Source: a virus | DNA length: 64,000 bases | Direction: 5' to 3' (one strand) | IMG/VR virus record: IMGVR_UViG_3300042396_000723 | Coordinates: 1 to 64,000 of that record | Part shown: one piece after another, positions 1 through 64,000 of the stretch | How positions within the stretch are numbered: position 1 is the first letter of the stretch | Layout of the letters: each line of letters opens with the position of its first letter | Translations under genes and position numbers: made by a program | The notes under the pieces: model-generated | Database searches by the model: none | Seen by the model: the letters and a program-made list of their open reading frames with translations, nothing else | Told to the model about the DNA's origin: nothing

Positions 1-675
1 AAAAAAGCGACTCCTGCCAAAACCAAAAAAGCAAAACCCTCAACAAAGCTTAGTGAAGTTAGCAAAGAGCAGAAGAAAGTGGAGGCGATCGCAAAACCAT
101 CCAAAACAATAGGAGATGGAACTCATGACGGTGCACCTAAAAATGCTCAGGAATATTACGATATGGTGACAAAAAGCGGAGGTAAAATCACAAAAGAGGA
201 AGCAGAGGGAACAGCAAGAGCAATTGAAAAATGGGGGTTTGATTCCAATTACGTTAGGGATGTACAAAAAGCGGGTAAATCCAGTCAAGATGAGCAGTAT
301 ATAACCGATTACATCAACAATTCAACTCCGTACAAAGGAGAGGTTTATAGAGGGCTTTTGATCTGGATGGAAAACCCAATGGATCTCATGAAAGTAGGAC
401 AGCCATTGGATAATCAAGGGGCTCACGCTTCTTGGACTTCTAAGTTACAGGTAGCAGAGTATTTTGCTGATGTACCCGACGAGCTTCACTACTCTGTTGT
501 GATTAAGTCAATAAATAATAAAACAGGTGCGTCCATTCGTAACATTGCCGAAGAGTGGCAGGGGGGTTTCACGAAAATGGAGGAGGTCATAGTCCCTAAA
601 AATGCCAAGCATATTGTCAGAAGTATTAAGGAGACAAGAAAAGATGTCTTCTTTGTAGAGGTAGAAGAGGTTTGA
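1..675 (+). CDS. ADP-ribosyltransferase-like domain protein (possible MuF/minor-head associated), 5' end outside window
   Basis: Frame is open from nt 1 with no stop, so the GTG at 79 is not the true start. Translation has YRG, SWTS and MEEVIVP motifs resembling the R / S-T-S / E-x-E triad of ART toxins. Confidence 0.4.
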   Translation, partial: KKATPAKTKKAKPSTKLSEVSKEQKKVEAIAKPSKTIGDGTHDGAPKNAQEYYDMVTKSGGKITKEEAEGTARAIEKWGFDSNYVRDVQKAGKSSQDEQYITDYINNSTPYKGEVYRGLLIWMENPMDLMKVGQPLDNQGAHASWTSKLQVAEYFADVPDELHYSVVIKSINNKTGASIRNIAEEWQGGFTKMEEVIVPKNAKHIVRSIKETRKDVFFVEVEEV

Positions 676-691
676 TTCCTTCCAAAATAAA

Positions 692-716
692 ACCCCAAGA
701 ATACCTGGGGTTTTAT
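692..716 (+). terminator. intrinsic terminator
   Basis: ACCCCA/TGGGGT stem, 8-nt loop, then TTTTATT directly after the stop at 675 (coordinates approx.). Confidence 0.6.
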
Positions 717-886
717 TGTTACAATTCAAATTAAACCGATGTGTACTATTCAATGGGAATGGAAATAATGTACCGCAACCCTGCCTATTTAGTCAGAAAA
801 GACCCTGAAATGTTCGACTTTATTTATGCTGTTGTAAGACAACGTTAAACCGTTTGTTGATATAATTAAGAAAACTAGGGTTAACT

Positions 887-1483
887 ATGGATTTTAATAT
901 TTTTGAGTTAGACGGCAACAGATACCCACTAGAAAAGCCTATTGATTTCCTTCTGAATTGGGCAATGGAGGCATCGGCAGACGAGTTCAAGAGCAAGGAA
1001 TCATTAGATAAAATATCAAAGGTTGTTAAGGCTGTTTGTCCTGCTATTCCTAACGACTACTTCTTTACGGTTGACCCGCAGTGTACGATCCCTTTGATTG
1101 ACAGCTATCAAATAATTGACTTTGTAGCTAAATTAATGGTTTGTGTTATTGAGCGACGGATTAAGGTTATTGAGTCAATCCCAGAAGAAGACAGGGTATC
1201 TTTAAAAGTTGATATTGATCAAAAGGTGGCATTATTCCGTCAAGTTGTTGACCGCATCAGCAAGCAATTCTCTGACTTGAAGTTTAGCCTAATTTTGGGA
1301 GGGATTCAGATAACCAATAACGACAAACCACCATCCCCTGTGTCACAAGAAGATCCGAAACTTGTGGCATTGAATCGGCAGATGTGGACAGGGGTGTCCC
1401 CACAGACAGATTCAAAAATCATGGAACTGAAACGACAGATGGAGGATCTAAGTTCTGAGATTGCTCTACTAGAAAAGGTTTAA
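887..1483 (+). CDS. hypothetical protein, C-terminal coiled coil
   Basis: 198-aa ORF with ATG start; no recognisable motif. Confidence 0.55.
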   Translation: MDFNIFELDGNRYPLEKPIDFLLNWAMEASADEFKSKESLDKISKVVKAVCPAIPNDYFFTVDPQCTIPLIDSYQIIDFVAKLMVCVIERRIKVIESIPEEDRVSLKVDIDQKVALFRQVVDRISKQFSDLKFSLILGGIQITNNDKPPSPVSQEDPKLVALNRQMWTGVSPQTDSKIMELKRQMEDLSSEIALLEKV

Positions 1484-1484
1484 T

Positions 1485-1682
1485 TCAGTCCCCGTATCGA
1501 TCCTGGTACTCCTCAATCCCCATTTCTAGGAGCATCAAGAAAAAATAAGTCATCTCCAAAGAGTCAGAAGCGTCGTGCTTGCTGGCTTTTTCTTTTTGGG
1601 CGATCGCTTCTACCTTCTTATATAGGGGCATGGGAACACGGATGGACATTTTACGTTTTTCGATTCCGTCTGAAACTGGCAT
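1485..1682 (-). CDS. ribbon-helix-helix (CopG/Arc-like) DNA-binding protein
   Basis: 65 aa; N-terminal MSIRVPMPLYKKVEAIAQKE resembles an RHH beta-strand plus helix. Confidence 0.45.
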   Translation of the reverse strand: MPVSDGIEKRKMSIRVPMPLYKKVEAIAQKEKASKHDASDSLEMTYFFLMLLEMGIEEYQDRYGD

Positions 1683-1831
1683 TTTATAGGACTCCTAGCG
1701 AATTAAAAAATATTTTAGCATACCCCTTGACATTTGTAGGACAACCGGCTATTATTGGAAATGTGGATGGGAAAACACCCGAAACGACACCCGCCACAAA
1801 AACCAAAAACGCCACAGAGTAAGTAAACCCC

Positions 1832-2062
1832 ATGAACGCAACATTTAAAAGACTACTGGCTATTGACGACCTCAGAACCGCAAACATTGACCTCAACGAA
1901 TGGAAAGCCCTGGAAAGTGAATTAACCGATCCCGAATGCGTGGAGGTTGAAACAATCCCGAACTTCTATAAAACGCTGGCTAAATATACCGAGAAACGTC
2001 AGAAAGCTATGACAGCTTATCGCAAAGCGCATTTGGAATATTTAATCGAAATCGACTCATAG
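1832..2062 (+). CDS. hypothetical protein
   Basis: 76-aa ORF in the operon leading to the tape-measure gene. Confidence 0.4.
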   Translation: MNATFKRLLAIDDLRTANIDLNEWKALESELTDPECVEVETIPNFYKTLAKYTEKRQKAMTAYRKAHLEYLIEIDS

Positions 2063-2100
2063 CTTCCCAAACCGCAAACTCTACACTACAAAGGACAATT

Positions 2101-2766
2101 ATGCTTTTTACTCAACACATCAACGCATTAAATTCAGGTATCACCTCCATTCAATCCCGAATTGACGAACTAGAGGCTATTCTTAAAGGGTTACGCAACG
2201 ACAAAACCAATTTGGAAGCCGAACTTCAAACAGTCCTAACCTTAGAAGGTGCGGCGGAATCAGCTATCAATCAAGCTCAGTCTTTTGTTAACGCCGCCGA
2301 TTCTATGGGACGGACTGACCTGATCGCCACTTTCTGGCAGGCTATGGACGCTATGCAAAAAGGAGCGATCGCACAACTCCCAGAATCACCGGAACCCGAA
2401 CCTACCCCCGAACCCGAACCTACCCCCGAACCACAATCCCCAACCGATGACGTGATCACGGTAGAAGTGACACCGGAACCACAATCCCCAACCGATGACG
2501 TGATCACGGTAGAAGTGACACCGGAACCCGAACCCACCACCCCGACAACGCCAGATCCCATGACTGAAACTCAAAACGGTAAAGTCCCTCAGTCGGTAGG
2601 GAGTGCAGCTTTTAGCACAAAAGATGCTACCTTGGAAGAACTAAAAGAATATGTCCGAAACTTTCAATCGGACGATAAGACAAAAGTTCACGGGAAACTT
2701 AGTCAACGAAGTACCTGGGTGATCGCTGCCAAACAACTTATGAATATCTCAGACTACACGAAATAA
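2101..2766 (+). CDS. hypothetical protein with N-terminal coiled coil and PEPT-rich repetitive linker
   Basis: 221-aa ORF; internal PEPEPTPEPEPT and duplicated PEPQSPTDDVITVEVT segment. Confidence 0.55.
   Translation: MLFTQHINALNSGITSIQSRIDELEAILKGLRNDKTNLEAELQTVLTLEGAAESAINQAQSFVNAADSMGRTDLIATFWQAMDAMQKGAIAQLPESPEPEPTPEPEPTPEPQSPTDDVITVEVTPEPQSPTDDVITVEVTPEPEPTTPTTPDPMTETQNGKVPQSVGSAAFSTKDATLEELKEYVRNFQSDDKTKVHGKLSQRSTWVIAAKQLMNISDYTK
2428..2523 (+). repeat. perfect 48-bp tandem direct repeat (2 units) inside CDS 2101-2766
   Basis: gaaccacaatccccaaccgatgacgtgatcacggtagaagtgacaccg occurs twice head-to-tail. Confidence 0.9.
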
Positions 2767-2877
2767 GTAAAAATCCCAGACTGTACACCTGGGATTTAAT
2801 CAAAAAAGACAAGTAGATTCGCGAATCAATAAACCATAACCTCTTGATTTAATACTAACAAATCAAGGGGTTTTAGG

Positions 2878-5800
2878 ATGTCAAGTTCAAGTCTTAGCGG
2901 AGTCAGTATCACGATCTCGGCAAGTAATCAAGTTTCTCCTGTCCTTAGATCAATTCAAGAGGAGTTGCTTGGGCTGCGCCAACCCCTTCAGGTACTTGAC
3001 TTGTTTCGGAGTTCCTTTGGGGGGATAACGTCATCTATTGTTCAGGCTACGACAACTATCGGCTTCTTTGGGCAGGGGATGTCAACGCTTCGAGGGTTGG
3101 TTTCTAACGGCCCGTTTAAATTGTTGATTGGACAAACAGTCGAATTACATGGGCAGTTGCTATCGGTCGCTTCAACTATGGCGGCAACCTCAAAAATTAT
3201 TAGTAACGGGTTTGAAATTAAAGATCCTACACAAGCGATTCAGGCACTCAACCAACCTATAAACGAACAGATTAGACAGTTAAGAATTGATTCTATTGAT
3301 CTAGTTGGGGTCACGTCTAAGCAGTTGATTCCAGTATTTCAACAGGTGGCACAGGGTGCGACACCGATTGGAGCAACCCTAAGCGACGCAAGGAGTTTAA
3401 CCATTGACTTTGCAGCCGCACTGGGAACTTTACAAGTTCCATTGTTTCAAAGTAGGCAAGAAATTCAATCAATTTTTCTAGGAACAATTGATATGAATTC
3501 TATCCTGGCTAAATCGTTGGGGATAACTAACGTGATGGTTGCCAAGTGGAAGGCTCAGGGAACTTTGGTGCAGGAATTGACCACGCGATTGTCTGCATTT
3601 AGGGCCGGGAACAAATTGGCAGCCCAGAGTTTTTCTGGGGTAACTTCAAACATTCAAGAGATGTTTGAATTGATAGGACAAAGATCGGGGGAAAAACTAT
3701 TAACACCTTTGACTCAATCCCTAAACGAAGTCTACAAGTTTTTACAAACGAACCTTGATATGTTGGTGGGTGAATCGGGGAAGGTTACAGATCAGATCCT
3801 TCGCGCGGGTCTAGCCTTCCAGTCTATTTTTAAAACGGTTCTTGGGGATGTGGTGACGGTCTTTAAGGATGTTCCATTATTCTTGTTTACCTCTCTAGCG
3901 AACGCATTGGAGGCACTGAATCAAGGTCTGGGATTCACGATGGCGGTATTGCGTCCTGCCATTAACCTGTTCGCGGCATTATCAAGTGCGGTAGCTCCCC
4001 TCGCTTCTGGTTTCCTTGTGATTGCCCTTCAGGTAAAAGCCCTCACTGTTGGAGTAGGAATACTTTCTAAGGCTTTTGGGGTATTAGGCGGCATTCTGTT
4101 ACCCGGTGTCGGGCAAATCTTCCCCCTCCTTGTTGCTAACGCAGGTGCTTTAGGCGCTGCTTTTACGGGGCTTGGGGGAGCAACTATCTTCAGTTCTGTA
4201 GGTATGGCTCAATTCTCTGCCAACCTTCAGCGAATACCCGGCGCAATGACGTTAATGGCTTCTGCTACGGCAGCGTTAGGGAATCTTCTCAGGACAGTTG
4301 GCTTGGCGGTTGTCGCATTTGGTGCGTTCAAAATAATTGATGAATTTATCCTCAAAAACAGGGGGTTAATGGAAGTCCTTGGGGGTGTATTTGGGGGGTT
4401 GGGTGAAGTTGTCAATATTTTAATCGGGTCTTGGCAGTCAGCCTTGATCACTTCGACTGTTGTTGTCGGGGGGTTAGCGATCGCATTCCGCGCTCAATTA
4501 ATCCCTGCGGTTTTGTCGTTTATCTCAATTCAATTAGCTGGTGTTGTAACCAGTTCTGCATCTGCATTTGTGTTTCTTGCCGGAGTATTGACTTCTCTTG
4601 GATTTAGTAGTATGGCTATCACGGCCGGAACTGCTGCACTTCATTTACAAATGCTGTCTGCGTCTGCAAGTCTGGGAACATTGACTATGGGAGGGTTGGC
4701 TCTTGCTATTAAAAGTGTAGCCTTATCTGTAGCTACGTTACTCGCTCCTTTGGCTGCTGTAACTGCGGTAGTGGGAGGTGTTGGACTTGTTCTTTATAGT
4801 CAATCCTTAAAGGATTCTACAGAAGCCACACAGGAGTTAGCTAATAGAACTGAAGAATATGGGGATTTAGCTATTGATTCGCTTGAGAAACTGTCTGTGG
4901 CTCAGAAAAAGCAACAGGAGTCAGAGAAATCAGGGATTAGATTGACCGACGAAGAATATAAAAACAATCAAAAACTTCAAAATCAAGCCAAACTCAGGAT
5001 CGGATTAATAGAGGATCAAATAACTGCATTAAAAGAGCAGGAAAAAACAGTTAAGGGTGATGCCAACAAGTCTAACATTCAATCTCAAATAGGTGAGCTA
5101 GAAAAACTAAAAACGGCATTAGCTCAAGCATCTTCTAATGTGGTTATTGCACCAAAAGATTTAATGGTATTGGGGACGGCGTTAGAACAGTTAAAGAAAA
5201 AAGCAAATGAAGCTATGGACGCAATTCTAAAACCATCTGGAGATCAGGAGGTGTTTAAGAAAAAGGCATCCGAGGTTATTGAATTTAACATGGCTTTGTT
5301 AGAAATGGGGCAAACAATTGATAAGGATGTTATTACTAAACTACGTCAGTTAGCTAACGATACAAGGTTAGATCAAGAGGTTCAACGCAAGGCACAGGAA
5401 ACAATTACTAAAGTCATTGAGCAGGAAAGCAAAAAGCGATCCGATACTATTGCAAAACAAAAAGCAGAGGTAGAATCTCAACAAAAAAACGGGGAGATAG
5501 GAGTAAGGAAATCGGAAAAGTTAATAACTGATTTAACTATCAAGGAATTAGAGGAACGGAAATCAGCCCAACAAGAAATCCAGTCCGAGCAACGAGCTTT
5601 TGGAAACATTGAAGCAGCCCGAAAAGCAGGGGAAGAAATCAAGAAAATAGAATCAGATATTACTAAAGCAATTGCAGAGGAACGGTCTAAACGAAACGAG
5701 GAACTGGTTAAAAACTTTCAGGAGCAACAGTCAATTATTGAGGGGTATCTCGCCCAAGGATTAACCACAGAGAAAAACTACAACAACCAAAAATCACAGT

Positions 5801-7926
5801 TACAAATCGAGGGATTGGACGAACAAATTAGGCAGCAGCGAAACAAATTAGGAAAATTAGCAGGGGATGATAAAGAAGGTCGGGAGGCTATTAACGCCGA
5901 GATAGGGAAACTCCAAGTTCAACGGCAAAAAACAATTAAGGACGGTTATGATCAAGAGCTTTCTACCCTTGAAAAACAACTCCAGAAAACCGTTGATTTA
6001 GTCAAAGAGGCTGAATTAATTAGACAAAGTGAAGTTCAGAAGTCGTTTAATGAATTTGGAGGTAATCAGAATTTAATTAACGAGGAAAATGTAAAAAACA
6101 ACCTTAAGACCCTTGAGGCTGAATACAGTAACACGGTTAAAAAATTAAAGGAAACAAAATCTCAACCAGCACTATCAGATCCCCGACTAGAGACTGACAG
6201 ACAAACTAAAATCAGAAAGTTAAGACAAGAACAACTCCAACAATCTTTGGGGATGTTGAAAGTCGAGAAAGAAGCCTGGGATGCTCATACTCAAACCGTT
6301 TTAGGGAATATTGCCAAAGAAAACAATGCCCAACTATTAAGCATAGAAAAGCAGATTAATAGCGGTAACGTACTGAGGGAATTAGAGGGGGCTGCAAGTG
6401 CTACCGATAAAGTTCAGGAGTTGCAAGTTCTACTTAGTCGAGAAAAAGACATTAATAAGCAAGCCGAGTTAAGGTTGTCCCTAGAGAAAGCTATCAGGGA
6501 AGAACGGGAAGCCTGGGGAGCGTTGGGGATTGCCGAAATTGAAGCAATTAACAATCTTGAGTTAATCGCCTTAAAAAATCTGCTAAACCAAGGGAAAATT
6601 CTCAAGGAAGAATACGATCTGAAAATAGCACAGCAAGCCATAGAAACATTACAAAAACGAATTAGTTTAGAGACGGATGTTGGCAAGAAAATCAAGCTCC
6701 AATTACAGCTAGTTGAAGAACAAGGGCGGTTGATTGATGCAAACGTAAGGAGATACGAAGCAGGGTTAAACAAGGAAGCACAAGCCTACGAGAACACCAT
6801 TAAACGCCAGAATAATGAACTAGACAATCAGAGTCGGAAATTCGATATTCTCAATAAAGCCCTTCAGATGCGTTCGGAATTACAGGACGCACAGAAGGGG
6901 GTGTTTGACGCGGCTAGTAGCTTTTACTCAGGGGAATTAGATGCTTTAGTCCAAGGGGAACGCTCCGAACGGAAGAAAAAACAACTTGCAGAATTAATCT
7001 CGGCTATTAAATTAAAATCAGCAATACAGCAAGCTGAATTTGAGAAACAAAGTCTGATATCCCAACAATTAATGAAAACCATCGAGCTTGAACGGGAGAA
7101 AATAGCTGCTAGAAGGGCGCTGAATGATGCGAAAATTGAAAAAAGAAAAGCTGATAATGCTCTTAAAGTAGCAAAAAAAGATCCTAGAACAACTCCAGAA
7201 CAGTTAGAGGAGCTGCAAACAGCGGCAGATATAGCAGGGGAGAACGTTGGCTACCAAGAGCAAAATTTGGGTTTATTACGAAAACAAGAATTTAACCAGT
7301 CAAAGGTTTTTAAACTCCAGAGAGAAGCGTTAGAATTCCGCAGTCAAGGGGCTATTCGTTCGGCACAGGTAGACTTAGCGAACAACACCAGTAACAGATC
7401 ATTGAGACGACAGCGTTTTGCTGATATTACATCCAGTGTGCTTGATAGTTTTGGAGTAGACAGTATAAATGATCTAACGGGTCGAGCCGCGGCGACGGGA
7501 GAACAAGCCCTCAGAGAAAGTGGATTAAGGGGGGGTAGAAGACTTCCAGGGGGATTATCAGCAGAAGAACAGATGCGAAGCCTTAGAGGGGATTCTGGGG
7601 ATTTTTCTGGTGCAACAGGTAGCGCACCTTCTGAAATCTACAAACTAACTGGCGGACTCGGTGGGGGGTCGGCATCATCTCCTCAATTAACAGATCCTCT
7701 CAAACTTCCCTCTGCTTTGTCTCCTGTCCTATCCCCCATCGTCTCCCCAGACTTCTCACGGGCATTGCAGCAAGCTACAGGGAAAGGTCAAACGACAATT
7801 TCTCCAACAATAAATATCCCGATTACCGTAAACGGCGATCAAAAAGTGGGAGAATCAATTAAGAAACAGGTTGAACCAAGGTTAGAAAATGTTATTCAAC
7901 GAATGGTTAATCTCTCCCGTAATTAG
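2878..7926 (+). CDS. tail tape-measure-like protein
   Basis: 1682 aa; N-terminal third is Gly/Ala-rich with multiple hydrophobic segments, remainder is long K/E/Q-rich coiled coil; size and composition typical of a TMP. Confidence 0.6.
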   Translation: MSSSSLSGVSITISASNQVSPVLRSIQEELLGLRQPLQVLDLFRSSFGGITSSIVQATTTIGFFGQGMSTLRGLVSNGPFKLLIGQTVELHGQLLSVASTMAATSKIISNGFEIKDPTQAIQALNQPINEQIRQLRIDSIDLVGVTSKQLIPVFQQVAQGATPIGATLSDARSLTIDFAAALGTLQVPLFQSRQEIQSIFLGTIDMNSILAKSLGITNVMVAKWKAQGTLVQELTTRLSAFRAGNKLAAQSFSGVTSNIQEMFELIGQRSGEKLLTPLTQSLNEVYKFLQTNLDMLVGESGKVTDQILRAGLAFQSIFKTVLGDVVTVFKDVPLFLFTSLANALEALNQGLGFTMAVLRPAINLFAALSSAVAPLASGFLVIALQVKALTVGVGILSKAFGVLGGILLPGVGQIFPLLVANAGALGAAFTGLGGATIFSSVGMAQFSANLQRIPGAMTLMASATAALGNLLRTVGLAVVAFGAFKIIDEFILKNRGLMEVLGGVFGGLGEVVNILIGSWQSALITSTVVVGGLAIAFRAQLIPAVLSFISIQLAGVVTSSASAFVFLAGVLTSLGFSSMAITAGTAALHLQMLSASASLGTLTMGGLALAIKSVALSVATLLAPLAAVTAVVGGVGLVLYSQSLKDSTEATQELANRTEEYGDLAIDSLEKLSVAQKKQQESEKSGIRLTDEEYKNNQKLQNQAKLRIGLIEDQITALKEQEKTVKGDANKSNIQSQIGELEKLKTALAQASSNVVIAPKDLMVLGTALEQLKKKANEAMDAILKPSGDQEVFKKKASEVIEFNMALLEMGQTIDKDVITKLRQLANDTRLDQEVQRKAQETITKVIEQESKKRSDTIAKQKAEVESQQKNGEIGVRKSEKLITDLTIKELEERKSAQQEIQSEQRAFGNIEAARKAGEEIKKIESDITKAIAEERSKRNEELVKNFQEQQSIIEGYLAQGLTTEKNYNNQKSQLQIEGLDEQIRQQRNKLGKLAGDDKEGREAINAEIGKLQVQRQKTIKDGYDQELSTLEKQLQKTVDLVKEAELIRQSEVQKSFNEFGGNQNLINEENVKNNLKTLEAEYSNTVKKLKETKSQPALSDPRLETDRQTKIRKLRQEQLQQSLGMLKVEKEAWDAHTQTVLGNIAKENNAQLLSIEKQINSGNVLRELEGAASATDKVQELQVLLSREKDINKQAELRLSLEKAIREEREAWGALGIAEIEAINNLELIALKNLLNQGKILKEEYDLKIAQQAIETLQKRISLETDVGKKIKLQLQLVEEQGRLIDANVRRYEAGLNKEAQAYENTIKRQNNELDNQSRKFDILNKALQMRSELQDAQKGVFDAASSFYSGELDALVQGERSERKKKQLAELISAIKLKSAIQQAEFEKQSLISQQLMKTIELEREKIAARRALNDAKIEKRKADNALKVAKKDPRTTPEQLEELQTAADIAGENVGYQEQNLGLLRKQEFNQSKVFKLQREALEFRSQGAIRSAQVDLANNTSNRSLRRQRFADITSSVLDSFGVDSINDLTGRAAATGEQALRESGLRGGRRLPGGLSAEEQMRSLRGDSGDFSGATGSAPSEIYKLTGGLGGGSASSPQLTDPLKLPSALSPVLSPIVSPDFSRALQQATGKGQTTISPTINIPITVNGDQKVGESIKKQVEPRLENVIQRMVNLSRN

Positions 7927-7968
7927 TAGAGCCAATGCACAGGCTTGAATAGGTAGTGTTGAATGGTT

Positions 7969-8502
7969 TTAACTGGATTGTGATTGAGACCAATCGACAG
8001 CCGGCTTTATTGCTGCCATATAAAGATAAGGGAATAGTGTTGTCAGGTCTCCCCCTGTAATATTCTTTTTGAGGTGGGTTCTAAGCCATTTTATTATTGG
8101 TAAACCGCCCGATGTACCTAAAACGTAGTTAATAAAAACACTAAATTCACTTTTTAAATTTTCGTCCAATTGATTCATGTATTTGTCAATATCGGGGAGT
8201 AAAACATCCTGTCCGCAACTCAATACTTTAGATGCTAATTTAAAAGATTGAGCTATTTCTCCATTCTTGTTCTCTTGGAGTTGTAAATCCTTGCGTTGAG
8301 AATCAAAAAAACTTCCAGCTTTGATTCGATATCGAAGATAGTCACTCAGAATTTGATCGTCAAATATTGATGATTGCCGATTCTTTAGTATGTCAACTAG
8401 ATCCGTTTTTCCGTAGTTAGGATCTAACGCTTTCCGACGCTTTGCTTCTCCCATGTTTTTATCCCCAAAACTCTCAATAATTATACCGTATTTTGGACAC
8501 AA
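7969..8502 (-). CDS. hypothetical protein
   Basis: 177-aa ORF, ATG start. Confidence 0.5.
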   Translation of the reverse strand: MCPKYGIIIESFGDKNMGEAKRRKALDPNYGKTDLVDILKNRQSSIFDDQILSDYLRYRIKAGSFFDSQRKDLQLQENKNGEIAQSFKLASKVLSCGQDVLLPDIDKYMNQLDENLKSEFSVFINYVLGTSGGLPIIKWLRTHLKKNITGGDLTTLFPYLYMAAIKPAVDWSQSQSS

Positions 8503-8539
8503 CTAAACAATGAAAATGATATAATTAATAATAACAAAA

Positions 8540-8572
8540 CCCCTCGCGGTGCGTGAACACCCAGGGGTAGTA
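8540..8572 (+). promoter_or_regulatory. conserved 5' leader stem-loop motif, copy 1 (second copy at 19106-19141)
   Basis: CCCCTCGCGGTGCGTGAACACCCAGGGGTAGTAAACC about 30 nt upstream of the 8602 start; near-identical architecture upstream of 19162. Confidence 0.35.
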
Positions 8573-8601
8573 AACCAAAACTTCTAAGGAGACGGTTCAC
8601 C

Positions 8602-9138
8602 ATGTCAGATATTGTAAGATCAATCCGTGCAGAATTGAATCTAGGGGATAAAATTATTGATTGCTACCTATTCCCAGATGGAGAGAAACGGATCGGAATA
8701 GGTGGGGCGAGTATTGCTATCGGACGGAATAAAGAGTATTTGAGCAAGTCGGCTAAAAAGGGTACTAAAACGCTCAATGGCTTATGGGATATAGGTTACA
8801 CAGGTCGCCTAGAGGAAACCGAGATAAAAAATGATAGAGGTGCGACACGAAGTAAGACTATCTCAACCAGAGACTTTACAAAAGTAATCACATGGGACGC
8901 TGTAGTAAACAAAAATCAGAGTTCAATTGTCCTGTTAGCTGCTTTTGCTGAAACTGGGTTAGACGTAATTGTAGACAAGTTGTTCGACAATAAATCCGTA
9001 GATTTCCTACTGGAGAAAATTGTCCACTATACGAAATGGACTACAGAAGATCTCCAGGATGCCTTAAATGCCAACTATGACGATTGGAGCGTGATTGTGG
9101 AACAAGAGCAATTTTTGTTAGAGGGAGGGTTGAACTAA
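8602..9138 (+). CDS. hypothetical protein
   Basis: 178-aa ORF; stop overlaps the next start (TAATG). Confidence 0.55.
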   Translation: MSDIVRSIRAELNLGDKIIDCYLFPDGEKRIGIGGASIAIGRNKEYLSKSAKKGTKTLNGLWDIGYTGRLEETEIKNDRGATRSKTISTRDFTKVITWDAVVNKNQSSIVLLAAFAETGLDVIVDKLFDNKSVDFLLEKIVHYTKWTTEDLQDALNANYDDWSVIVEQEQFLLEGGLN

Positions 9139-9539
9139 TGAAACCCATCATAGAATCCAGAAAGTTTCCTATTCGGTTTTGCCACGTTATCCAGTGTGAA
9201 GGTTTTAGACTCCCTGATAGAGAATACCGAGTCACCATTGAATCAGCAATTTCTGTTGTCGGGTACGCCGAACTTAGACAACTTGATCCATTGACTGCGC
9301 TAAAGGAATTGGGGTTTAAGCATCGAGGGGAAATTATCAAAGTTAGAGATATTGAAACTCAAGTCATTTTTGAAACCTTGGGACTCCCCGATTTTAGTCG
9401 CCTAATATCTTTAGCATCAAGAATGGGGAAGCCTCACTCAGTGGCGTTTGTTGAGTCTATCGTTTCCACAGCCTTAGAAGATTGGTTTAGAGACTGCCAG
9501 AGGGAACAGATCGGGGTTGTAGGGGATTTAATCAGATAG
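9138..9539 (+). CDS. hypothetical protein
   Basis: In-frame ATG (MKPIIESRKF) overlapping the upstream stop; the track's longer GTG-start ORF from 9084 would overlap the previous gene. Confidence 0.5.
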   Translation: MKPIIESRKFPIRFCHVIQCEGFRLPDREYRVTIESAISVVGYAELRQLDPLTALKELGFKHRGEIIKVRDIETQVIFETLGLPDFSRLISLASRMGKPHSVAFVESIVSTALEDWFRDCQREQIGVVGDLIR

Positions 9540-9558
9540 TCGAATTAGATATCAAAAA

Positions 9559-9590
9559 GGCGCGGGGTTGAATCCGTGCCTAAGTTTTTT
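9559..9590. terminator. putative bidirectional intrinsic terminator
   Basis: GGCGCGG/CCGTGCC stem (one G-U) with loop GGTTGAAT, T6 downstream and A5 upstream; sits between converging + and - genes. Confidence 0.4.
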
Positions 9591-9620
9591 GGATTGGTTA
9601 ACGCAGTCTAAACGGAATTG

Positions 9621-9830
9621 CTAGGGATTGTGCGATCGCATACCATAATTTTTAGACATACGGAACCAGAAACAATCAAGGCAGAATTGAGAATTTGGCT
9701 TAACATCAAAACTAAATCCCAACCATCCATTTATGGGGTAAAAAGAAATACCATAATCACCCAAAAATATAAAGTCTGGCTCTTTTGTGTTTTCACTGCC
9801 GAGCAATACTGGATAAAAGTTTATGTGCAT
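9621..9830 (-). CDS. hypothetical protein
   Basis: 69-aa ORF continuing the minus-strand block; an overlapping plus-strand ORF (9618-9851) was not chosen. Confidence 0.3.
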   Translation of the reverse strand: MHINFYPVLLGSENTKEPDFIFLGDYGISFYPINGWLGFSFDVKPNSQFCLDCFWFRMSKNYGMRSHNP

Positions 9831-10067
9831 TCAGTCCTCACATGGGGTTGACATTGGTTCTTGTTCAATCCTGTCAAAAACCTCTTTGATTATAGAGAAG
9901 TTTTTGACAGCTCGGTTTCCCGTGTAGATTTCTGTTTTCCCGTAAACTGTTCTTACTCTTAGGATTGGTAACTGTGAGTTTAAGTTACTGATTTGATATT
10001 CTTTGATGTCTTCGACTCTGATCATTGTTAATTCCTGTTTGGTGAAGTGATAGAGGGTGAAATTCAC
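9831..10067 (-). CDS. hypothetical protein
   Basis: 78-aa ORF. Confidence 0.4.
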   Translation of the reverse strand: MNFTLYHFTKQELTMIRVEDIKEYQISNLNSQLPILRVRTVYGKTEIYTGNRAVKNFSIIKEVFDRIEQEPMSTPCED

Positions 10068-10084
10068 CCTCTGGTTATTAGCTA

Positions 10085-10510
10085 CTAACCGAGTGATTGA
10101 CGGGCATCTCTCAGGATTTTGTCCATTTGTTCTTGTGTAATGTCCATATCAGGATTGCTTTTGATGCGCCCCGCGCTAAATGCTTTCCCTGCGTAGGAGC
10201 GAATCATGGGAATTACAGGAATTACCACGGGTCGGGGTCGGGGTTGGGTTGTTACAGGGCGCAAGGCTTTGTATGCGGTCATCCATTTATTAGTCTTAAC
10301 CGTTGCCCATTTACCGTTTAAAACCGTTCCATCTTTGGTTCGGATGAAGTGGATGGTTTGACCATCGTTTGTTAATTCAGTCCAACCATAGCGGATTTCA
10401 ATCGTCCCATCTGGGTGAACCATTTTGATTGTGTCGATTGTGATTCCGTCAAACGTTGAGGTGTAGCTTGAGATGATCTCTGTGGTGATTGTGGCGATTT
10501 GAGCTACCAT
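10085..10510 (-). CDS. hypothetical protein
   Basis: 141-aa ORF. Confidence 0.5.
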   Translation of the reverse strand: MVAQIATITTEIISSYTSTFDGITIDTIKMVHPDGTIEIRYGWTELTNDGQTIHFIRTKDGTVLNGKWATVKTNKWMTAYKALRPVTTQPRPRPVVIPVIPMIRSYAGKAFSAGRIKSNPDMDITQEQMDKILRDARQSLG

Positions 10511-10574
10511 TGATTTAAGTCCTTAATTGGGTTGAGTGGAGTCGGTTGGGTGTCCCTGGTAAGTTGCTCGACCG

Positions 10575-10680
10575 ACTTTGTTTTACTTCTATGTTTTACA
10601 TCTTAACCGATTTGTTTTACGCTGTCAAGTAGTTTTACATCAGTCTTACTTATATGTTTTACTCGTAAGTAAGACTGATA
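10575..10680. repeat. iteron cluster A: 5 copies of GTTTTAC plus a 12-bp inverted repeat (CAGTCTTACTTA...TAAGTAAGACTG)
   Basis: GTTTTAC at about 10580, 10593, 10614, 10632, 10656; perfect IR at about 10641-10677; TGTCAAGTAGTTTTAC is shared with cluster B. Confidence 0.55.
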
Positions 10681-10724
10681 ACTTATAGATGGGTGAACTC
10701 CCCTCTAGGGAGGGGATTTGGGAT

Positions 10725-10991
10725 TTATTTAATTTTCGATTTTAACCATTTGATGATTTCGGTAACTTTCACGTCTTCCGGGAAGGTTTCAGTATCGGTA
10801 AACTCTAAGCCCGTGGGGTCGTACTGGGTAAGTTCGGCTTCTAATTGACCCTCAAAGGTAAGCGTTAAGAACAATTCGCCGTCAGATGGTAAAAAGTCAA
10901 TTTCACTATTTCCAAAGCGATAGAAGAAACCTTCTTCTGTAATCATCTTTTCAGATGCGAATGTCAGGAGCCGTTCTGTTTGGTTATTCAT
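10725..10991 (-). CDS. hypothetical protein (acidic), flanked on both sides by iteron clusters
   Basis: 88-aa ORF. Confidence 0.45.
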   Translation of the reverse strand: MNNQTERLLTFASEKMITEEGFFYRFGNSEIDFLPSDGELFLTLTFEGQLEAELTQYDPTGLEFTDTETFPEDVKVTEIIKWLKSKIK

Positions 10992-11059
10992 GATAGTTAG
11001 GTGCGGTTGTAGTGTTTGCGGGCTTTTCTTTACCCTATGTATAACAGTATAACAATTCT

Positions 11060-11190
11060 GTCTTACTTTGTCAAGTAGTTTTACTTTAGTATTACTTATA
11101 GGTTTATACTGTTTTACAGAATTACAATTAATCTTACTTATATGTCTTACTATTCGTTTTACATCGTGCTACACTTGAAGGTAAGACACA
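11060..11190. repeat. iteron cluster B: repeated GTTTTAC and CTTACTTATA(T/G)G motifs upstream of the RHH gene
   Basis: TGTCAAGTAGTTTTAC, ATTACTTATAGG, TCTTACTTATATGTCTTAC, CGTTTTAC and inverted GTAAGACA all within about 130 bp. Confidence 0.55.
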
Positions 11191-11204
11191 GAAGGAGTAA
11201 ACCG

Positions 11205-11567
11205 ATGGCGGCTAACAAATTAATTAACTTTCGATGCCCTGATGACTTACTTGCTGCAATAGAAGCCTACGGACGGGAACACTACCCTAACGGTCGGGGT
11301 AATACTGATTTTGACCAATCCAAAGCATTACGGGATATTCTAATTTCTGGCTTGGAGAGTTTAACCAATGGAGAAGTAAAGATAGAGAAAAAGGCTGACA
11401 AGCCCAAATCAAGCTATGCCGACCTATTGGATAGGATTGCCAAACTAGAGGCGCAGCAACCCACAGCTATTGATCCAACTATTATGGCGCGGCTAGATGC
11501 GATGGAGGCTGCAATCGCATTTGAGAAGGTGATGGGGATTTTGAAACAAATTGAAACCCCTAGTTGA
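11205..11567 (+). CDS. ribbon-helix-helix (CopG-like) transcriptional regulator
   Basis: GAAGGAG sits 7 nt upstream of the internal ATG; N-terminus MAANKLINFRCPDDLLAAIEAY fits an RHH fold; track start 11142 lies inside the iterons. Confidence 0.5.
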   Translation: MAANKLINFRCPDDLLAAIEAYGREHYPNGRGNTDFDQSKALRDILISGLESLTNGEVKIEKKADKPKSSYADLLDRIAKLEAQQPTAIDPTIMARLDAMEAAIAFEKVMGILKQIETPS

Positions 11568-11605
11568 TTTTTAATCGGAATCAAGCAATTATCACTAATT
11601 AAAAA

Positions 11606-11633
11606 GGGTAGAGGTTCAATCTCTACCCTTTTT
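11606..11633. terminator. bidirectional intrinsic terminator
   Basis: GGGTAGAG/CTCTACCC stem flanked by AAAAA and TTTTT, between converging genes. Confidence 0.7.
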
Positions 11634-11664
11634 AATGTTTGGTTTTAACTAAGTATTCTGCTAA

Positions 11665-12507
11665 TTACTCACCGATAATCATTTGGCGATCGCCTTTTTG
11701 ATTTGCCCATAATTCCCGAACCAATTCAACAGATTCAGCCGGAATATAGTCAGTCTGAACCGGACGCATGGCTTTAGAAATTAGATGATCATGTCCGCAA
11801 GATTCTAACCATTTTTCCAACTCCTTGCCAGACTTGAATTTTAATTCCTTGCCAAGTTGAGCTAAGGACTTCCCACGAAATACAGCTAACTGTTTTCCGT
11901 CTTCATTCATAACAACCGACTCGAATTGGGTTTCGGTTTCTCTCACCACCGCTTCGGGGCGACCTTGAATGAGTGCTAACATTCCTGCACCGTGAATGGT
12001 GACGATAGAGGCACTGGATTCTAAAACAAATCGCTGATCTTTCATGGAACTGGCTTGGGCTTCGGCAATTCGGACTTGCAACCGGAGTGCTTCTAATTCA
12101 TCGTGTTGCTGAGGAATGACGGTTTCCGCTTCACGGGTTTTAACAACAAAGTAAGATTGAGCTTGAGCGATTTCCGGTTTGCGGACATCACCATTCATGG
12201 CGATAAGATATGCCGCGTAACGAGACAGCTTATAGTCCTCTTGTCTACTTCCCCCTCCCTGTGGGCGTTTTACCAGATTGTCGGCTCCGGCAAAATGGTT
12301 TTCCGTCAACTCTCCTTGAATTTGACATGACACAATTGCCCGTTGAATCGCATCAGCAAATCTTTTCCATTGTCCATACCCTAATAACCCCATCAACTCC
12401 CGTGCCAACCAATACTCGCAACCTTCACGGTCAATGCGCTTAATGGAATCAAAAGGGGATTTGGATTGATTGTGATCTTGATTGCCAGACAATGCTAAAC
12501 TAGACAT
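11665..12507 (-). CDS. Bro-N domain protein (DinD-like, DNA-damage-inducible/antirepressor family)
   Basis: CEYWLARELMGLLGYGQWKRFADAIQRA matches the Bro-N core; start placed at the internal ATG preceded by AAAGGAGGG rather than the track's 12642. Confidence 0.55.
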   Translation of the reverse strand: MSSLALSGNQDHNQSKSPFDSIKRIDREGCEYWLARELMGLLGYGQWKRFADAIQRAIVSCQIQGELTENHFAGADNLVKRPQGGGSRQEDYKLSRYAAYLIAMNGDVRKPEIAQAQSYFVVKTREAETVIPQQHDELEALRLQVRIAEAQASSMKDQRFVLESSASIVTIHGAGMLALIQGRPEAVVRETETQFESVVMNEDGKQLAVFRGKSLAQLGKELKFKSGKELEKWLESCGHDHLISKAMRPVQTDYIPAESVELVRELWANQKGDRQMIIGE

Positions 12508-12699
12508 GGGAAACCCTCCTTTGGGTTTTTGTAAGTAATTTTTGAGAAAAGCTGGAGACTTACTACTTCCTCCGGCTTTTCTCATTCCTATATTATACAC
12601 CAAATTAACAGGAGCTTGAATAAAAAACGGGGTATTTAGCAAGTAAATAATATTAAAATTGTGCGGTGGTAAATTACATTAAATACCCTACAATAATCC

Positions 12700-13035
12700 C
12701 TAAATATCCCCATTACCTTCATCTTCTAAACTTTGGATATGCTCAAATACTACGCCCGTTTGATAGATTTGTTCATGGAGTGTGGCAATGGCTTTAACCG
12801 TCTCTACTGCCATCCTTCCGTGAATATGCGTCCCTGATTTGGTTAACTTGCCACAGGCTTTCATTGGGTCATCGCTCTTGGATGCTTGACTATAAGCCTT
12901 TGCACTAACAGCAATAGAAGATGATGCGATTACGTCTAACCCACGCAAATAAACCTCCATCCTTTTGATTCCATCCTCAAGATCCTTTTTATACTTCTCT
13001 CTATTTTCCTCAATCATTGATTTAATTGCCTCCAT
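12700..13035 (-). CDS. hypothetical protein (possibly longer, with N-terminal HTH; see findings)
   Basis: 111-aa ATG ORF; 51 in-frame codons upstream encode an HTH-like segment without an ATG/GTG/TTG. Confidence 0.45.
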   Translation of the reverse strand: MEAIKSMIEENREKYKKDLEDGIKRMEVYLRGLDVIASSSIAVSAKAYSQASKSDDPMKACGKLTKSGTHIHGRMAVETVKAIATLHEQIYQTGVVFEHIQSLEDEGNGDI

Positions 13036-13276
13036 TTTTTCGTTAATAATCTCTCGTTTCCTTTCTTCCCAAATGGGTTGTTTTTTCCAGTGTCTTATTA
13101 TCCCTTCTGAAACTCCAATCTGACTGGCAACCTCTCTGTTGGACAGGGATGGGTTGTCAAGAAATGCCTTAACAGCATCTTTGATCAGATGTGCCTTACC
13201 TCCCTTTATTTCGCAACCTTACGCAATAACAACACTTTAAAGTTAACATAGTTGAAAACATTGCTACAACTTAAAT

Positions 13277-13927
13277 ATGAGTAAACTTAAAATTACTGAG
13301 ACTGATATCTCTAAATTGACCCCTGATCCTAACAATGCAAGGAAAAGAACGCCCTTATCAGCAAGCGTTATTAGGAAATCAATTGAACAATTTGGGATGA
13401 CTCGGAGCATTGTCACCGATGAAAATGGCGTTATTTTGGCGGGTAACGGGGCGTTTGAAGAAGCGGGTCAATTGGGTATTGAAAGGGTGATCGTCGTCGA
13501 AACAACGGGTAATGAGATAGTGGCGGTGAAACGGACAAACCTTACTGCCGAACAGAAAACTCAATATGCCATTGCTGATAATACGGCTTCTGATTTCTCA
13601 ACATGGGATTTTGATATTTTGAGTGAGTTAACTCAGGAAATTGATCTATCTGAGTTTTTCCCTGATGATAAATTGAATGAATTATTAAAACAATTGGGGG
13701 ATAGCAAGAATGAAGGTATCAATGTTTTCCCTGATTATATCAACATGGACGATCAGGATGTAGAGACAACAGCAGAAAATTTTAGCTCGAATGTTAAGAG
13801 GAGTATAATTATTGATTTTCCTGCCGATGAGTATGACGAAGCTAAAAAACTATGTAACACAGCAAAGAAAAAAGGAGAAGATATTGGTGCTATTTTAGTA
13901 TCTGCACTAAAAGATGTTTTACAATAG
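13277..13927 (+). CDS. ParB/Srx-fold (ParB N-terminal domain-like) protein
   Basis: N-terminal ISKLTPDPNNARK...VILAGNGAFEEAGQLGIERVIVV resembles the ParB N-domain but with GNGA in place of GERR; acidic C-terminus. Confidence 0.55.
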   Translation: MSKLKITETDISKLTPDPNNARKRTPLSASVIRKSIEQFGMTRSIVTDENGVILAGNGAFEEAGQLGIERVIVVETTGNEIVAVKRTNLTAEQKTQYAIADNTASDFSTWDFDILSELTQEIDLSEFFPDDKLNELLKQLGDSKNEGINVFPDYINMDDQDVETTAENFSSNVKRSIIIDFPADEYDEAKKLCNTAKKKGEDIGAILVSALKDVLQ

Positions 13928-13951
13928 AGAACGAACCAGTAACCTGTACAA

Positions 13952-14746
13952 ATGAAAGAACAAAAATTAATAGTAACAAAACATGACTACAAAAGAAATG
14001 ATAGCCCAACAAGCCTCATTCCGAACGTAGTAGACTCAACTGTATTCCTTGATTCTATCGGTAACAAAGTTGGATTTTATCTCAGGAGTTTGCCGGATGA
14101 TGTTAATGATGTTTTAGAATATTGCAACAAAGAACTAAGAAGTGACAGAGTACCTAAATCGACAATGCACAGACAATTGCCACTGGGAACTAAAAGCAAG
14201 ACAGGAGCGTGGGAATATGATACTGTCGAACAGGAGTCTGTGATAATCGGATCTGTACCCGCAAAGCCTCACCAAAGAAGACCTTTTAATTCAATAAGTC
14301 AAGTTCATTTAAAAAATTCAGCGTCTGCTTTTATTAAAGGAATGATAGTATTAGCAAAGCTGTCAGAGAATCTGATTAAAGATATTATGCCAGAGCAGTA
14401 TTTTATTCAGAAAAAAATAATAGAAGAAAATGTTTTAAAAAAATTTAGATTTGGAGATTTATTTACTAGCTCTATTAGCAATTATAATATAGCTGCTAAT
14501 TATCATCAGGACAATAGAAATCTCAAGAACACTGTAAATGTTATTTACTCAAAAAAAGAAAATGCCAGTGGTGGAAATCTTCATGTGCCAGACTATGATT
14601 TGGTTTTTGATAGTGTTGACGGATCAATGATCTGTTATCCGGCATGGGCAAACTTACACGGAGTTACACCTATTTTACCCACAAAGAAAGGTGGATACAG
14701 GAATGGTATTGTTTTTTATCCATTAGGAGGTTTGCACAAAGAATAG
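13952..14746 (+). CDS. hypothetical protein, possible 2OG-Fe(II) dioxygenase fold
   Basis: C-terminal H-Q-D (YHQD), a distal His (LHGV) about 50 aa later and Arg (YRNGIVFY) fit the HxD...H...R spacing; weak assignment. Confidence 0.3.
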   Translation: MKEQKLIVTKHDYKRNDSPTSLIPNVVDSTVFLDSIGNKVGFYLRSLPDDVNDVLEYCNKELRSDRVPKSTMHRQLPLGTKSKTGAWEYDTVEQESVIIGSVPAKPHQRRPFNSISQVHLKNSASAFIKGMIVLAKLSENLIKDIMPEQYFIQKKIIEENVLKKFRFGDLFTSSISNYNIAANYHQDNRNLKNTVNVIYSKKENASGGNLHVPDYDLVFDSVDGSMICYPAWANLHGVTPILPTKKGGYRNGIVFYPLGGLHKE

Positions 14747-14822
14747 ATAAAAACATATGAATACTACGATTTTGTTGCATATTGAGGTTAACATAATCAT
14801 AAACCCTTCTACAACTTAAAAT

Positions 14823-15470
14823 ATGAGTAAGCCTAAAATTACTGAGACAGGTATCAGCAAGTTGACGCTATCTATTCACGAAACATTTCAACAAACGATT
14901 CAAGGTGAAGGGTTTTGGTCTGGGACTCCGTGCGATTTCATCCGATTACACGGGTGTCCGGTGGGGTGTTGGTTTTGTGATACTGGGTATAGTTCACAAG
15001 AAACAGTTAAGCCTCCATCAAAAACTTTTAAAACTCTCGACAATTTACTCAGGGAGTTAAAATCTGAGCATATTGTGATATCAGGCGGGGAACCTTTTAT
15101 CCATAAAGAGTTGCCCGAATTGGTTGATGCTCTTAATGATGCTGATAAATTTGTTGCGATTGAGACATCAGGGAGTTTTTTTCAACCCGTTAAAGACACC
15201 TGGATAACCCTTTCCCCAAAAGAACATCTAAATGATCGTTACCCCGTTTTAGACGAGCTATGGGGACTCGCTAACGAAATAAAATTAATTATCTCCACAG
15301 GGCAGGAGATTGATTTTTACAAGAAAAAGTTAGATGCGTTAAATATTCCTATCTACTTACAGCCGGAATGGAATGGCATAAATAAAACCCTTCCTTTAAC
15401 AATTGAATTAGTGATAGAATATAAGTATAGACTTTCTTTGCAAACTCACAAATTAATAGGGGTTCAATAA
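14823..15470 (+). CDS. queE: 7-carboxy-7-deazaguanine synthase QueE (radical SAM)
   Basis: TIQGEG followed by CPVGCWFC (Cx3Cx2C) cluster; length 215 aa. Confidence 0.8.
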   Translation: MSKPKITETGISKLTLSIHETFQQTIQGEGFWSGTPCDFIRLHGCPVGCWFCDTGYSSQETVKPPSKTFKTLDNLLRELKSEHIVISGGEPFIHKELPELVDALNDADKFVAIETSGSFFQPVKDTWITLSPKEHLNDRYPVLDELWGLANEIKLIISTGQEIDFYKKKLDALNIPIYLQPEWNGINKTLPLTIELVIEYKYRLSLQTHKLIGVQ

Positions 15471-15880
15471 TGTGGACACTGGTTAAGAAATTCACCTTTG
15501 AAGCGGCACACCAACTAACTAAACATCAAGGCAAATGCTCAAGACTTCATGGACATAGTTGGGTTGGATATGTTTATGTTTCAGGTGATAACCTAAAACA
15601 ATCAGGTAGTGAAGCGGGGATGGTGATGGATTATGGCGAAATTAAAAAAGTTATCAATCTTTTGGTCGATAATTATTTAGACCACCATTTTTTAAATGAT
15701 ACGACAAAACTAGAAAACCCTACCAGTGAAGAAATAGCGAGATGGATTTATGATCGAATCAAGCTCAAGCTCCCAGGACTTACAGCAATCAGAATCGATG
15801 AAACTTGCACAAGTCAATGCTTCTACTCTGAACTCAGTGATTTCTCTAGTAGAATCCGCAATGGTGACATTATGGGGTGA
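15470..15880 (+). CDS. queD: 6-carboxy-5,6,7,8-tetrahydropterin synthase QueD
   Basis: FTFEAAHQL...CSRLHGHSW...LDHHFLND...ENPTSEEIARWIY...ETCTS, hallmark QueD/PTPS motifs. Confidence 0.8.
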   Translation: MWTLVKKFTFEAAHQLTKHQGKCSRLHGHSWVGYVYVSGDNLKQSGSEAGMVMDYGEIKKVINLLVDNYLDHHFLNDTTKLENPTSEEIARWIYDRIKLKLPGLTAIRIDETCTSQCFYSELSDFSSRIRNGDIMG

Positions 15881-16373
15881 ACTACCAGAAGGAATGAAAG
15901 AGACACCTTCTAGGGTTGTTAAATACTGGGTAGAGATGTCTCAAGGTATAGGCGTTGATCCTTCCGAGTCTTTGAGTAAAGTTTTTGATTGTGGATATGA
16001 CCAGGTAGTGATTGAAAAGGGTATTCCTTTCACTTCATTATGTGAACATCACCTATTACCCTTTTACGGTGTTGCTCATATTGGCTATATTCCTAATCAA
16101 AAAGTTGTAGGGTTATCAAAACTCCCAAGGGTTTTAGAGGTGTTGGCAACACAACCCCAAATTCAAGAAAGATTAACTGAACAGATGGGCGATTTGATTT
16201 TTGATAAGTTGAGTTGTAAAGGTGTTGTAGTAATTTTAGAAGCGGAACATAATTGTATGAGTTGTAGGGGAGTTAAAAAGCATGGGGTGAAAACTATCAC
16301 CAGTTGTTTAAGAGGTGTTTTTATGACTGATTCCGCAGCCAGGGCAGAAGTTTTAAACCTGATTAAAGGATGA
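15798..16373 (+). CDS. folE: GTP cyclohydrolase I FolE
   Basis: CEHHLLPF, GLSKLPR, QPQIQERLT and EAEHNCM motifs; start uncertain (in-frame alternatives 15750 or 15861); overlaps the queD 3' end in another frame. Confidence 0.75.
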   Translation: MKLAQVNASTLNSVISLVESAMVTLWGELPEGMKETPSRVVKYWVEMSQGIGVDPSESLSKVFDCGYDQVVIEKGIPFTSLCEHHLLPFYGVAHIGYIPNQKVVGLSKLPRVLEVLATQPQIQERLTEQMGDLIFDKLSCKGVVVILEAEHNCMSCRGVKKHGVKTITSCLRGVFMTDSAARAEVLNLIKG

Positions 16374-16557
16374 CATGAGAATACATTTGATTATTCCTAT
16401 TAAGGGGGGATGCAAGTTGACTTTGCATCAAATGTTTTATTAGAACAGGAGTACACCAATAATTTATTCTCTTTTGCTTATCAAGAGTACGAAAAATATC
16501 AGCATCAGTATTGGAATGGATTAATTAATCGCGTCAACAGTACAAGGAATGAAAACA

Positions 16558-17268
16558 ATGGCTGATAAATGTTTGGTAATTTTAAGCGGCGGTCAAGATA
16601 GTACGACTTGCTTGGCGATCGCAAAAAGTAAATTCAAAGAAGTTCACGCAGTAACTTTTAATTATGGTCAACGGCATTTAACCGAAATTGAGAGCGCGAT
16701 CAAAATAGCTGAAAAGTTAAACTTAGCTTCCCATGAAATTATCGATCTAGGTCAGGGGATTTTAAAAGGTAGCTCCCCACTGGTCAGCAACAACGAATTG
16801 GGAGTTTATAAGAATGTTGATGAATTACCTGGCGGGGTAGAACCAACTTTTGTTTATAGCAGGAATATTTTATTTTTAACTATTGCATCTAATCGCGCCG
16901 CCGTTATGGGTATTAATGATATCTTTATCGGTGTCTGTGAAGCTGATTATGCGGGTTATTTTGATTGCAGACTAGATTTTATCAATGTCATGTCGAAAGC
17001 GTTAGGAGAGGGTGTTTATGGTTCGCCCGATGCTTTTAAAATTCATACTCCGTTAATGAGCTTAACTAAAGCCGAATCGGTATTATTAGCTAAGGATTTA
17101 TTGGGTGATGATTTTGATTCAGTGATGGAATTAACCCATACTTGTTATGCGGGTGTTAAGGGCGGATGTGGTAAATGTCACGCTTGTTTGATTCGTGACA
17201 GAGGTTTTCAAGAGGCGGGAATAGTTGACCCAATATGGAAGTTTAGAAATGTATCTGTATTTAGTTGA
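16558..17268 (+). CDS. queC: 7-cyano-7-deazaguanine (preQ0) synthase QueC
   Basis: PP-loop SGGQDS and C-terminal zinc motif CYAGVKGGCGKCHAC; internal ATG preferred over track start 16549. Confidence 0.85.
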   Translation: MADKCLVILSGGQDSTTCLAIAKSKFKEVHAVTFNYGQRHLTEIESAIKIAEKLNLASHEIIDLGQGILKGSSPLVSNNELGVYKNVDELPGGVEPTFVYSRNILFLTIASNRAAVMGINDIFIGVCEADYAGYFDCRLDFINVMSKALGEGVYGSPDAFKIHTPLMSLTKAESVLLAKDLLGDDFDSVMELTHTCYAGVKGGCGKCHACLIRDRGFQEAGIVDPIWKFRNVSVFS

Positions 17269-18361
17269 TCACTCATCCGAACGCGGACAACGCAAAGTTC
17301 TTACTGAGGAGAGATATATAAGCTATTTGCAATCCTACGCATTCGTTGGACAAGCGGGTTTTATTGACACTCAAAAATATTGGGAGGAGTTATTGAGGAT
17401 TCATTTAGCTGATACAACAGCAAAACTAAATGGTGACGTTAACATAAAAGAAGTTTTAGTTGATGAAAACAAACCAGAACATCTGTTTAGTTATGCCTAC
17501 CAAAACCACGAATCTCAATGGTCTGATTCTTGGAATCAGACCATTGAGAAAAACAAGAATATGAATATACATTTAGCGGGTCATTCTGTTAACGTTGACA
17601 TGGACAAAGTGGTGAAGCCTTTACATGAAAACCATTTAACAACATTTGCAGACCAGAAAGAAGTTAAAGATACTTTGTCCATTTTGGACAAAGTATCTGA
17701 CTTAAGACCTAGAGTAATAATTGACTCAGGAGCATTTACAGCTTTTACAACTGGGAAAATAATTAATCCTAAAGATTATGCTACATGGTCTTTAGACTTT
17801 CAGAAGCGATGGGAGCATAAAATGAAATCTCTAAGTTTTATGAACCTGGACGTTATTGGTAATCAAGATGATAGCTGGAAAAATCAATCAATACTTGAAT
17901 CGTTAGGAATGAAACCGATTCCTATTATTACTTTTGGATGTGATAAAAAGCATTTAATTAGAGCATTAGATAACTATGATTATATAGCTTTAGGCGGTTT
18001 AGTTCCCCATAGTAGGAATAAAATCAAACTTCAAAAATGGTTAGATTATTGTTTCAACATAATCATGGGAAGATATAAAGAAACGGGTGTTATGTCAAGG
18101 ATTCATTTACTCGGTATAACAACTGATTGGGTACTGAAAAGATATCCCTGCTATAGTTCAGATTCGTCATCATGGGTTGCTTGTTTAAGGTTTGGCGGCG
18201 GTGCTGCTGCGGGTTTAGATAAAATACCCAGATATAAAGAATCAGATGCCGCGTTATCAGCAACAATTCACACTTTACGATCAGAGGTAGTAAAATATAA
18301 AAAGATGGAAACTGAAGCAACAAATTTATGGAAATCAAGGGGAATAATCTGGGATGACTAA
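17249..18361 (+). CDS. dpdA: DpdA-like DNA-guanine transglycosylase (TGT superfamily)
   Basis: VIIDSGAFT (cf. TGT DSGGFQ), YIALGGL and RIHLLGIT motifs; sits directly after preQ0 genes; ATG at 17249 preferred over TTG 17225. Confidence 0.65.
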   Translation: MYLYLVDHSSERGQRKVLTEERYISYLQSYAFVGQAGFIDTQKYWEELLRIHLADTTAKLNGDVNIKEVLVDENKPEHLFSYAYQNHESQWSDSWNQTIEKNKNMNIHLAGHSVNVDMDKVVKPLHENHLTTFADQKEVKDTLSILDKVSDLRPRVIIDSGAFTAFTTGKIINPKDYATWSLDFQKRWEHKMKSLSFMNLDVIGNQDDSWKNQSILESLGMKPIPIITFGCDKKHLIRALDNYDYIALGGLVPHSRNKIKLQKWLDYCFNIIMGRYKETGVMSRIHLLGITTDWVLKRYPCYSSDSSSWVACLRFGGGAAAGLDKIPRYKESDAALSATIHTLRSEVVKYKKMETEATNLWKSRGIIWDD

Positions 18362-19028
18362 TTATAAAGTTGAGCGTGGGGTTTTGGTTGATAGTATTGA
18401 TATTGAACCTAACCCGTGGAACCCCAACAAAACATCTGAACGTCAGCAAGAGGCGATCACAGAATCATTAAATGCCTACGGTCAAATCATAGAATTACTG
18501 GTTAGACCGCATCCAGAAAAAAAGGGTAAATATCAAGTTATTGACGGGGAACATCGTTTAATCTCATTGAGCAACAAAGAGCAAAAAATCTTTGTTAATA
18601 TTATTTACGACTTACCCGATGTCGAAGCAAAGAAATTAACCATTATCCTCAATGAAACCAGGGGTGATGCTGATAAAATCGAACTTGCTAAACTATTGGA
18701 AGATATAAATAATGATTTAGGGATTGAAACGATCATAGGGTTGCCATACAGTTCTAATGAATTGGATGAGTTAATAAAATTAGCTGATATTGATTGGGAT
18801 AATTTTGCTAAGGGTGATGATGGTGACGAATTTGATGAAAATGATCCTACGACTGAATCATCGGAATGGATTACTGTAGTTGTTAAAATCCCTTCTGATG
18901 CGATGGAGAGAATACAAGATGTGTACAACATCGTAAAAGATGAAAGGGGTACTTTACACAAAGATAAAGCGATTGCATGGGGACAGGTTTTGGAGTCTAT
19001 GTCTGCTGATTACTTAGCTGGAAAATAG
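18354..19028 (+). CDS. ParB/Srx-fold (ParB-like nuclease domain) protein
   Basis: IDIEPNPWNPNK...QVIDGEHRL resembles the ParB/sulfiredoxin DGxHR core; overlaps the dpdA stop by 8 nt. Confidence 0.55.
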   Translation: MTNYKVERGVLVDSIDIEPNPWNPNKTSERQQEAITESLNAYGQIIELLVRPHPEKKGKYQVIDGEHRLISLSNKEQKIFVNIIYDLPDVEAKKLTIILNETRGDADKIELAKLLEDINNDLGIETIIGLPYSSNELDELIKLADIDWDNFAKGDDGDEFDENDPTTESSEWITVVVKIPSDAMERIQDVYNIVKDERGTLHKDKAIAWGQVLESMSADYLAGK

Positions 19029-19105
19029 GAATAATTGAACCTAAATTAATCGGGAGATTGCCAGACTAATTAATATTAATTGTGGTACAATAGTTAATAG
19101 AAATC

Positions 19106-19141
19106 GCCCTTCGCGGTACGTCAAATACCCAAGGGCTGTAA
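19106..19141 (+). promoter_or_regulatory. conserved 5' leader stem-loop motif, copy 2
   Basis: GCCCTTCGCGGTACGTCAAATACCCAAGGGCTGTAAACC about 25 nt upstream of the 19162 start; shares CGCGGTRCGT...ACCCARGGG...TAAACC with copy 1. Confidence 0.35.
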
Positions 19142-19161
19142 ACCTAACTAACAGGATCACA

Positions 19162-19431
19162 ATGAATAACTTTAACAAAGAACTGGCTTTAAGTTTACTC
19201 GGATCTGGTAAAGAATACCCCGTTGATTTTGAAGACGCTTGGCAATGGTTGGGATATTCGAGTAAACAGGCTGCCAAAAAGAAGCTAACCCGCAACTTTG
19301 AACAAGAGGAAGACTATTTATCCGAATGGATGAAAACCCCAGATGGCGGTCGTCCTAGCGAATCCATCTATCTCACCGTCGATTGTTTCAAGGCATTAGG
19401 GATTGATTGTTTTAATGTGTTATACTATTAA
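19162..19431 (+). CDS. antirepressor N-terminal (AntA-like) fragment, candidate exon 1
   Basis: 89 aa; VDFEDAWQWLGYS...SIYLTVDCFKALGI resembles the start of phage antirepressor N-domains and stops where the homing-endonuclease gene begins. Confidence 0.4.
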   Translation: MNNFNKELALSLLGSGKEYPVDFEDAWQWLGYSSKQAAKKKLTRNFEQEEDYLSEWMKTPDGGRPSESIYLTVDCFKALGIDCFNVLYY

Positions 19432-20165
19432 AACAATCACACAACACTTTAACAATAAATGAACATCGAAATATCTTCTGTTACGCCCCATCTAATTGAA
19501 GATTTAGCTAAGACAGGAATTTATTCTATTACACAAAAGAGTACGGGAAGAAAATATATAGGGAGTACATCGGAAAATTTTTACCAAAGATGGAGGCGAC
19601 ATTTAAGCGAACTAAAAAAAGGTAATCACCATAGCCAGTTTTTGCAACGAACCTGGGATAAATATGGCTCCGATGATTTTGTATTTGAGATTATTGAATT
19701 TCACGACGTACTATCTGTTTTAGATAATTTATCTTTATTGAATTTAGAACAGTCTTATTTGGATAAATTAACTCCAGAGTTCAATATTTCACCTTCTGCA
19801 CATAGTAGAAAAGGGGTGAAAGTATCGGAAGAAACCCGCACTAGAATCAAAGAAGCAAGAAAATATCAAGTAATGAAACCCGTTAAAGAAGAAACAAAGA
19901 AAAGAATTTCAGAATCAAATAAAGGAAAACATGAGGCAAGTATTGAAACTAGAAGAAAAATGGCTGAAGCAAAAAGAGGATTACCACTTAGGGCTATAAA
20001 TACTTATGTCTTAACATCTCCACTTGGTGTTGATATCACGGTAAATAACCTAAAAGATTTTTGTCGAGAAAATAATCTGAATTATCAAAACCTTTTTCAT
20101 GTTATAAGAGGGAATAGAAAATCTTCTCAGGGATGGAAAATAGTCAAGATAAATCCCTAGAGATG
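19412..20165 (+). mobile_element. candidate HEG-containing intervening sequence (possible group I intron) in antirepressor gene
   Basis: GIY-YIG ORF lies exactly between the two antirepressor halves; boundaries are inferred from the protein break, not from intron structure. Confidence 0.3.
19459..20160 (+). CDS. GIY-YIG homing endonuclease with NUMOD3-like repeats
   Basis: GIYSIT...KYIGST, RWRRHL, and repeated S-E-x-T/N-K-G-K motifs (VSEETRTRIKEARK / ISESNKGKHEASIETRRKMAEAKRG). Confidence 0.85.
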   Translation: MNIEISSVTPHLIEDLAKTGIYSITQKSTGRKYIGSTSENFYQRWRRHLSELKKGNHHSQFLQRTWDKYGSDDFVFEIIEFHDVLSVLDNLSLLNLEQSYLDKLTPEFNISPSAHSRKGVKVSEETRTRIKEARKYQVMKPVKEETKKRISESNKGKHEASIETRRKMAEAKRGLPLRAINTYVLTSPLGVDITVNNLKDFCRENNLNYQNLFHVIRGNRKSSQGWKIVKINP

Positions 20166-20687
20166 TCAGGGACGGAGCAAGGGAAGAAAACCCGACAATA
20201 TTTCCTGCGGTGCGAGAAGGAGTTGAAAAACACTCATGGAATTAATTTACTAGACAAGCCTTCACCTCAACTGATTAGTGATGCGGTTATGGCAGTTTTC
20301 CGACCCACCAATGTTGACCCAACACTTATCTCAGGGGTCATTGCCAACAACATCGCTAAAACTTATCCGGCGCTAGCTCCTGCGATGGAAGAATCCAAAA
20401 AACATCTGACCGTCGAAGTCGAGGGAAAACTTCTCACGCCCACCGAACTCGGATTAATCTTAGAACAGCGCACTGGTGTTAAACACAGTGGCAGACGAGT
20501 TAATCAATTGTTAGCCGAGAATGGATTGCAAACTCCTAACCCCGCGGGGAAAGATCCGGCTTGGGTTCCAACTCCAGAGGGGAGTGCTTTTTCTAAACTG
20601 TTACTTGCAGCGCAGAAGGGCGTTAAGGATGCGACTAGACAACATTTGCAGTGGTTTGAATCTGTTGTAGATGTTTTGGCGGTTTAG
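20163..20687 (+). CDS. antirepressor C-terminal part (KilAC-like), candidate exon 2
   Basis: EQGKKTRQYFLRCEKEL resembles the conserved R-x-YFI-x-E segment ending antirepressor N-domains; LTPTELGLILEQRTGVKHSGRRVNQLLAENGLQ is KilAC-like. Confidence 0.4.
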   Translation: MSGTEQGKKTRQYFLRCEKELKNTHGINLLDKPSPQLISDAVMAVFRPTNVDPTLISGVIANNIAKTYPALAPAMEESKKHLTVEVEGKLLTPTELGLILEQRTGVKHSGRRVNQLLAENGLQTPNPAGKDPAWVPTPEGSAFSKLLLAAQKGVKDATRQHLQWFESVVDVLAV

Positions 20688-20704
20688 AAGGTTGAAATAG
20701 CAAA

Positions 20705-20735
20705 AACCCCAGGGGTTGAGTCCTGGGGTTTTTAA
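20705..20735 (+). terminator. intrinsic terminator
   Basis: ACCCCAGG/CCTGGGGT 8-bp stem followed by TTTTT. Confidence 0.75.
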
Positions 20736-20941
20736 GGGTTATGGCGTGGTCTAACAGTATCCTTTCTCTCTCAAGTCTTGGATTTCATGAAATCCCCAGA
20801 ATTGCTTAACAGGGATAAAACCATCTTTTGTTATTACCCGCACTTTTTTCTCGGTTTCAATAACCTCGACAACAACATTTCCAAAAAACTCAAATCCAAC
20901 CTTGATCCAGTTTGCGTTCATTTTTTGCTCCGTATAATTCG

Positions 20942-21193
20942 CTAACAGTCTGTTGACAATATCGTTCCGTGTTCCCTATTCTGTCTTTCCTTGTCTCGTC
21001 GTCTTTCGGCACATAACCGCTTCTGTTCGCGCCGATTTTCCTTTTGTTCTGGGGTTAAGTTGGCAAGGTAGCGTTTCCGCCGTTCCCTTGCCTTCTCCGT
21101 CCCCTCGTACTTCAGATCCCTGTCTTTACCCTTCTGGGTTGCCTTATACCGTTGTTGGGCTTCCCAGAGGGAGGGTTTCCATTCTTTGGTCAT
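20942..21193 (-). CDS. small basic repeat protein (family member 1)
   Basis: MTKEWKPSLWEAQQRYKATQKGKDRDLKYEGTEKARERRKRY; paralogous to 22033-22236 and 24491-24694; start at in-frame ATG. Confidence 0.4.
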   Translation of the reverse strand: MTKEWKPSLWEAQQRYKATQKGKDRDLKYEGTEKARERRKRYLANLTPEQKENRREQKRLCAERRRDKERQNREHGTILSTDC

Positions 21194-21468
21194 GTGATAA
21201 ACCACCAATATTTCTTAATTCCCGTGCTTTTCCCGTTGTTGGGACAATCCCCTTCACCCATAACGAGGTTTCCGTCATTGGTGGGATAACCGTCTTCAGT
21301 TTCCCCGACTATTGACAACATGGCTCTATTTAGTGTTTGGATTGAGCAAATAACGTCTTTTTCTTCTTTGAGTTTTTGGGCTAATTCTTTGGTAGAAACC
21401 CCGTCAATCCATCCGGGGTCGCTGTCAATTATCCCCTTGATTTTTGTTTTTAATTGTTCTATTTTCAT
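21190..21468 (-). CDS. hypothetical protein
   Basis: 92-aa ORF with ATG preceded by AAAGGAGG. Confidence 0.5.
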   Translation of the reverse strand: MKIEQLKTKIKGIIDSDPGWIDGVSTKELAQKLKEEKDVICSIQTLNRAMLSIVGETEDGYPTNDGNLVMGEGDCPNNGKSTGIKKYWWFIT

Positions 21469-21538
21469 CTGTCCTCCTTTGTGCGTTTTGGTTTATTAAA
21501 TCCCTAGCCGTTTGGTGTTTGGCTAGGGTGTGGGGTTG

Positions 21539-21961
21539 TTAGATTGGTCGCCCTCTTTCGTCTCGGAGGTAAGGCAAATCATTTTCTTGATTAGCTTTAA
21601 CTTCTGTTTTAAAATTGTTCTCTTGCAACCACCGCCATAAAGCTCTCATTTCAGGTTTATTTTCATCTGTTAAGTCAAAATCACTTGTGATAGTTTGTCC
21701 ATCACCTTTACATCCCCACAGGATTTGAATTTGCTCAAATGGTGCAATTACGTTTACTTTCAAACCGTTTTGTTTTTGCGCTCTGTAACGGTCAACACCT
21801 TGTTGATACGTCGCTTTCCCCGCTTTTTTAGGGTATTTAGTAGATAAGGAGATTGTCTTTGCTCCGGCACACAAAAAACATCTTCCGTTGGCAATATGAG
21901 AAAATTCTTTCAAAAATCCTTTAGCGTCACATCTTGGGCAGTCTATTTGTTGGCAGTTCAT
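21539..21961 (-). CDS. hypothetical zinc-ribbon protein
   Basis: N-terminal CPRC...CFLC pairs; 140 aa. Confidence 0.5.
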   Translation of the reverse strand: MNCQQIDCPRCDAKGFLKEFSHIANGRCFLCAGAKTISLSTKYPKKAGKATYQQGVDRYRAQKQNGLKVNVIAPFEQIQILWGCKGDGQTITSDFDLTDENKPEMRALWRWLQENNFKTEVKANQENDLPYLRDERGRPI

Positions 21962-22000
21962 TGTTTCGTCCTTTGCTTTTGGGTGTTGTTCAATAATCTA

Positions 22001-22047
22001 AATATAGTAGACTTACGGCTATATGTCAACCCCTAAAATAAAATATT
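22001..22047 (-). promoter_or_regulatory. sigma70-like promoter (TTGACA-17-TATATT) with conserved upstream element, copy 1
   Basis: Minus-strand reading AATATTTTATTTTAGGGGTTGACA-17 nt-TATATT about 40 nt upstream of the 21961 start. Confidence 0.4.
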
Positions 22048-22236
22048 GTTTTTGCCTTTCCTGTGGCAAGTTCGGCACGTCGCAGGAGTTTTTGTTACGA
22101 GCCACTGAATCCGTCCACAGTGAAAACATTGACCCTTTCTATCGCCCCTCAACTCCTCTAACTTCTTCCTGTTCCGTTTGTTGTACTCAGTCCGGTTTTT
22201 TCTGCCCTTTTCTGAGTGGTTATAGTTGTCTGTCAT
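22033..22236 (-). CDS. small basic protein (family member 2)
   Basis: MTDNYNHSEKGRKNRTEYNKRNRKK...CFHCG...CRTC; ATG start; conflicts with plus-strand ORF 22023-22328, which was not chosen. Confidence 0.35.
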   Translation of the reverse strand: MTDNYNHSEKGRKNRTEYNKRNRKKLEELRGDRKGQCFHCGRIQWLVTKTPATCRTCHRKGKNNILF

Positions 22237-22324
22237 GTTATTATGAGTTAGTGGTTTTCTGTGACAAGTTCGCCACAAAGAAAGCCGGATCAATTGATCC
22301 GGCTTTTGGTTTGTTGCCTGAAAA

Positions 22325-22606
22325 TTAAAGCCAATCAGACCCCAAATTAAGAGCCGAATCGACTACGGCACCCTCAGGGAGTTCTTCTATTCCCAGTTCT
22401 TTAGCCATAGCGTCTTCGTCAAGACACGCATATCGGGCGCATTTTTTAGCTAATTCATAAAAGTCTTCATGCACCCAGTAGCCCCATTGACAGTCATACT
22501 GACCGCCAGAGATAAAACGATAGTGATTCTCTATCAATTTTTGTCTGTGATCTTCTAGTGAAACAAAAGCGTTTTCGATTTCCAATCCTTTGCTGTAGTC
22601 TTTCAT
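22325..22606 (-). CDS. hypothetical protein
   Basis: Start moved to the internal ATG because the track's TTG start at 22669 lies inside the -35 hexamer. Confidence 0.45.
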   Translation of the reverse strand: MKDYSKGLEIENAFVSLEDHRQKLIENHYRFISGGQYDCQWGYWVHEDFYELAKKCARYACLDEDAMAKELGIEELPEGAVVDSALNLGSDWL

Positions 22607-22639
22607 CTTGTTTGCTTGGTATTTTCTGTGACTTCCTAA

Positions 22640-22687
22640 ATAGTACACGGTGACAAGTTGTATTGTCAACCCCTAAAATAAAATATT
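22640..22687 (-). promoter_or_regulatory. sigma70-like promoter with conserved upstream element, copy 2
   Basis: The same 24-mer TGTCAACCCCTAAAATAAAATATT (plus strand) as at 22024-22047; minus reading TTGACA-18 nt-TACTAT. Confidence 0.4.
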
Positions 22688-22735
22688 TTTTAGATTGACT
22701 GAACCCCTTGCTATGTAAGGAGTTCAGTCTTTTGG

Positions 22736-23029
22736 TTAATCCTCAAATTTTGCCTTGAGAGCCAGCATAGCCTTTTTCTTCTTATGCCTTAAATAAGATT
22801 CGGCATCGGTCAATTTCCTGCCTGGAAAAATAGACGGTCTCCCTATAGGCTTAGGATCAGTTTTGGGATGAATCCTCGGTCTTCCCACGGGCTTAGGATC
22901 GGAGGTTTGGGACGCTCCGCAGGGGGTACAGCGCCATTTTTGCCGACCATCAGGACGCACCCCGTTCTTTTTCATCCTATGCCCACACTTTGGACAGGAC
23001 AGATGTTTTTCCGTGTTATCGTTGATCAT
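22736..23029 (-). CDS. zinc-ribbon (InsA-like) plus AT-hook-like DNA-binding protein
   Basis: CPKCGHRMKKNGVRPDGRQKWRCTPCG zinc ribbon, then PKPVGRPRIHP and PKPIGRPSIFPGRK GRP motifs. Confidence 0.5.
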   Translation of the reverse strand: MINDNTEKHLSCPKCGHRMKKNGVRPDGRQKWRCTPCGASQTSDPKPVGRPRIHPKTDPKPIGRPSIFPGRKLTDAESYLRHKKKKAMLALKAKFED

Positions 23030-23187
23030 CAGTAGCCTGTTATATAGGTTTGCTCAAGTCCCCAGATGTTTTGTCACATCGTGGGGATATTGCATTATTA
23101 TATCATTTTATCTTGGTAGCGCGATCGCTTAAAATCCCTAGCAACAATCAGGGTTACAGCCAATTTAAAAATAATTTTATAAAACGC

Positions 23188-23216
23188 TTGACATATCGTA
23201 GTAAGTAGATTATAGT
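23188..23216 (+). promoter_or_regulatory. sigma70-like promoter
   Basis: TTGACA-17 nt-TATAGT about 30 nt upstream of the 23248 start. Confidence 0.45.
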
Positions 23217-23247
23217 TGTATTAACAACACGCAAAGGACTCAAGACA

Positions 23248-24432
23248 GTGGACATCAAAGATATCGCTAAAGAAATCCGTGTAATTCTTGCCAACAGCTT
23301 CTACAAAACCAAATTCTCAGTTAAGATTAGTCGATTCAGTCAAGGATCATCAGCCGATATTACCTGGACTGATGGCCCCACAGAAAAACAGGTTAATGAA
23401 TTAGTTGGTTATTTTGGAGACACCCGATCTAAATTCATAAATACAACCCGCCTACATAGCGCGACACTGATTAACGGGGCGATCGCAAAATGGAAAGAGT
23501 TTCACCCTAGCCAAGCTCATTTAACCTTAAATTGTGTAGCATCTGGACTTGATCATTATGCAGCCTTTGATATTACCGAGTTTGGTTCCAACAACCCTGA
23601 TTTACCTCTCTATGAACAATCCATCTATGAGATTGTTCGCCATTCAATTCTTGATGAAACGGGTATCCGTGTTACTGGTGATTTAATCTCTAATGAAGAA
23701 TTGGTCAAACTCAATGAGTTAACCGAACCCGAAACCGAAACTCAAGAAACCATCACCCCTATTAAAATCAACTCACTCGCTGAACCGATTTATATTCAAG
23801 GAAATTACCCATCTTTAAACAAGTGCAATACAATTCAGCAATACATTCGGCAGGAAGACAATAATCGCACATTAACCCAGATAAGTAAGATAGTTGAACT
23901 TTCGTCAAAGGATTATCGTGAGTTCCTTCAAAACTTATTACAGCCCCACGAATGGCTCAATGGGGAAGGTGGGAGTGACAGTTTTTATAAGTCACCGCAC
24001 GGCGATAATTCAATAGCACTGATTAACGATAAAATTGAATTAAAAAAATGGTTAGCTGAACGCTACACAATTGCATTGTTAGTCACCAATGGATCTGAGT
24101 ACATTCTAGTTGACCCTCAAGGATATCGTTATGCCCGATACGTTGGCTTTGGTGTTGAGATGACACTTGACGATATTCTAAAGCTCTCGGAAGGGACAAC
24201 TACCGAACCTGAATTAGAAATAGCCGCGCCCGAACCCGAATCCAATCTAGTCCCATTCAAAAAACCAGTCCCTAGTTCAACACCCACGCCCGCACAAAAC
24301 CCCCAAAGTTCAGAGGATGTATTTTTTATCCAGACATACGAAGCATGGGTCAAGAAGCTGATGACAAAAGGGGAACTCAATAAGATTAAGAGCTTTGATG
24401 ATTGGTATGCGATCGCATCTCAAGTCCTTTAA
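23248..24432 (+). CDS. hypothetical protein
   Basis: 394-aa ORF, GTG start; Pro/Glu-rich C-terminal linker. Confidence 0.55.
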   Translation: MDIKDIAKEIRVILANSFYKTKFSVKISRFSQGSSADITWTDGPTEKQVNELVGYFGDTRSKFINTTRLHSATLINGAIAKWKEFHPSQAHLTLNCVASGLDHYAAFDITEFGSNNPDLPLYEQSIYEIVRHSILDETGIRVTGDLISNEELVKLNELTEPETETQETITPIKINSLAEPIYIQGNYPSLNKCNTIQQYIRQEDNNRTLTQISKIVELSSKDYREFLQNLLQPHEWLNGEGGSDSFYKSPHGDNSIALINDKIELKKWLAERYTIALLVTNGSEYILVDPQGYRYARYVGFGVEMTLDDILKLSEGTTTEPELEIAAPEPESNLVPFKKPVPSSTPTPAQNPQSSEDVFFIQTYEAWVKKLMTKGELNKIKSFDDWYAIASQVL

Positions 24433-24442
24433 TTAAACAATC

Positions 24443-24468
24443 CCCTAGTTATCACAGCTAGGGGTTTT
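24443..24468 (+). terminator. intrinsic terminator
   Basis: CCCCTAG/CTAGGGG stem followed by TTTT. Confidence 0.7.
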
Positions 24469-24490
24469 AGAACAATATAACGGGGTAATT

Positions 24491-24694
24491 ATGACTGATT
24501 GGAGTGAGTCTCAATGGCAAGCGCACAAACGCTACGAAGCCACCGAGAAGGCAAAAAAAAGACAGGCTAAATATGAATCCACCGAGAAGGCAAAGAAAAG
24601 ACAGGCTAAATATGAATCCACCGAGGAAGCTAAAGAAAAGCGACGGGTAAGGCAACGGCTTTACCTTCTCAGGAAAAAGGGATTAGCAGAATAA
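24491..24694 (+). CDS. small basic repeat protein (family member 3)
   Basis: Internal tandem KYESTEKAKKRQA repeats encoded by about 42-bp DNA repeats; N-terminus MTDWSESQWQAHKRYEAT matches the paralogs. Confidence 0.45.
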   Translation: MTDWSESQWQAHKRYEATEKAKKRQAKYESTEKAKKRQAKYESTEEAKEKRRVRQRLYLLRKKGLAE

Positions 24695-24698
24695 ATAA

Positions 24699-24734
24699 TT
24701 ATCCCGATCATTTGTAGTGATCGGGATAATTTTT
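24699..24734. terminator. bidirectional intrinsic terminator
   Basis: TTATCCCGATCA/TGATCGGGATAA 12-bp stem, loop TTTGTAG, then TTTTT; between converging genes. Confidence 0.7.
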
Positions 24735-24971
24735 CTACGCACTTAATACGATTGCAGCCGGATAAATTGCCATGTAATCGTTTTCACCTAAGCTGATTTT
24801 CTGTTGCTCAACTAAAGTAAAAATTGCAAACCAGAATACTTTTTCACTCAATCCCAAATCTTTCTGAGCTTTGGAGGGATAGGTAAATACTGCCCTCTTT
24901 CCTAGGAATTGAGGGATTAACCATTTTTCCACAATGGTGCTCGCATTCTCTAGTTCTTGAGTATTAATCAT
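24735..24971 (-). CDS. hypothetical protein
   Basis: 78-aa ORF. Confidence 0.4.
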   Translation of the reverse strand: MINTQELENASTIVEKWLIPQFLGKRAVFTYPSKAQKDLGLSEKVFWFAIFTLVEQQKISLGENDYMAIYPAAIVLSA

Positions 24972-25036
24972 AATTTAATCAGCACAAAACTATTGTTTTA
25001 TTATATAATATAAACAGTTCTAAATGCTAACAAAAT

Positions 25037-25393
25037 ATGGCGATCGCAACGAACCTAAACCAAAGAATTGAAGGGCAAAAACTTCTATTCACGGCTGCCA
25101 CTGATACTATGATTATCGGGGGAATAGTTAGCAATCTTTCTGTAACGGATGCCTATTTTAGCTTAAAACCTTTTATGGTTAATGCTAAGATAGATCGGGG
25201 TTTTCCATTCCAACTTCAAACCAAGTTACTCGCTCCTGCATTAACAGAGGTTAAGGCTTTTGCTGCTGATGCTCCTATTAATTTATTGTGGGATTCTAGC
25301 GATGGTTGGAACTCGGAAGTTTTAGAAAATTGGAACGGTTCAATCCCTAACTTTATTCCTGTATTGTTGAATATAACTATAGCGGAGATTTAA
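25037..25393 (+). CDS. hypothetical protein
   Basis: 118-aa ORF. Confidence 0.5.
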   Translation: MAIATNLNQRIEGQKLLFTAATDTMIIGGIVSNLSVTDAYFSLKPFMVNAKIDRGFPFQLQTKLLAPALTEVKAFAADAPINLLWDSSDGWNSEVLENWNGSIPNFIPVLLNITIAEI

Positions 25394-25397
25394 GATA

Positions 25398-25883
25398 ATG
25401 GTTTGGATGGGTTCAAAGGCGAATATAGCCACAATCACGGCTTTAAGTGTTACTGATTTAGAAGATGGAATTGTCTTCTATGCTTCTGCCGAAAAAACCT
25501 GGTTAGCATTAGCTAAAACCGACACGACTTCAACAGCAAATAGTAAAAGTTGCTACACTGCCACAGGGGGCGGTAGATGGTTTATATCCAGAGATTCTAC
25601 GGTTGTCGCCACTACCACGCCAACGGGGGCGGCTGCGATTGGAACCCGTTGGATATATCAAGAGAATGGGGCGGTCAATAACTATGATTCAGTCCTAACC
25701 TATGTCTACAACGGCACGGCGTGGGTTGAGACAGATGCCAGAATGCGCGTACACACTAACACCCCGGCAAGTGTTTCTAAGACCCCCAATAGTGCGAGAG
25801 AGACCTGGCTTGATACTTCTACTGGGCTGATGTATGTTGCCTTTTCCGGTGGGTGGGTTTGGGCTGGAGCCAGTAATGCTTAA
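25398..25883 (+). CDS. hypothetical protein (Thr/Ser/Gly-rich)
   Basis: 161-aa ORF. Confidence 0.5.
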   Translation: MVWMGSKANIATITALSVTDLEDGIVFYASAEKTWLALAKTDTTSTANSKSCYTATGGGRWFISRDSTVVATTTPTGAAAIGTRWIYQENGAVNNYDSVLTYVYNGTAWVETDARMRVHTNTPASVSKTPNSARETWLDTSTGLMYVAFSGGWVWAGASNA

Positions 25884-26616
25884 ATTTACTTGCGGGTCAA
25901 CTCAATCCATTGACTACGATCAATTTGATGGGATTGTCGCTGGGTATCATTTGAATCTTGGGAGGGAGCCTTGCGCTCTGGATATCCCCAATAAAATCTA
26001 TAGATCCCAATTCCTTTATGGTCACAAACACCATAAACCCGGCGAGGGATGGGAACACTGCGAGACTATTACTGAATGGGTTTATCAGAGGGTTTTGAAG
26101 CGCCCAAAGATTAACGAATGGGTGTTGGTAAATGAATTTACCGATGATTTAGGAGTTTGCTATCCAGATTACAAGCTCGATGACTTAAAGCGGTATTGTG
26201 AAGCCGCGCATATTGCCAATCCCAAAGCCCGATTAATCCTGGGAGATTTTAAGCCCCATCTTTTAAGGAAGTGGGAACAAATAGCGGTTATCTGTCACGA
26301 ATTAAATCGTGAAGGTTTCCCCGTTGAGGTTGGGGTTCAAACCCATATTAAGACCTATAACGCCCCCGTAATTCTTGATAGACTCCCACGGGTAATCAAG
26401 ATGTTTGACTGCCCTGTTCATCTAATAGAGGCAAGTCTCTGGTATCAGAATGATGTTGATAGGTTGCTATGTAATTACTTTTGGGGGAAATTAGAGGGAA
26501 TTGCAGACCAACCTAAAGTTAAATCATTTTGTCAGTGGTGGTTATGTTCTGAAGATGTAGAAATTGGGCGACGGATGCCTACTTTTGAAAACTTGCAGCT
26601 ATATGTTCCTAATTAA
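25876..26616 (+). CDS. hypothetical protein, possible TIM-barrel glycoside hydrolase
   Basis: WVLVNEFTDD (cf. GH10 WDVVNE) and VEVGVQTHI (cf. GxQxH); weak; ATG overlaps the upstream stop. Confidence 0.3.
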   Translation: MLKFTCGSTQSIDYDQFDGIVAGYHLNLGREPCALDIPNKIYRSQFLYGHKHHKPGEGWEHCETITEWVYQRVLKRPKINEWVLVNEFTDDLGVCYPDYKLDDLKRYCEAAHIANPKARLILGDFKPHLLRKWEQIAVICHELNREGFPVEVGVQTHIKTYNAPVILDRLPRVIKMFDCPVHLIEASLWYQNDVDRLLCNYFWGKLEGIADQPKVKSFCQWWLCSEDVEIGRRMPTFENLQLYVPN

Positions 26617-27164
26617 TTAACAAAAACCGCCATATCCAAAAGCCTGCCGTGCGGTCTAAATTCCCACTGTTTAAGAAACTCTTTCATATCTTCTAGTCCC
26701 AAGGTTGTGGCTTCTATCTCAACTTCTCTATCTAAAATCCCCTCCTCTTGTGTCCAATACTTAACACCATCATTAGGGTTGTTGTTATCATATGCAGGTT
26801 TTCGTTTCATTAAAATATATTCCTCGGAAAATTTCAAGGTTTCATTCTTTGGATTTGGAATGCCTAAACCTTGAATCCTAGCGGGAATTTTATTAATTAT
26901 ATCCAAGGACAAATTCTCGTCTTCTCCGGTTACATTGTAAAGCTCAACAGACCAATTAAATGATTCCTTTGAACACAAAAAAGCAAGGTTAGATGGGAAT
27001 ATAGTTGGAAGGTCTTCTGAACGTGAATATAATGATCCAAGCTCATCATTAGCCCTTCGGCAAGCATTGTACCGATAAAGCGTTCTTTTTAGCCACTGAT
27101 AACGCCAATTAGTAATATTATATTTTTGGTCTTCATAATAAGATCGAATGCCTCTAGCTTCCAT
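26613..27164 (-). CDS. hypothetical protein
   Basis: 183-aa ORF. Confidence 0.5.
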   Translation of the reverse strand: MEARGIRSYYEDQKYNITNWRYQWLKRTLYRYNACRRANDELGSLYSRSEDLPTIFPSNLAFLCSKESFNWSVELYNVTGEDENLSLDIINKIPARIQGLGIPNPKNETLKFSEEYILMKRKPAYDNNNPNDGVKYWTQEEGILDREVEIEATTLGLEDMKEFLKQWEFRPHGRLLDMAVFVN

Positions 27165-27189
27165 TTTATTCTCCTATTTTTGATTGTTT

Positions 27190-29520
27190 TCAAGTATCCG
27201 AACCCTCGCCAACAAGATAACGTGCTGGTTCAAAGTACGGGTACGAATACGGGGAGATTCTAGCCCATTTTACCACTTTTCCTTCTGAATCAAGAATTGG
27301 TGAACCTCTTAGCCGCTCTGATTCTACTACCTCGGCGAAATAGTTCTCTGATGTACGGTCAAAGCCTTCATAAGTGCCCGGAGGAGCTGCTACAGGTTTT
27401 AAATCAATATAATATCTATAGGGTCTAACACTACTTCTCCCGTGTGCGCTAAATTTAGTCTCAAGCTCAAAGATAAAATAACTGGTATTTGTTAACGGTT
27501 TTTTTGGACGCTCCAATAAATTCCAGAATATCCAATCTTTTTGATTCCACAAGGATTGAGGCTTAATGTAATCAGGGATTGATTCTATTGGGAAATAACG
27601 ATTTAATGATAGGTCTGTTGTAAAATCAGGTATTGGGTTTGTAGCCCAAGTACCAGGAATTGTCCCCGCTATTTGTGGGTAGCAAATCGGATTACCTGAG
27701 AAACCATTGTCCGACGCTCCTAGGTTGGAAATTGAAATCAAATTAAACCTAGCGTTGCCAGTCCCTCTGTTGTCATAAAATGACCGATATCTGGGGGTTT
27801 TCTCTTGAGTTGATATTTCGTAGCCGATAACAAATTGTTTTGTTTCTGTTAAAGGTTCTGGGTATGTTTTTAAAGATTCTGAAACAATAGAAAATGTTTT
27901 TTTATCTATTGTAAACGTTTTACAATATTTCCAACTGTCTTTTTTGGGTCTGGCATTACTTGTAATTACACCCGTCCCATAACGACTTACCTTGCTATAT
28001 TCATCTCCAATAAAAGGCACGGTATCGGGTGACTGTATCCATCCTTGAGTTACTGATCCAGAATTATAATCATACGTTTCATCGGGTAACTGTTTTCCTG
28101 TCTCCCACTCTCTAATTGTTCCATACAATATTGAAGCATAAATATTTTCTTTATCCATACTGACACGCCCAACAAAAGCCTCTGAAACTATAGGCTGTTC
28201 AGTCGGTCGCCATTCTGTTGCAGGGATATTGCTTTGAATGTATTCACCAGTTCCACTGCCAATTTCACCATTTATATCCCCCGTTTCTGTATCCCAATAA
28301 CTAAGTTTATAATGTTCTGCGGGTGCATCGGGAATAAATTTAACCTTTGTTGCTCTTGTTGGAAATTCAATTGGAAGGGTTAGTTCTTGTGTTTTTCCTT
28401 TTGATTGGTAGTTTAAAATAATGGAAGAATACCGACCTTTGAATCTCAAGGAATAAACCGGAATCTCCTCCTCAACAGGATCAGGATAGATTTCCCCATT
28501 AGCGTCTGTATTACATCCAGATGGTGAAACGCCTCTGACAAATCGAAGGGAGCCGGGGATGCCCCAGTAAGCTAAGATTTGATTTAAGTAGCTCTCGATA
28601 GCACCCTTTTTATCAAGTTGGCACATAACAGCAAAATATCCATTTTTATGTGCTTCGTCAGATGCTTCCCCTGCTGCTTCAGGGATAAAAGATTGGTGCG
28701 CTGAAATATTGACAGTGTTAATATCAGAATCTATAAGAGGATACCAAGCCCAATTATTTAATACTTGACTACATGAAACAACTCGACACATATCAAGATC
28801 CAAAACAGTTAGCATTCGACTCATTGTATAAAAACCAAAATCCTCCTCGTCTTCCCAATTGACGTATCTCATGACATTCGGTGCTGTTGCGTAGTAATTA
28901 ATGTATGCCGTTTCCTCACTCAAAAGTAAAGCCGTTGGTGCTGAAAATCTATAATATTCTTTCTTCCAGTTTGGAATTTTTGGGGTTCTAAACCCTATTT
29001 TTATTAGCCCCGCAGGGTAAGGGATGGGATCGAGAAGGGGGCAATGCTGTGGGCTTTGAGTTGGTGCTACTCCTAGCAAAAAATTCGGATCTGGATTCTC
29101 TTGCCAATTTTTCCAAAATCCATAAAAATTAGGATCGTAAACCTGAGTTTCTTTATTGGGATAAGTAGACTGCCCCGCTATTTTGAAAATTTGATAAAAT
29201 GAAACAGGGCTATTCCCACCCTGTAAATCGTAAAATAAAGTAACTAACTTGCTTTGGGGTGTATCAGATGTATTTGTGCCTGGTCTTCTCTCGTCGTTTA
29301 GAGCGTCTTCCTCTGTGGCATAGACTCCCGTGGGTTCGGGAATTTCAAGACAGCATTCTACGCCCGTATTACCAGGTGACAATATTTTTCTCCACGATGT
29401 TGTTCCCCCCGTAAAAACAAATTCCCTGTCATTTTCTTGAAGTTTTGAATAGAGGAAAGCAAAATCAAGTTTATTAATTATTGCCTCTGTAGAGAATTTA
29501 TAAGCTCCGTTAATTTTCAT
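27190..29520 (-). CDS. large hypothetical protein (putative virion/tail-associated)
   Basis: 776-aa ORF coupled by a 4-nt overlap to the upstream gene; aromatic/Gly-rich. Confidence 0.55.
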   Translation of the reverse strand: MKINGAYKFSTEAIINKLDFAFLYSKLQENDREFVFTGGTTSWRKILSPGNTGVECCLEIPEPTGVYATEEDALNDERRPGTNTSDTPQSKLVTLFYDLQGGNSPVSFYQIFKIAGQSTYPNKETQVYDPNFYGFWKNWQENPDPNFLLGVAPTQSPQHCPLLDPIPYPAGLIKIGFRTPKIPNWKKEYYRFSAPTALLLSEETAYINYYATAPNVMRYVNWEDEEDFGFYTMSRMLTVLDLDMCRVVSCSQVLNNWAWYPLIDSDINTVNISAHQSFIPEAAGEASDEAHKNGYFAVMCQLDKKGAIESYLNQILAYWGIPGSLRFVRGVSPSGCNTDANGEIYPDPVEEEIPVYSLRFKGRYSSIILNYQSKGKTQELTLPIEFPTRATKVKFIPDAPAEHYKLSYWDTETGDINGEIGSGTGEYIQSNIPATEWRPTEQPIVSEAFVGRVSMDKENIYASILYGTIREWETGKQLPDETYDYNSGSVTQGWIQSPDTVPFIGDEYSKVSRYGTGVITSNARPKKDSWKYCKTFTIDKKTFSIVSESLKTYPEPLTETKQFVIGYEISTQEKTPRYRSFYDNRGTGNARFNLISISNLGASDNGFSGNPICYPQIAGTIPGTWATNPIPDFTTDLSLNRYFPIESIPDYIKPQSLWNQKDWIFWNLLERPKKPLTNTSYFIFELETKFSAHGRSSVRPYRYYIDLKPVAAPPGTYEGFDRTSENYFAEVVESERLRGSPILDSEGKVVKWARISPYSYPYFEPARYLVGEGSDT

Positions 29521-30410
29521 ATTATTATTATCTCCTGAGAATCAAAATAGACCTTAGTTTTTAAAGATTCAGAATAAAACGATTCATTTTTCGATACAAC
29601 ATCTCCCGCAAAAGCCACCAATGAATCACTATTATACAGGAATAATATATTATAATCCGATGTTGATTCAGTTTTTATATACTCAACTTCGGACGCAAAC
29701 TTGATGGCAACAAATGGGCTAAGGGTTGTAACAGTTGAAAAAGAGATATCAGTATAATTTACTGGTTTTGTTGATGCTATGATTAGATTATTCAAAACAT
29801 CTTCAGATTTATTCGTGACAACGCCGTTTTTATCTACTATCAGTTCCGATAAAGAACCCGACAGGGAGCCAAACCCAGTAAACCAATCTACATCGCTACT
29901 AAACCACGTCAGACATTCCCTAGAGAAGCAATCCAATGGCGGTGCGGTGGTAACATTCCGATCCTTCTTATCGTAATTTGAAACAGTTATAACTTCGTTT
30001 ATCCCATCTTCATCTATCCTGAACAAATAGAGTGATTTGGCTTTATTTGCCTTAGTAGATGGGATTGAAATATCGTTATAGCCAACGTAAACGGGCGACG
30101 ATTCCGGTCGGGTATAGGCAAAGGGATTTTTAATTGATACTGTCCCTATGGGTGAGTTCAAAAACTCGGCTTCAGTGTTTAGACATAACCATTCCGAGTT
30201 GGTTGTGGAGTGAAACATCGGGACAATAGTTGATATTCCTAGGCCATAACTAACGGTTGAGTCCCATTGTTTCTTAGCTACCAACTCCAAAAATTCCACT
30301 GTTGGCAGTAACGAAACCGAACTAACATAATCAGTCGTCGTTGGCATTTCTCCCTCTGATCTCTCCAATAATATTCTAACACCCAAACCCATAAAACAAA
30401 AAGCCACCAA
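29517..30410 (-). CDS. hypothetical protein (putative virion-associated)
   Basis: 297-aa ORF. Confidence 0.5.
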   Translation of the reverse strand: MVAFCFMGLGVRILLERSEGEMPTTTDYVSSVSLLPTVEFLELVAKKQWDSTVSYGLGISTIVPMFHSTTNSEWLCLNTEAEFLNSPIGTVSIKNPFAYTRPESSPVYVGYNDISIPSTKANKAKSLYLFRIDEDGINEVITVSNYDKKDRNVTTAPPLDCFSRECLTWFSSDVDWFTGFGSLSGSLSELIVDKNGVVTNKSEDVLNNLIIASTKPVNYTDISFSTVTTLSPFVAIKFASEVEYIKTESTSDYNILFLYNSDSLVAFAGDVVSKNESFYSESLKTKVYFDSQEIIII

Positions 30411-30678
30411 GCGGATGCCAGGTAACTTTAAGAGAGAATCTTTCCACCAATATTATTATAACACGAAAACATTAACATAATCAGTCGTTGTTGGCATTGC
30501 GATCGCACTCCTCGTCCACGGGATAAAAAACTATATATCCCTTTGAGTTTATCGTTGCTTTGCACTTAATTGTCTTCCCTTGATTGTCGAGTAAATACCC
30601 TACAATCGACGGCGTAGCTATTTCCGTTGGTGCTGTTTCTGTTGTCATTCTATTTCCTCAATTCTTATCTAAATTTGT

Positions 30679-30957
30679 TCATGTTGATCTTTTCCACGCT
30701 TTTCTACAATCTTCAGAAGTGAACTTGTACAGTGTTCCTTTATCACGAGATACCTTGCCACCTTTACGACCTATCTCAGTCATGTAGTCTTTGTTTCGTG
30801 ATGTGGAAACCCCGCCATCGCTACACTCGTCTGGCGTGAATTTATGAAGCGTTCCTTTATCGTGAGATGCTTTACCGCCTTTGCTAGAAATCTCCCGACG
30901 TTTTTCTGGACTCATGGCGGCGAAACCACATTTCTTTTTCTTATTTTCTGATTTCAT
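30679..30957 (-). CDS. KGG-repeat stress-protein-like protein
   Basis: Two repeats EISSKGGKASHDKGTLHKFTPDE / EIGRKGGKVSRDKGTLYKFTSED typical of the KGG motif. Confidence 0.5.
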   Translation of the reverse strand: MKSENKKKKCGFAAMSPEKRREISSKGGKASHDKGTLHKFTPDECSDGGVSTSRNKDYMTEIGRKGGKVSRDKGTLYKFTSEDCRKAWKRST

Positions 30958-31081
30958 AATTTTACTAACATCTAAGTTAATATTTATTTTAACACAAATA
31001 CCTTATAATAAAGAAAAAGTATCTGAGTTTGTAGAGAATCTCAGATACTTTTAAAAAGCAAACACACAAAGCAACAACATA

Positions 31082-31633
31082 ATGATTATACAACAACTTT
31101 CACTATTTGAAACACAACCCGTAATTCTTGATTCAAACGAAAATTATACCCCGTCTGATTTGATTGATTTAGTCCATGAGTTTTATGGATTTCCTGAATT
31201 AGACCCTTTTAGCTGTGAACTTGCCAACCGAACGGTAAAAGCTCAAAAGATATTTACAATTCAAGATGATGGATTCAAACAGAACTGGAGACGGGCTAAA
31301 ACACTCTGGTTAAACCCTCCCTACAGCGCGGGATTTATTGAGAAGGTTGTTGATAAATTGATTGCAACATTGAACGAGACTGAAGCGGAAGCATTCTTGT
31401 TAACCAATACCGACAACAGTACGGTTTGGTACAAAAAGGCTTTGAATCGGTGCGATCGCTTCTGTCTACCGTCAACTCGGTTAACTTTTTATTCCCCAAG
31501 ACGGGCAGTGGAGGGGAAGAAACAAAACCAAAACCGATTCTCCCAAACTCTATTTTATTTCGGATTGCAACCTCAAAGATTTGAGGAAATTTTTGAGGGT
31601 TGGGGAACTGTTTGTCAGACTTCTAAATGGTAA
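31082..31633 (+). CDS. phage Dam-like DNA N6-adenine methyltransferase
   Basis: LNPPYS motif IV (N/DPPY) in a 183-aa protein, the size of phage Dam-family enzymes. Confidence 0.5.
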   Translation: MIIQQLSLFETQPVILDSNENYTPSDLIDLVHEFYGFPELDPFSCELANRTVKAQKIFTIQDDGFKQNWRRAKTLWLNPPYSAGFIEKVVDKLIATLNETEAEAFLLTNTDNSTVWYKKALNRCDRFCLPSTRLTFYSPRRAVEGKKQNQNRFSQTLFYFGLQPQRFEEIFEGWGTVCQTSKW

Positions 31634-31640
31634 AAAATAA

Positions 31641-31667
31641 CCCCTGTAAATTAATTTACAGGGGTTT
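31641..31667. terminator. bidirectional intrinsic terminator
   Basis: Perfect 24-bp palindrome CCCCTGTAAATTAATTTACAGGGG flanked by A- and T-tracts. Confidence 0.75.
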
Positions 31668-31691
31668 AAAGTTTTAGCTATTAATCACTGG

Positions 31692-31904
31692 TTATATATC
31701 GCCACGACTGACCTCGCGCCGAAGATCCAGGTCTTTATTTAAAACAAATACTCCATCTTGGAGTTCAATCAAATAGCCTGGTTTCAGTGCTTCAAAGATA
31801 GATCCTTGACACCGATCTGCTTTTTTATAATCCCCTGTAGACGCTAACTTGCCTTCCACGAAATTCAGAAAACCATCTTTGTTAAAGATTTTAATATCTC
31901 TCAT
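31692..31904 (-). CDS. hypothetical protein
   Basis: 70-aa ORF. Confidence 0.4.
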   Translation of the reverse strand: MRDIKIFNKDGFLNFVEGKLASTGDYKKADRCQGSIFEALKPGYLIELQDGVFVLNKDLDLRREVSRGDI

Positions 31905-31962
31905 TTGCTTTGTCCTTTATCAATCATTAATTTAGGGTGCTTTTTATTTGTTGAAACTTAAC

Positions 31963-32160
31963 CTATAAAGTAATCGTTTTTCCTGTTAAAAGATTTTCGA
32001 GAGCAACTCGATTTTCCATTAGGTGAATGGACTCTCCATCAAGACACTGAGATCCTATCTCGCCCTTTCTAATTTTCAAACAGTGGCTTGTTTTATTTGT
32101 CATTACCACCACAGGAATAGGGGGATAAGGTGGGGCTACTATGTATGCCGATAATTTCAT
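31963..32160 (-). CDS. hypothetical protein
   Basis: 65-aa ORF. Confidence 0.3.
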   Translation of the reverse strand: MKLSAYIVAPPYPPIPVVVMTNKTSHCLKIRKGEIGSQCLDGESIHLMENRVALENLLTGKTITL

Positions 32161-32213
32161 AATTATTGATTTAGTCCTCTGCGCTAACTCCTATTATAGT
32201 ACAAATCAAACCC

Positions 32214-32681
32214 TCAATATCTCCGCCTTAAATATTCTGCCAATAATAACGCCTCTGCCCTCCCGTGATGTTTTTCGAGTTTAAGATTGTTAGTTTCACC
32301 TGGAAACATCTGCAACGCCATCACCCTTGACGCTTTCTTATCTTTTCCTATTAGGCTGTAGTGCTTTTTCCATGCCTGGGGAGTAACAAACTCCATCGGG
32401 ATTCCTAGCGTTGCAATAATCCCAAGCCAAATCCCAAAACCCATCCCAAAGTTAAAAGTAGAAGATACCCCTTGCTTGGGCATTGCATGAACATTCTCAA
32501 TAATTAGGTGAGTATTGATGGTGATCATTTCCTTCAGTCCAGATGCCATTAATGTCGGGTTGGGGCGTATCTTTCCACTAATCTTAATCACTGGACAGTC
32601 GAGAAATTTAACCTCACCATTAGAAATCCTACACACTGCCCCCGTCGCTCCGGGGTCAATTCCGATAAATGTTTTAGTCAT
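32214..32681 (-). CDS. RuvC-like Holliday junction resolvase
   Basis: N-terminal FIGIDPGATGAV and C-terminal HGRAEALLLAEY match RuvC/YqgF family signatures. Confidence 0.7.
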   Translation of the reverse strand: MTKTFIGIDPGATGAVCRISNGEVKFLDCPVIKISGKIRPNPTLMASGLKEMITINTHLIIENVHAMPKQGVSSTFNFGMGFGIWLGIIATLGIPMEFVTPQAWKKHYSLIGKDKKASRVMALQMFPGETNNLKLEKHHGRAEALLLAEYLRRRY

Positions 32682-32994
32682 TATCCGTTGTTGTTTGTAA
32701 ATAGTTGATAACAGATGGGCTATAGTCAGATATTAAAATTCTTTCAATTGCCCAAGAGAAGTTGTATTTATCAATTTTTTCACCAAGTCTTCTGCTTAGA
32801 ATTTTAAATATTATTCTGATTTTATCGCCAATATAAGCAGATCCATAATTTAGATTTTTGGCAATCTCAGGATAAGTATTGTCGTTTAATATTCCCTCGA
32901 GAATCTTTCTAGTCAAGCTATCAAGATGTTTTCCGGTCTCGGAAAATACCAAACTATCAACCAACCAGATATATTCTAACTGTTCCCTAGTCAC
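32674..32994 (-). CDS. hypothetical protein
   Basis: 106-aa ORF. Confidence 0.4.
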   Translation of the reverse strand: MTREQLEYIWLVDSLVFSETGKHLDSLTRKILEGILNDNTYPEIAKNLNYGSAYIGDKIRIIFKILSRRLGEKIDKYNFSWAIERILISDYSPSVINYLQTTTDND

Positions 32995-33319
32995 CTATAA
33001 AATCTCCCTCCGCATGGTAGATCCCATTATGAATTTTAAAACCTTCAATATTCTCGGTTTCAATATCCGAAAAACTTACCCGTTCACTAACCATCCAGAT
33101 TAGTAATTTTTCTAAAGTGTCAAAAGCTGGAAGGTGTGGCAGTTCAAGCCTTAATCTATCGGGTGTTCCAAAAGCACCTTTAAAGTGAGTGCTGAATTTA
33201 AAGATAGAATAATGGCGATCGCTTACCCCTCTTGATATTTTTTCCACTTCATCGAGTAGGCATCCTAAGTTTTCCATCCTAAGTTTTCCATCCTTTCTTA
33301 GCACTGTTGGCATCCGCAA
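32987..33319 (-). CDS. hypothetical protein
   Basis: 110-aa ORF. Confidence 0.4.
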   Translation of the reverse strand: MRMPTVLRKDGKLRMENLGCLLDEVEKISRGVSDRHYSIFKFSTHFKGAFGTPDRLRLELPHLPAFDTLEKLLIWMVSERVSFSDIETENIEGFKIHNGIYHAEGDFIGD

Positions 33320-33554
33320 AAGCTATATGATCTCGCGTTATTTGCCACTCGTAACGAGGTCTTAGTCCCTCTCCAATCCTAACACAATCCGAGTCTGTAT
33401 CAGTCAGAGGAGTCACACCATTCTGATATTTGAACAGGGTCTTAGTCACCCAATTGACATCGGTTAATAATTGATTCCCGCCGCGTTTTCTGGCAGTGGT
33501 AACAACTAACTCGGCAATCTCTGGATAATTTGATTTAACTTTTGACTTTTTCAT
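33279..33554 (-). CDS. hypothetical protein
   Basis: 91-aa ORF. Confidence 0.4.
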   Translation of the reverse strand: MKKSKVKSNYPEIAELVVTTARKRGGNQLLTDVNWVTKTLFKYQNGVTPLTDTDSDCVRIGEGLRPRYEWQITRDHIAFADANSAKKGWKT

Positions 33555-33884
33555 TTAAAATTCTTGATTGTTGTCTATGGTTTTCTTGAACTCTGAACCA
33601 ACGGGAGCTAAGTTTTCTCGCCAGCTTAACCATCGGGTTTGTTGGTTTAGTTTGGCGGCGTTATAGTCTTCTAGTGTGATGTTCCAATCCTCAACAGGAG
33701 CAAACTCTAAACCAAGATCAAGAATGGTTTTGACAGCCCCTTCACGGGGGTATTTGGCTTTAGGGTTTGTCGTCCGGTGATAGAGTGTCATCAAAATAAA
33801 GTCTTTGTTTTTGGGGATGGGATTGGGTTCTGGGATTAACAGGATTTGACTGTAGACTGATTCGACTACTTCTGGATATTGCAT
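33555..33884 (-). CDS. hypothetical protein
   Basis: 109-aa ORF. Confidence 0.45.
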   Translation of the reverse strand: MQYPEVVESVYSQILLIPEPNPIPKNKDFILMTLYHRTTNPKAKYPREGAVKTILDLGLEFAPVEDWNITLEDYNAAKLNQQTRWLSWRENLAPVGSEFKKTIDNNQEF

Positions 33885-33891
33885 GAGGTTA

Positions 33892-34659
33892 TTAAGCTCT
33901 TGACGGTATCTTGTTAGTGTTGTCAGATGGAACTATTGAGGTAATACTTGAATCCCCATAATTATTCCACTGAACTATATTTGTCGCCTGCTTCCAGAGT
34001 TGTTGCACTCGGACTTTGTGAGGTAAAAATTCTTCGCTACAAAACTTTCCGAAGTAATCTATATCCCCATCATAACAATCAGTAATTAAATCCCTGGGAT
34101 ATTCAAAATCATAAATCCCGTAAATATTGTTAAAGTTTGCATCGGAATGTTTACCAGATCCCTCCCACAAACCAAATTGACCCCGAAACCACCCTCGACT
34201 TATATCTTCTCTCTTTTGGAATTGTTTACGTCTTTGTATCTCGTATTCGTAACCGTCAATCTCGCTACAGTCTTCCTGTTCATCAGGAGCGTAAAGCATC
34301 CCTATTGCTGTTTCCGAGTCAGGATCATAATGTGATGATATCCCGTTATCAAGCAAAGAAATCCCAACTAAAAGAATAAGCCCTTTGCAATTACAGTTTT
34401 CTATATTCTCCTTAATCTTCCGAACAGTTGCATCGTAATCATGGAACGGATAAACGGGTTTAACCTCAACAAATATCAATTCTTGTCTCCCTACTATCAC
34501 AAAGTCAGGTATCCATCCATCAAAATCGCAAGGTTCATATTCCCATTTCCAATTAAGTAAATCAAAGAAAGCCGCCCACTTAGCTTCTAATCTTGACCGG
34601 AATTGAATCCCATTATATCGAGTGGGTTTGTTTTTGATGGTGTAGTCAAATCCTTTCAT
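33892..34659 (-). CDS. PD-(D/E)xK-type nuclease-like protein
   Basis: FRSRLEAKWAAFFD...WIPDFVIV...ELIFVEVKP fits a PD...EVK active-site arrangement. Confidence 0.4.
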   Translation of the reverse strand: MKGFDYTIKNKPTRYNGIQFRSRLEAKWAAFFDLLNWKWEYEPCDFDGWIPDFVIVGRQELIFVEVKPVYPFHDYDATVRKIKENIENCNCKGLILLVGISLLDNGISSHYDPDSETAIGMLYAPDEQEDCSEIDGYEYEIQRRKQFQKREDISRGWFRGQFGLWEGSGKHSDANFNNIYGIYDFEYPRDLITDCYDGDIDYFGKFCSEEFLPHKVRVQQLWKQATNIVQWNNYGDSSITSIVPSDNTNKIPSRA

Positions 34660-34695
34660 GTTTTCCTCTTATTTGCTAATGTTTGCAATTCAAAA

Positions 34696-35316
34696 TTACC
34701 AACTCGGATTACCGCCATTAACGGCATCCGTCATGTATTTAGTTCTACGATGCCAACCCGACTTAAACACGGTTTGAGAAGGTCTACTGGTATAAATTGA
34801 GGTGTAATAACTATCTTGAGACTTGAGATAGTTTAACGCCTGTTCCTGCGGTGTTGACCCTGAGATATCCCACTTTTTACCACTATTAACATAACTATTC
34901 ATAATAGCTAAATTAAGCGGTTTCTGGGCTTTATCTGCACCTGAAGCTATCCAGTAGTCGGTGTGATATATCTTTATTGCTTGGGGTAAAGTTATTGAGG
35001 AAACGTTTAACCCGTGCCGTTTGGCTACACTTTCAATAATACCATACTTGGTTTTCCCACCGCCATCGGCAGGGTGATCCGACCAACCTCCTTCTACCTT
35101 CAAAATGTGACTTATAGCCCATGCAAAACCCTCGTCATTTATACCAGCTTGACTAACAGCTTTCTTAATCTCTTCAGGGGCTTGTGCTTTGGAAATATCA
35201 CCGGAAACATTACCCGATGGATTAGCACCCGTTACTGATTGAATTGCGGGGGATTGTAATAAATTGATAAGTGTAAACCCCGTTACCCCTAACATCATTA
35301 AGTTATTGAAAATCAT
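34696..35316 (-). CDS. GH108-family lysozyme with N-terminal membrane/signal segment
   Basis: ILKVEGGWSDHPADGGGKTKYGI matches the GH108 catalytic motif; hydrophobic N-terminus. Confidence 0.6.
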   Translation of the reverse strand: MIFNNLMMLGVTGFTLINLLQSPAIQSVTGANPSGNVSGDISKAQAPEEIKKAVSQAGINDEGFAWAISHILKVEGGWSDHPADGGGKTKYGIIESVAKRHGLNVSSITLPQAIKIYHTDYWIASGADKAQKPLNLAIMNSYVNSGKKWDISGSTPQEQALNYLKSQDSYYTSIYTSRPSQTVFKSGWHRRTKYMTDAVNGGNPSW

Positions 35317-35909
35317 TTTTTCGGCTCCATTATTGGGATTACTTTTTTAGGGTCAATATATTTCCCGTTGAGTTTTATTCCTAAGTGCAGGTGATTTCCG
35401 GTTGATGTTCCCGTAGTACCAACTAGAGCTATGGGAGTACCTGCTTTGACCGACTGACCCTTTTGAGCTAAAACTTTCGAGGCGTGGCAGTATTTGGACA
35501 GGTAGCCACCTGAGTGATTGATCTCAACTGCATTGCCACAACCGCCCATGTCACCCGCAAAAGACACCTGACCATCGGCAACGGCTAAGATGTTTGCACC
35601 CCCCGGCGCTGCAAAATCAATCCCGTTGTGCATTTTTTGCCCTCCCGTTACAGGATGCTCTCTCATACCAAACCCAGAAGATATTGTGTAAGGGGTTGAA
35701 TGGGGATAGATAAACTTAGGGGCGTTTTTACCTAACGTAATTGTTTCTGATGTTGTTGTTGATTGGGATTGAGGAACTGAGGTAGAGGGTGATCCAAACT
35801 TAAAAATGCTAAAGCCCACAAGCAAAACAGAAACGAAACACCAGAACCAAACATCATCAAGCTGTTCCTCACAATCCCTTATCCTCTCCTCCAATTTCCG
35901 GTTCAACAT
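35313..35909 (-). CDS. M23 family peptidase (LytM-like) with N-terminal TM segment
   Basis: HNGIDFAAP...INHSGGYLSKYCH...GTTGTSTGNHLHLGI motifs. Confidence 0.75.
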   Translation of the reverse strand: MLNRKLEERIRDCEEQLDDVWFWCFVSVLLVGFSIFKFGSPSTSVPQSQSTTTSETITLGKNAPKFIYPHSTPYTISSGFGMREHPVTGGQKMHNGIDFAAPGGANILAVADGQVSFAGDMGGCGNAVEINHSGGYLSKYCHASKVLAQKGQSVKAGTPIALVGTTGTSTGNHLHLGIKLNGKYIDPKKVIPIMEPKK

Positions 35910-35913
35910 TGCC

Positions 35914-36264
35914 TTATTTTCCCCCCATATCTTGCTTGCCTATTTGTTCTGATTTATCGTTTTTGGGAACGTCAAGGTTGTAGCGCGATCGCAAGCCACC
36001 TAATTTAAACTCGCCACTAAATAGGTTTTTAGCTGTCTCTTTCTTTTCGGGTTTAGTGGAATCGGAAGATTTTTTATCATCGGTTTTGGGTTCTTCTTTA
36101 GGTTTTGCCCAGTCCTCCTTGGGTATCTGCCTAGTTATTTCTGGGATGGTTTTTACCGTTTCGGCTACACCCTTTTTAAACCACCAAGGGATTGACTGAT
36201 TCCAACAAAAGTAAATCAGAAATACCCAACCCAGAACAGATCCAAAATAGAATAAAACTCTCAT
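35914..36264 (-). CDS. membrane protein
   Basis: 116 aa; N-terminal TM helix, then lysine-rich tail. Confidence 0.45.
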   Translation of the reverse strand: MRVLFYFGSVLGWVFLIYFCWNQSIPWWFKKGVAETVKTIPEITRQIPKEDWAKPKEEPKTDDKKSSDSTKPEKKETAKNLFSGEFKLGGLRSRYNLDVPKNDKSEQIGKQDMGGK

Positions 36265-36500
36265 TATTTAACATCCTCCAGTGATTCAATTGGGGTAATG
36301 GTTGAATCGGAATCGTCACCTTGACCGGGGGGAAGTTGACGATTATTTGTGGCATTTATAGACCCGCCGAACCAATAGGTTAAAGTCCCTACACTTTTCT
36401 CGAATAATGTCTTGATAGCGGTTTCAACTGTCATCCCTCTGACTCCAAAAAAGACAAGTAAAGTTAGCGCAGAAACGAAAACAATTCTTGAGGGTTTCAT
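36264..36500 (-). CDS. small membrane protein
   Basis: 78 aa with N-terminal TM helix; start overlaps the upstream stop. Confidence 0.45.
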   Translation of the reverse strand: MKPSRIVFVSALTLLVFFGVRGMTVETAIKTLFEKSVGTLTYWFGGSINATNNRQLPPGQGDDSDSTITPIESLEDVK

Positions 36501-36512
36501 AAGTAAAGGCTC

Positions 36513-37949
36513 CTATTTATTAATTAAGACTTTGGACTGAGAGGACTGAGATAATTGAGACTCCCATGCGGGTTTGAGGTAATTCGTGTAACGCTTGTTA
36601 GTAGAACGCGGCTCTATTCCTAACTCGCTACAAATTTGTTTTAGGGGTGATGGAATCAAACCGTGGGAATATTTAAAAGCCCGAAGTTCAAGAGAAGATT
36701 TAAACAGGGCAGTATTAACCTGCTCCCACCAATCACTATCCGGGTCGGTTGATTTGGCACTGGCAAAGGTAACGTTAAATCCTGATAGGTCAGGAATTGA
36801 AACTACTCTTGATTGCCCTTTGATTGTGCAGATAGCGGGTCTTTTCCCTTCCTTGAGCAACCTTTCAGCTATCTCTATTAACCCCGTTTTCTCCCCTGCT
36901 AAATACCGTAACTGCGATTCAGGGATTGATGGGTAGCAGATTATTAATTGAGCTAAATTTTCCAGTGTTGCCAAAGTAAAACCACCCTCACCGACGGACG
37001 CGGATTGACCCACGGGGATTAACTTAATCTTGTAGCCTCTACCCTGCTTAATGATCTCAATTAGCTTATCGAGCCGGGAATTGGTTTTGTCTGACTTGTA
37101 TCGTTCCACGATACTGTCAAATTCTTCGCAGATTAGGCAAATCGGAGTCAGGTCAACTTGAATTTCTGATATCTTTTTGGCTCCGTTTTTGGCTCCGTCA
37201 ACACAAGCCTTAATCCGTTTATCTAATTGGGCGTGAACGTGATCAATTAGGCTATCAATCTCGTCATCGGGTTGCTTGATCCATTCGGTGTCCAACCCAA
37301 ACCAATTATTAAGATAACCGTCATTATCGGGCTTTCCATAGTTCGGGTCAGCAATAAACAGTTGACCATCGGGGTTATTCTCAAGCCATTGACTGATTAT
37401 CAATCCCAGGAGTTTAGATTTTCCCGACCCCGTGCCACCCGTTAGCCTTTGATGTGGCAACGATAGAAATTCGGATACCCAACCCGAATCATCTTTGATT
37501 GATTGAAACTTAGACTTGATTTCCGGTGGGATAGCGCGGATCAACAGTTGAGATGATTTGGCATAACCTTTTTCTCCAAAGTCCCCTAGACTATCCAAAG
37601 CCTGACCAACTCCCCAAACTGTCCAACTAACTGATTTAGCCAAGGTATCGGGGACGGTGCGGGGTAGATCCTCAAGTTTGACCATAGACTCATCCCCTAG
37701 TATCAACCCCGCTAAAGCACCAAGGCATCCCACGCCCGCTAAATATAGAAGGATTGAATTATTAACGGGTTTACGCTCAATTACCAAAACGCTACCCCAT
37801 TCTCCTTTCTGAGATTGGTGGGGTGAGATACCTTTTAAATCCTCAATCTGAACAGTCGCAGCGCTGAATAAACCAATGGCTGAAAATCCTAAACTTGCTG
37901 CAACGGCAACCCCCCAATTATCCTTAGTGAAGTTATTTGGTCTTGCCAT
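36513..37949 (-). CDS. membrane-anchored FtsK/SpoIIIE-like (or coupling-protein-like) P-loop ATPase
   Basis: Two N-terminal TM segments, Walker A LTGGTGSGKSKL, Walker B LICEEFD; start at the ATG preceded by AAGGAGG. Confidence 0.55.
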   Translation of the reverse strand: MARPNNFTKDNWGVAVAASLGFSAIGLFSAATVQIEDLKGISPHQSQKGEWGSVLVIERKPVNNSILLYLAGVGCLGALAGLILGDESMVKLEDLPRTVPDTLAKSVSWTVWGVGQALDSLGDFGEKGYAKSSQLLIRAIPPEIKSKFQSIKDDSGWVSEFLSLPHQRLTGGTGSGKSKLLGLIISQWLENNPDGQLFIADPNYGKPDNDGYLNNWFGLDTEWIKQPDDEIDSLIDHVHAQLDKRIKACVDGAKNGAKKISEIQVDLTPICLICEEFDSIVERYKSDKTNSRLDKLIEIIKQGRGYKIKLIPVGQSASVGEGGFTLATLENLAQLIICYPSIPESQLRYLAGEKTGLIEIAERLLKEGKRPAICTIKGQSRVVSIPDLSGFNVTFASAKSTDPDSDWWEQVNTALFKSSLELRAFKYSHGLIPSPLKQICSELGIEPRSTNKRYTNYLKPAWESQLSQSSQSKVLINK

Positions 37950-38739
37950 CTTTAGCCTCCTTTTCTGCCAATTGTTTAGCCTCAAGTTCTAATTGCTTTT
38001 GAAGGGCCTCAGTCCGCTTCTGCTGCTCGTAGGTTAAAGCTCTAAGTGTCATGGCAACCTCAGAGAACCGACGGACATCACTCGCCAAAACCGAGACATT
38101 AACAGAGGTAAACTTTAATTGAATTTGATCTGCCGATGTAGTTTCCCAATGGCGTTTTAGTGCCAAAAGATTTCCCCAAACCTCAAACAACAAATCAGCC
38201 GCTTGCTTCCGTTCTTTAGGTGAACCGTTAAATTCTCCCTCTAGCGTAGCTTTATCAAGTTTGTTAGCCAGAAAGTTGATTTTCTTAATCAGAAATAACT
38301 CAATAGAAATGGGTTTCTTTTCAATCTCAGAACGAGCTTGCAACAGGAATGTTTCTGCTACCGCTTCACTCAAGTTGTTAACTTGAAAACCTACCTCGTT
38401 TAATGACTTATCTAATAGCTCATTTCGTGCCATTTCTAAGTCAGGGGATGGTTGAAATTCTCCAGAATTATCATTAGCTTCGGTCGAGGTTTCCCCTGTT
38501 GGTTCTACCGTCATTTGCTGAACTTCGGCACTTTCAGCTACGGGAACGTTAGGAGCAAACTTCTTGATAATTCCTGATTTATTCCCGACTAAGGTAATAA
38601 AACTACAAACTGCAATAACTGTTAGTAAAACCGCTACTCGTTTTCGTGTTTTATTAGGCTTTCTAGGTTCCCTCTGAGTGGCTTCTGAATCCCCACTAAA
38701 AGCTGGTAAGTCATCACTAGGCTGTAAACTGTCTAACAT
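37933..38739 (-). CDS. membrane-anchored coiled-coil protein
   Basis: 268 aa; one TM helix (VAVLLTVIAVCSFITLV) then coiled coil. Confidence 0.5.
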   Translation of the reverse strand: MLDSLQPSDDLPAFSGDSEATQREPRKPNKTRKRVAVLLTVIAVCSFITLVGNKSGIIKKFAPNVPVAESAEVQQMTVEPTGETSTEANDNSGEFQPSPDLEMARNELLDKSLNEVGFQVNNLSEAVAETFLLQARSEIEKKPISIELFLIKKINFLANKLDKATLEGEFNGSPKERKQAADLLFEVWGNLLALKRHWETTSADQIQLKFTSVNVSVLASDVRRFSEVAMTLRALTYEQQKRTEALQKQLELEAKQLAEKEAKDGKTK

Positions 38740-38744
38740 CTATA

Positions 38745-39170
38745 TCAATCTCCCTGTGCATGGTGTGAGGTTTTGATTTTCTGGGCGTTGGTGTTTGGAG
38801 TGGTGTTTTCGGGCGAAAGTACCTTTCCATAGAGTTCAAGGGCTTCAAAGTATTCAGGACTCCCAGGCTGAAGGCAATTCAGGTGATTCTCGGTTGCCCT
38901 TTGGATCAGTTCACCCAACACAAGGTTAAAGTCTGGTTTTGTGTCTGATCTGTTGGGGCTTGTTTCCTTGTTTGATTGGGTGTTATTGCGGGTTGTGATA
39001 GCCAAGAGTGCAGTAGTTGTGGAACTAGCTATTAATCCGATAAAACCCCCGTATTGACCCATTCTAACCTCTGATATTTCCGGTTCTAATGTTAGGGATA
39101 ACAGGACTGAACTAAGACCACCAATCACAGTTCCAACCATGATCGCCTTAACGGGTTCTGGGATTTTCAT
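38745..39170 (-). CDS. membrane protein
   Basis: 141 aa with two hydrophobic helices. Confidence 0.45.
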   Translation of the reverse strand: MKIPEPVKAIMVGTVIGGLSSVLLSLTLEPEISEVRMGQYGGFIGLIASSTTTALLAITTRNNTQSNKETSPNRSDTKPDFNLVLGELIQRATENHLNCLQPGSPEYFEALELYGKVLSPENTTPNTNAQKIKTSHHAQGD

Positions 39171-39460
39171 ATTGATAGTTTTGGGATTGTTCCCTGATTC
39201 GACTAAAAACTACTTGATTGCTAAATATTAAAAACCCAATAAAGAATGCTGTTAAATAATAAATAGTATTCATTAGAAACAACCTCCCATTAAAAAGGGC
39301 ATTACGTTATGTGAGCAGTAAACTCCAAATAGATTAACCAAGTCGATAACGATTCCCACTTAAAACCCTCCCATTAATAATTCTAATTGTTGACTGATTT
39401 CCTTGGGTTGAGGGATTTTTAGGATAACTTCTATTCTCTCAACCCGTGTTTCTAGTTCGT

Positions 39461-39970
39461 TTATTCTCCGAAAAAACTTCTCACAGCTAACTGGGATTTT
39501 TTTGACTTTCCCACCGCTTCGTTAAGTTGCTGTTCTAAAGCCTCAATTGAGATTTCTTGATCAAAGTCTAAGAGGTTTCCTAACTCATCCCCGGACGCTT
39601 GATCAATTGCATTCTTGTACTCAGGAATCCCAACTAATAAAGCCTTGGCGGATTCAATTTCATCGTCTGCAATTTCATTTAAGAAAGCCAATTGTTTTGC
39701 TTTTTTAAATAGTTTAGCATCTTCCCGCCCGGAGTTTTGACCCGCAACAACAACGGCTTTAGTGTTAACAATCGCGTTATCCTTAGCTTTCTTTTGGGTC
39801 TTAACAACTGCATCATTGAGTTGATCTGTTGTACTCCCTTTGGTGATAGCTGATTTAGTCTGCTGTTTCGGCTGTTCCGCCTGGGTTTGGGGTTTCCGTG
39901 AGTTCTGATACAACTCGGTAAGTTCCGGTTGAGTGTTGTTGTCGGTAGCTTGTGATTCTTGATAGGACAT
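39461..39970 (-). CDS. hypothetical protein
   Basis: 169-aa ORF. Confidence 0.45.
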   Translation of the reverse strand: MSYQESQATDNNTQPELTELYQNSRKPQTQAEQPKQQTKSAITKGSTTDQLNDAVVKTQKKAKDNAIVNTKAVVVAGQNSGREDAKLFKKAKQLAFLNEIADDEIESAKALLVGIPEYKNAIDQASGDELGNLLDFDQEISIEALEQQLNEAVGKSKKSQLAVRSFFGE

Positions 39971-40328
39971 CGACTTTAAACTCCTTAAATAGTTGGGTTG
40001 TGTTTAGCATTAACATCTTCTGGAAAACTTCTATCTCGATAGATAAACCGTTGTTTAAACAGTGGTGATAGAGGCTTTGGAACTGATAGTAGGTATGGTG
40101 TGGGTATTTGGAACTAACAAAAATATGCAATAGGTACAAGATGTTTAATTCCGCCCAATCAACAGGTTTTCTTGTTATCCCCAAAACCCCTTTTCTGTCT
40201 GCGATTGTCTGGTGGGAAACCTTGAAAATCAACTGAATCTCTTTTGAGGAAAATGGTTCTAAAGCGTTTTCGTCTCTAAGATCTATTGTTTTCCTAATTC
40301 CCCCTTGCCTCGATCTAAAATCGCCCAT
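39855..40328 (-). CDS. hypothetical protein (start or extent uncertain)
   Basis: 157-aa ORF overlapping the downstream gene by about 116 nt in another frame. Confidence 0.3.
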   Translation of the reverse strand: MGDFRSRQGGIRKTIDLRDENALEPFSSKEIQLIFKVSHQTIADRKGVLGITRKPVDWAELNILYLLHIFVSSKYPHHTYYQFQSLYHHCLNNGLSIEIEVFQKMLMLNTTQLFKEFKVDVLSRITSYRQQHSTGTYRVVSELTETPNPGGTAETAD

Positions 40329-40451
40329 TCATGGCTTCCTATAGTCCTCCGTTCTGGGTTTACTCAGGCTTGATTTAACCTGATGTACCAATAGTAAACC
40401 CACCTCTAAGGGTGGGCATAGGGGAAAATACATCTGGGGTGGAATTTGCCA

Positions 40452-40655
40452 CTACTGATTATTCTTTTCCTGCCATTCCATAACATAAAGCGTGTGTTTG
40501 CAAAATCGTTTCAATACATCTCGGTCAACCCATAAGTCCACAAAGGTATTATCTTGATTAATCGTTGCAATACAGTATTGACCATTAAGGTTTTGCCCTA
40601 ATTTTATTTCCCCTTTTAGGTGATGGACTTCTTGAGAGTGTGAATAATTGTCCAT
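40452..40655 (-). CDS. hypothetical protein
   Basis: 67-aa ORF. Confidence 0.35.
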   Translation of the reverse strand: MDNYSHSQEVHHLKGEIKLGQNLNGQYCIATINQDNTFVDLWVDRDVLKRFCKHTLYVMEWQEKNNQ

Positions 40656-40852
40656 TATATTTTTCCCTCTGATTGTGCTAACAAACCTAAGTGGCGACGA
40701 AATTGAACGTATTGGGGTTTAGGGTCGTAGCCTTTGCGACGGTGATTTTTTACCGTGTCAGGGTCGGCTCCTGTTAACAATGAAATTTGGTTGATGGATT
40801 TTCCGGTAAGTAAACGAAATTCATCTACAGATAGTTCTTTTTGTGCAAACAT
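40655..40852 (-). CDS. hypothetical protein
   Basis: 65-aa ORF. Confidence 0.35.
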   Translation of the reverse strand: MFAQKELSVDEFRLLTGKSINQISLLTGADPDTVKNHRRKGYDPKPQYVQFRRHLGLLAQSEGKI

Positions 40853-40977
40853 TGTAATAGCCTCAACTGGGTTAAAGAATGGGTTGGGGTGGGGCTGATC
40901 GGCTGATATCCGGTCAGCCCCTTTCAGTATTTGTGTTAATGTTATGCTGATTATATGCTAAACGACATAAAAAAACA

Positions 40978-41229
40978 ATGGACAAAAGGTATAGAATTAC
41001 GATTAAGATCCCTGCGTGGCATAATAAGCGATTAAGGGAATGGGCAGCACTCAAGGGTGTAGCACCCACAACCTTGGCGGGTAACGTATTGCAAGCTCGA
41101 ATAGAAGCAAACGACGAACAAATTGTGGCGATGTTAAAGTCTCGGTCTGAGGATGAAGGATTAACTATTGAGGAATTTATTAAAAAGATTGTCAATGATT
41201 CAGATGATCAAGAAAAGCCCACTAGGTAG
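40978..41229 (+). CDS. ribbon-helix-helix (CopG-like) protein
   Basis: ITIKIPAWHNKRLREWAALKGVAPTTLAGNVLQARIE fits an RHH beta-alpha-alpha pattern. Confidence 0.5.
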   Translation: MDKRYRITIKIPAWHNKRLREWAALKGVAPTTLAGNVLQARIEANDEQIVAMLKSRSEDEGLTIEEFIKKIVNDSDDQEKPTR

Positions 41230-41281
41230 AGTGAGCTTCTTTGGAGTTATCGGGAATAAGGGCAGGAGTTGTAAGATTGTT

Positions 41282-41716
41282 TTAAATAAGACTGTTCAAA
41301 CTATTTACAATTTCTTCCTTATTGATTTCATCATCTACAAATCTTTTTGCATTGATTGAATCAATTAAAAATTGAAAAGCTCTTGATTCAGTAAGATACA
41401 TTGGGATATTTAAAACGTTGTCAAGTTCACCGTTAAATATTTTATTTGCTATTATCACGGCATCCTCAACATTTAGAACGCCATCATGCACCAACAATTC
41501 CACAATGCCAATTAATCCCATGTAGAATCCAGCTTTTAATAAATCCGAATAATCGGGTTTTACTATTTTGGCTTTTTCGTTAATTTCAACCGTAGATTTA
41601 TGAGCTAAACTGTATTCTAAACAGTATTTGAAATTATCTGGGTTCAATTGTGAGAGTAAAATAACGCCTTTTTCACTCACAAACTTTGAGCCAGAATCTA
41701 ATTCTTTAATGTCCAT
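41282..41716 (-). CDS. hypothetical protein
   Basis: 144-aa ORF. Confidence 0.45.
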   Translation of the reverse strand: MDIKELDSGSKFVSEKGVILLSQLNPDNFKYCLEYSLAHKSTVEINEKAKIVKPDYSDLLKAGFYMGLIGIVELLVHDGVLNVEDAVIIANKIFNGELDNVLNIPMYLTESRAFQFLIDSINAKRFVDDEINKEEIVNSLNSLI

Positions 41717-41829
41717 TTTGTCTCCATAATGTTTCCTGTGGGATGCCCCTACTCTGACGGGAATCAGAAATAGGGGCTTTTAATTTATTTTATCGCCACC
41801 ATTGTCCGTCGCTGATGAAGTCTTGATCG

Positions 41830-42159
41830 TTAGATAAACAAACTTAACTGACCCTCACTAGCAACCGCTTTACGTTTTGGATTGTTCCACGATTCCCCCC
41901 GACTGTTGACACGGTTTCGCCAGTGGGGATAGGTTCTGAACGGTTGTTTCAGTGCCACAAATTTAGGAATCAGTTTCAATTCCTCAAGCCAGATTTTGTA
42001 AGGACTGTATTCCCTGGCTCCGAATGGGTAGCGGTCGTTGCAATACTTCCGGGCATCCTTAGAGTTGATCTCTTCGCTCAGACAAGCGCATTGTGCTTCG
42101 TACTCGATCAAAGAGTCTGCAATCTTTGAGATTGAACAATCGCGCCAAGACATTTGCAT
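41830..42159 (-). CDS. hypothetical protein
   Basis: 109-aa ORF. Confidence 0.4.
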   Translation of the reverse strand: MQMSWRDCSISKIADSLIEYEAQCACLSEEINSKDARKYCNDRYPFGAREYSPYKIWLEELKLIPKFVALKQPFRTYPHWRNRVNSRGESWNNPKRKAVASEGQLSLFI

Positions 42160-42290
42160 TTCAATTCCCTCCAGAATAATAATTCAACCAATACCAAAAC
42201 GTTGTCAGTTGCCACTCGTGGGGTTTTTTACGACTGACAATATTGCGCCATAGTCTGAAGTTGGCTCGAAAGTCACGCAGGCCAGTCCAA

Positions 42291-42572
42291 TCAATCATGT
42301 TTCCTCCTGTGTTTTTTGGGGTTTAGCGATCGCAAATAATCTGCAATCGCTCGGCAATGGTTTGGATCATTAACATCTTCATGACACTGAATCCAATGTT
42401 TAATCAGTGTCAAATTGTAGCCATACCCCGCCCGATTCCCCCCAGGGCGTTTGTAATAATGAATATTTTCGATCCATTTTTTGTGAGAGTGTTTAACGGA
42501 ATCGGGATTTTTTAATCCCAGGAGTTTGACCGCTTCATGTTTGGAGCCAAATTCGTAGGCTGTGGCAATCAT
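42291..42572 (-). CDS. hypothetical protein
   Basis: 93-aa ORF. Confidence 0.4.
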   Translation of the reverse strand: MIATAYEFGSKHEAVKLLGLKNPDSVKHSHKKWIENIHYYKRPGGNRAGYGYNLTLIKHWIQCHEDVNDPNHCRAIADYLRSLNPKKHRRKHD

Positions 42573-42958
42573 AAACCTTGAATCCTTAACTGAATAGGAA
42601 CCTCGTTAATCTCCAACAATCCTTTTTTAGAAAGTTTTGCCAATTCAACCTGAACATCTTGCACGTCGAATTTAATTTCTTTCTCCTTCCCCAATGGAGT
42701 TACGCCAGAACAGTCAAGTATTGTGATTAGATTTTCTGGTGTAACTTCTAAATCTTTATTGCAGCCATAAAGAAGACGAAGCATATAGAGAATGTAGACA
42801 GATTTGTTTATTCCCCCTGCTATTAAATCCGATTGCAAATTATAAACAGATTGGACTAATTTACCCTGTTTATTCATCACTGTCCCCATATTTTTCTCTG
42901 GGGCTTTTAATTGAATGACGTTATCAATTTCAGTGGTTTCAATTTGTTCAACTTGCAT
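42569..42958 (-). CDS. hypothetical protein
   Basis: 129-aa ORF; 4-nt overlap with the next gene. Confidence 0.45.
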   Translation of the reverse strand: MQVEQIETTEIDNVIQLKAPEKNMGTVMNKQGKLVQSVYNLQSDLIAGGINKSVYILYMLRLLYGCNKDLEVTPENLITILDCSGVTPLGKEKEIKFDVQDVQVELAKLSKKGLLEINEVPIQLRIQGL

Positions 42959-42967
42959 AATCTTCTC

Positions 42968-43261
42968 CTATCTAGTAAAACTGATTTGAGCATCCCAGAG
43001 GGTTTGAAGCCACTGGTTTTGCGTGGGCATTAAGTGTTGATTTTTTTCTCTTAACGGATGCGGGAACATCCTCCGAGCTAGTTTAGATGCTGCGATCGCA
43101 TCTTTTTTAGAATGAAAATACCCAGGGAAACGTCGCCCTGATGCCAAGTGAGTAACCCCCCAGTAATCGTCGTCAATCCGATGTACAGCGATCCACTTTC
43201 TGATAGTTGCCTTTACTTTCCATCGCCCATAAATAGTATGGGTTACAATCGTTTTTCTCAT
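42968..43261 (-). CDS. hypothetical protein
   Basis: 97-aa ORF. Confidence 0.4.
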   Translation of the reverse strand: MRKTIVTHTIYGRWKVKATIRKWIAVHRIDDDYWGVTHLASGRRFPGYFHSKKDAIAASKLARRMFPHPLREKNQHLMPTQNQWLQTLWDAQISFTR

Positions 43262-43449
43262 GACTCAACCCTTGTTCTTGTGATAACTGAAACGGGAACC
43301 CCGTCCCAATCTTCCTGGATATAGTATCTGCCAGTGCCAGATTTATTCATTTCCTCGCACTTTTTCCGAGCTTGATTAAATCTCGGATAAGACGCGATAA
43401 TAACGCCTTTTCCTAGTTCCCAAATCGCGTAGCCTTTCTGTTTGCTCAT
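43258..43449 (-). CDS. hypothetical protein
   Basis: 63-aa ORF. Confidence 0.35.
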   Translation of the reverse strand: MSKQKGYAIWELGKGVIIASYPRFNQARKKCEEMNKSGTGRYYIQEDWDGVPVSVITRTRVES

Positions 43450-43540
43450 CTTTCTGTCTTAATGTTAATTTGGCATATTCAATAGCAAAAAATATGCCCC
43501 CTTTATACTGTTTTTCCCTGTATGGATTGGGGGCTTAAAC

Positions 43541-43697
43541 TTTAAGCTCGTTTTAATCTCGAACCATATTGAACGTGATGGTATAGAGTCTCAACAGTTT
43601 TGAACCGATGCCCACAGTCTGGACATTTCCGCTCTCGGTACTCTTTCCTCGTGCCGACTACACAAGTCTTTTCAGCGTTGCATTTAGGACATTTCAT
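43541..43697 (-). CDS. small zinc-ribbon protein (not in ORF track)
   Basis: Hand translation MKCPKCNAEKTCVVGTRKEYRERKCPDCGHRF... with two CxxC pairs, preceded by GGAGGAGG; coordinates approx. Confidence 0.4.
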
Positions 43698-44050
43698 TAC
43701 AACACCTCCTCCTTCTTGTTGTAAAAGTCTTTTAGTTCGCTAATGGCTTTAATGAGAAGATCAATTTCTGGAGAATAACGCTTCGTACTTGACATCTGGT
43801 TTCTGGTTAATGGGTTAAAAAAGGGGTGTAGCTAGAGGGCTTTCCACCCCAGGAGATTCTTACTTACACAAACGTTTAAATGATTAAACGATTTTTGTCT
43901 AAACATCACCTCCTTCATCTTCGGCTTCAATATCAATTGAAGCATCCGCTTTTTCTAGCAGCCATTCGATAAATTCTTGGTAGATTTCTTCTTTGGTCAA
44001 AGAAGGATAATCTATTTCTTCTGTGTCACCACAAGCTCTAAATATTGCTT

Positions 44051-44347
44051 TCATGATTCTCCTTTCTGCTTGATATAATCCCCAAGCGATAAAACATAAA
44101 CTTCTGTCCCTTGTTCAATTGTTCCTTCGCTCCATTCAGGCTTGGGGATTCCCTTAGAGATTCCTAACAAAGTAACTGTTACCGAGGGGACGCTGTTGCC
44201 GTATCCGTTGGTAAAGCGGATATGGGTTAGTGGCTTATGAAATCGGGATTGATAGTAAGGTTTAATCTCCCGATATTCCTCTAGCTTCACGCCGGAGGCT
44301 ATCATGTCAAACCACTTTTTCTTGATGGCTAGAGTTAAGGTTTTCAT
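44051..44347 (-). CDS. ASCH/PUA-like domain protein
   Basis: LTLAIKKKWFDMIASGVKLEEYRE resembles the ASCH N-terminal motif. Confidence 0.4.
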   Translation of the reverse strand: MKTLTLAIKKKWFDMIASGVKLEEYREIKPYYQSRFHKPLTHIRFTNGYGNSVPSVTVTLLGISKGIPKPEWSEGTIEQGTEVYVLSLGDYIKQKGES

Positions 44348-44379
44348 AACCCTTTTCCTGCTCTCATAAGTTCATTGAT

Positions 44380-44589
44380 CTAGCGAGTGCGATCGCGCCC
44401 CGCTTGTTGACCATCTTCATAACACCCTTGATCAAGGTGTGCTATTACTTCATCCCCTTTCAGGAGCCACCATTTCCGGTGATAAGGGACAGAACCCGTA
44501 GCGGTTCCCCAGAGTTCAACGCCTTCGGGCATCGCGTAATAATCTTTGTCGTAATTTGAAGCCACCCGTCTAATTTCTGATGCGTTCAT
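44380..44589 (-). CDS. hypothetical protein
   Basis: 69-aa ORF. Confidence 0.35.
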   Translation of the reverse strand: MNASEIRRVASNYDKDYYAMPEGVELWGTATGSVPYHRKWWLLKGDEVIAHLDQGCYEDGQQAGRDRTR

Positions 44590-44668
44590 AATTCTCTTAT
44601 TTATGCTGGGTTTTGAATTGGGGGAATTTCACCCCCGGAGTTAATCAGTCAAGAACCAAGGCAATTAT

Positions 44669-45352
44669 TTAGAAATCGAAATTACTTCCAGTGAGAACTT
44701 TTACTTCAACAGGTGGCAGCGCCGAGGGGAGTGTGGGAGTTTTGTTCCCAACTAAATAACTCAATTCATCTTGAGCAAGACCATCAATGCACTGCATCAT
44801 CCGAGTCCCTTCCATGTCGGTCATTCGAGACAGATTAGCCGGATCAGCTAAAACCGCCGACGCTTGATCTAACATCGCCCAGTCGGTGCGCTCCTGCCAA
44901 GACCACTTAAGGCTGTAATAATTAACAGGCTTGATAACGTTGTTGGCATCGGGTTTGGAGCTTGACTGTTTGACAAATTCGGGTACAAAAATGCCTGTCG
45001 CGGGTTCCACACCTCGCGCTTGAACTTCTGTGACGAGGCGGTTAAAATCCCCTAAAGATTGGGTTTTTAAGTACGTCACCATCACCACACCTTTAGGCAG
45101 TTCCCCCGATTCAGCGACGAACCAAATCTGTCCCCAGGTTGCGCCTTGAGTTTGTCCGAGGTCGCCCCAGAATTTGGAGAATTTCAGGATTGTCATGGAA
45201 CATTTAGAGCCATAATCGGTGTCGCCAATTGTCCATTGTCCGGCTTGGCAATTGTTACGAACGGCAATAGGGAAATTGGGAACTAAGATTGCATCTTTCG
45301 GCTTAGCTCCGAAGACGGAAATAGTGGATTTTTCGGCTGCTGTTTTTGTCAT
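44669..45352 (-). CDS. hypothetical protein
   Basis: 227-aa ORF. Confidence 0.5.
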   Translation of the reverse strand: MTKTAAEKSTISVFGAKPKDAILVPNFPIAVRNNCQAGQWTIGDTDYGSKCSMTILKFSKFWGDLGQTQGATWGQIWFVAESGELPKGVVMVTYLKTQSLGDFNRLVTEVQARGVEPATGIFVPEFVKQSSSKPDANNVIKPVNYYSLKWSWQERTDWAMLDQASAVLADPANLSRMTDMEGTRMMQCIDGLAQDELSYLVGNKTPTLPSALPPVEVKVLTGSNFDF

Positions 45353-45445
45353 TTTGTTTTAGCTTGGTTTCTGTTAGTTTAATTAGGCTTAATCGCACCG
45401 CCCCAACGCCTCACAATCGCACTATGAAGCGTAAGGGAAAAACGA

Positions 45446-45682
45446 TTACTGATTACGCTCTTTGTACATATCAAAAGGATAAAAGTCGTCATCCGGCATT
45501 TCGGGAAAGAAGCCGTCGCTACCATCGGCAAATAGAATAATTCCCCCTGAGTTGTTGGGGTTCTTGATAAAAATGTCCCCTTCTGGATTTGAGAAATAAT
45601 CCAGACTTAAACTAGATCCACGATCAGATCCGATCTCATAGGCTCTATCTAAATTTTTTCTGTCCATGTTAGTTTTCTCCAA
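45446..45682 (-). CDS. hypothetical protein
   Basis: 78-aa ORF. Confidence 0.35.
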   Translation of the reverse strand: MEKTNMDRKNLDRAYEIGSDRGSSLSLDYFSNPEGDIFIKNPNNSGGIILFADGSDGFFPEMPDDDFYPFDMYKERNQ

Positions 45683-45866
45683 GAATTGAATTAATTAATT
45701 CGTTAAACTCATTCATTGTTCCCTGTGGAATCTGCTTAATAATTGCAGGGATCAAAACATCGTCAATCTCAATACATCGGTCGTTATAGGTTTCGTTGAA
45801 CTCGACAATGAAGTCGCGTTCTTCTATTAATTCGACGAATCTTTCAGCCAACTGCTTAACATCCAT
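45669..45866 (-). CDS. hypothetical protein
   Basis: 65-aa ORF. Confidence 0.35.
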   Translation of the reverse strand: MDVKQLAERFVELIEERDFIVEFNETYNDRCIEIDDVLIPAIIKQIPQGTMNEFNELINSILGEN

Positions 45867-46096
45867 TACGCCACCTCCTCGTGGGATTTGTAATATTTCA
45901 CCGATCCGTTGTCGTAACGATATTCGATCCGATAGACTCGGTTAAATTTATCAGTTTCTTCTTTATTCGGAAATCCTATGATTCCTTCACATCTGAAGGT
46001 GGGATTTTCCCCATTCTCTCCCACCCATTCTTTAAATTCTTGGTAGGTGTCGAAGTTGATGGGTTCGATTCCCAGCGTGATGTAGTTACTGTTCAT
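45866..46096 (-). CDS. hypothetical protein
   Basis: 76-aa ORF. Confidence 0.4.
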   Translation of the reverse strand: MNSNYITLGIEPINFDTYQEFKEWVGENGENPTFRCEGIIGFPNKEETDKFNRVYRIEYRYDNGSVKYYKSHEEVA

Positions 46097-46171
46097 TTTT
46101 TTTGCCTTAAATAATTAATGCTTTGTTGAACCTTTTAGGGACTTGTTCAGGTCTCGGTTGTTCTATGGGTA

Positions 46172-46696
46172 TTAATAGCGGTTTTCCTCCTCAGTCCAAC
46201 TTTGTTCAACTAAGCAATCAACAGCTAACTGAAACGAACTATGGCGGGACGTACTATACTGAAAACCTTTCCCATGCACCAGCATCTCACCGACCGCATA
46301 AAACCAGGATTTGTACTGGACTACGAAACCCAACTTACAACCCGTCTCATAAATAACCGTCCCCTGTTGTTTGGCTAAGGAAACAATCATTTCTTGAGTT
46401 GGTTGATTCGCGTCGATTAATTCCCGTTTTTGGGAACAGATTAGCTCCCAATAGAATGAGAACTGATCCGCACCAATTAGAATTGCGCCACCATCAGCTA
46501 ACACAAATTTCAAGATGTCGTGATTGGTAAAGATACCTGTTATCTGTTCGGGCGTGGGATTGATTTGTCCGAATGTGTCCCAAGCAATGACTTGGGCAGC
46601 GATGGTCTTGTCTAGTGCTAACGCCATGATTTCCCCTGAAATCAGAGGGGCGGGCGCTGTCTGAACTTGACTTGTTTGGACGGTTGTTGCTATCAT
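46172..46696 (-). CDS. hypothetical protein
   Basis: 174-aa ORF. Confidence 0.5.
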   Translation of the reverse strand: MIATTVQTSQVQTAPAPLISGEIMALALDKTIAAQVIAWDTFGQINPTPEQITGIFTNHDILKFVLADGGAILIGADQFSFYWELICSQKRELIDANQPTQEMIVSLAKQQGTVIYETGCKLGFVVQYKSWFYAVGEMLVHGKGFQYSTSRHSSFQLAVDCLVEQSWTEEENRY

Positions 46697-46915
46697 GGTT
46701 TAGTTGGGTTTTGACCCGTAAGGCGGTTGGCACTGATGTTGTAGTCGGGTGCTGACCGCTTTTGGCTTTGTATCTACAATCTTATAGTAATCTGATTACT
46801 ATGTCAAGGGGTTTCGGAAAAATTCTTGTTACTACACAAAAAGAAGTTTAGGTATTGGCGGCAAGGCTTGTACAGAAAGGCATTTAGCTTATGCGGTTGC
46901 AATCGACAATCACTC

Positions 46916-47248
46916 TCATCGCTTCTGACTAAAGGACTTGATTGTCACGGTAGGGAACAGGTCTCGGATATCAGCACCGAGGGTCTTTAAAACAAAATCC
47001 AATCTTTCACGACTAACAGATGCAACTTTTCCCTGTTCCCATTTGAGGATTGTGTCAAAGGAAACCGTTGGCTCCGTAAGGGTTGCAAGTTTTTTTTGCG
47101 ATATGTTTTTGGCATTTCTTACATCTTGCAATCTAGTCCCAACGTCCTTATCCCAAGCAATTTGGACAATACAGTTATATGGAATCATAATCTCCTCTTC
47201 TTGATCTTTCGGTATAGTATTGACATTACTACCTTTTTGTTCTAACAT
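46916..47248 (-). CDS. HTH (XRE/Cro-CI-type) transcriptional regulator
   Basis: VGTRLQDVRNAKNISQKKLATLT...ILKWEQGK is a classic XRE HTH; start uncertain (track 47401, in-frame ATGs at 47248 and 47188). Confidence 0.5.
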   Translation of the reverse strand: MLEQKGSNVNTIPKDQEEEIMIPYNCIVQIAWDKDVGTRLQDVRNAKNISQKKLATLTEPTVSFDTILKWEQGKVASVSRERLDFVLKTLGADIRDLFPTVTIKSFSQKR

Positions 47249-47465
47249 AGCAATATTGTAGGAATCTGGCAAGACCAAATCACCAGATTCCTGCACCCCC
47301 TGAAACAACAAGCCTTGGATCGGCTTTGTAAATCGTAAGGGGAAAAACCCGAAAAGGAAAATGCCTATGGGATGAAACTGAACGGGCAGATTGTAGAACA
47401 CCTAAATACCAGAGGGAAGATTCAAGCATTCCCTTTGGTTTCCTAAATAATGAAATGAAAAAAAT

Positions 47466-47490
47466 AGCGATAGCGATTGCGATTGCGATT
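47466..47490. repeat. tandem hexamer repeat (GCGATW)x4
   Basis: agcgat agcgat tgcgat tgcgat t between the HTH regulator and the replication module. Confidence 0.8.
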
Positions 47491-47630
47491 TTTGCAGTCA
47501 TAAATTGTTTATTAATTTTCTGTGATGATTCGCAGAAAATCGGGGAAAATTCCCCGTCGGAAGAGCAACCCAAACGGGGAGATGGTCGAAGAAGCTGATC
47601 ATCATTTTCCCTAAAAATTTTGAGGAAAAT

Positions 47631-47909
47631 ATGAAGATTTCAATTTCAGAAGAATTGGATGACATTGGAATGTCCGCCGAAGCATTCCGAGTCTATTTTG
47701 CGATCGTTTGCCATATTGCAAATCACGAGACGTTTCCAACGGTTGATCAAATCACGTCAAAATGTTTTTCCAGACGACGCGCGTCTGGAAAAACGCAGAC
47801 AAGGCTTGCGTTGCGCGAGCTAATTAAGCTCGGTTTAATTAGCGGTGATATCGAAACGGAAAACTATACCTTAGTTCATCCCAGTAAGTGGGAAGTGGGG
47901 GCTGTATGA
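47631..47909 (+). CDS. winged-helix DNA-binding protein (possible replication-module organizer N-domain)
   Basis: 92 aa; helix-rich with a basic wing, first gene of the operon containing dnaB. Confidence 0.4.
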   Translation: MKISISEELDDIGMSAEAFRVYFAIVCHIANHETFPTVDQITSKCFSRRRASGKTQTRLALRELIKLGLISGDIETENYTLVHPSKWEVGAV

Positions 47910-49081
47910 AACCATCTATTCTAGCCGCCTTTGCAGAAGCCGTCCCCTATATCCCCGGACTCAGACAGCAAACAGGGAGCGTAGTAGCCACGATTCTTAT
48001 GATGCAACTTGAGTATCGTTTCGCAAAGTATCCAGACGGGTTTTATAAGTTTTTAGAACCCCCTCAAAACGGACATCAGGACTACAGGCTTGGGGATAGT
48101 TGGGTTGAGGAACTCGCTTTTTCTAAAGAAGAATTTAGGACTGGGTTTGACAAGATTGGAGTCCGTTACAACTCCAAAACCCAGTATGACGAAGCAAAAT
48201 CTAGCGGATCGGAATTTGGTTGTAATTACTACTGTTCTTACGTTGACCGGAGGTCGGGGTTAACTTTCTACTTTCGGAATCACAGCAAGGTAGATGAGCT
48301 AATTTCCGATATCGAACCCAGGCAAAAATCAGTGGGTTTTCGCCCACGGAAAACTAGACCCCAAATGGTAGATCCCAATCTACAGGAAATCGGGAATCCC
48401 AATTTACTGAATATGGTAAATCCCAATTTACCATCATCGGGAATCCCAATTTACCAGAGTGGTGAATCCCAATTTCCTATTCCTTATATAGATATTTCAG
48501 AAAAGACTTCAGAAAAGACTCCAGAAAATACCCCCCTTACCCCCCAAGGGGAATCGGAGGAGGGGGGGATTCAGAACGAAGCCGTTTTGATTTCAAACGA
48601 AGACCAGGGGAAAGAGCTTACCGAGGACTCTGCTACACAGCAAAGTCAAAAAGAGAATCACCGACCTGAACAAAATCTTAATCCGGTGATCAGACATTCC
48701 GCCGCCGTCGAGTCCGATCCTCGATTTCTACCAACGGACGCAACAGCAGACAATATGAAAACTTGGAACGCAATTGTGGCGACCGGAGCCATGAGAGGTG
48801 AGCGATCGCCCGACCCTGAGTTTTTGGAATATTACAGGGGGCTATTAAGCAAATGCACTCATTACAGGGGCAAAGACTGTAATTCAAACCATGCCAAATC
48901 TTCCCTTGCTCAGAAATGGAAATCCGAGCCACTAAAAATCCTTGCCGATGCCGAGTCGTGGTTGAAATCAAAAGCCAAGTTTAGCGGTGGCAAATCAACC
49001 CAGACCCGCAATATCAGCGAACTTTCTAGGGATGAACGCCTCGCCATCCTGAGAGCCAAACGCGAACAAAAAGGAGCCTAA
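47888..49081 (+). CDS. hypothetical protein (replication module)
   Basis: 397-aa ORF; repeated NPNL-like tetrapeptides. Confidence 0.5.
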   Translation: MGSGGCMKPSILAAFAEAVPYIPGLRQQTGSVVATILMMQLEYRFAKYPDGFYKFLEPPQNGHQDYRLGDSWVEELAFSKEEFRTGFDKIGVRYNSKTQYDEAKSSGSEFGCNYYCSYVDRRSGLTFYFRNHSKVDELISDIEPRQKSVGFRPRKTRPQMVDPNLQEIGNPNLLNMVNPNLPSSGIPIYQSGESQFPIPYIDISEKTSEKTPENTPLTPQGESEEGGIQNEAVLISNEDQGKELTEDSATQQSQKENHRPEQNLNPVIRHSAAVESDPRFLPTDATADNMKTWNAIVATGAMRGERSPDPEFLEYYRGLLSKCTHYRGKDCNSNHAKSSLAQKWKSEPLKILADAESWLKSKAKFSGGKSTQTRNISELSRDERLAILRAKREQKGA

Positions 49082-49083
49082 CC

Positions 49084-49671
49084 ATGACCGAGCTTAACGA
49101 TGAAATCTTTGATCAGGGAATTGAAAACCTGAAAGAAAATTTTTCCGACGCGATTTTCACCGAACTCAAATATGAAATTTGGTTCGACAAACTCTCTCAG
49201 GAGTTATCAGCTGAAGAATTTGAGACTGCAATCCGTGAGGCAATTTTCAACCTTAGCAAGTGTCCCACGGGAAAAGAGCTTGTAAGCCTCGTTAAAGAAT
49301 CCGAACGTGAGTTAGTAAGTAACTGTTGGTCAAGATGCCTAGAATCGCTTGCTAAACGCCTCCCGTTGAATAATTTAGACGATGCGAGTCAATATGCAAT
49401 CGTTCAACTCGGAGGGATGTCTCACCTTGGGTCGATTGAAAGTACCCAACTCAACTACCTGAGCAACGATTTCAAGACTCATTGGCAAGCCTACCGAAAA
49501 GCCCCGCGAGAATTTGAGCGTCCCACGCAGGTCATCCCCCGTGAGCAAATCGAGTTCAAGCCCAATGGACTCAAGCCACAGATTTCAGAGGAACAGAAGT
49601 TAAAAAATCAGGAATTTCTAAATAACCTGATCGCCACAAAAATGAATAAAAACTTAAATGGAGCGAAATAA
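49084..49671 (+). CDS. hypothetical protein (replication module, possible helicase loader)
   Basis: 195-aa ORF immediately 5' of dnaB; stop overlaps the dnaB start. Confidence 0.45.
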   Translation: MTELNDEIFDQGIENLKENFSDAIFTELKYEIWFDKLSQELSAEEFETAIREAIFNLSKCPTGKELVSLVKESERELVSNCWSRCLESLAKRLPLNNLDDASQYAIVQLGGMSHLGSIESTQLNYLSNDFKTHWQAYRKAPREFERPTQVIPREQIEFKPNGLKPQISEEQKLKNQEFLNNLIATKMNKNLNGAK

Positions 49672-50987
49672 TGGAAACAATAATCATGCAAAACGTTGAG
49701 GCAGAACAAGCCGTTTTGGGAGCGATTCTCTTAGACCCCGAAGCTATGGGGCGAGTTGCGGAAACGCTAACTGCTAAATCTTTTTCCCTGCGATCGCATC
49801 AAACAATCTACAAAGCAGCTTTAGCATTACATTCCGAGGGAATAACCACGGATTTAATGACCGTCACTACCTGGTTATCCGATCAGAAATTACTTGAAAA
49901 AGCCGGGGGACAATTAGGATTAACCCAATTATTAGACCGCACAGTTTCAGCAGTTAACATTGATCAATACGGGCTGTTAATTGCCGATAAGCAAACTCGA
50001 AGAAACCTAATTGAATCTGCCCATAAAATTATTGAATTGGCAGAAGATACCAGTCAACCTTTAGAGACAATTCTCCAAAAGTCAGAGGAACAAATTGCTA
50101 ATATTTCCCAATCAAAATCACAACAGGATTTAGTTTCGATTGGTGAAACTTTAATTGATACCTTTCAAGAAATTGAAGACCGGAGCGAAAGCAAGATTCC
50201 CCCCGGTGTCCCCTCTGGATTTTATGACCTCGATGCTATGACTGGAGGATTCCAACACACCGACTTAATTATTGTGGCAGGAAGACCTGCAATGGGCAAA
50301 TCGAGTTTGGCTTTAAATTTTGGATATAACATTGCCAAAAAAGGGCTACCCGTCGCGGTCTTCAGTTTAGAAATGTCTAAAGGTCAATTAGTCCAAAGAC
50401 TATTATCGAGCGAAACCAAAATTGAAAGTACCCGCATTCGTTCAGGAAACATTCAGCAAGAGGAATGGGAACCTTTGACAACCGCAATTAGTTCCTTAGC
50501 AGAATTACCGATTTATATTGACGACACCTCGAATATTACCATCACCGAAATGCGTTCTGAAGCTCGAAGATTGCAAGCCGATAACGATGGAAAGTTAGGC
50601 TTAATTCTAATAGATTATCTGCAATTAATGGACGGAGGAAGTGATAATCGGGTGCAAGAATTGTCAAGAATTACACGGGGATTAAAGGGAATGGCAAAAG
50701 ATTTAAACGTTCCTGTAGTTGTCCTGTCTCAGTTGAGTCGTAGCGTCGAACAGCGCACCAATAAACGCCCAATGCTTTCAGACTTGAGAGAATCGGGCTC
50801 AATTGAACAAGACGCGGACTTAGTAATGATGATCTATCGAGATGATTATTATAATCCCAACACTTCGGACGCGGGAATAGCTGAATTAATTTTAGCTAAA
50901 CATCGCAACGGCCCCACCGGAACAGTAAAGCTATTGTTCGATTCTCAATTTACCCAATTTAAAAATTTAGTACGGGGGATGAACTAA
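49671..50987 (+). CDS. dnaB: replicative DNA helicase DnaB
   Basis: N-terminal AEQAVLGAILLDPEA, Walker A AGRPAMGKSSLALN, Walker B LGLILIDYLQLM, RecA-like SQLSRSVEQR and arginine finger region. Confidence 0.9.
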   Translation: METIIMQNVEAEQAVLGAILLDPEAMGRVAETLTAKSFSLRSHQTIYKAALALHSEGITTDLMTVTTWLSDQKLLEKAGGQLGLTQLLDRTVSAVNIDQYGLLIADKQTRRNLIESAHKIIELAEDTSQPLETILQKSEEQIANISQSKSQQDLVSIGETLIDTFQEIEDRSESKIPPGVPSGFYDLDAMTGGFQHTDLIIVAGRPAMGKSSLALNFGYNIAKKGLPVAVFSLEMSKGQLVQRLLSSETKIESTRIRSGNIQQEEWEPLTTAISSLAELPIYIDDTSNITITEMRSEARRLQADNDGKLGLILIDYLQLMDGGSDNRVQELSRITRGLKGMAKDLNVPVVVLSQLSRSVEQRTNKRPMLSDLRESGSIEQDADLVMMIYRDDYYNPNTSDAGIAELILAKHRNGPTGTVKLLFDSQFTQFKNLVRGMN

Positions 50988-51416
50988 ATGGACATACTTG
51001 GTTGGGAAGACTTAGGAAGTATTATCAATTGGTTTTACGAACAGCAGAGACAAGGCAAAACTTCCTTTAAAGTTCAAGAAATGCGCGATAAGTTTAATTT
51101 GAATATTCCAAATTCAAACACCCGAATAAAACGGTTTCTTAAGTTTGGAATCATTAAACCACTAACTTATGGCAGATACGAAATCGAACCACTGTCAGAA
51201 GAAAGAATCCAGGAGATTAAAGACAAAATCATCCCCCCTAATCCCATTTTTAAAACCTATTATTTCAGGGGAAGACAACATACCGTCGAATGGATTTACC
51301 AAAACCAAAACCCCCCGATGACCCTCCAATATTTTGCTCAAAGACTTCAACGGGGTTGGTCACTAAAGAAAGCATTAGAAACACCGACCCGAAAATACAA
51401 AAAAGAGGTTAATTAA
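50988..51416 (+). CDS. hypothetical protein
   Basis: 142-aa ORF. Confidence 0.5.
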   Translation: MDILGWEDLGSIINWFYEQQRQGKTSFKVQEMRDKFNLNIPNSNTRIKRFLKFGIIKPLTYGRYEIEPLSEERIQEIKDKIIPPNPIFKTYYFRGRQHTVEWIYQNQNPPMTLQYFAQRLQRGWSLKKALETPTRKYKKEVN

Positions 51417-51420
51417 CGCC

Positions 51421-51984
51421 ATGACCGCAGCAACCAAGAAGATAATTGAAAGAATCTTAAAAATTGGTGAGTGGGTAGAGATTGACCCACATAAACACCG
51501 CCCATCTTATCTAATAAGAGGTACAGCATGGCGAGTTGAAAGTTTCAATGTATTAAAACAAACCTGTCAAGTAACTAACGAAAAAACCAGATCGGAAACC
51601 CTAGACTTTGAGGAGGTTTCCGACTCATCCCCATTCAAAAAAACAGATATTGTGCAATTAAAAAAGGATAGCCGTTACATCGGACGGGTGATTATGTGCC
51701 GGGGGAATAAAATCAAAATTCAGTGGGCGAAAGGATTGGCAGAATCCTTAGACTCGGACAAGATAAAACTATTTATTCAGATGGTCAAAGGGGAACAAAT
51801 CCCCCTCGGAAATTACGCTTTCCAGAAAGGCGATCATGTCAAAACTACAGACAAGAATTTTGGCAATGTAATCCTCACTGTAAAAGAATGCTTACCCTCT
51901 GGAATGGTGGTGTTGAGTTCATCAAACGATCCTAATTTATTGCTCCCCGGCTGTGGCTTAACAATTGTTGAGGAGGGTTTCTAA
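51421..51984 (+). CDS. hypothetical protein
   Basis: 187-aa ORF. Confidence 0.5.
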   Translation: MTAATKKIIERILKIGEWVEIDPHKHRPSYLIRGTAWRVESFNVLKQTCQVTNEKTRSETLDFEEVSDSSPFKKTDIVQLKKDSRYIGRVIMCRGNKIKIQWAKGLAESLDSDKIKLFIQMVKGEQIPLGNYAFQKGDHVKTTDKNFGNVILTVKECLPSGMVVLSSSNDPNLLLPGCGLTIVEEGF

Positions 51985-53015
51985 TGCCAACATTCGCAAC
52001 ATTATTCATGGGCGGAGGCGGTGCAGATTTGGGGTTAGAGGCCGCAGGGTTTAAGTCTTTATGGGGAATTGAAAGAGATCCTAAAATTGCAGAAGTAGCA
52101 CGATTAAATTTCCCAAATACCAAAGTATTTAATTCTTGCGCAGGAGACATAAACCCCCGCAGTCTTCCCTATGTTGACCTGCTTTGGATGAGTCCCCCGT
52201 GCCAACAGTATTCAAACGCTAGACGGGGTAATTTAGGCGATCACAAAGACAAGGACGCGGGGCTGTACTGTAGCAGTTATATCGCAGCGATTGATCCTCG
52301 ATGGGTAGTTTTAGAAAACGTCCCTGGCTACTCAAAATCACCTGTATTCGAGAAAATCCTACAATCCTTAATTCGCCACGGATATCGCTATCATTGGTTA
52401 ATACTTGACGCGGCGGATCACGGGGTTCCCCAAAACCGGAAACGGTTGATTATGTGGGCAGTTAAAAATGATCAACCTCTCCCCTATTTCCCCGAATCAA
52501 AACCCAAAAAGGGATGGTATCAAGCCATTGCTGACTTAATCCCAGAAATGCAGGACTGTGAGCTTGCAGACTGGCAGATTAAGCGACTAAATGAATTGGG
52601 TTATTTACCAGAAAAAGCCTGGATTGATATTGGGAAACAACTCATTAGACAGGCTACAGTTCGGGAGTCAAACGATCCAAGTTTTACTATTGTGAGTGGT
52701 CATGTTAACTCGCATTCTCCTATCCTGTTAATCCCCCGAGCGGGAGCTTGCATCAAGAATATTCTCCCGACTCCACAGAACAAACCCTGCCCAACAATTC
52801 GAGCTATGAAGGATGTTTCAACCCATTGGGCGGACATCGTGCAGGGAAGCCAAATTAAACGAATTAGTCAGAAAGCGACGGCACGGCTCCAGACTTTCCC
52901 CGACTCCTATCAATTCCCAGAATCCAAAACTTTAAGCCAACAAATAATAGGAAACGCCGTGCCTCCGTTATTGGCTAAAGAATTAGGTCTGGCAATCTTA
53001 AAATCAATTAACTAA
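51984..53015 (+). CDS. DNA (cytosine-5)-methyltransferase
   Basis: Motif I LFMGGGG, motif IV SPPCQQYS (PCQ), motif VI VLENVPG. Confidence 0.85.
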   Translation: MPTFATLFMGGGGADLGLEAAGFKSLWGIERDPKIAEVARLNFPNTKVFNSCAGDINPRSLPYVDLLWMSPPCQQYSNARRGNLGDHKDKDAGLYCSSYIAAIDPRWVVLENVPGYSKSPVFEKILQSLIRHGYRYHWLILDAADHGVPQNRKRLIMWAVKNDQPLPYFPESKPKKGWYQAIADLIPEMQDCELADWQIKRLNELGYLPEKAWIDIGKQLIRQATVRESNDPSFTIVSGHVNSHSPILLIPRAGACIKNILPTPQNKPCPTIRAMKDVSTHWADIVQGSQIKRISQKATARLQTFPDSYQFPESKTLSQQIIGNAVPPLLAKELGLAILKSIN

Positions 53016-53017
53016 CC

Positions 53018-53461
53018 ATGAAAACATCAACTAAAGCCAAAACCAAACCCGCTAAAAAAGGATTTCAACCCGCCCCTAAAATTCATGACAATGACTTACA
53101 TATATTTTCTTGTGAGTGCCTTTGGTATGACTCAGAAACCGACGAGGAACTATTGACCGAATTGTGGACAGTCAAACTCGATAAACGACGGTTTCGGACT
53201 GATGTCAGGCAAGCCATTATTACGGGGTTGATCTATTGCTTTCTTGAAACACCGGAAGCAACGGAACGGCATATTAACAGGGTGTTTTTTTGGAATAATA
53301 AATCCCGTGCCTATGAGCCATTAGGGGCGGTGTCTGACGCGCCGATGGACGGATCTAGTCCGGTTGATTTTGAAGCCGATCCGGTGGTGGCTTATGAGCG
53401 ATTAAAAGCCCTTTGTGTCGAGATCGAAGTTATCAAGGTTGACGATTGCTTTTGCTCTTGA
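53018..53461 (+). CDS. hypothetical protein
   Basis: 147-aa ORF. Confidence 0.5.
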   Translation: MKTSTKAKTKPAKKGFQPAPKIHDNDLHIFSCECLWYDSETDEELLTELWTVKLDKRRFRTDVRQAIITGLIYCFLETPEATERHINRVFFWNNKSRAYEPLGAVSDAPMDGSSPVDFEADPVVAYERLKALCVEIEVIKVDDCFCS

Positions 53462-53469
53462 CCTTTTAA

Positions 53470-53515
53470 AAATACACAAATAAACTTGTTTTTTTTGCGT
53501 TATTTGTGTATAATG
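53470..53515 (+). promoter_or_regulatory. promoter-like element with overlapping inverted repeat (extended -10 TGTGTATAAT)
   Basis: ACACAAATAA...TTATTTGTGT inverted repeat and a TATAAT box about 16 nt after TTGTTT. Confidence 0.4.
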
Positions 53516-53519
53516 AAAA

Positions 53520-53780
53520 CAGTCAAGAATCAAGGTTTACCAATGTAGTTTGTTGGTAAATAGTTAACCAGTCTAAGCTCTTTACTGAGCTACGTTATTG
53601 GGAAGTGTTTAAGTTCATACCTTGGGATGCGTTGCCAGTTCCAAGCTCTATAACTAAGTGATTAAACAGATGTACAGCAATTAAGTCAGCAATACTGCTG
53701 ATACCCTCTTAATAAGCAGCGATTTCCCACAAATCCCCATAATCTGTTATAACTGGTGAGTAGTTATATGAGGTTGTTTT
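53520..53780 (+). ncRNA. candidate structured noncoding RNA or long 5' leader
   Basis: About 260 nt without an ORF downstream of the promoter-like element; hairpins TTTACCAA/TTGGTAAA and CAGCA/TGCTG. Confidence 0.25.
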
Positions 53781-53781
53781 T

Positions 53782-53982
53782 ATGGTAAGACCCCACGAAC
53801 ACAGGCAAGAAATCAAAGCCAGACTCAAACCAGAAGATAGGGAGAAGTTGAAAGCCCTCGTCGTTGGCATGGGTTATCGTTATTGGAGGCAGGAGTCACC
53901 GGAACCCGCATGGACTGAGTTTTTGGAGGCGATCGCAACGGGCGATATAATTCTTTACAAAAAAGTCGGGGGAGGGGGTTGA
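53782..53982 (+). CDS. hypothetical small protein
   Basis: 66-aa ORF. Confidence 0.35.
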   Translation: MVRPHEHRQEIKARLKPEDREKLKALVVGMGYRYWRQESPEPAWTEFLEAIATGDIILYKKVGGGG

Positions 53983-54043
53983 CCTTTTGGGATAAGTGGG
54001 GTACAGTTATAAATGTAGAAGGTTGAAATAAAGGAACAAGACG

Positions 54044-54274
54044 ATGACCACTCAAACCGAGCCAACTAAAATTTACTGCGACCGGAAATTTTCACTTTAC
54101 GACGTAACACCCTGGACAGCCGCAAGGCTGACGAATTTCTTTAACTTGGTTGACGATGGTGAAGACGTGAAACGTGCCGTCAATGGGTTGAAAACCTGGA
54201 AAGGTAGTCAGTCCTACCGCTTGACAATGAGTGACAAAGCTTCGATTGATTACGTTATTGAATGCTACGGTTAA
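54044..54274 (+). CDS. hypothetical protein
   Basis: 76-aa ORF. Confidence 0.45.
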   Translation: MTTQTEPTKIYCDRKFSLYDVTPWTAARLTNFFNLVDDGEDVKRAVNGLKTWKGSQSYRLTMSDKASIDYVIECYG

Positions 54275-54342
54275 AGATTAATTAACCGAGTAAGGTGGCT
54301 GCCCTACTCGGTTCGAAGTCAATCATTTAAGAGGAGTATACC

Positions 54343-54852
54343 ATGTCAAGCAAAAAACAGGTCAAGCAATCTTTAGAACTGACACTAAGTTTAGCCGAAT
54401 CACTAGGGCCATTAACACGGTCAGAAGCTAAAGAGTTTTTTGGATTATTGGGAGAACTCAATAAAGTTTTCAGTAAAGTAGTTGACCCCGATGCTCACGG
54501 CCTAAAACCCGAACCCAGTCCCGAAGTAGTTAAACACCCCATTGATGCCCTACTCAAAAAAGGAAAGGTCGAACTACCAGAGGGACGCTACAAACAACTG
54601 ATTCAGATTCATGACGAGCTTTTAGTCCTCAAGATTAAATTCTTGAGTGCGAAGCAAAATCAGAATGTCACCTGGTTCCCCCTTGAGTGGAACGGGGATA
54701 AGTCAGCCGCGTTGTACTTGTCATCGTCGGAATGGTCTATAGCTCCCATCAAGTACCGAGATGACAACGATTTGACGGGCGAGTGGGAAGGATTTGATCT
54801 TACTGAGTTCATGAGTATGAACTGCCCAGAGTTTGATCAAGACGAATATTGA
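54343..54852 (+). CDS. hypothetical protein
   Basis: 169-aa ORF. Confidence 0.5.
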   Translation: MSSKKQVKQSLELTLSLAESLGPLTRSEAKEFFGLLGELNKVFSKVVDPDAHGLKPEPSPEVVKHPIDALLKKGKVELPEGRYKQLIQIHDELLVLKIKFLSAKQNQNVTWFPLEWNGDKSAALYLSSSEWSIAPIKYRDDNDLTGEWEGFDLTEFMSMNCPEFDQDEY

Positions 54853-54904
54853 TTTCATGGGAGGTCTTACCCTCCCTCCAAGAAGTAAAGCAGGAGAACA
54901 AATT

Positions 54905-55063
54905 ATGCTATATCGCATCACCCGAATCAAAACCGCACCCGACAGAAAAGACCGTCAAGGGTATTATTTAGAAGCCTTGAATGAGTTAGAGGCTTTGACA
55001 AGATTTCATAACCAATTCCCTGAATTTGTAGGGGAAGAATTAGAGTTAGAGGAATGGAATTAA
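54905..55063 (+). CDS. hypothetical small protein
   Basis: In-frame ATG with AGGAG 8 nt upstream; the track's longer form would overlap the previous gene. Confidence 0.4.
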   Translation: MLYRITRIKTAPDRKDRQGYYLEALNELEALTRFHNQFPEFVGEELELEEWN

Positions 55064-55088
55064 AAGACCTCTAATTCAACTTAAAACT

Positions 55089-55118
55089 AACCAGGGGTTT
55101 ATATTCCCTGGTTTTTTG
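55089..55118. terminator. bidirectional intrinsic terminator
   Basis: AACCAGGG/CCCTGGTT stem followed by TTTTT, between converging genes. Confidence 0.7.
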
Positions 55119-55122
55119 CTGT

Positions 55123-55719
55123 TTATCTAATCACAGGGACAGGAATAATCCCCATCAGAATGCCAGATATTTCCTGAAACATTCGCGTAGTTGTTTGCGT
55201 TGCGTCAATTATAATCCAGTTATTTTGCCTAGCCAATTCCAGATATCCGAAGCGAACCCGATCTAAAAAAAGCAAGTCTCGTTCAACCTTGTCCAGAGGT
55301 TTGTCGAGATCGCGGCGCACCGCCACCTCAACAGGACAATCGAACAAAATCACCATATCGGGATCAATTCCCCCCGTCGCCTCGTGATTTAGCTTCCTTA
55401 AATTATCTAAATTAAGCCCGTGCCCATATCCCTGATAGGCAAGTGTTGAATCCGTGTATCGATCACACAATACCAAATCAGAATCTTCTAACAAATATCT
55501 AATCGTGGGATTGTGTTTAATCCTATCCTTCAGGATTAATTTAAGCTGCTGCTCCGGCGTTAAACACCCATTCTTTAATTCAAAACGAACGTCATAATCG
55601 CAGGGTTCTCTTGTGATGTAGAACTTTAACTTTAACGCCGTGAAATGGTCGCAAAGTTTTCTAATTTGGGTTGTTTTCCCACTGCGGTCAATACCTTCAA
55701 AAGCAATCAATTTACTCAT
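55123..55719 (-). CDS. tmk: thymidylate kinase
   Basis: P-loop FEGIDRSGKTTQ, DRY-like LCDRYTDSTLAYQG and lid region; start at ATG overlapping the upstream stop. Confidence 0.8.
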   Translation of the reverse strand: MSKLIAFEGIDRSGKTTQIRKLCDHFTALKLKFYITREPCDYDVRFELKNGCLTPEQQLKLILKDRIKHNPTIRYLLEDSDLVLCDRYTDSTLAYQGYGHGLNLDNLRKLNHEATGGIDPDMVILFDCPVEVAVRRDLDKPLDKVERDLLFLDRVRFGYLELARQNNWIIIDATQTTTRMFQEISGILMGIIPVPVIR

Positions 55720-55880
55720 TTCATCCTCATCCAATTTTTAATCAAATCATCTTTAATCATACCTTGCCTTATTAATTCAATTATATATTCTCTAGCTTCC
55801 TCCAGTGTCAATATATCCACATTACGTTTAATTATCGCAAGTTTAAATTCTTGCTCCATTGTTAGCTGTGTTGGTTCCAT
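55716..55880 (-). CDS. hypothetical small protein (not in ORF track)
   Basis: 54-aa hand-translated ORF whose TGA overlaps the tmk ATG (ATGA). Confidence 0.35.
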   Translation of the reverse strand: MEPTQLTMEQEFKLAIIKRNVDILTLEEAREYIIELIRQGMIKDDLIKNWMRMK

Positions 55881-55912
55881 TTCCGTTGTTATAAGAATAT
55901 CAACACATAGAT

Positions 55913-55976
55913 TATATCAAAAAATATTTTGATTTTTATACCTCTTTAATACAGAATCAAAATATTTTTTTGATTT
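55913..55976. promoter_or_regulatory. pair of palindromic operator-like sites (ATCAAAA-N-TTTTGAT)
   Basis: ATCAAAAAATATTTTGAT and ATCAAAATATTTTTTTGAT about 45 bp apart in the divergent region between the tmk operon and the RHH gene. Confidence 0.4.
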
Positions 55977-56011
55977 ACCTGTTGCCAATTGCTCCTGATG
56001 ATGGATTTAAT

Positions 56012-56040
56012 TTGCCAATGCGTATAGTATAGAAATATAT
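56012..56040 (+). promoter_or_regulatory. sigma70-like promoter
   Basis: TTGCCA-17 nt-TATATA upstream of the 56063 start; shares ATGCGTATAKTATAGAA with the promoter at 56269. Confidence 0.4.
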
Positions 56041-56062
56041 AAATACAGCAGGAGATGGCACA

Positions 56063-56272
56063 ATGCGCGACTATATAAACAGAGTCCCCGACTATGGGGA
56101 AAAGAAAAAGCCTCACAATCTGAGTTTGACCGACACGGCGTGGCAACGGCTTGATAAATTAGCTGCGCTCTTGGGAGTGTCCAGGAGTGAGTTCGTCGAA
56201 CGCCTATCCCGTGGAGCGATTGCCCCACAAGACTTACAAGCCTTTTATAAAATTTTTTTAAAAAAAGGTTGA
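56063..56272 (+). CDS. ribbon-helix-helix (CopG-like) regulator
   Basis: LSLTDTAWQRLDKLAALLGVSRSEFVERL fits an RHH fold. Confidence 0.5.
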   Translation: MRDYINRVPDYGEKKKPHNLSLTDTAWQRLDKLAALLGVSRSEFVERLSRGAIAPQDLQAFYKIFLKKG

Positions 56273-56298
56273 CAATTTCTAAAGTATGCGTATATTAT
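56269..56298 (+). promoter_or_regulatory. sigma70-like promoter
   Basis: TTGACA-17 nt-ATATTA/TATATT upstream of the 56328 start. Confidence 0.45.
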
Positions 56299-56327
56299 AG
56301 AATTTGTAAACGCACAGAGGTAACGCC

Positions 56328-57131
56328 ATGACAACCGCAACCACAGCAAAAACCAAAACCGCAGCAAAAACTAAAACCCCTGAGTGGAAATGGAATAATA
56401 ATCTGGGGTGTGATGCCCTAAAACTCCCTACAAAGGGATGTCACGTTGACAACAGAGGAAACGTCTGGAAAGACGGCGACTCCATTGGTAACGTCACCCC
56501 GTTGCCAAATTCAGTTAAGGTGACACCCCTAGAATGGGTTGTCACCCACGAACAAAAACAGGAAGCCGTTTCCTGCGAAAAGCTACACGGGAGCTACAAA
56601 AAAAACGCGACTCCTGCCCGTCGTAAAGAATCCCCCGATGGGATGCGGGGAGGCAATTCTCAGTGGGGAGAAGTCTCTGGCCCTAAAGCCCATTTTGTGG
56701 CTGATGAGTACGAGGTGATTGTCACCTACACGGCAACTAAAGCCGTCAATCAATTCAGGGAAATTATTGAGGGAAAACCCAAGTTTCCTTCCCCCACTAC
56801 CATTGCCTATGAAACGGGCTATGGGAAAGAAACGGAATATACCGTGACCGAGTTGGCCGTCTTAGACTTGCCTACCGAAAAAGTGGAGAAGGTCTACACA
56901 GACCAACGAAAACACCTCTATGGAGAGGCAATCAAGGTTGTCAAAGAATACCTTGACAATTTAGATAAACCCGTTGAAGGGCTGTTAAAGGTCGGTGACA
57001 GCGTGATTCACCCTGTATATGGACAGGGAACTGTCACAAAGGCTTTCGGGACTAAAAACCCCACCTACCAGTCCGTTTGCGCGGATTTCCCCTGCGGGAA
57101 CAAGATGGTAGGAAAATGTGACCTGATATGA
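56328..57131 (+). CDS. hypothetical protein
   Basis: 267-aa ORF with Thr/Ala/Lys-rich N-terminus. Confidence 0.55.
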   Translation: MTTATTAKTKTAAKTKTPEWKWNNNLGCDALKLPTKGCHVDNRGNVWKDGDSIGNVTPLPNSVKVTPLEWVVTHEQKQEAVSCEKLHGSYKKNATPARRKESPDGMRGGNSQWGEVSGPKAHFVADEYEVIVTYTATKAVNQFREIIEGKPKFPSPTTIAYETGYGKETEYTVTELAVLDLPTEKVEKVYTDQRKHLYGEAIKVVKEYLDNLDKPVEGLLKVGDSVIHPVYGQGTVTKAFGTKNPTYQSVCADFPCGNKMVGKCDLI

Positions 57132-57187
57132 CCTTTTCACTATGATTACCCCACGGAAGCCACAGCTAAAAACAGAGAGGAAAAACA

Positions 57188-57685
57188 ATGACAACTTTCA
57201 CAAAACCAGAAAACCTTTTTGATTCAGTTGATTTTCAAGGATTTGTCGTCGGAGAAGACGACGCGGTAACAACAGTATTGTATCGGGGTCAAGTCCCCGA
57301 TTTTAAGCGGAATAAAAAACAGGTCGTAAAGTTTGACTTCGACCTTCACTGCCTAACGGCAAAACACTGGTTTCTAGCTATAGAGCTATCTACTTCTGAC
57401 CTTTTGTTTAAGGAGGTAGAAAGTTGTCCTGTTGAACTTCCCAATGAGTTCAAGGATTCAGTTGTCCTGCACCCTGTAAACGGGAAAGTGGGCGTTTGGG
57501 TTGCGCCGATGTCACCCACTGATGTTTCGGGTTGGCAAAAAGCTATGGAAACTACAGCGACAGAGGTAAAAGCCTCTGGTAGTGTGAAGTTTCGAGGGCT
57601 TCACAACCTGTTCAACAGGCTATCCCGCGTTACCCCCAAAACAGGGGTTGTTGGGGGTGCTAAATTCCCGACATGGAGAGACTAA
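57188..57685 (+). CDS. hypothetical protein
   Basis: 165-aa ORF. Confidence 0.55.
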   Translation: MTTFTKPENLFDSVDFQGFVVGEDDAVTTVLYRGQVPDFKRNKKQVVKFDFDLHCLTAKHWFLAIELSTSDLLFKEVESCPVELPNEFKDSVVLHPVNGKVGVWVAPMSPTDVSGWQKAMETTATEVKASGSVKFRGLHNLFNRLSRVTPKTGVVGGAKFPTWRD

Positions 57686-57710
57686 AAGTAGCGATCTCAG
57701 GTTAGCTCCT

Positions 57711-57737
57711 AGCACGGTTCGATTCCGTGCGGTCGCA
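57711..57737 (+). other. tRNA 3'-end-like element (T-arm plus acceptor-like), not a complete tRNA
   Basis: CACGG-TTCGATT-CCGTG followed by CGGTCGCA; no D-arm or anticodon arm can be built upstream. Confidence 0.3.
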
Positions 57738-57774
57738 TTCCCGAAAGGGATTATTAACTACATAGGCTAAAGCA

Positions 57775-58056
57775 ATGAAGAAACATCAAATCAATGAGCA
57801 ACTTAGTAAGTTATTGAAACTTACTAACTGCTCTAACCTAGAGGTAACGGTTGACAACAACACCAGGGATTGTATGACCGTCTGGAAGCTATGGGGTAAA
57901 GGTGGGCAAATTGCCCAAGCCGAAGCACGGTTTGGATCGGAATATTCTGATCAACCCGATGGTTTTGCCTTCTATTTAGAAGGCTACAACTGGACAGATT
58001 ACTGTCCTACAGTTCAAGATTGTGCCAGCCAACACAAGGAGCGCGCTCTTGTCTAA
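57775..58056 (+). CDS. hypothetical protein
   Basis: 93-aa ORF. Confidence 0.45.
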   Translation: MKKHQINEQLSKLLKLTNCSNLEVTVDNNTRDCMTVWKLWGKGGQIAQAEARFGSEYSDQPDGFAFYLEGYNWTDYCPTVQDCASQHKERALV

Positions 58057-58057
58057 T

Positions 58058-58222
58058 ATGACCCATTATTTCGGCTACGAAGTCGAGATTAAAGATAAAT
58101 CAGGGAAGTACGCCTGGTTTATCTACCAAGACGGGGTAATCATCTTTTCAAGTGGCTACGATTACCCCACAGAAGCCACAGCCTATGACTGCGCTTGCAG
58201 TCGCATTGACACATTATTCTAA
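58058..58222 (+). CDS. hypothetical small protein
   Basis: 54 aa from the in-frame ATG (track's TTG start at 58022 overlaps the previous gene). Confidence 0.35.
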   Translation: MTHYFGYEVEIKDKSGKYAWFIYQDGVIIFSSGYDYPTEATAYDCACSRIDTLF

Positions 58223-58233
58223 GGAAAAATCAA

Positions 58234-58614
58234 ATGGAAATCATTAACGCTACACCCCATCAAATCGTTATCTGTAGCAACCAAGGGGTTGTCCAAGATG
58301 CAAAGACTAAGCAATTCACAGCTTCGGCTGTTGAGATCCTCCACACCCTGCCACCATCGGGAATCATCCCCCGCGTGGCGATGGGGAATACCGAATCCGA
58401 ACCCATTTTAGGTATTCCAGTCCAAAGCGTTCAATATGGCGAGATTGAGGGACTCCCCCCTGCGTCTCCCGATGTTTATTATGTAGTGTCGGGACTGGTA
58501 GCAGCAGCCGCCGTTAAAGTGAACAGGGCTGATTGCCTGGCTCCGGGTGCGCTAGTCCGCAATTCTGCCAACCCATCAGAGGTGTTAGGCTGTCTTTTTT
58601 TGCAAAAGCCCTGA
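58234..58614 (+). CDS. hypothetical protein (possible frameshift partner of downstream zinc-ribbon ORF)
   Basis: 126-aa ORF ending just after a T7 run. Confidence 0.45.
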   Translation: MEIINATPHQIVICSNQGVVQDAKTKQFTASAVEILHTLPPSGIIPRVAMGNTESEPILGIPVQSVQYGEIEGLPPASPDVYYVVSGLVAAAAVKVNRADCLAPGALVRNSANPSEVLGCLFLQKP

Positions 58615-58721
58615 TTGGCGACGGTTGCCCCCGGTGTGGTAGTCATAGGCTGGTTAGATATGGTTACACCGAACACGGTCGCCGCCGAATGAAATGCAAG
58701 GATTGTAATAAATTATTTTAA
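58533..58721 (+). CDS. zinc-ribbon (InsA-like) ORF in -1 frame, probably expressed only as a fusion
   Basis: CPRCGSHRLVRYGYTEHGRRRMKCKDCNKLF; only a TTG start, no SD; lies in the -1 frame relative to 58234-58614. Confidence 0.35.
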   Translation: MPGSGCASPQFCQPIRGVRLSFFAKALIGDGCPRCGSHRLVRYGYTEHGRRRMKCKDCNKLF

Positions 58722-58725
58722 AATC

Positions 58726-58757
58726 AACCCTCTAAATATTTAGAGGGTTCTTTTTTT
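58726..58757. terminator. bidirectional intrinsic terminator
   Basis: Perfect palindrome AACCCTCTAAATATTTAGAGGGTT followed by T7. Confidence 0.75.
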
Positions 58758-58759
58758 GA

Positions 58760-59449
58760 TTATCTGATAATCGTTAACGTCGTAGTCTCTGGCAACTTCA
58801 CCCACGGATAAACGATCCGCCAAACATCGTGACTATAAATATTTTTCGTCATGTACCGGGCGTCGGGAACTTGTTTAATCTCTATCCCCATCTTAATACT
58901 CATCGCTTTGAGAGGTCGCCAACTGAAGTTAGACTCATGAACTTTATTGAACTTGGCAACCCTGATGATTGACGAATAATCAAAAAGTTCATCCAAAGCC
59001 TCGGACAGTTGATTGTTTTCTTCCTCAAGCAGTGCTTTCTCGGCCTCTAACTTTTCTACCTCTAACGCCAATCGTCCAGCCTCTAGCAAAGCCTGAGCAT
59101 AGGTTTGTGGTAACGCAAGCGGGGTCTGAACGTGGTTATTCTTAGCAAGGGAGAAAGCCTCAACTAACCGTTCTTTGCAATCCAAAACCTGATCACTGTT
59201 TCGGGAAAACGTCATCAAAAGTGTTGCTTGTGCTTCATTCAAGAAACAGTAAGAGACTTCGTAAGCCCCACCCTGCGGGCGTCTCACCACGTCCGTTTTA
59301 AACGCGACTGGTGTTTTTCGTTCTAATCGGTCTAAATACTTTGTGATTGTTTGCAGTAAGTTCTTATGTTGAATCCCCAGTTCATCAGCAATCAATCGGG
59401 AATCGACAACTAAGGTGTCATTCTGTGTGGTAATGTCAAGAATAGCCAT
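58760..59449 (-). CDS. phage regulatory protein Rha / antirepressor-like
   Basis: N-terminal LVVDSRLIADELGIQHKNLLQTI resembles the Rha DNA-binding domain; central coiled coil. Confidence 0.55.
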   Translation of the reverse strand: MAILDITTQNDTLVVDSRLIADELGIQHKNLLQTITKYLDRLERKTPVAFKTDVVRRPQGGAYEVSYCFLNEAQATLLMTFSRNSDQVLDCKERLVEAFSLAKNNHVQTPLALPQTYAQALLEAGRLALEVEKLEAEKALLEEENNQLSEALDELFDYSSIIRVAKFNKVHESNFSWRPLKAMSIKMGIEIKQVPDARYMTKNIYSHDVWRIVYPWVKLPETTTLTIIR

Positions 59450-59604
59450 TGTTTACTCCGTATAAGTAAGTTGTGGTTAGACCCGTTCAAAAGCCAAAAA
59501 CTTTTGGCGGGTTGCCTATTTATATTATAATACAAACCCAATATCTTCACCAATAAAAATAACCCAACAATTAATAAATCATCGGGTGTGTTGTCCAATT
59601 TTAA

Positions 59605-60036
59605 TCAGTGTGCATTATTATTATAGCACCCTATTTCATCATCAACCATTGCTGAAACCAAAGGTTTTCTTTCTGGAAATAAATCTTTAATTGACCTGAC
59701 AGCATCAATATAAGACTTACCGAGGTATGTTCCATTCTCTCCAAAACTAACAGGGATATCAGAAACCGCCCACCACCCAGACCGACCTCTGAACTCAATA
59801 TACCAATAACCATAGTTGGTATTTTCTCCCGTTGTTTGGGATATTAAATTATTTAATTGTTCTGTTTTTGTTTGCATTCGCAACATCATTTCCTCTCTAA
59901 TTTTCCCTTGAAGTTCCCAGATATCTTTTTTTATAATGTCGTTCATCTGATTAGCTAATCTCATCTTGTACCCTGAATCCGTAGTAGCATTCTCGTACTC
60001 GGTTATTAAATTTTTTAATGCTTCCGTATCCATCAT
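59605..60036 (-). CDS. hypothetical protein
   Basis: 143-aa ORF. Confidence 0.45.
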   Translation of the reverse strand: MMDTEALKNLITEYENATTDSGYKMRLANQMNDIIKKDIWELQGKIREEMMLRMQTKTEQLNNLISQTTGENTNYGYWYIEFRGRSGWWAVSDIPVSFGENGTYLGKSYIDAVRSIKDLFPERKPLVSAMVDDEIGCYNNNAH

Positions 60037-60272
60037 CCCACCTCAAAAGTAACAACATTCCACTTCAATTCTACCTGTAATTCTACCTGTAATTTTACCT
60101 GTTCTGATATCCATTTATCCATACACGAATTAATAAAAACAGGATAATCATTACGAGATTGTAGCCATTGTTTAGGATACTTAACTTTCAATTCCTTAAT
60201 CGTGAAAGTTTCCTCGGATACGGTAACTTCACGATCCAATGCAATCAGTTTAATTTTAGTTGAATTATTCAT
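60033..60272 (-). CDS. hypothetical protein
   Basis: 79-aa ORF, 4-nt overlap with the next gene. Confidence 0.4.
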   Translation of the reverse strand: MNNSTKIKLIALDREVTVSEETFTIKELKVKYPKQWLQSRNDYPVFINSCMDKWISEQVKLQVELQVELKWNVVTFEVG

Positions 60273-60344
60273 GATAAAAAGGGACTGGGTTGTGTTGGTG
60301 TTGCATTAAATACAATCTAATGCCCTCCCGTGCAAGAGATTGTC

Positions 60345-60791
60345 TCAGGTTTGATTGCCGTCGTTAGTGTTTGAATTACTTGCATTGGTAGATACCCCTT
60401 TTAGCTTCTTTATTATTGCAATAGCTTTTTGATGTTCTGAAGCTAAGTGTTGATATTTTTCTTGAATGTTTACTAATTGTTCAGAAAAATTAGAGTTAGT
60501 TTTCTCCTGTAGCGCGGCTATCTTTTCCCTGAGTTCGTTGTTTTCAACCTCAAGCCTGTTTAAATCATTCTCCCTATAATTAGCCTCCCTCTGAAGGCTT
60601 TTAATTTCACTTTGTAATTCAACTATAACCTTGATGTTTTTGGTATCAAAAATTCTATTGATAGCAATACCAATTACACTACTACCACCCAACAGAACGG
60701 TAATCAAACCAAATACTGATTGAATCGTTTGGTCTGTAGTAGCTGTTGTTGTATTTGATTGGAGAATAACATGAAAAAAAGACATCAACAT
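60345..60791 (-). CDS. membrane-anchored coiled-coil protein
   Basis: One TM helix then coiled coil. Confidence 0.45.
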   Translation of the reverse strand: MLMSFFHVILQSNTTTATTDQTIQSVFGLITVLLGGSSVIGIAINRIFDTKNIKVIVELQSEIKSLQREANYRENDLNRLEVENNELREKIAALQEKTNSNFSEQLVNIQEKYQHLASEHQKAIAIIKKLKGVSTNASNSNTNDGNQT

Positions 60792-60808
60792 TTTGATTAC
60801 GAGGGTAA

Positions 60809-61339
60809 TTAACTTTTGTAGGCATATTTAATTGATAACATAATCTCTGCAAGCATTGAAGAAAACACCCCGCAAGCTAAGGAAGATATACTGCCATTTT
60901 GCTTGATTCCTACAGACAAAAAGAAAACTACTATAAACAATACTGAAAGGATGTGGCAGATATTTAAAAGAATATAGCAAGCAGTCCAAACAGAGGAGCT
61001 AATTTCACTACTAAACTCTTTCTTGAACTTGTAGACGAAACACCAACAAATTATCCCGCCAATCCCCACCCCAAGGGTGATAGCGTTTAAAAAATCAATA
61101 CTCTCATTTATCCATCTAATAGATGTTTCTAATGGGGTAAAAATCATTCCAAACAATCCGACCAGAATCATCACCAGGAAATGATGATTAAAAAATAATG
61201 CCTGAACTATATATTTAATTCTAAAAACAGGGCGTGGCATATTGCAATATTTACCCCCTCTTTCTAAAATCGTAAGACTCACCCTCTTTTTTTCGCTCTT
61301 TGAGTTTTTTGCTACGTTCATAGTGATGCCCCAATACAA
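60809..61339 (-). CDS. multi-pass membrane protein
   Basis: 176 aa with about 4 hydrophobic helices; start uncertain. Confidence 0.4.
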   Translation of the reverse strand: MYWGITMNVAKNSKSEKKRVSLTILERGGKYCNMPRPVFRIKYIVQALFFNHHFLVMILVGLFGMIFTPLETSIRWINESIDFLNAITLGVGIGGIICWCFVYKFKKEFSSEISSSVWTACYILLNICHILSVLFIVVFFLSVGIKQNGSISSLACGVFSSMLAEIMLSIKYAYKS

Positions 61340-61610
61340 GGAAAAGCGATAAAAAACTTATAATAATTTGAATTATTAAAGTTGATATTTTCATATTATC
61401 AAACTTGTCATAACCTATCTTGTTAAAGCTGTCAAACAATAACATCAATCCGTTATTTATCAACAGAGTAGATGACAAGTATTGATTCAACTTTCGGTTA
61501 TCAAATATCAAGGAAAATCCATTAATAATAGAAATCAGTCCGGCAAAGAAAAGCAAGAAGGCATAACCGGACTGGTTGAAAGGGAGCGAAAAAATTGATA
61601 TTGATATCAT
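61251..61610 (-). CDS. membrane protein
   Basis: 119 aa with 3 hydrophobic helices; overlaps the downstream ORF. Confidence 0.35.
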   Translation of the reverse strand: MISISIFSLPFNQSGYAFLLFFAGLISIINGFSLIFDNRKLNQYLSSTLLINNGLMLLFDSFNKIGYDKFDNMKISTLIIQIIISFLSLFLVLGHHYERSKKLKERKKEGESYDFRKRG

Positions 61611-61930
61611 TCTATTGGTGTTAATGGGTTGTTTTTTGACGCTTCAATTGCTGCTTTTCTGGTGGCTATTATTCCCATTGCCTCTGTAACCAGTGCAATT
61701 TTTATCCACTCCATCTTTTCGGAAAATCCTGGATATTTAGTCTCTAATTCATTGGGTGTTCCCAAATTCAAAATACCTTCACCTGGACTTGTCCCCAAAA
61801 CTTCTCCAGTCTCAAGATTGACAATCGAATATTGGTGGCACAGTTCAATTACAACATCCAATAAAATCCCACTCACAGGAATCTGTTGGCTTTGTAATAC
61901 AAAAAAATGGTCTTTTTTCTCAATAGTCAT
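61607..61930 (-). CDS. hypothetical protein
   Basis: 107-aa ORF directly downstream of the tail-fibre gene. Confidence 0.45.
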   Translation of the reverse strand: MTIEKKDHFFVLQSQQIPVSGILLDVVIELCHQYSIVNLETGEVLGTSPGEGILNLGTPNELETKYPGFSEKMEWIKIALVTEAMGIIATRKAAIEASKNNPLTPIE

Positions 61931-61934
61931 GATT

Positions 61935-64000
61935 TTATGCCGTGTAAATTATTGTTATTTTAACTGGTTTTGATAAAATATTTTCGCTATTTGTTGGATG
62001 ATTTATTATTTGTATGTCCGCCACTGACACGGACACGGAAAAATGAAGACCAACAAACTGTGTATCATATCCAGACAATACAAACGCGTTTGCGCTGAAT
62101 TCCACTAATACTGTGACGGATACAATTTTTGAAACCGTAACTCCATGAGCTATTAATGCAACCCCCCCTTCAGTTGCAGCCGTAGTCCCCGTCAAAACTT
62201 TAATCTTAATCCCTGGATGATTAGCGTCCCCACCTAAAGAACTGAAACCACCAACATATTGATTTCCTCCAATCCCCTGTCCCCCAGGAATTACACTAGC
62301 TCCCGTGGTGGGAGATGTTGAAGGTGTTGTGGAATTAGTTGATATCACACCTCTTAGGTAGGTATTGGTGATACTTGAATCACCAATTGTTACGGTGTTT
62401 GAGCCGTTACCGGTGGCGTTAAAACAAAATACGTTTTCGTTGGTTGCGTTCTGGGTTCCTTTTGTATTTGCGCCAAAAAAACAAGAGTTATTTGAGATAG
62501 TTAGACCTGTAACGCCGTCAGAAGTGAAGCGTCCTGCACCAACTCCAAAACCTGCCAAATTACTCCCTGTTATATTGCTGAAAAGCGCACCAACTCCAGA
62601 GGCAGTTAAATTATTCCCTGTAGTGTTATTTTCTAAAGCCCCAACGCCAAAAGCAGACGAATTATTCCCTGTAGTATTAGAACGAAGCGCATTAAGTCCA
62701 GCGGCAGTTAAACTACTCCCTGTAATATTGGACAAAAGCGCACTAACTCCAACTGCCGTTGAATAATTCCCTGTGGTGTTATTTTGTAAAGCCCCAGTTC
62801 CAAAACCTGCCAGGCCAATACCTGTGGTATTGGCCTGGAGCACACTAACTCCTGTTATTGTATTTGTGTCTAAACTCCCCCCTCCTCTCCCAATAGGAAT
62901 CAAATTATAAGAATTGGCACTAACAGTACCAGCAAAAATAGCACCCGTAACCCCTAAACTAGCGACCCTTAAAGCCCCTGTAGTTGTTGATGTTGATTGG
63001 GTTGATAGGGGAATATGAAATCTCGAACTATCAACAGAGAAATAAGTAGTCGCACCATCTCCCCAGGATTGAATCCCTGTCGATATATCTCTCTCCCACC
63101 ACGTTCTAGTGGTACTCAGGGGAATGTTAAAGGAAGCATCAACAGCTATCCCGTTATGAAAACTGGTTGTATTCCAGTCTACACCATTAGCTTTCCGACA
63201 AAGCCAAGTTCTTTCTGTTATTATGTTTCCTGATGCCCCTGTTTTTGAAGATAAAACTTGAAAATCTCCAGATGTACTACCGAGAGGAGACCCTTGATAT
63301 AGACTAACTCCTGCACCTAAAGAACCTATTATGTTTCCGTTTACTGCTAGATTCCCCGTGATAGTCCCACCCGCCAATGAAAGATAGGAATTAATATCAA
63401 TTGAATAAGTCCCATCCCCTGTTTTCTTTAGGAATCCTGGGGTGTCGGATAGCGATTGAATAGCAATTAATTCGTTGCCGATACTGTTAGTTGAAACCGC
63501 AGTTACTTGACCCTTAGCATTGACAGTAATAGCAGGAATTGAACTAGCACTACCGAAAGAACCAGCATTACTATTGACCGTTGCCAGTGTTATCGCACTT
63601 GTAACATTGGCTGAACCATCAAAAGATACTGAATAACTAGCATCCCCCGTTGTTGTAATTGTCCGTGGCGTGGTTAGTTTTAAAGCCTCTCCCGCAGTAG
63701 CAGAACTCGATATCTCAACATAAACAGAACCCGACCATCGGTAAACTTTATTAGTCGTTTCATCAACGTAAATCTTTCCAGTTTCACCCGTACCTGGGAA
63801 CCCGGCAAGGTTTGTATAACTCAGGACATCATCAACATAAGACGGTAAAAGCCCAGATGAAATTGTGCCAGACGCGGCGTTTAAACTTGTTAAAACTTCG
63901 TTACCAGTAGACGCGATCGCACCAACATCAGACGCGGTTAAACTAATCTGAGCTTTAGGAACCTTGGTATTTGAATCCAAGGTAGCCACACCATTAGCCA
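61935..64000 (-). CDS. tail fibre-like protein, N-terminus outside window
   Basis: Frame stays open upstream of the GTG at 63989 to the window edge; Thr/Ser/Gly-rich with about six 17-19-aa N-x-TG-x(4)-A-x-G-x-(G)AL repeats; KIYVDETTNKVYRWSGSVYVEI fibre-like segment. Confidence 0.55.
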   Translation of the reverse strand, partial: ANGVATLDSNTKVPKAQISLTASDVGAIASTGNEVLTSLNAASGTISSGLLPSYVDDVLSYTNLAGFPGTGETGKIYVDETTNKVYRWSGSVYVEISSSATAGEALKLTTPRTITTTGDASYSVSFDGSANVTSAITLATVNSNAGSFGSASSIPAITVNAKGQVTAVSTNSIGNELIAIQSLSDTPGFLKKTGDGTYSIDINSYLSLAGGTITGNLAVNGNIIGSLGAGVSLYQGSPLGSTSGDFQVLSSKTGASGNIITERTWLCRKANGVDWNTTSFHNGIAVDASFNIPLSTTRTWWERDISTGIQSWGDGATTYFSVDSSRFHIPLSTQSTSTTTGALRVASLGVTGAIFAGTVSANSYNLIPIGRGGGSLDTNTITGVSVLQANTTGIGLAGFGTGALQNNTTGNYSTAVGVSALLSNITGSSLTAAGLNALRSNTTGNNSSAFGVGALENNTTGNNLTASGVGALFSNITGSNLAGFGVGAGRFTSDGVTGLTISNNSCFFGANTKGTQNATNENVFCFNATGNGSNTVTIGDSSITNTYLRGVISTNSTTPSTSPTTGASVIPGGQGIGGNQYVGGFSSLGGDANHPGIKIKVLTGTTAATEGGVALIAHGVTVSKIVSVTVLVEFSANAFVLSGYDTQFVGLHFSVSVSVADIQIINHPTNSENILSKPVKITIIYTA

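What the first reader, a model, noticed from the sequence alone, without database searches (positions are those of the whole stretch)
10575..11190. Two iteron arrays flanking a small gene and preceding an RHH regulator
The region holds at least eight GTTTTAC copies, repeated CTTACTTATA(T/G)G motifs, a 16-mer TGTCAAGTAGTTTTAC present in both arrays, and a perfect 12-bp inverted repeat (about 10641-10677). The RHH gene (11205-11567) starts directly downstream. RHH proteins commonly bind such direct-repeat arrays as centromere-binding proteins or autorepressors, so this may be a partition or origin-like site, or a complex operator.
Basis: partly seen in the sequence, partly recalled or inferred. 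Interest (0 to 1): 0.55.

Follow-up and report, generated by a model that had tools for sequence, protein, structure and literature searches.

The report
Phage repressor gene with repeated operators
The two repeat clusters are duplicated promoter regions of a Planktothrix cyanophage, studded with a 7-base motif that is most likely bound by the small ribbon-helix-helix repressor encoded next door; this is an ordinary kind of gene switch, not a replication origin or partition site.

Summary
Eight exact GTTTTAC copies, or 14 copies of the looser GTHTTAC, lie in two non-coding blocks at 10576-10690 and 11035-11190. No comparable cluster occurs anywhere else in the 64 kb window.

The window is a PaV-LD-like Planktothrix cyanophage. 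The shared 16-mer contains a perfect -35 hexamer (TTGACA) on the minus strand. Each block is therefore a leftward sigma70-type promoter module, one for the 88-aa gene and one for the 141-aa gene. Block B also holds the regulator gene's own conserved extended -10 promoter.

GTCTTAC/GTAAGAC is the 7-mer most widely shared upstream of family members in nine diverse loci, including phages, a Dolichospermum element and plasmid-like contigs, with 43-fold enrichment. PaV-LD lacks both the DNA-binding domain and any heptad cluster. One relative has the two blocks fused and the 88-aa gene missing.

Best reading: an autoregulated RHH repressor with heptad operators on duplicated, recombining promoter cassettes. 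No partition ATPase or replication initiator lies nearby, and the DnaB module is 37 kb away. The case is solid but ordinary: an unannotated RHH subfamily together with its operator motif.

The parts
10576..10690 (.). Array A: six direct heptads (GTTTTAC at 10580, 10593, 10614, 10632 and 10656; GTCTTAC at 10643) plus one inverted GTCTTAC (10669-10675). It lies between the 88-aa gene's hairpin and the 141-aa gene.
10600..10628 (-). Predicted leftward promoter P_L2: -35 TTGACA (10628..10623), 17-nt spacer, -10 TAAGAT (10605..10600), 10 of 12 matches. It would drive the 141-aa gene.
   Evidence: the -35 lies inside the shared 16-mer
10639..10679 (.). Perfect 14-bp inverted repeat (10639-10652 and 10666-10679) formed by a direct and an inverted GTCTTAC around a central GTTTTAC. 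It could be a dyad operator, or a hairpin of -18 to -20 kcal/mol if transcribed.
10696..10719 (.). G+C-rich stem-loop (CCCCTC-N4-GAGGGG) just after the stop of the 88-aa gene, conserved in L002, L006 and L011. It marks the cassette boundary and may act as a terminator.
10725..10991 (-). 88-aa acidic protein gene of unknown function (cassette cargo). It is present in L002, L006 and L011 (85 aa) and absent in L007, L010 and L012.
11035..11190 (.). Array B: a divergent promoter-operator region. Direct heptads are at 11060, 11078, 11089, 11111, 11131, 11144 and 11156, with an inverted one at 11181-11187. Degenerate copies are GTATAAC at 11039 and 11047 and GAATTAC at 11120.
11046..11074 (-). Predicted leftward promoter P_L1: -35 TTGACA (11074..11069), 17-nt spacer, TG-extended -10 TATACT (11051..11046), 11 of 12 matches. 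It would drive the 88-aa gene.
11167..11175 (+). Predicted extended -10 (TGcTACACT) of the RHH gene's own promoter. It is conserved as TGnTAYACT in L010, L011 and L012, and is flanked by heptads at 11144 (-35 zone), 11156 (spacer) and the inverted 11181 (about +1).
   Evidence: read from the sequence; the consensus scan did not call it
11205..11567 (+). 120-aa regulator: an N-terminal ribbon-helix-helix domain (residues 1-58, motif LINFRCP) and a C-terminal helical, probably coiled-coil, region (residues 71-117).
11598..11636 (+). Intrinsic terminator (18-bp stem followed by a T run) that ends the monocistronic RHH transcript.
10085..10510 (-). 141-aa gene of unknown function, downstream of array A and its promoter; the second cargo gene.

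Best explanation
The region is a transcriptional switch of a PaV-LD-like cyanophage. ORF 11205-11567 encodes a ribbon-helix-helix DNA-binding protein whose C-terminal helical region probably joins dimers into higher oligomers. Its recognition element is the heptad GTYTTAC (GTRAGAC on the other strand), one dimer per heptad.

Array B is the divergent control region between this gene and the leftward 88-aa gene. Heptads cover the -35 zone, the spacer and the start site of the regulator's own extended -10 promoter, so the protein would repress itself. Other heptads sit in the spacer of, and directly upstream of, the strong leftward promoter P_L1.

Array A is a paralogous copy of the leftward promoter-operator module. 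It places the next leftward gene (141 aa) under the same control. Cooperative filling of heptads spaced 11-22 bp apart, and possibly bridging of the two arrays 446 bp apart, would shut off the small accessory genes once the regulator has accumulated.

Because the modules are direct repeats, recombination between them adds or removes gene cassettes.

Shown here: the repeats and their enrichment, the promoter-like elements, the RHH fold, the co-occurrence of motif and domain, and the cassette polymorphism. Inferred: actual binding, the sign of regulation (repression), the stoichiometry, and any looping.
For: (1) Heptads cluster only here in 64 kb.

(2) The 16-mer shared by both arrays contains a perfect -35 TTGACA on the minus strand. 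It has a 17-nt spacer to TGnTATACT (11 of 12 matches) in array B and to TAAGAT (10 of 12) in array A, each upstream of a leftward gene.

(3) TGnTAYACT, 30-35 nt before the start codon, is conserved in diverged loci, and heptads overlap it.

(5) An unbiased k-mer count over the 150 bp upstream of family genes in 9 non-redundant loci ranks GTAAGAC first (8 of 9 loci, 22 copies) and GTAAAAC third (6 of 9 loci), after the overlapping TAAGACA. GTYTTAC is 43-fold enriched over the rest of these loci. This includes homologues about 30% identical on plasmid-like or unrelated contigs (L013, L017-L019) and on Calothrix plasmids.

(6) Negative control: PaV-LD keeps only the C-terminal half of the gene. 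It has no RHH N-terminal domain anywhere, and its 95 kb genome has no heptad cluster, with at most 2 per 120 bp.

(7) L007 has a single fused array (left part like A, right part like B) and no 88-aa gene. L011 has two arrays with different cargo.
Against: No binding or expression data exist. The window protein itself gets no significant Pfam, NCBIfam or PDB sequence hit. hhalign against Mnt aligns the domain in register but at under 5% probability. Foldseek found nothing. The AF2 monomer leaves the presumed strand as coil.

Most heptads of array B lie between the two divergent promoters rather than on core elements, so activation or a purely architectural role is not excluded. Helical phasing of the heptads is only suggestive (R 0.6-0.7 at 10.5 bp, p 0.1-0.2). 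Heptad positions are not clearly better conserved than the spacers among close relatives. The promoter calls are consensus matches only, and promoter-like sites are no more frequent in this region than in shuffled sequence (3 found, 4.5 expected).
Confidence: 0.7

Rival explanations
1. Partition (centromere) site: the RHH protein acts as a centromere-binding protein, like ParR, ParG or omega. It would coat the repeat arrays and recruit a ParA- or ParM-type NTPase to segregate a plasmid-like prophage.
Against: The RHH gene is monocistronic, between its own promoter and a strong terminator, and its neighbours are an 88-aa acidic protein and a Bro-N/Ant-like protein. The Walker A motifs in window ORFs of 80 aa or more are a DnaB helicase, a thymidylate-kinase-like protein, an FtsK-like protein and one in the unannotated 397-aa ORF 47888-49081 beside DnaB. 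None is a ParA-type deviant motif, and no actin-like family was hit. The heptads are spaced 11-22 bp apart, whereas omega needs at least 4 contiguous heptads to activate its ParA (PMC9499535). The system is absent from PaV-LD and nearly repeat-free in L012.
Confidence: 0.05
2. Replication origin: the heptads are iterons bound by an initiator, and the flanking AT-rich DNA melts.
For: The arrays are AT-rich direct repeats at roughly helical spacing. The Dolichospermum-type relatives have a Prim-Pol/AAA_25 gene about 1 kb downstream.
Against: No initiator gene is adjacent. The replication module (the homologue of the PaV-LD 'replication-related protein' at 47888-49081, a DUF6475 protein, and DnaB at 49671-50987) is 37 kb away. 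Cumulative GC skew has no extremum at 10.5-11.2 kb. The arrays vary from none (PaV-LD) to 1 (L007) to 2 (window) among close relatives, which is unlike an essential origin. The repeats coincide with promoter elements.
Confidence: 0.03
3. The blocks are only mobile promoter-plus-stem-loop cassette boundaries (PeSL-like). Under this reading the heptads are promoter-context or recombination signals, or are bound by some other phage or host factor, and the neighbouring RHH protein does not read them.
For: The repeating unit has the layout promoter module, then small ORF, then stem-loop, then promoter module. L007 is exactly the product expected from recombination between the two modules. This is what was described for PeSLs in T4-type phages (PMC2839356, PMC4122927).
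Against: This does not explain why the same heptad recurs upstream of RHH-family genes in unrelated contexts that lack the cassette, the 88-aa gene and the leftward promoter (L010, L012, L013, L017-L021). It also does not explain why heptads and the RHH domain are lost together in PaV-LD. The recombination role is compatible with the best explanation rather than an alternative to it.
Confidence: 0.12
4. Type II toxin-antitoxin module: the RHH protein is an antitoxin that autoregulates through the repeats.
Against: In the window no co-directional partner gene follows; a terminator comes directly after the stop. The C-terminal part is a conserved helical region rather than a variable toxin-binding tail. 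No toxin family was detected among the neighbours.
Confidence: 0.03

Closest known systems
Omega (ParB_pSM) repressor of inc18 plasmid pSM19035 and its heptad operators
   Different: Omega's heptads are contiguous with a 7-bp period, and at least 4 without gaps are needed for ParA activation (PMC9499535). Here the spacing is 11-22 bp. The consensus differs (WATCACW, from my own knowledge, versus GTYTTAC). Omega has a ParA partner (delta), and none is present here. This protein also has a 11-16 residue loop between the two helices and a C-terminal helical domain.
Phage P22 Mnt and Arc repressors (immI region)
   Same: These are phage-encoded RHH repressors. Mnt has an N-terminal RHH plus a C-terminal coiled-coil tetramerisation domain (1mnt, 1qey), the same two-part layout as predicted here. 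The strand motif is similar (FNFRMP versus INFRCP) and aligns in register. Both systems control divergent promoters, and a Bro-N/Ant-like gene lies next door here (11665-12642).
   Different: Sequence similarity is not significant (hhalign probability under 5%). From my own knowledge, Mnt and Arc bind a single palindromic operator of about 17-21 bp, not arrays of mostly direct heptads. The Ant-like gene here is convergent and has no heptad cluster.
ParR/parC of plasmids R1, pB171 and pSK41 (type II partition)
   Same: From my own knowledge, these are RHH proteins binding two blocks of short direct repeats at about one helical turn spacing that flank a promoter, and they autoregulate.
   Different: No ParM gene is present, the RHH gene is not the distal gene of a par operon, and the arrays are dispensable in relatives.
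PeSL (promoter-early plus stem-loop) mobile regulatory cassettes of T4-type phages
   Same: Repeated promoter and stem-loop modules bracket small ORFs of unknown function, and recombination between modules explains the presence or absence of cassettes between close relatives (PMC2839356, PMC4122927).
   Different: This is a different phage group with a different promoter sequence. The modules here also carry a repeated operator motif tied to a linked regulator.
Aca14, an RHH anti-CRISPR-associated regulator
   Same: It is an RHH repressor on mobile elements whose motif occurs upstream of its own operon and of neighbouring operons of small accessory or anti-defence genes (PMC13551039).
   Different: Aca14 binds an inverted repeat overlapping the -10 and sits at the end of the acr operon. 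Here the sites are mostly direct heptads and the regulator is transcribed divergently. No anti-defence function is known for the 88-aa or 141-aa proteins, and homology to Aca14 was not tested.

Membership tests
Ribbon-helix-helix (MetJ/Arc/CopG) superfamily | N-terminal strand followed by two helices (beta-alpha-alpha) that superposes on solved RHH domains | tested here: met
Ribbon-helix-helix (MetJ/Arc/CopG) superfamily | Significant match to an RHH sequence model (Pfam RHH_1, Arc and others) or to a solved RHH sequence | tested here: not met
   The window protein has no family hit at E<=0.1. One of 17 close N-terminal domains matches RHH_1 at E 0.18. Three of 67 distant homologues match RHH_1, best E 6e-4. 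In the PDB profile search the best hit is a CopG protein at E 0.41. hhalign against Mnt gives under 5% probability.
Ribbon-helix-helix (MetJ/Arc/CopG) superfamily | Obligate dimer whose paired strands enter the major groove | not testable with these tools
   Only monomer prediction was available.
Plasmid partition system with an RHH centromere-binding protein (types Ib and II) | A cognate ParA- or ParM-type NTPase gene in the same operon or locus | tested here: not met
   The neighbours are an 88-aa protein and a Bro-N protein. The Walker A scan and the family scans of the window found no ParA or ParM. ORFs shorter than about 100 aa and the part of the genome outside the window were not examined.
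Plasmid partition system with an RHH centromere-binding protein (types Ib and II) | An array of repeated binding sites next to the gene | tested here: met
Iteron-type replication origin | Iterons adjacent to, or within, the gene of the initiator that binds them | tested here: not met
   No replication protein lies within 10 kb. The replication module is at 47.9-51 kb.
Iteron-type replication origin | Conserved as an essential element among close relatives | tested here: not met
   The arrays are absent from PaV-LD, single in L007, and reduced to one direct and one inverted heptad in L012.
PeSL-type mobile regulatory cassette | A repeated composite of promoter and stem-loop bracketing small ORFs, with indels between relatives that end in the repeats | tested here: met
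   The 71-nt module is duplicated, with promoters and the stem-loop at 10696-10719. In L007 the fusion junction lies in the shared module.
PeSL-type mobile regulatory cassette | T4-type early promoter sequence in a T4-like myovirus genome | tested here: not met
   The genome is PaV-LD-like, and the promoter is a plain TTGACA-17-TATACT. This is an analogy, not membership.
Aca (anti-CRISPR-associated) regulators | Encoded in an operon with a demonstrated anti-CRISPR or anti-defence gene | not tested
   The cargo proteins have no hits in Pfam, PHROGs, NCBIfam or GenBank phage records. No anti-defence library was available.

The most novel reading that the evidence does not exclude
The RHH protein and its GTYTTAC heptads may form an Aca-like control system for a hypervariable set of early counter-defence genes in cyanophages. 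A strong consensus promoter would fire the small cargo genes (88 aa, 141 aa, others in relatives) on entry, and the divergently made RHH protein would then shut them off. The promoter-operator modules would double as the recombination sites that swap cargo between phages. The same neighbourhood in relatives carries phage-borne CRISPR arrays, which fits a defence/counter-defence hotspot.
Probability: 0.15. Interest if true: 0.6.

Novelty: new member of a known kind. Interest (0 to 1): 0.33.

Why it matters
The work attaches a fold, a likely DNA motif (GTYTTAC) and a likely role to a protein family that carries no Pfam domain or functional name in any source searched. The family is widespread in mobile elements of filamentous, bloom-forming cyanobacteria (Planktothrix, Dolichospermum, Calothrix), with at least 68 clusters at 50% identity. 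It also gives a concrete, testable promoter-operator map for a group of cyanophages whose gene regulation and life style are essentially unknown. The motif can be used to predict the regulon in complete genomes, and the cassette polymorphism shows how small accessory genes are exchanged in these phages. It does not reveal a new principle: RHH repressors with repeated operators and promoter-bounded cassettes are both known.

Tried and rejected
- Sequence-based RHH assignment gave nothing significant: Pfam, NCBIfam and PHROGs, PDB sequence profiles and hhalign against Mnt.
- The cargo proteins (88 aa and 141 aa) have no family and no tblastn match in 50,697 phage records.
- An exact 15-mer scan of viral contigs for extra copies of the promoter module gave mostly chance hits.
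- Helical phasing of the heptads was not significant (timed out, 106).
- Heptad columns are not clearly better conserved than spacer columns among relatives.
- Rfam found no RNA family in 9500-12000.
- I checked by eye whether the repeats fit an NtcA site (GTA-N8-TAC) or a DnaA box, and they do not (sequence).
- A related-loci run with the broad alignment A4 failed because no stretch was conserved enough. The run with A2 returned only three mis-binned phage-like contigs.
- P0062 was not on record, and P0071 was listed without DNA.

Full report
**What the window is.** From 11424 onward the region is 88% identical to Planktothrix phage PaV-LD (HQ683709). The gene order matches PaV-LD: a 1682-aa tape-measure gene at 2878-7926, a Bro-N/'DNA damage-inducible' gene at 11665-12642, M23 peptidase, an FtsK-like gene, and a replication-related gene, DUF6475 protein and DnaB at 47.9-51 kb. 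The finding lies in the variable stretch between the tail genes and the Bro-N gene.

**Checking the observation.**
- GTTTTAC occurs eight times on the + strand between 10580 and 11162, out of 18 in the window.
- The unit is really GTHTTAC: 12 direct and 2 inverted copies in the region, out of 34 in the window.
- With [GA]T[ACT]TTAC, each block has 7 sites within 120 bp. The maximum in 200 shuffles was 4, and the window has no other cluster of 3 or more.
- CTTACTTATAKG occurs twice exactly and once with a single mismatch, against 0.69 expected.
- The 16-mer TGTCAAGTAGTTTTAC is at 10623 and 11069. It is the core of a 71-nt duplicated module that is 77% identical between the blocks.
- The inverted repeat is 14 perfect bp, at 10639-10652 and 10666-10679.
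- The small gene is real. The 88-aa ORF (10725-10991, minus strand) stays in frame in L002 across a diverged middle part and has an 85-aa homologue in L011.

**Anatomy.** The promoter scan gave the key result. The reverse complement of the shared 16-mer contains a perfect -35 hexamer.
- In block B: TTGACA (11074..11069), a 17-nt spacer, and TG-extended TATACT (..11046), 11 of 12 matches, pointing at the 88-aa gene.
- In block A: TTGACA (10628..10623), a 17-nt spacer, and TAAGAT (..10600), 10 of 12 matches, pointing at the 141-aa gene at 10085-10510.
- The two 'iteron arrays' are therefore two copies of one leftward promoter module.
- Between them lie the 88-aa gene and a conserved G+C stem-loop at 10696-10719.
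- Block B also carries the regulator's own promoter. An extended -10, TGcTACACT, sits at 11167-11175, about 30 nt before the AAGGAG ribosome-binding site and the ATG at 11205.
- This element is conserved as TGnTAYACT in L010, L011 and L012, whose proteins are 46-65% identical.
- Heptads sit in its -35 zone (11144) and its spacer (11156), and an inverted one lies at about +1 (11181).
- Other heptads sit in the spacers of P_L1 (11060) and P_L2 (10614) and directly upstream of both -35 hexamers (11078, 10632).
- The regulator gene ends at a strong terminator at 11598-11636 (-29.7 kcal/mol, z -7.3), so it is monocistronic.

**Is the protein an RHH?**
- Sequence models say nothing. There is no Pfam, NCBIfam or PDB sequence hit, and only one weak PHROG of unknown function.
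- The family (59 close clusters; 68 clusters at 50% identity with the N-terminal profile) has a very conserved N-terminus: LNFRCP-x2-LL-x-AID-x2-G...D-[RQ]-[ST]-K-[TA]-L-x-DI-x2-AGI.
- With the deeper alignment, AlphaFold2 models residues 1-62 at pLDDT 88.9: an extended segment, helix 13-26, an 11-residue loop, and helix 38-53.
- RHH_1 is also the only DNA-binding Pfam family that recurs among distant homologues (3 of 67).
- hhalign places INFRCP on FNFRMP of Mnt in register, though without significance.
- Foldseek missed the fold.
- I accept the RHH fold. The unusually long inter-helix loop probably explains the failure of the sequence models.
- Residues 71-117 are two conserved helices. This is the same two-part layout as Mnt, whose C-terminal coiled coil makes tetramers (and my own knowledge).

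**Does the protein read the heptad?** This cannot be shown by computation, but the comparative evidence is strong.
- I took the 150 bp upstream of family genes in nine non-redundant loci: the window, a Dolichospermum MAG element next to CBASS and Prim-Pol genes (L010), L011, L012, a Mob_Pre plasmid-like contig (L013), L015, and L017-L019.
- The 7-mer shared most widely is GTAAGAC (8 of 9 loci, 22 copies). GTAAAAC (6 of 9 loci) ranks third, after the overlapping TAAGACA.
- GTYTTAC is 43-fold enriched over the rest of these loci.
- L013, whose protein is about 30% identical, has three direct GT[TA]AGAC units at 10-11 bp spacing ending in the same GTAAGACACAGG as the window. L017 has ten heptads in 120 bp.
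- Two Calothrix plasmids carry GTAAGAC next to the start codon.
- The converse also holds. PaV-LD retains only the C-terminal half of the gene (ORF094R). It has no RHH N-terminal domain anywhere, and its whole 95,299-bp genome has at most 2 heptads per 120 bp.
- Motif and domain therefore travel together and are lost together.
- The heptad has palindromic ends (GT-NNN-AC), as expected for a symmetric dimer. That reading is inference.

**Cassette behaviour.**
- L007 (protein 90% identical) has one array and no 88-aa gene. Its left part matches block A up to the heptad before TTTGTC, and its right part matches block B from there on. This is the product of recombination between the two modules, or the state before a duplication-insertion.
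- L011 has two complete modules with different downstream cargo.
- L012 has only one direct and one inverted heptad around the promoter and no divergent gene.
- This layout parallels the promoter-plus-stem-loop (PeSL) cassettes of T4-type phages (PMC2839356, PMC4122927).

**Rival readings.**
- *Partition.* No ParA or ParM was found. The Walker A motifs belong to DnaB, a thymidylate-kinase-like protein, an FtsK-like protein and the unannotated 397-aa ORF 47888-49081, and none is a ParA-type motif (family scans). The gene is monocistronic. Omega-type centromeres need at least 4 contiguous heptads (PMC9499535), whereas these are 11-22 bp apart.
- *Origin.* The replication genes are 37 kb away, there is no skew turn at the site, and the arrays are dispensable in relatives.
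- *Toxin-antitoxin.* No partner gene follows the RHH gene.
- *Another factor binds the heptads.* This is hard to square with the co-occurrence data.
- Helical phasing and column-wise conservation were uninformative. Rfam found nothing.

**Verdict.**
- The locus is an autoregulated RHH regulator with GTYTTAC heptad operators spread over a divergent promoter region and over a duplicated copy of the leftward promoter. Together these control two small accessory genes, and the copies act as recombination substrates.
- It works most like omega (heptads in mixed orientation at several promoters) combined with Mnt (phage RHH plus an oligomerisation domain at divergent promoters). It is a member of neither family by sequence.
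- Aca14 is the closest functional precedent for an RHH controlling its own and neighbouring accessory operons (PMC13551039). Whether the cargo is anti-defence is unknown.
- Novelty: a new, unannotated member of a known kind. Interest is modest.

Noticed in passing
L004 2464-3140, L005 5129-5805, L006 5305-5981, L007 1656-2285, L001 (PaV-LD) 6424-6534: Relatives of this phage carry CRISPR-like arrays with the 37-nt repeat CTCGCAATAGGTGATTGCCTGTTTTAAGGATTGAAAC at a period of about 73 nt: 13 copies in L004-L006, at least 7 in L007, and 2 in PaV-LD. They lie within 1-2.5 kb of the RHH locus. The window has none. Two 'spacers' in L007 resemble the start region of the 141-aa gene.
   Followed up: partly
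L001 (PaV-LD) 5896-6135, ORF094R: The annotated PaV-LD ORF094R is a remnant of the RHH gene. Only the C-terminal helical half is homologous, and the DNA-binding N-terminus and both arrays have been replaced by unrelated sequence.
   Followed up: yes
window 13277-19028: A DNA-modification cluster: a ParB-like protein (13277-13927), a Tet/JBP-type 2OG-Fe dioxygenase (13952-14746), a radical-SAM QueE-like protein (14823-15470), QueC (16549-17268), a TGT/DpdA-like transglycosylase (17225-18361) and a ParB_N protein (18354-19028). This suggests 7-deazaguanine, and possibly oxidised-base, modification of the phage DNA.
   Followed up: no
L015 about 1880-1945 and L016 about 1030-1060: In these relatives a 12-bp tandem repeat (TGTCCTGTTATG, 5 and 2 copies) is inserted inside the heptad array, between the upstream heptads and the RHH promoter. 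The contigs are binned as Acetobacteraceae and Terrimicrobiaceae, which is probably mis-binning of phage DNA.
   Followed up: no
L008-L010 1-1720 and 4278-6351: In the Dolichospermum-type element the RHH homologue sits between a CBASS pair (DncV-like nucleotidyltransferase plus a SAVED effector) and a Prim-Pol/AAA_25 primase-helicase. The regulator family is therefore also part of non-PaV-LD mobile elements that carry defence genes.
   Followed up: no
window 8602-9138 and 9084-9539: Two adjacent paralogous genes of the same unknown PHROG (phrog_32599) overlap by 55 nt.
   Followed up: no
window 19459-20160: A GIY-YIG/NUMOD3 homing-endonuclease-like ORF lies directly after the modification cluster.
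   Followed up: no
window 53.5-55 kb versus PaV-LD 10405-11538: PaV-LD is annotated with an integrase (ORF018R) downstream of the helicase-methylase block. At the corresponding place in the window the ORF list shows no ORF of that size, and that stretch was not scanned for protein families. The window does have a Cro/CI-type HTH protein (46916-47401) and a Rha protein (58760-59449).
   Followed up: no

What the first reader, a model, noticed from the sequence alone, without database searches (positions are those of the whole stretch)
13264..14868. Duplicated about 58-bp translation-initiation module shared by the ParB-like gene and queE
The sequences around the starts at 13277 and 14823 are about 85 percent identical (ctacaactt aaatatgagtaa.c.taaaattactgagac...ttgac), so both proteins begin MSK(L/P)KITET(D/G)ISKLT. 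QueE has thus acquired a foreign N-terminus and start region, which looks like a recombination scar from module shuffling and may co-regulate the two genes.
Basis: seen in the sequence. Interest (0 to 1): 0.5.

Follow-up and report, generated by a model that had tools for sequence, protein, structure and literature searches.

The report
ParB start region fused onto queE
The repeat is real. The queE operon of this Planktothrix-type cyanophage carries the intergenic region and first 15 codons of the phage's ParB-like gene, a recombination scar at a locus where DNA-modification gene cassettes are repeatedly swapped; it is a clear but ordinary case of phage mosaicism.

Summary
Observation confirmed. 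The core, 13264-13320 vs 14809-14866, matches in 49 of 58 columns (84.5%). Weaker collinear similarity reaches back to about 13220 / 14763. Similarity stops at codon 15 of both genes.

ParB is the native owner. All 29 related IMG/VR phage loci with this start encode ParB-like proteins beginning M[ST]KPKITETDISKLTPDPNNARK, and a ParB profile aligns from residue 2. QueE profiles align only from residue 15-18, and QueE orthologues 69-73% identical have short native N-termini.

The same fusion occurs in related phages where queE sits directly in the ParB slot (L044/L045, and in altered form L046, L033). The window also keeps the last ~13 codons of the ancestral ParB-methyltransferase gene at 19028-19069, just after the cassette. 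So queE-queD-folE-queC-dpdA-parB2 replaced the interior of that gene.

The two copies are not an in-genome duplication. Copy 2 is closer to other phages' ParB alleles (40/45; upstream 84% to L098) than to copy 1. A separate ParB216-TET/JBP cassette with its own start was stacked upstream, with its junction at 14762-14765.

Co-regulation is plausible but untested: there is no consensus promoter, only a conserved -10-like TAACAT. This is a new member of a known kind, of modest interest.

The parts
12700..13210 (-). Divergent HTH-type regulator gene that forms the conserved left flank of the locus. The called ORF is 12700-13035. The reading frame continues to about 13210 without an ATG/GTG/TTG.
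   Evidence: Homologues lie next to ParB or queE in L033, L044 and L098.
13220..13276 (+). Module copy 1, non-coding part: the intergenic region upstream of the ParB-like gene, with a -10-like TAACAT at 13244-13249.
13277..13321 (+). Module copy 1, coding part: codons 1-15 of the ParB-like gene (MSKLKITETDISKLT). This is the native context and forms the start of the ParB N-domain.
13277..13927 (+). ParB-like gene (216 aa). Residues 1-148 are shared with PaV-LD ORF098R and other alleles. The C-terminal third belongs to the TET cassette.
   Evidence: phrog_620, E = 4e-31
13952..14746 (+). TET/JBP-like 2OG-Fe(II) dioxygenase gene, which travels together with the 216-aa ParB form.
   Evidence: Pfam Tet_JBP, 33 bits, just under the cut-off of 34.9
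14747..14764 (+). 3' flank of the ParB216-TET cassette (ATAAAAACATATGAATAC), shared with L028/L049. The junction to module copy 2 lies at 14762-14765, with 2 nt (AC) common to both parents.
14763..14822 (+). Module copy 2, non-coding part: a retained ParB-locus intergenic region, 84% identical to the genuine ParB upstream region of L098. It carries TAACAT at 14789-14794.
14823..14867 (+). Module copy 2, coding part: 15 ParB-derived codons (MSKPKITETGISKLT) fused in frame to queE.
14823..15470 (+). queE (radical-SAM 7-carboxy-7-deazaguanine synthase). The canonical part starts at about residue 16.
15470..18361 (+). Rest of the deazaguanine cassette: queD 15470-15880, folE (longest ORF 15750-16373, probable start 15861), queC 16549-17268, dpdA-like transglycosylase 17225-18361.
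18354..19028 (+). Second ParB-like gene (ParB2, DpdB-like). It is the last gene of the deazaguanine cassette and is conserved with it in L033, L037, L040 and L089.
   Evidence: (ParB_N, E = 1.5e-5, 25.4 bits vs cut-off 26.3)
19028..19069 (+). 3' scar: a non-coding remnant of the last ~13 codons (GIIEPKLIGRLPD*) of the ancestral ParB-methyltransferase gene (PaV-LD ORF098R ends GIEPKLVGRLPD*).

Best explanation
The repeated unit is the expression start of the 'ParB slot' of PaV-LD-like cyanophages. It comprises the short intergenic region next to a divergent HTH regulator gene plus the first 15 codons of a ParB-like gene. In many relatives that gene is fused to a DNA methyltransferase.

Step 1 (shown by comparison). 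In an ancestor, a 7-deazaguanine cassette (queE-queD-folE-queC-dpdA-parB2) replaced the interior of the ParB-methyltransferase gene. That left its upstream region and 15 codons fused in frame to queE, and its last ~13 codons as a non-coding remnant after parB2.

Step 2 (inferred). The left junction lies in a microhomology, AAWTTAACW, between ParB codons 13-15 (K-L-T) and codons 4-6 (N-L-T) of a native queE such as L091. That would explain the in-frame join.

Step 3 (shown). A second cassette was later stacked upstream of this unit, joined at 14762-14765. It is a 216-aa ParB form plus a TET/JBP-like dioxygenase, headed by its own allele of the same start. The window therefore holds two diverged alleles of one module as a direct repeat 1546 bp apart.

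Step 4 (inferred function). Copy 2 gives the queE operon the same 5' leader and start-codon context, and probably the same promoter, as the ParB gene. The 15-residue peptide on QueE is most likely a tolerated, flexible passenger.

Step 5 (inferred). Across the phage group, this conserved patch serves as the common left boundary at which DNA-modification cassettes are exchanged and stacked. The likely mechanism is homologous or relaxed-homologous recombination, supplemented by illegitimate joins.
For: ParB is the donor. 29 of 30 IMG/VR loci with the motif are ParB-like genes; the 30th is the window's own phage. More ParB examples come from metagenomes and MAGs. The ParB profile aligns from residue 2. 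QueE profiles align from residue 15-18.

The tag is not needed by QueE. Orthologues 69-73% identical begin MSLYSSIPVHE or MDFNLTIPVHE, one of them (L091) with its own SD-like site. Cyanobacterial QueEs lack the tag.

queE occupies the ParB slot in relatives. L044/L045 (QueE 86% identical) has the same 15-codon tag and the same junction. Its upstream DNA is nearly identical to that of the ParB gene of L047. In L033/L034 the upstream DNA and the first 3 codons are identical to ParB alleles L018/L066. In L046 the first ~10 codons match ParB allele L067.

The 3' scar is at 19028-19069.

The copies are not an in-genome duplication. The copy-2 tag matches other ParB alleles at 40/45 but copy 1 at only 36/45. 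Its upstream 63 nt are 84% identical to L098's ParB upstream, against 57-67% for copy 1.

Stacking recurs. ParB1-TET-[module]-ParB2 occurs in L002/L007/L021/L025/L031. ParB-MTase-PAPS reductase-ParB-like-[module]-ParB-MTase occurs in L010/L022/L073.

The window's arrangement is seen independently in L027/L032 and in L086 (99.5% identical).

The tag must be translated in L044: there is no other ATG/GTG/TTG before the conserved IHETFQ.

In the AlphaFold model, residues 1-10 have mean pLDDT 48 and the first strand starts at residue 15.

No terminator is predicted between the TET gene and queE.
Against: No sigma-70 consensus promoter was found at either copy. The shared GTTAACATA motif is not enriched elsewhere in the window. 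Promoter activity of copy 2 is therefore inferred only from position and from conservation of a TAnnAT hexamer about 28 nt before the ATG in most alleles.

The direct type-B parent, carrying an L098-like flank next to queE, was not found.

The middle 30 nt of the L033/L034 tag match nothing else, so that lineage's history is unresolved.

Between the window and L044, the tag shows pN/pS 0.32, against 0.19 for the rest of QueE. This does not fit a freely drifting passenger. It may instead reflect exchange with ParB alleles.
Confidence: 0.8

Rival explanations
1. The ParB-derived 15-residue peptide is a selected, functional tag on QueE, for example to bring QueE to the ParB/DpdA DNA-modification machinery or to control its stability. 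It would then be more than a passive scar.
For: The tag persists with the same junction in QueEs that are only 86% identical. Between them its differences are mostly synonymous: pN/pS 0.32, with pS 0.51, similar to 0.42 for the rest of the gene. A tag of similar length persists in QueEs 61-78% identical. It is the only possible start in L044.
Against: QueE orthologues 69-73% identical, in the same kind of cassette, work without it. Residues 1-10 are low-confidence in the model. The piece is the first strand of a ParB domain torn from its fold. Position 10 is G in the window but D in near-identical L086 and in P0001. Both serine codon families (TCN and AGC) occur in ParB alleles and in queE tags. 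That points to exchange with ParB alleles, which would mimic purifying selection.
Confidence: 0.15
2. In this phage, copy 2 is only a 5' leader or promoter. QueE translation would start at TTG 14862 (codon 14), giving MTLSIHETFQ, the length of a canonical QueE N-terminus.
For: TTG at 14862 is in frame, and MTLS-IHE has the same spacing as native N-termini.
Against: The homologous codon in L044 is TTA, which is not a start, so the ATG must be used there. The ATG context is the one the ParB gene uses. No SD-like sequence precedes either candidate.
Confidence: 0.1
3. A recent tandem or segmental duplication within this genome copied the ParB start in front of queE, and the copies then diverged.
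For: The two copies are direct repeats only 1546 bp apart on the same strand.
Against: Copy 2 is closer to ParB alleles of other phages than to copy 1, both in the tag (40/45 vs 36/45) and upstream (84% to L098 vs 57-67%). The same queE fusion exists in phages that have no ParB gene upstream.
Confidence: 0.03
4. The similarity is chance, or a generic start context. Alternatively, ParB took its start from QueE.
For: None beyond the AT-rich composition.
Against: 81% over 80 nt, E = 1.6e-14. No match in any of 100 shuffles. The ParB profile covers the tag and the QueE profiles do not. Dozens of ParB alleles carry it, while cyanobacterial QueEs lack it.
Confidence: 0.01

Closest known systems
Mosaic module boundaries or 'linker' sequences of tailed phages: modular evolution theory and lambdoid phage comparisons (own knowledge), and relaxed homologous recombination by phage recombinases (PMC3945230)
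   Same: A short conserved patch sits at the edge of interchangeable gene blocks in otherwise divergent genomes. Different cassettes follow the same patch in different phages. Junctions show both homology-based and illegitimate joins.
   Different: Here the patch includes the first 15 codons of a gene, so exchange produces a chimeric protein N-terminus. Both the 5' and the 3' scars of the replaced gene are still readable. No recombinase was identified in the window (only 10 ORFs tried).
PaV-LD ORF098R, the ParB-like/DNA methyltransferase gene of Planktothrix phage PaV-LD (NC_016564)
   Same: The upstream region, the first 15 codons and the ParB N-domain are homologous to copy 1 (85% aa over residues 1-150). 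The last 12 codons match the remnant at 19028-19069.
   Different: PaV-LD has no queE cluster, no TET/JBP gene and only one copy of the module. Its ORF carries an in-frame TAA near the 5' end, so it is annotated from a downstream TTG.
PaV-LD-like 'group 3B' metagenomic contigs from Sandusky Bay carrying QueE/QueD/FolE next to an HTH_XRE regulator (PMC10343443)
   Same: L044 comes from a record named Ga0209229_10024185, and that paper names Ga0209229 contigs. It shows queE directly beside the divergent regulator, with the same ParB-derived tag.
   Different: A term search of the paper's main text found no mention of ParB, so the ParB-derived start is apparently not described there. Those contigs lack the ParB216-TET cassette and hence the repeat.
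Phage and bacterial 7-deazaguanine DNA-modification clusters (DpdA with FolE/QueD/QueE/QueC; bacterial DpdA-DpdB) (PMC6884629, PMC10516641, PMC10164549)
   Same: The gene set queE-queD-folE-queC plus a TGT-like DpdA, followed by a ParB-like protein as in the bacterial DpdA/DpdB pair.
   Different: The N-terminal ParB-derived extension of QueE is not a feature of those systems. Term searches of the two phage papers found no phage DpdB. The modified base was not determined here.
Integron cassette arrays and phage morons
   Same: Cassettes are stacked at one site and expressed from signals at the 5' boundary. The ParB216-TET unit brings its own start region, as a moron does.
   Different: There is no integrase, no attC-like inverted repeats and no fixed junction position. 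Junctions vary: codon 3?, ~10, 15 and 19, and upstream boundaries at about -20 to -60.

Membership tests
QueE (7-carboxy-7-deazaguanine synthase, radical SAM) | Radical-SAM Cys triad binding the 4Fe-4S cluster | tested here: met
   C45-x3-C49-x2-C52 is invariant in the alignment of 40 homologues. Pfam Radical_SAM scores 50.7 bits against a cut-off of 29.5.
QueE (7-carboxy-7-deazaguanine synthase, radical SAM) | Scores above the curated cut-off of a QueE equivalog model | tested here: not met
   The five best NCBIfam hits are all QueE models, but all fall below cut-off (best 123.9 bits vs 200). The protein is 55-61% identical to cyanobacterial proteins that sources name QueE. It is a divergent QueE; the function is inferred.
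QueE (7-carboxy-7-deazaguanine synthase, radical SAM) | Pathway context with QueD, FolE and QueC | tested here: met
   QueD (TIGR03367, 102.4 bits vs 89.25), QueC (TIGR00364, 195.5 vs 150.3) and FolE (Pfam, 205 bits) lie immediately downstream.
ParB/Srx N-terminal domain family (owner of the module) | Profile match that covers the N-terminus, including the 15 shared residues | tested here: met
   phrog_620 'ParB-like partition protein', E = 4e-31, residues 2-166. Further ParB and ParB-methyltransferase PHROGs also match.
ParB/Srx N-terminal domain family (owner of the module) | Match to the curated Pfam ParB_N model, or to a solved ParB structure by sequence | tested here: not met
   No Pfam ParB_N hit even at E <= 1. 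No PDB sequence hit at E <= 1. It is a divergent ParB-like domain. The sequence reads AGNGAFEE at the place where ParB2 has DGEHR.
Phage mosaic boundary ('linker') sequence | The same short sequence flanks different gene blocks in related genomes whose neighbouring DNA differs | tested here: met
   The module is followed by ParB forms of 187 to 538 aa, by queE, or by a 28-codon stub. At least five different upstream-region types precede it.
Phage mosaic boundary ('linker') sequence | Recombination actually occurs within the sequence | not testable with these tools
   Only indirect evidence. Polymorphisms (TCT/AGC Ser, ACA/ACT, TTG/CTA/TTA) are shuffled among ParB and queE contexts. Mixed-infection crosses would be needed.
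Integron-like cassette platform | attC-type imperfect inverted repeats at cassette ends, and an adjacent integrase | tested here: not met
   No inverted repeats in or beside either module. Junction positions vary. No integrase was seen in the genes examined.
Dpd-type 7-deazaguanine DNA modification system | A TGT-like DpdA with preQ0 synthesis genes | tested here: met
   phrog_887, E = 6e-36, for 17225-18361. The pathway genes are as listed above.
Dpd-type 7-deazaguanine DNA modification system | A ParB-like DpdB partner next to DpdA | tested here: inconclusive
   ParB2 (18354-19028) overlaps the end of dpdA. Pfam ParB_N scores 25.4 bits against a cut-off of 26.3. It is conserved with the cassette in L033, L037, L040 and L089. 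Orthology to DpdB was not tested.
Dpd-type 7-deazaguanine DNA modification system | A deazaguanine base present in virion DNA | not testable with these tools
   Requires LC-MS of phage DNA.

The most novel reading that the evidence does not exclude
The ParB start module would be a dedicated docking sequence of a hypervariable DNA-modification island in PaV-LD-like cyanophages. Cassettes (methyltransferases, TET/JBP dioxygenase, PAPS-reductase/ParB-like pair, deazaguanine pathway) would be captured and stacked preferentially at this patch. The ParB-derived peptide kept on QueE would be functional, for example tying QueE to the ParB/DpdA machinery, rather than a passive scar.
Probability: 0.15. 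Interest if true: 0.6.

Novelty: new member of a known kind. Interest (0 to 1): 0.35.

Why it matters
The locus gives a readable natural record of how a phage swaps anti-restriction DNA-modification cassettes. Both scars of the replaced gene survive, the in-frame junction lies at a microhomology, and several independent stacking events share one boundary sequence.

For annotation, QueE here starts about 15 residues 'too early' for a known reason. The ParB-like start should also not be used to call two ParB genes.

For cyanophage biology, bloom-associated Planktothrix phages vary their DNA-modification repertoire at one hotspot.

It does not reveal a new mechanism.

Tried and rejected
1. Sigma-70 promoter and intrinsic terminator scan of 12600-15600. 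Nothing at either module, and overall counts equal those of shuffles.

2. RNA folding of both start regions. z-scores were -0.56 and +0.54, so there is no structure.

3. Inverted-repeat search for an operator or parS-like site. None in the modules. By eye, the 10-bp palindrome ACTTTAAAGT in copy 1 is not kept in copy 2.

4. Rfam on the whole window, and at a permissive threshold around the homing-endonuclease gene. Nothing meaningful.

5. Enrichment of the shared GTTAACATA motif as a phage-wide promoter. 10 matches against 9.2 expected.

6. Test for extra nucleotide-level constraint on ParB codons 2-15. pS was 0.38, against 0.46-0.57 downstream, which is only slightly lower. No case for a DNA or RNA element inside the tag.

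7. Origin of the odd 30 nt in the L033/L034 tag. An exact 20-mer scan of IMG/VR found only those two contigs.

8. Search for a recombinase among 10 larger ORFs with PHROGs. None recognised.

9. Pfam, NCBIfam and PDB sequence searches for the 216-aa ParB form. No hits. Only PHROGs recognises it.

10. The hits L072, L076, L079, L080 and L099 to the 20-mer are in non-ParB, non-QueE contexts and were discarded as chance matches.

11. A blastn of the window meant for PaV-LD alone ran against a multi-record file and was not used for synteny.
Full report
**1. The observation**

The ParB-like gene starts at 13277 and queE at 14823. Their products begin MSKLKITETDISKLT and MSKPKITETGISKLT. The core repeat, 13264-13320 vs 14809-14866, has 49 identical positions in 58 columns with one 1-nt indel, i.e. 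84.5%. The repeat finder ranks it as the first direct-repeat family of the window and reports a second collinear block, 13237-13275 vs 14782-14820, at 77%. blastn scores 80 nt at 81% with E = 1.6e-14. The copy-1 39-mer, allowed up to 3 mismatches, matched nothing in any of 100 dinucleotide-preserving shuffles. A further 44 nt upstream are 25/44 identical, which ties the maximum seen anywhere in the window. Similarity stops at the second base of codon 15.

**2. The genes**

| Coordinates | Gene | Evidence |
|---|---|---|
| 13277-13927 | Divergent ParB-like N-domain protein | phrog_620, E = 4e-31, aligned from residue 2; no Pfam, NCBIfam or PDB hit |
| 13952-14746 | TET/JBP-like dioxygenase | Pfam, 33 bits, just under cut-off |
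| 14823-15470 | Radical-SAM QueE | Five QueE models are its best NCBIfam hits, all below curated cut-offs; 55-61% identical to cyanobacterial QueE |
| 15470-18361 | queD, folE, queC, TGT-like dpdA | |
| 18354-19028 | Second ParB-like gene (ParB2) | |

The nearest cultured relative is Planktothrix phage PaV-LD. Its ORF098R is a ParB-N-domain/DNA-methyltransferase fusion at the same position.

**3. Who owns the module**

A scan of IMG/VR with the tag motif returned 30 loci. Of these, 29 are ParB-like genes starting M[ST]KPKITETDISKLTPDPNNARK, with total lengths of 187 to 538 aa. The 30th is the window's own phage. Metagenome and MAG scans add more ParB cases.

The QueE family models align to the window protein only from residue 15-18, at profile position 2-3. 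Cyanobacterial QueEs begin, for example, MLASNLQIKLPIHETFQ. Phage QueEs 69-73% identical begin MSLYSSIPVHETFQ or MDFNLTIPVHETFQ, the latter (L091) preceded by its own AAAGGAG site. The ParB gene is therefore the donor and QueE the recipient.

**4. The same fusion elsewhere**

- **L044/L045** (QueE 86% identical). queE lies directly beside the divergent HTH regulator. It carries the tag MVKPKITETDISKLT with the same junction. Its upstream DNA is almost identical to that of the ParB gene of L047.
- **L033/L034** (77% identical). The upstream region and the first three codons are identical to ParB alleles L018/L066. The tag has the same length and ends in the same CTAACT, but its middle 30 nt are unrelated to anything found.
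- **L046** (61% identical). The first ~10 codons and the leader match ParB allele L067.
- **L023**. A ParB gene is cut after codon 19 and followed by unrelated DNA.

Rearrangements that keep the intergenic region plus a few ParB codons are thus recurrent.

**5. The matching 3' scar**

Immediately after the ParB2 stop codon, 19028-19069 reads GIIEPKLIGRLPD*. This is the C-terminal end of the PaV-LD ParB-methyltransferase (GIEPKLVGRLPD*), followed by the same downstream DNA. The deazaguanine cassette therefore sits inside the shell of an ancestral ParB-methyltransferase gene: 15 codons remain at the 5' end, fused to queE, and about 13 remain at the 3' end as non-coding DNA.

The native L091-type queE start is ATG GAT TTT AAT TTA ACA ATT CCG. 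ParB codons 13-15 are AAA TTA/TTG/CTA ACN. The two share AAWTTAACW. This is a plausible microhomology for the in-frame join, and it is an inference.

**6. Why there are two copies**

The copy-2 tag matches other phages' ParB alleles at up to 40/45 but copy 1 at only 36/45. From 14763 on, its upstream region is 84% identical to the genuine ParB upstream region of L098, where it adjoins the divergent regulator. Copy 1 matches that stretch at only 57-67%. The copies are therefore alleles from different lineages.

The 216-aa ParB form and the TET/JBP gene travel together:
- alone, in L015, L020, L028 and L068;
- in front of a second, module-headed ParB gene, in L002, L007, L021, L025 and L031.

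The cassette's 3' flank (14747-14764) is shared with L028/L049 and then gives way to module copy 2. L010/L022/L073 show another stack: ParB, methyltransferase, PAPS-reductase-like, ParB-like, then [module] ParB-methyltransferase.

The window's own arrangement is found again in L027/L032 and in L086, which is 99.5% identical and has D10 instead of G10. L047 looks like a deletion derivative: TET residues 1-214 are joined to ParB2 residues 140-224.

**7. Function**

Shown:
- queE uses the ParB gene's leader and start codon. In L044 no other start codon exists before the conserved IHETFQ.
- No terminator is predicted between the TET gene and queE.

Inferred:
- Copy 2 retains a promoter. The only support is position (it is the whole retained intergenic region of a divergent gene pair) and a TAnnAT hexamer about 28 nt before the ATG in most alleles.
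- No consensus promoter, RNA structure, inverted repeat or Rfam family was found. The motif is not used elsewhere in the window.

On QueE the tag is probably a flexible appendage. Residues 1-10 have mean pLDDT 48, and the first strand begins at residue 15.

Between the window and L044 the tag shows pN/pS 0.32, against 0.19 for the rest of the gene. Both serine codon families occur in ParB and in queE contexts. Exchange with ParB alleles can therefore explain the conservation without any function for the tag in QueE. ParB alleles show only slightly lower synonymous divergence in the tag (0.38) than downstream (0.46-0.57), so there is no strong nucleotide-level element there.

**8. Comparison and verdict**

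This is a mosaic junction of the kind long described for tailed phages. Relaxed homologous recombination between diverged short sequences is a documented route to such junctions (PMC3945230). PaV-LD-like contigs with QueE/QueD/FolE beside the HTH regulator have been reported (PMC10343443). A term search of that paper found no mention of ParB, so the ParB-derived start, the paired scars and the cassette stacking are apparently not described there. The locus is not integron-like: it has no attC-type repeats and its junctions vary.

The repeat is not an in-genome duplication. Co-regulation is untested.

Novelty: new member of a known kind. Interest: modest.

Noticed in passing
window 18354-19028: A second ParB-like gene (Pfam ParB_N, 25.4 bits, just under cut-off; it contains DGEHR) overlaps the end of the dpdA-like gene. 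It is conserved with the deazaguanine cassette in L033, L037, L040 and L089. It looks like a phage counterpart of the bacterial DpdA/DpdB pair. Term searches of the two phage deazaguanine papers found no phage DpdB.
   Followed up: partly
window 19162-19431, 19459-20160, 20133-20687: An antirepressor-like gene that is one 264-aa ORF in L068 (1265-2059) is split here into an 89-aa and a 184-aa ORF. A GIY-YIG/NUMOD3 homing-endonuclease gene lies between them (Pfam GIY-YIG, E = 2.9e-10). No group I intron was detected by Rfam, even at E <= 1.
   Followed up: partly
window 13952-14746: A TET/JBP-like 2OG-Fe(II) dioxygenase (HQD...H motif) always travels with the 216-aa ParB form. Its best PHROG (phrog_6059, E = 1.3e-39) is labelled 'queuine tRNA-ribosyltransferase', which looks like a mislabel. 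Its substrate is unknown. In this phage it sits next to a deazaguanine pathway.
   Followed up: no
window 13036-13210, minus strand: The divergent regulator's reading frame continues upstream of the called ATG (13035) through an HTH-like stretch (NPSLSNREVASQIGVSEGIIRHWKK) with no ATG/GTG/TTG. An SD-like AAGGGAGGT lies near 13198-13206, suggesting a non-canonical start or a mis-called gene. In PaV-LD the region is annotated as two small ORFs.
   Followed up: partly
L001 (PaV-LD NC_016564) 8680-8840: The PaV-LD ParB-methyltransferase ORF098R has the native ATG and tag at L001:8680. An in-frame TAA and a 13-nt substitution lie about 110 nt downstream, so it is annotated from a TTG at 8838. This may be a pseudogene or a sequencing error.
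   Followed up: no
L047 3676-4523 (IMGVR_UViG_3300034280_001032): TET/JBP residues 1-214 are joined directly to ParB2 residues 140-224, followed by the same 3' scar as in the window. This is apparently a deletion derivative of the window-type island that lost queE through dpdA.
   Followed up: partly
L010 2744-7212 (also L022, L073): Another stacked island: a 191-aa ParB, a SAM-methyltransferase-like ORF, a PAPS-reductase-like ORF and a ParB-like (DGFHR) ORF, then a second module-headed ParB-methyltransferase.
   Followed up: partly
window 2422-2517 and 24533-24610: Perfect-register tandem duplications inside ORFs: 48 nt x2 at 96% and 39 nt x2 at 92%. In addition, 71-nt repeats with TTTTAC-rich units occur at 10589-10659 and 11035-11105, upstream of the 11142 ORF, and may be iteron- or operator-like.
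   Followed up: no
window 15750-16373: The longest folE ORF overlaps queD by 131 nt. Gene calls in relatives (170 aa in L044, L089, L091) imply the real start is the ATG at 15861.
   Followed up: partly

What the first reader, a model, noticed from the sequence alone, without database searches (positions are those of the whole stretch)
13036..13207. HTH-like coding extension with a strong SD but no canonical start codon
The 51 in-frame codons upstream of the 13035 ATG (minus strand) encode AHLIKDAVKAFLDNPSLSNREVASQIGVSEGIIRHWKK, an HTH-like segment, with no ATG/GTG/TTG. AAAGGGAGG sits about 10 nt upstream of an in-frame CTG (about 13188). This suggests a non-canonical CTG or ATC start, a decaying gene, or a sequencing-level frameshift.
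Basis: seen in the sequence. Interest (0 to 1): 0.4.

Follow-up and report, generated by a model that had tools for sequence, protein, structure and literature searches.

The report
Phage regulator gene lacking normal start
The start-less stretch is the real DNA-binding head of a roughly 169-residue phage protein, and across its whole family that head is conserved while no normal start codon is reliably available, so translation most likely begins at a weak isoleucine-type codon and current annotations cut the protein short.

Summary
On the minus strand the frame is open from the TAA at 13221-13219 to the ATG at 13035. It holds no ATG, GTG or TTG, and it encodes a helix-turn-helix.

The window is a close relative of Planktothrix phage PaV-LD, and ten independent metagenome contigs carry the identical sequence. 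Homologues from phages and Planktothrix mobile elements all have this helix-turn-helix fused. It is under purifying selection in this frame only (pN/pS 0.38, against 0.9-1.5 in the other frames). The coding signal starts abruptly at one invariant Ile codon, which is ATA at 13209-13207 here and ATT or ATC elsewhere, never ATG. Ten of 15 lineages with DNA, PaV-LD included, have no in-frame canonical start upstream of it. Two distant relatives start with a true ATG one or two residues from that column.

Upstream lies a conserved extended -10 promoter (TGnTAnnnT), followed by a 23-32 nt leader that carries a direct repeat with a 10-nt period.

The most likely mechanism is near-cognate initiation, which would keep a self-regulated DNA-binding protein scarce. 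AUA is favoured by the family comparison. Gene decay, sequencing error, frameshifting and an ATG-only start are rejected.

The parts
12700..13209 (-). Proposed full coding sequence, 169 codons plus stop. It comprises an N-terminal three-helix HTH, a long helix (residues 45-110) and two further helices.
   Evidence: Databases hold only the 111-aa product that starts at ATG 13035 (P0002).
13036..13207 (-). The flagged extension, residues 1-58. Helix 1 is at 13156-13200, helix 2 at 13117-13140 and the recognition helix 3 at 13081-13107.
   Evidence: Conserved in all homologues. Pooled pN/pS is 0.38 in this frame against 0.91 and 1.49 in the other frames. No stop occurs in 266 codons across the lineages. 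AlphaFold pLDDT is 91-93.
13207..13209 (-). ATA, the family-invariant Ile codon and the first column with a coding signature. This is the favoured start codon.
   Evidence: The codon is ATA, ATT or ATC in the 14 distinct lineages tabulated and in L059, and never ATG. Ile occupies this column in 101 of 101 called proteins that reach it. PGAP starts P0049 and P0112 at this codon. Distant relatives start with a true ATG 1-2 residues away.
13198..13206 (-). AAGGGAGGT, a Shine-Dalgarno-like sequence (codons K-G-G). It is specific to this lineage.
   Evidence: It is absent from all other lineages.
13183..13188 (-). CTG (13188-13186) and ATC (13185-13183), the alternative near-cognate starts 10 and 13 nt after GGAGG.
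   Evidence: Spacings from GGAGG to a canonical start codon of an ORF of at least 50 aa in this window run from 4 to 14 nt. The CTG column is not conserved as a near-cognate codon.
13219..13221 (-). The in-frame TAA that closes the frame 3 codons upstream of ATA.
13212..13226 (-). TTGCG-N5-TTGCG, a direct repeat with a 10-nt period in the leader that ends 2 nt before ATA. It is a candidate operator.
   Evidence: It is the only exact copy in the window. The 10-nt periodic repeat is family-wide with lineage-specific units, and 0 of 5000 shuffles reach the observed score.
13240..13248 (-). TGTTAACTT, an extended -10 promoter element (TGnTAnnnT). The predicted transcription start is near 13233.
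   Evidence: The TG, TA and T positions are invariant and the n positions are free in all 14 lineages. A pyrimidine-purine step sits at positions 6-7 after the hexamer in all of them. The element lies 29-31 or 37-38 nt upstream of ATH (28 nt in L059).
13264..13269 (-). TTGTAG, a -35-like hexamer 18 nt upstream of the -10 hexamer.
   Evidence: TTGTAG (TTGTAT in L025) is present in all six phage-clade lineages, at 17-19 nt where counted (window, L003, L004, L025, L042). It is absent in the element clade, where a terminator hairpin sits there.
13033..13035 (-). The ATG now annotated as the start. It is an internal Met and is not conserved.
   Evidence: The column is R in L003 and H in L027, L029 and L030.
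13277..13927 (+). The divergently transcribed ParB-like gene, which shares the 67-nt control region.
   Evidence: PHROG 620, E = 4e-31. The same divergent partner is seen upstream in L005 (216-aa gene) and L059.

Best explanation
The flagged segment is the genuine N-terminal helix-turn-helix domain of a DNA-binding protein of about 169 residues, encoded at 13209-12700 on the minus strand. The mRNA is made from a conserved extended -10 promoter (TGTTAACTT, 13248-13240), and transcription probably starts near 13233. That gives a leader of about 24 nt that carries two TTGCG repeats one helical turn apart.

Translation starts at a near-cognate codon, not at ATG, GTG or TTG. The favoured codon is AUA at 13209-13207, read by initiator tRNA as Met. 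Such a start works at roughly a hundredth of the efficiency of AUG, so the protein is kept scarce.

The tandem repeats between the transcription start and the start codon are probably the operator through which the protein represses its own promoter and perhaps the divergent ParB-like gene. The ATG at 13035 is an internal methionine.

Shown: the domain is translated and selected; canonical starts are absent in most lineages; the Ile codon is invariant; the promoter-like and repeat motifs are conserved. Inferred: which codon starts translation, the transcription start site, the low expression level and autoregulation.
For: (1) Homologues carry the HTH fused to the rest of the protein. P0004 covers 98% of the open frame, and the family holds 284 proteins at E <= 1e-3.

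(2) Purifying selection acts on the extension only in this frame. Pooled pN/pS is 0.38, against 0.91 and 1.49 in the shifted frames. The 8 codons before the Ile codon give 2.5-2.7 with no third-position excess.

(3) Codons 2-20 hold 0 stops in 266 in this frame, against 23 and 43 in the other frames. All three frames carry stops in the 9 codons upstream. There is no indel between the Ile codon and the WKKxPxW motif in any lineage, whereas the leader length varies by 1-9 nt.

(4) Ten of 15 lineages with DNA, counting PaV-LD, have no in-frame ATG, GTG or TTG between the upstream stop and the Ile codon. In the other five, canonical codons sit at variable positions inside the promoter or repeat motifs.

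(5) The Ile codon is ATA, ATT or ATC in every lineage and is Ile in 101 of 101 called proteins.

(6) NCBI's pipeline independently annotates ATC and ATT at this codon as the start.

(7) The more distant relatives L057 and L060 begin with real ATG codons one and two residues from this column.

(8) TGnTAnnnT, a pyrimidine-purine step at +6/+7 and a fixed 29-31 or 37-38 nt spacing to ATH are conserved. Prodigal's favourite in-frame GTG lies inside that -10 element, so it is probably not transcribed.

(9) Near-cognate AUA, AUC, AUU and CUG initiate at 0.1-3% of AUG in E. coli (bioRxiv 10.1101/063800).
Against: No experimental data bear on the start (no N-terminal peptide, ribosome profile or mapped transcription start). 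Conservation of Ile would also be expected for an internal structural residue. About 80% of the called proteins in the Planktothrix element clade do have an in-frame GTG or TTG 13 or 8 codons upstream. These clusters are closely related, and those codons fall inside the -10 and repeat motifs.

In this lineage a strong SD (GGAGGT) lies just downstream of ATA and 10 nt upstream of an in-frame CTG. That geometry favours CTG. The predicted leader hairpin also pairs the ATA while leaving the SD single-stranded. Only a weak SD-like TAAGG precedes ATA, and other lineages have none. The promoter and the operator are inferred from sequence conservation alone.
Confidence: 0.5

Rival explanations
1. In this phage lineage translation starts at the in-frame CTG (13188-13186), or less likely the ATC (13185-13183), positioned by the strong SD AAGGGAGGT. 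The ATA and the seven codons after it would then be leader. The product still contains the HTH and is 7-8 residues shorter.
For: GGAGGT is a 6-nt match to the anti-SD. Its 10-nt spacing to the CTG falls within the 4-14 nt range seen before canonical starts of ORFs of at least 50 aa in this window. A GGAGG in a given 27-nt stretch is expected with probability about 0.02 from the window-wide density. The SD is predicted to be unpaired, whereas ATA is paired in the leader hairpin. Codons 2-7 (KGGKAH) differ from the conserved KxFRLD of other lineages. Helix 1 would still keep 11 residues.
Against: The SD and the CTG are found only in the PaV-LD and window lineage. The CTG column is TTA, CTA, GCA or ATA elsewhere. 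Most GGAGG copies in the window (71 of 88) are not followed by a canonical start codon of an ORF of at least 50 aa. The frame from ATA to CTG has no stop or indel in any lineage. This explanation does not account for how the other lineages start.
Confidence: 0.3
2. Translation starts at a canonical codon in one of the short upstream ORFs and reaches the HTH frame by programmed frameshifting or termination-reinitiation. The candidates are ATG 13249, GTG 13235, or the TTGs inside the TTGCG repeats. An example is the TTG at 13216, whose short ORF ends at TAA 13198-13196, just after the SD and 7 nt before the CTG.
For: The short ORFs exist. MLTLKCCYCVRLRNKGR* (from ATG 13249), MLLLRKVAK* and MRNKGR* overlap the start region. 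In L005 the corresponding ATG is in frame and open. An SD next to a stop codon recalls translational coupling and prfB-type sites (general knowledge).
Against: The frame relation between the upstream (A/G)TG and the HTH frame differs among lineages. The offset is 0 with a stop, or +1, or -1. Several lineages have a stop at codon 4 of the ATG/GTG-TTA ORF. There is no slippery heptamer. Upstream substitutions show no codon periodicity. The ATG/GTG lies within or upstream of the predicted -10 element. Coupling to a nearby stop is not conserved, as inspection of the leader sequences shows.
Confidence: 0.06
3. Only the annotated 111-aa protein from ATG 13035 is made. The HTH-like stretch would be an untranslated leader, a relic of a decayed N-terminus, or an assembly error.
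For: Gene callers give this product for the window sequence (P0002) and for L004 (P0003), and PaV-LD ORF097L starts at the same ATG. ATG 13035 is the first canonical start in the frame.
Against: pN/pS is 0.38 in this frame across 14 lineages, and 0 stops occur in 266 codons. The Met is not conserved. The sequence is identical in 10 independent contigs and the isolate. The HTH folds confidently. Distant relatives with normal ATG starts have the same domain. An extra short isoform from ATG 13035 cannot be excluded, but it cannot be the only product.
Confidence: 0.04

Closest known systems
infC (IF3) and pcnB of E. coli, genes with a conserved AUU start codon
   Same: A near-cognate AUH codon sits at the true N-terminus with no canonical alternative. 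It is conserved among homologues and is presumably selected because weak, IF3-discriminated initiation sets a low, regulated protein level (bioRxiv 10.1101/063800; mechanism from general knowledge).
   Different: The protein is unrelated, being a mobile-element HTH protein. All three Ile codons are used interchangeably. No evidence for IF3 dependence exists here. The start has not been shown experimentally. In this lineage a competing SD plus CTG is present.
Phage terminase small subunit (TerS) N-terminal HTH (Pfam PF10668, NCBIfam NF040601, PHROGs 1889/2606/2538; PDB 2AO9, deposited only as 'a Phage protein (phBC6A51)')
   Same: An N-terminal three-helix HTH followed by long helices. Weak profile hits to residues about 15-60. 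Foldseek probability is 0.98 to 2ao9 over 72 columns, but E = 0.48.
   Different: All scores fall far below the family thresholds (24.8 against 120 bits; 20.1 against 22). The flanking genes are Bro-N and ParB-like, and no large terminase was found among the ORFs scanned. The family also sits in Planktothrix plasmid-like contigs beside helicase and DUF3854 genes.
Autoregulated phage or plasmid HTH repressors with operators in their own leader, and extended -10 promoters
   Same: A small HTH protein transcribed divergently from a neighbouring operon. Tandem 5-nt repeats 10 nt apart lie between the promoter and the start codon. The repeat unit changes together with the protein lineage.
   Different: Binding has not been tested. 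The repeats are direct, not palindromic. No profile match above threshold to a named repressor family.

Membership tests
Genes initiated at a near-cognate AUH codon (infC/pcnB type) | No canonical start codon is available between the upstream stop and the conserved N-terminal domain | tested here: met
   Met in the window and in 9 further lineages of the 15 with DNA, PaV-LD included. The other five have canonical codons at variable positions inside the promoter or repeat motifs.
Genes initiated at a near-cognate AUH codon (infC/pcnB type) | A near-cognate codon is conserved at the N-terminal boundary of the coding signal across homologues | tested here: met
   ATA, ATT or ATC in every lineage, and Ile in 101 of 101 called proteins. 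The coding signature (pN/pS, stops, indels) begins at this codon.
Genes initiated at a near-cognate AUH codon (infC/pcnB type) | The N-terminal Met is demonstrably incorporated at that codon, or a ribosome initiation footprint lies there | not testable with these tools
   Needs proteomics, toeprinting or initiation-site profiling.
Genes initiated at a near-cognate AUH codon (infC/pcnB type) | Expression responds to the IF3 level (discrimination against non-canonical starts) | not testable with these tools
   Needs an experiment.
Terminase small subunit | Profile score above the curated threshold | tested here: not met
   NCBIfam NF040601 scores 24.8 bits against a cut-off of 120. Pfam PF10668 scores 20.1 against 22.
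Terminase small subunit | Encoded next to the large terminase or packaging ATPase | tested here: not met
   The neighbours are a Bro-N protein and a ParB-like, Tet/JBP and QueE/QueD cluster. The only packaging-like ATPase found (FtsK-like, 36516-37985) is 23 kb away. Not every ORF was scanned.
Winged-helix/HTH_24-type transcription regulators | Pfam PF13412 above the gathering score | tested here: inconclusive
   The window protein scores 18.8 against 21.9. Many family members carry a precomputed PF13412 hit. Lrp/AsnC HTHs superpose over 36-37 residues only.
Programmed ribosomal frameshift or recoding site | An upstream ORF with a canonical start in a fixed frame relation, and a conserved shift site | tested here: not met
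   The frame offset is 0, +1 or -1 depending on lineage, and early stops occur in several.
Sigma-70 extended -10 promoter | TGnTAnnnT with conserved T-12, A-11, T-7 and TG, free middle positions, and a pyrimidine-purine step at -1/+1 | tested here: met
   Invariant in all 14 lineages at a fixed distance from ATH. Only one such motif-plus-repeat combination exists in the window. The transcription start itself was not mapped.

The most novel reading that the evidence does not exclude
A whole family of DNA-binding regulators of Planktothrix phages and plasmid-like elements is obligatorily initiated at an AUH (Ile) codon and never at AUG. This happens on a short, SD-less leader downstream of an extended -10 promoter. 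The weak, IF3-scrutinised start, together with a co-evolving tandem-repeat operator, would couple the regulator's level to the host's translational state. This would be a mobile-element counterpart of the infC logic, and it would mean that automatic annotation systematically truncates or mis-extends these genes.
Probability: 0.3. Interest if true: 0.65.

Novelty: new member of a known kind. Interest (0 to 1): 0.5.

Why it matters
Confirmed natural non-canonical start codons in bacteria are very few. In E. coli only infC and pcnB are confirmed (bioRxiv 10.1101/063800). A family in which an AUH codon is invariant across lineages only about 35% identical to each other, while AUG never appears there, would be a clean natural case of selection for weak initiation in a virus or mobile element of a bloom-forming cyanobacterium.

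The result also has practical consequences for annotation. The reference phage PaV-LD splits this gene into two hypothetical ORFs, 096L and 097L. JGI and Prodigal either truncate the protein to 111-155 aa or extend it into its own promoter. PGAP picks different ATT or ATC codons in near-identical genomes. The true product is an HTH protein placed to control the divergent ParB-like gene and the Tet/JBP and 7-deazaguanine-type genes that follow it. It is itself a target of host CRISPR immunity.

Tried and rejected
(1) Frameshifting or readthrough from the conserved upstream (A/G)TG-TTG-TT or ATG-TTA motifs looked attractive at first. The window peptide MLLLRKVAK* resembles the N-terminus of L005. 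The frame relation differs between lineages, however, and several have early stops.

(2) A leaderless mRNA starting at ATH was considered. The -10 element is 28-38 nt upstream, so the leader is 22-32 nt. Only L005 has an ATG next to the predicted transcription start.

(3) Coupling to a uORF stop codon (AUAA in the window, AUUAA in L027) is not conserved, as inspection of the leaders shows.

(4) A conserved RNA structure or known RNA family in the leader was sought. There is no Rfam hit. Only a marginal 4-bp hairpin forms between the repeats, and the MFE folds are not conserved.

(5) TerS identity is sub-threshold, and the genomic context is wrong.

(6) Fold searches found nothing at E <= 0.001 in the PDB or BFVD. 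The PDB profile search was likewise empty.

(7) No phage-encoded tRNA that might read AUH at initiation is present in the window.

(8) Further copies of the TTGCG-N5-TTGCG operator were sought in the window. None exceeds chance.

(9) A genome-wide habit of start-less genes was tested. Only this ORF qualifies.

(10) The literature holds nothing on this gene. PaV-LD papers concern other ORFs.

Full report
**What is there.** On the minus strand the frame that ends at the TAG 12702-12700 is open back to a TAA at 13221-13219. The first ATG, GTG or TTG in it is the ATG at 13035. The 61 codons before that ATG read GCEIKGGKAHLIKDAVKAFLDNPSLSNREVASQIGVSEGIIRHWKKQPIWEERKREIINEK. AAGGGAGGT lies at 13206-13198. 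An in-frame CTG (13188) and ATC (13185) follow 10 and 13 nt after GGAGG, and an in-frame ATA lies at 13209-13207. The stretch gives weak HTH hits (Pfam HTH_Tnp_1, Phage_terminase and HTH_24, all below threshold; PHROG 4779 at 3e-6). It is the only long ORF in the window with such an extension. GGAGG by itself is not rare: there are 88 copies in the window, and 17 lie in front of a canonical start codon of an ORF of at least 50 aa.

**Origin, and exclusion of artefact.** The region is 90.6% identical to Planktothrix phage PaV-LD. In PaV-LD the same start-less extension is present. An extra C in a C-run splits the gene into ORF096L and ORF097L. Ten independent metagenome contigs carry the 214 nt from the promoter motif into the gene without a single difference. 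A sequencing or assembly error is excluded.

**The HTH belongs to the protein.** A search with the whole open frame found a 183-aa homologue that covers 98% of it, HTH included. It also found another homologue in which the position of Met-13035 is Arg. A profile search found 284 family members, from phage contigs and from Planktothrix agardhii assemblies. DNA was recovered for 15 lineages, PaV-LD included, and later for L059. In the 14 distinct lineages tabulated there is no indel between one Ile codon and the WKKxPxW motif 40 codons downstream. Pooled Nei-Gojobori pN/pS for the extension is 0.38 in this frame, against 0.91 and 1.49 when the same DNA is read in the other frames. Codons 2-20 contain 0 stops in 266, against 23 and 43 in the other frames. 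AlphaFold2 with a 28-sequence alignment gives helices at 4-18, 24-31 and 35-43 with pLDDT 91-93, followed by a 65-residue helix and two more. Met-13035 is not conserved. 'Untranslated leader' and 'decaying gene' are therefore rejected.

**Where the coding signal starts.** The first conserved column is an Ile. Its codon is ATA here and ATT or ATC elsewhere, and never ATG. It is Ile in 101 of 101 called proteins that reach it. The 8 codons before it give pN/pS of 2.5-2.7 with no third-position excess. All three frames carry stops there. The distance to upstream motifs varies by single nucleotides. In 10 of the 15 lineages no in-frame ATG, GTG or TTG lies between the upstream stop and this codon. 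In the others the canonical codon sits at varying positions (2, 6-13 or 18 codons upstream) and always inside a conserved nucleotide motif. Gene callers accordingly produce a 13-aa extension (74 clusters), an 8-aa extension (21) or truncated proteins starting at LLDNP (about 20). More than half of the 50%-identity representatives are N-terminally truncated. NCBI's pipeline annotates ATC (P0049) and ATT (P0112) at exactly the Ile codon as the start, but picks another ATT 12 codons downstream in a near-identical genome. Two more distant relatives begin with true ATG codons one (L057, ATG AAA) and two (L060) residues from the Ile column. This places the natural N-terminus of the domain there.

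**The upstream element.** All lineages share TGnTAnnnT 29-31 or 37-38 nt upstream of ATH, and L059 has it at 28 nt. The invariant positions are those that matter in an extended -10 promoter (TG, T-12, A-11, T-7). The three middle positions are free. A pyrimidine-purine step sits 6-7 nt downstream in every lineage. The phage clade also keeps TTGTAG 17-19 nt upstream. In the element clade an intrinsic-terminator hairpin abuts the motif instead. In the window this gives a -35 at 13269-13264, a -10 at 13248-13240, a predicted start near 13233 and a leader of about 24 nt. Prodigal's in-frame GTG in the 13-aa class is the G-TG of this -10 element.

The leader carries a direct repeat with a 10-nt period (TTGCG-N5-TTGCG at 13226-13212). 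The periodicity is family-wide: summed run length is 74 at offset 10, against 24-34 at other offsets, and 0 of 5000 shuffles reach it. The unit differs by lineage (AGAAGT in L003, TGCGGA in L005, ACGA in L045, CGAC in L056). The motif is unique in the window. There is no Rfam match.

**Mechanism proposed.** The protein is translated from a near-cognate start. Family-level evidence points to the invariant AUH codon. Such codons initiate at 0.1-3% of AUG in E. coli, and only infC and pcnB are confirmed natural cases there (bioRxiv 10.1101/063800). A weak start, an SD-less short leader and a tandem-repeat site between promoter and start fit a scarce, self-repressing DNA-binding protein that shares its control region with the divergent ParB-like gene.

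In the PaV-LD and window lineage alone, codons 2-4 spell a strong SD, and an in-frame CTG follows at a workable distance. The leader fold also pairs the ATA and leaves the SD free. I therefore cannot exclude that this lineage has moved its start to the CTG. Either way the start is non-canonical and the HTH is included. My estimates are AUA 0.5, CTG or ATC 0.3, recoding from an upstream ORF 0.06 and ATG-13035 only 0.04.

**Comparison with known families.** Functionally it works like the infC/pcnB type of near-cognate start. The two sequence-testable features are met, and the two experimental ones are untestable here. It is not demonstrably a terminase small subunit, because its scores are far below the cut-offs and its neighbours are wrong. 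Fold and PDB searches give nothing significant. It is a new gene family showing a known phenomenon.

Noticed in passing
L031 153-194 (Ga0209229_10008293), matching window 13067-13108 (minus strand): L031 is a CRISPR array with the 36-nt repeat GTAGCGACTTCCATTAGGAAGAAAAGGTGTTGAAAC. Its first spacer, next to the leader-like flank, is a 42/42 match to the HTH-coding extension (recognition helix and WKKQPIW). A host has therefore acquired immunity against exactly this segment of the phage.
   Followed up: partly
window 13142-13152 (minus strand) versus PaV-LD: The only differences from PaV-LD in 214 nt are 7 substitutions packed into 11 nt. They change DNPSLSN to DNVDVCN and remove the nearly invariant Pro. 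This looks like a multi-nucleotide event or an error in the reference, not ordinary divergence.
   Followed up: partly
window 12866-12868 (C-run) versus PaV-LD ORF096L/097L: The PaV-LD record has one extra C here, which splits the gene into two 'hypothetical' ORFs. The ParB-like neighbour is also broken at its 5' end in that record (a 37-aa ORF followed by a TTG-started 374-aa ORF). The reference genome may carry homopolymer errors.
   Followed up: partly
window 13237-13320 and 14782-14866: The control region (-35 and extended -10 on the minus strand) plus the first 15 codons of the ParB-like gene (MSKLKITETDISKLT) is duplicated at about 80% identity in front of the radical-SAM (QueE-like) gene, which starts MSKPKITETGISKLT. 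The second promoter copy points antisense into the 3' end of the Tet/JBP-like gene.
   Followed up: partly
window 13277-15880 (plus strand): Divergent from the HTH gene lies a likely DNA-modification cluster. It comprises a ParB-like protein (PHROG 620), a Tet/JBP-type 2OG-Fe dioxygenase (PF12851, just below threshold), a radical SAM QueE-like protein and a PTPS/QueD protein. The HTH protein is well placed to regulate it.
   Followed up: no
L044-L047, L055 (Planktothrix agardhii assemblies and metagenome contigs): The largest branch of the family is not in phage contigs. It lies in Planktothrix contigs after a terminator hairpin and convergent with large DUF3854, DEAD/ResIII helicase plus DnaJ, or AAA_25 genes. 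These look like plasmid or integrative elements.
   Followed up: partly
L044 3001 versus L046 3001: NCBI's pipeline starts the same protein at the ATC of the invariant Ile column in one P. agardhii genome and at an ATT 12 codons downstream in a near-identical genome. This shows that automatic start calling is unstable for this family.
   Followed up: yes
leaders of L003, L005, L045, L056 versus window 13212-13226: The two copies of the 10-nt-period leader repeat change together between lineages (TTGCG, AGAAGT, TGCGGA, ACGA, CGAC). L056, which has the most divergent helix 2, also has a divergent repeat unit. This hints at co-evolution of protein and site.
   Followed up: partly
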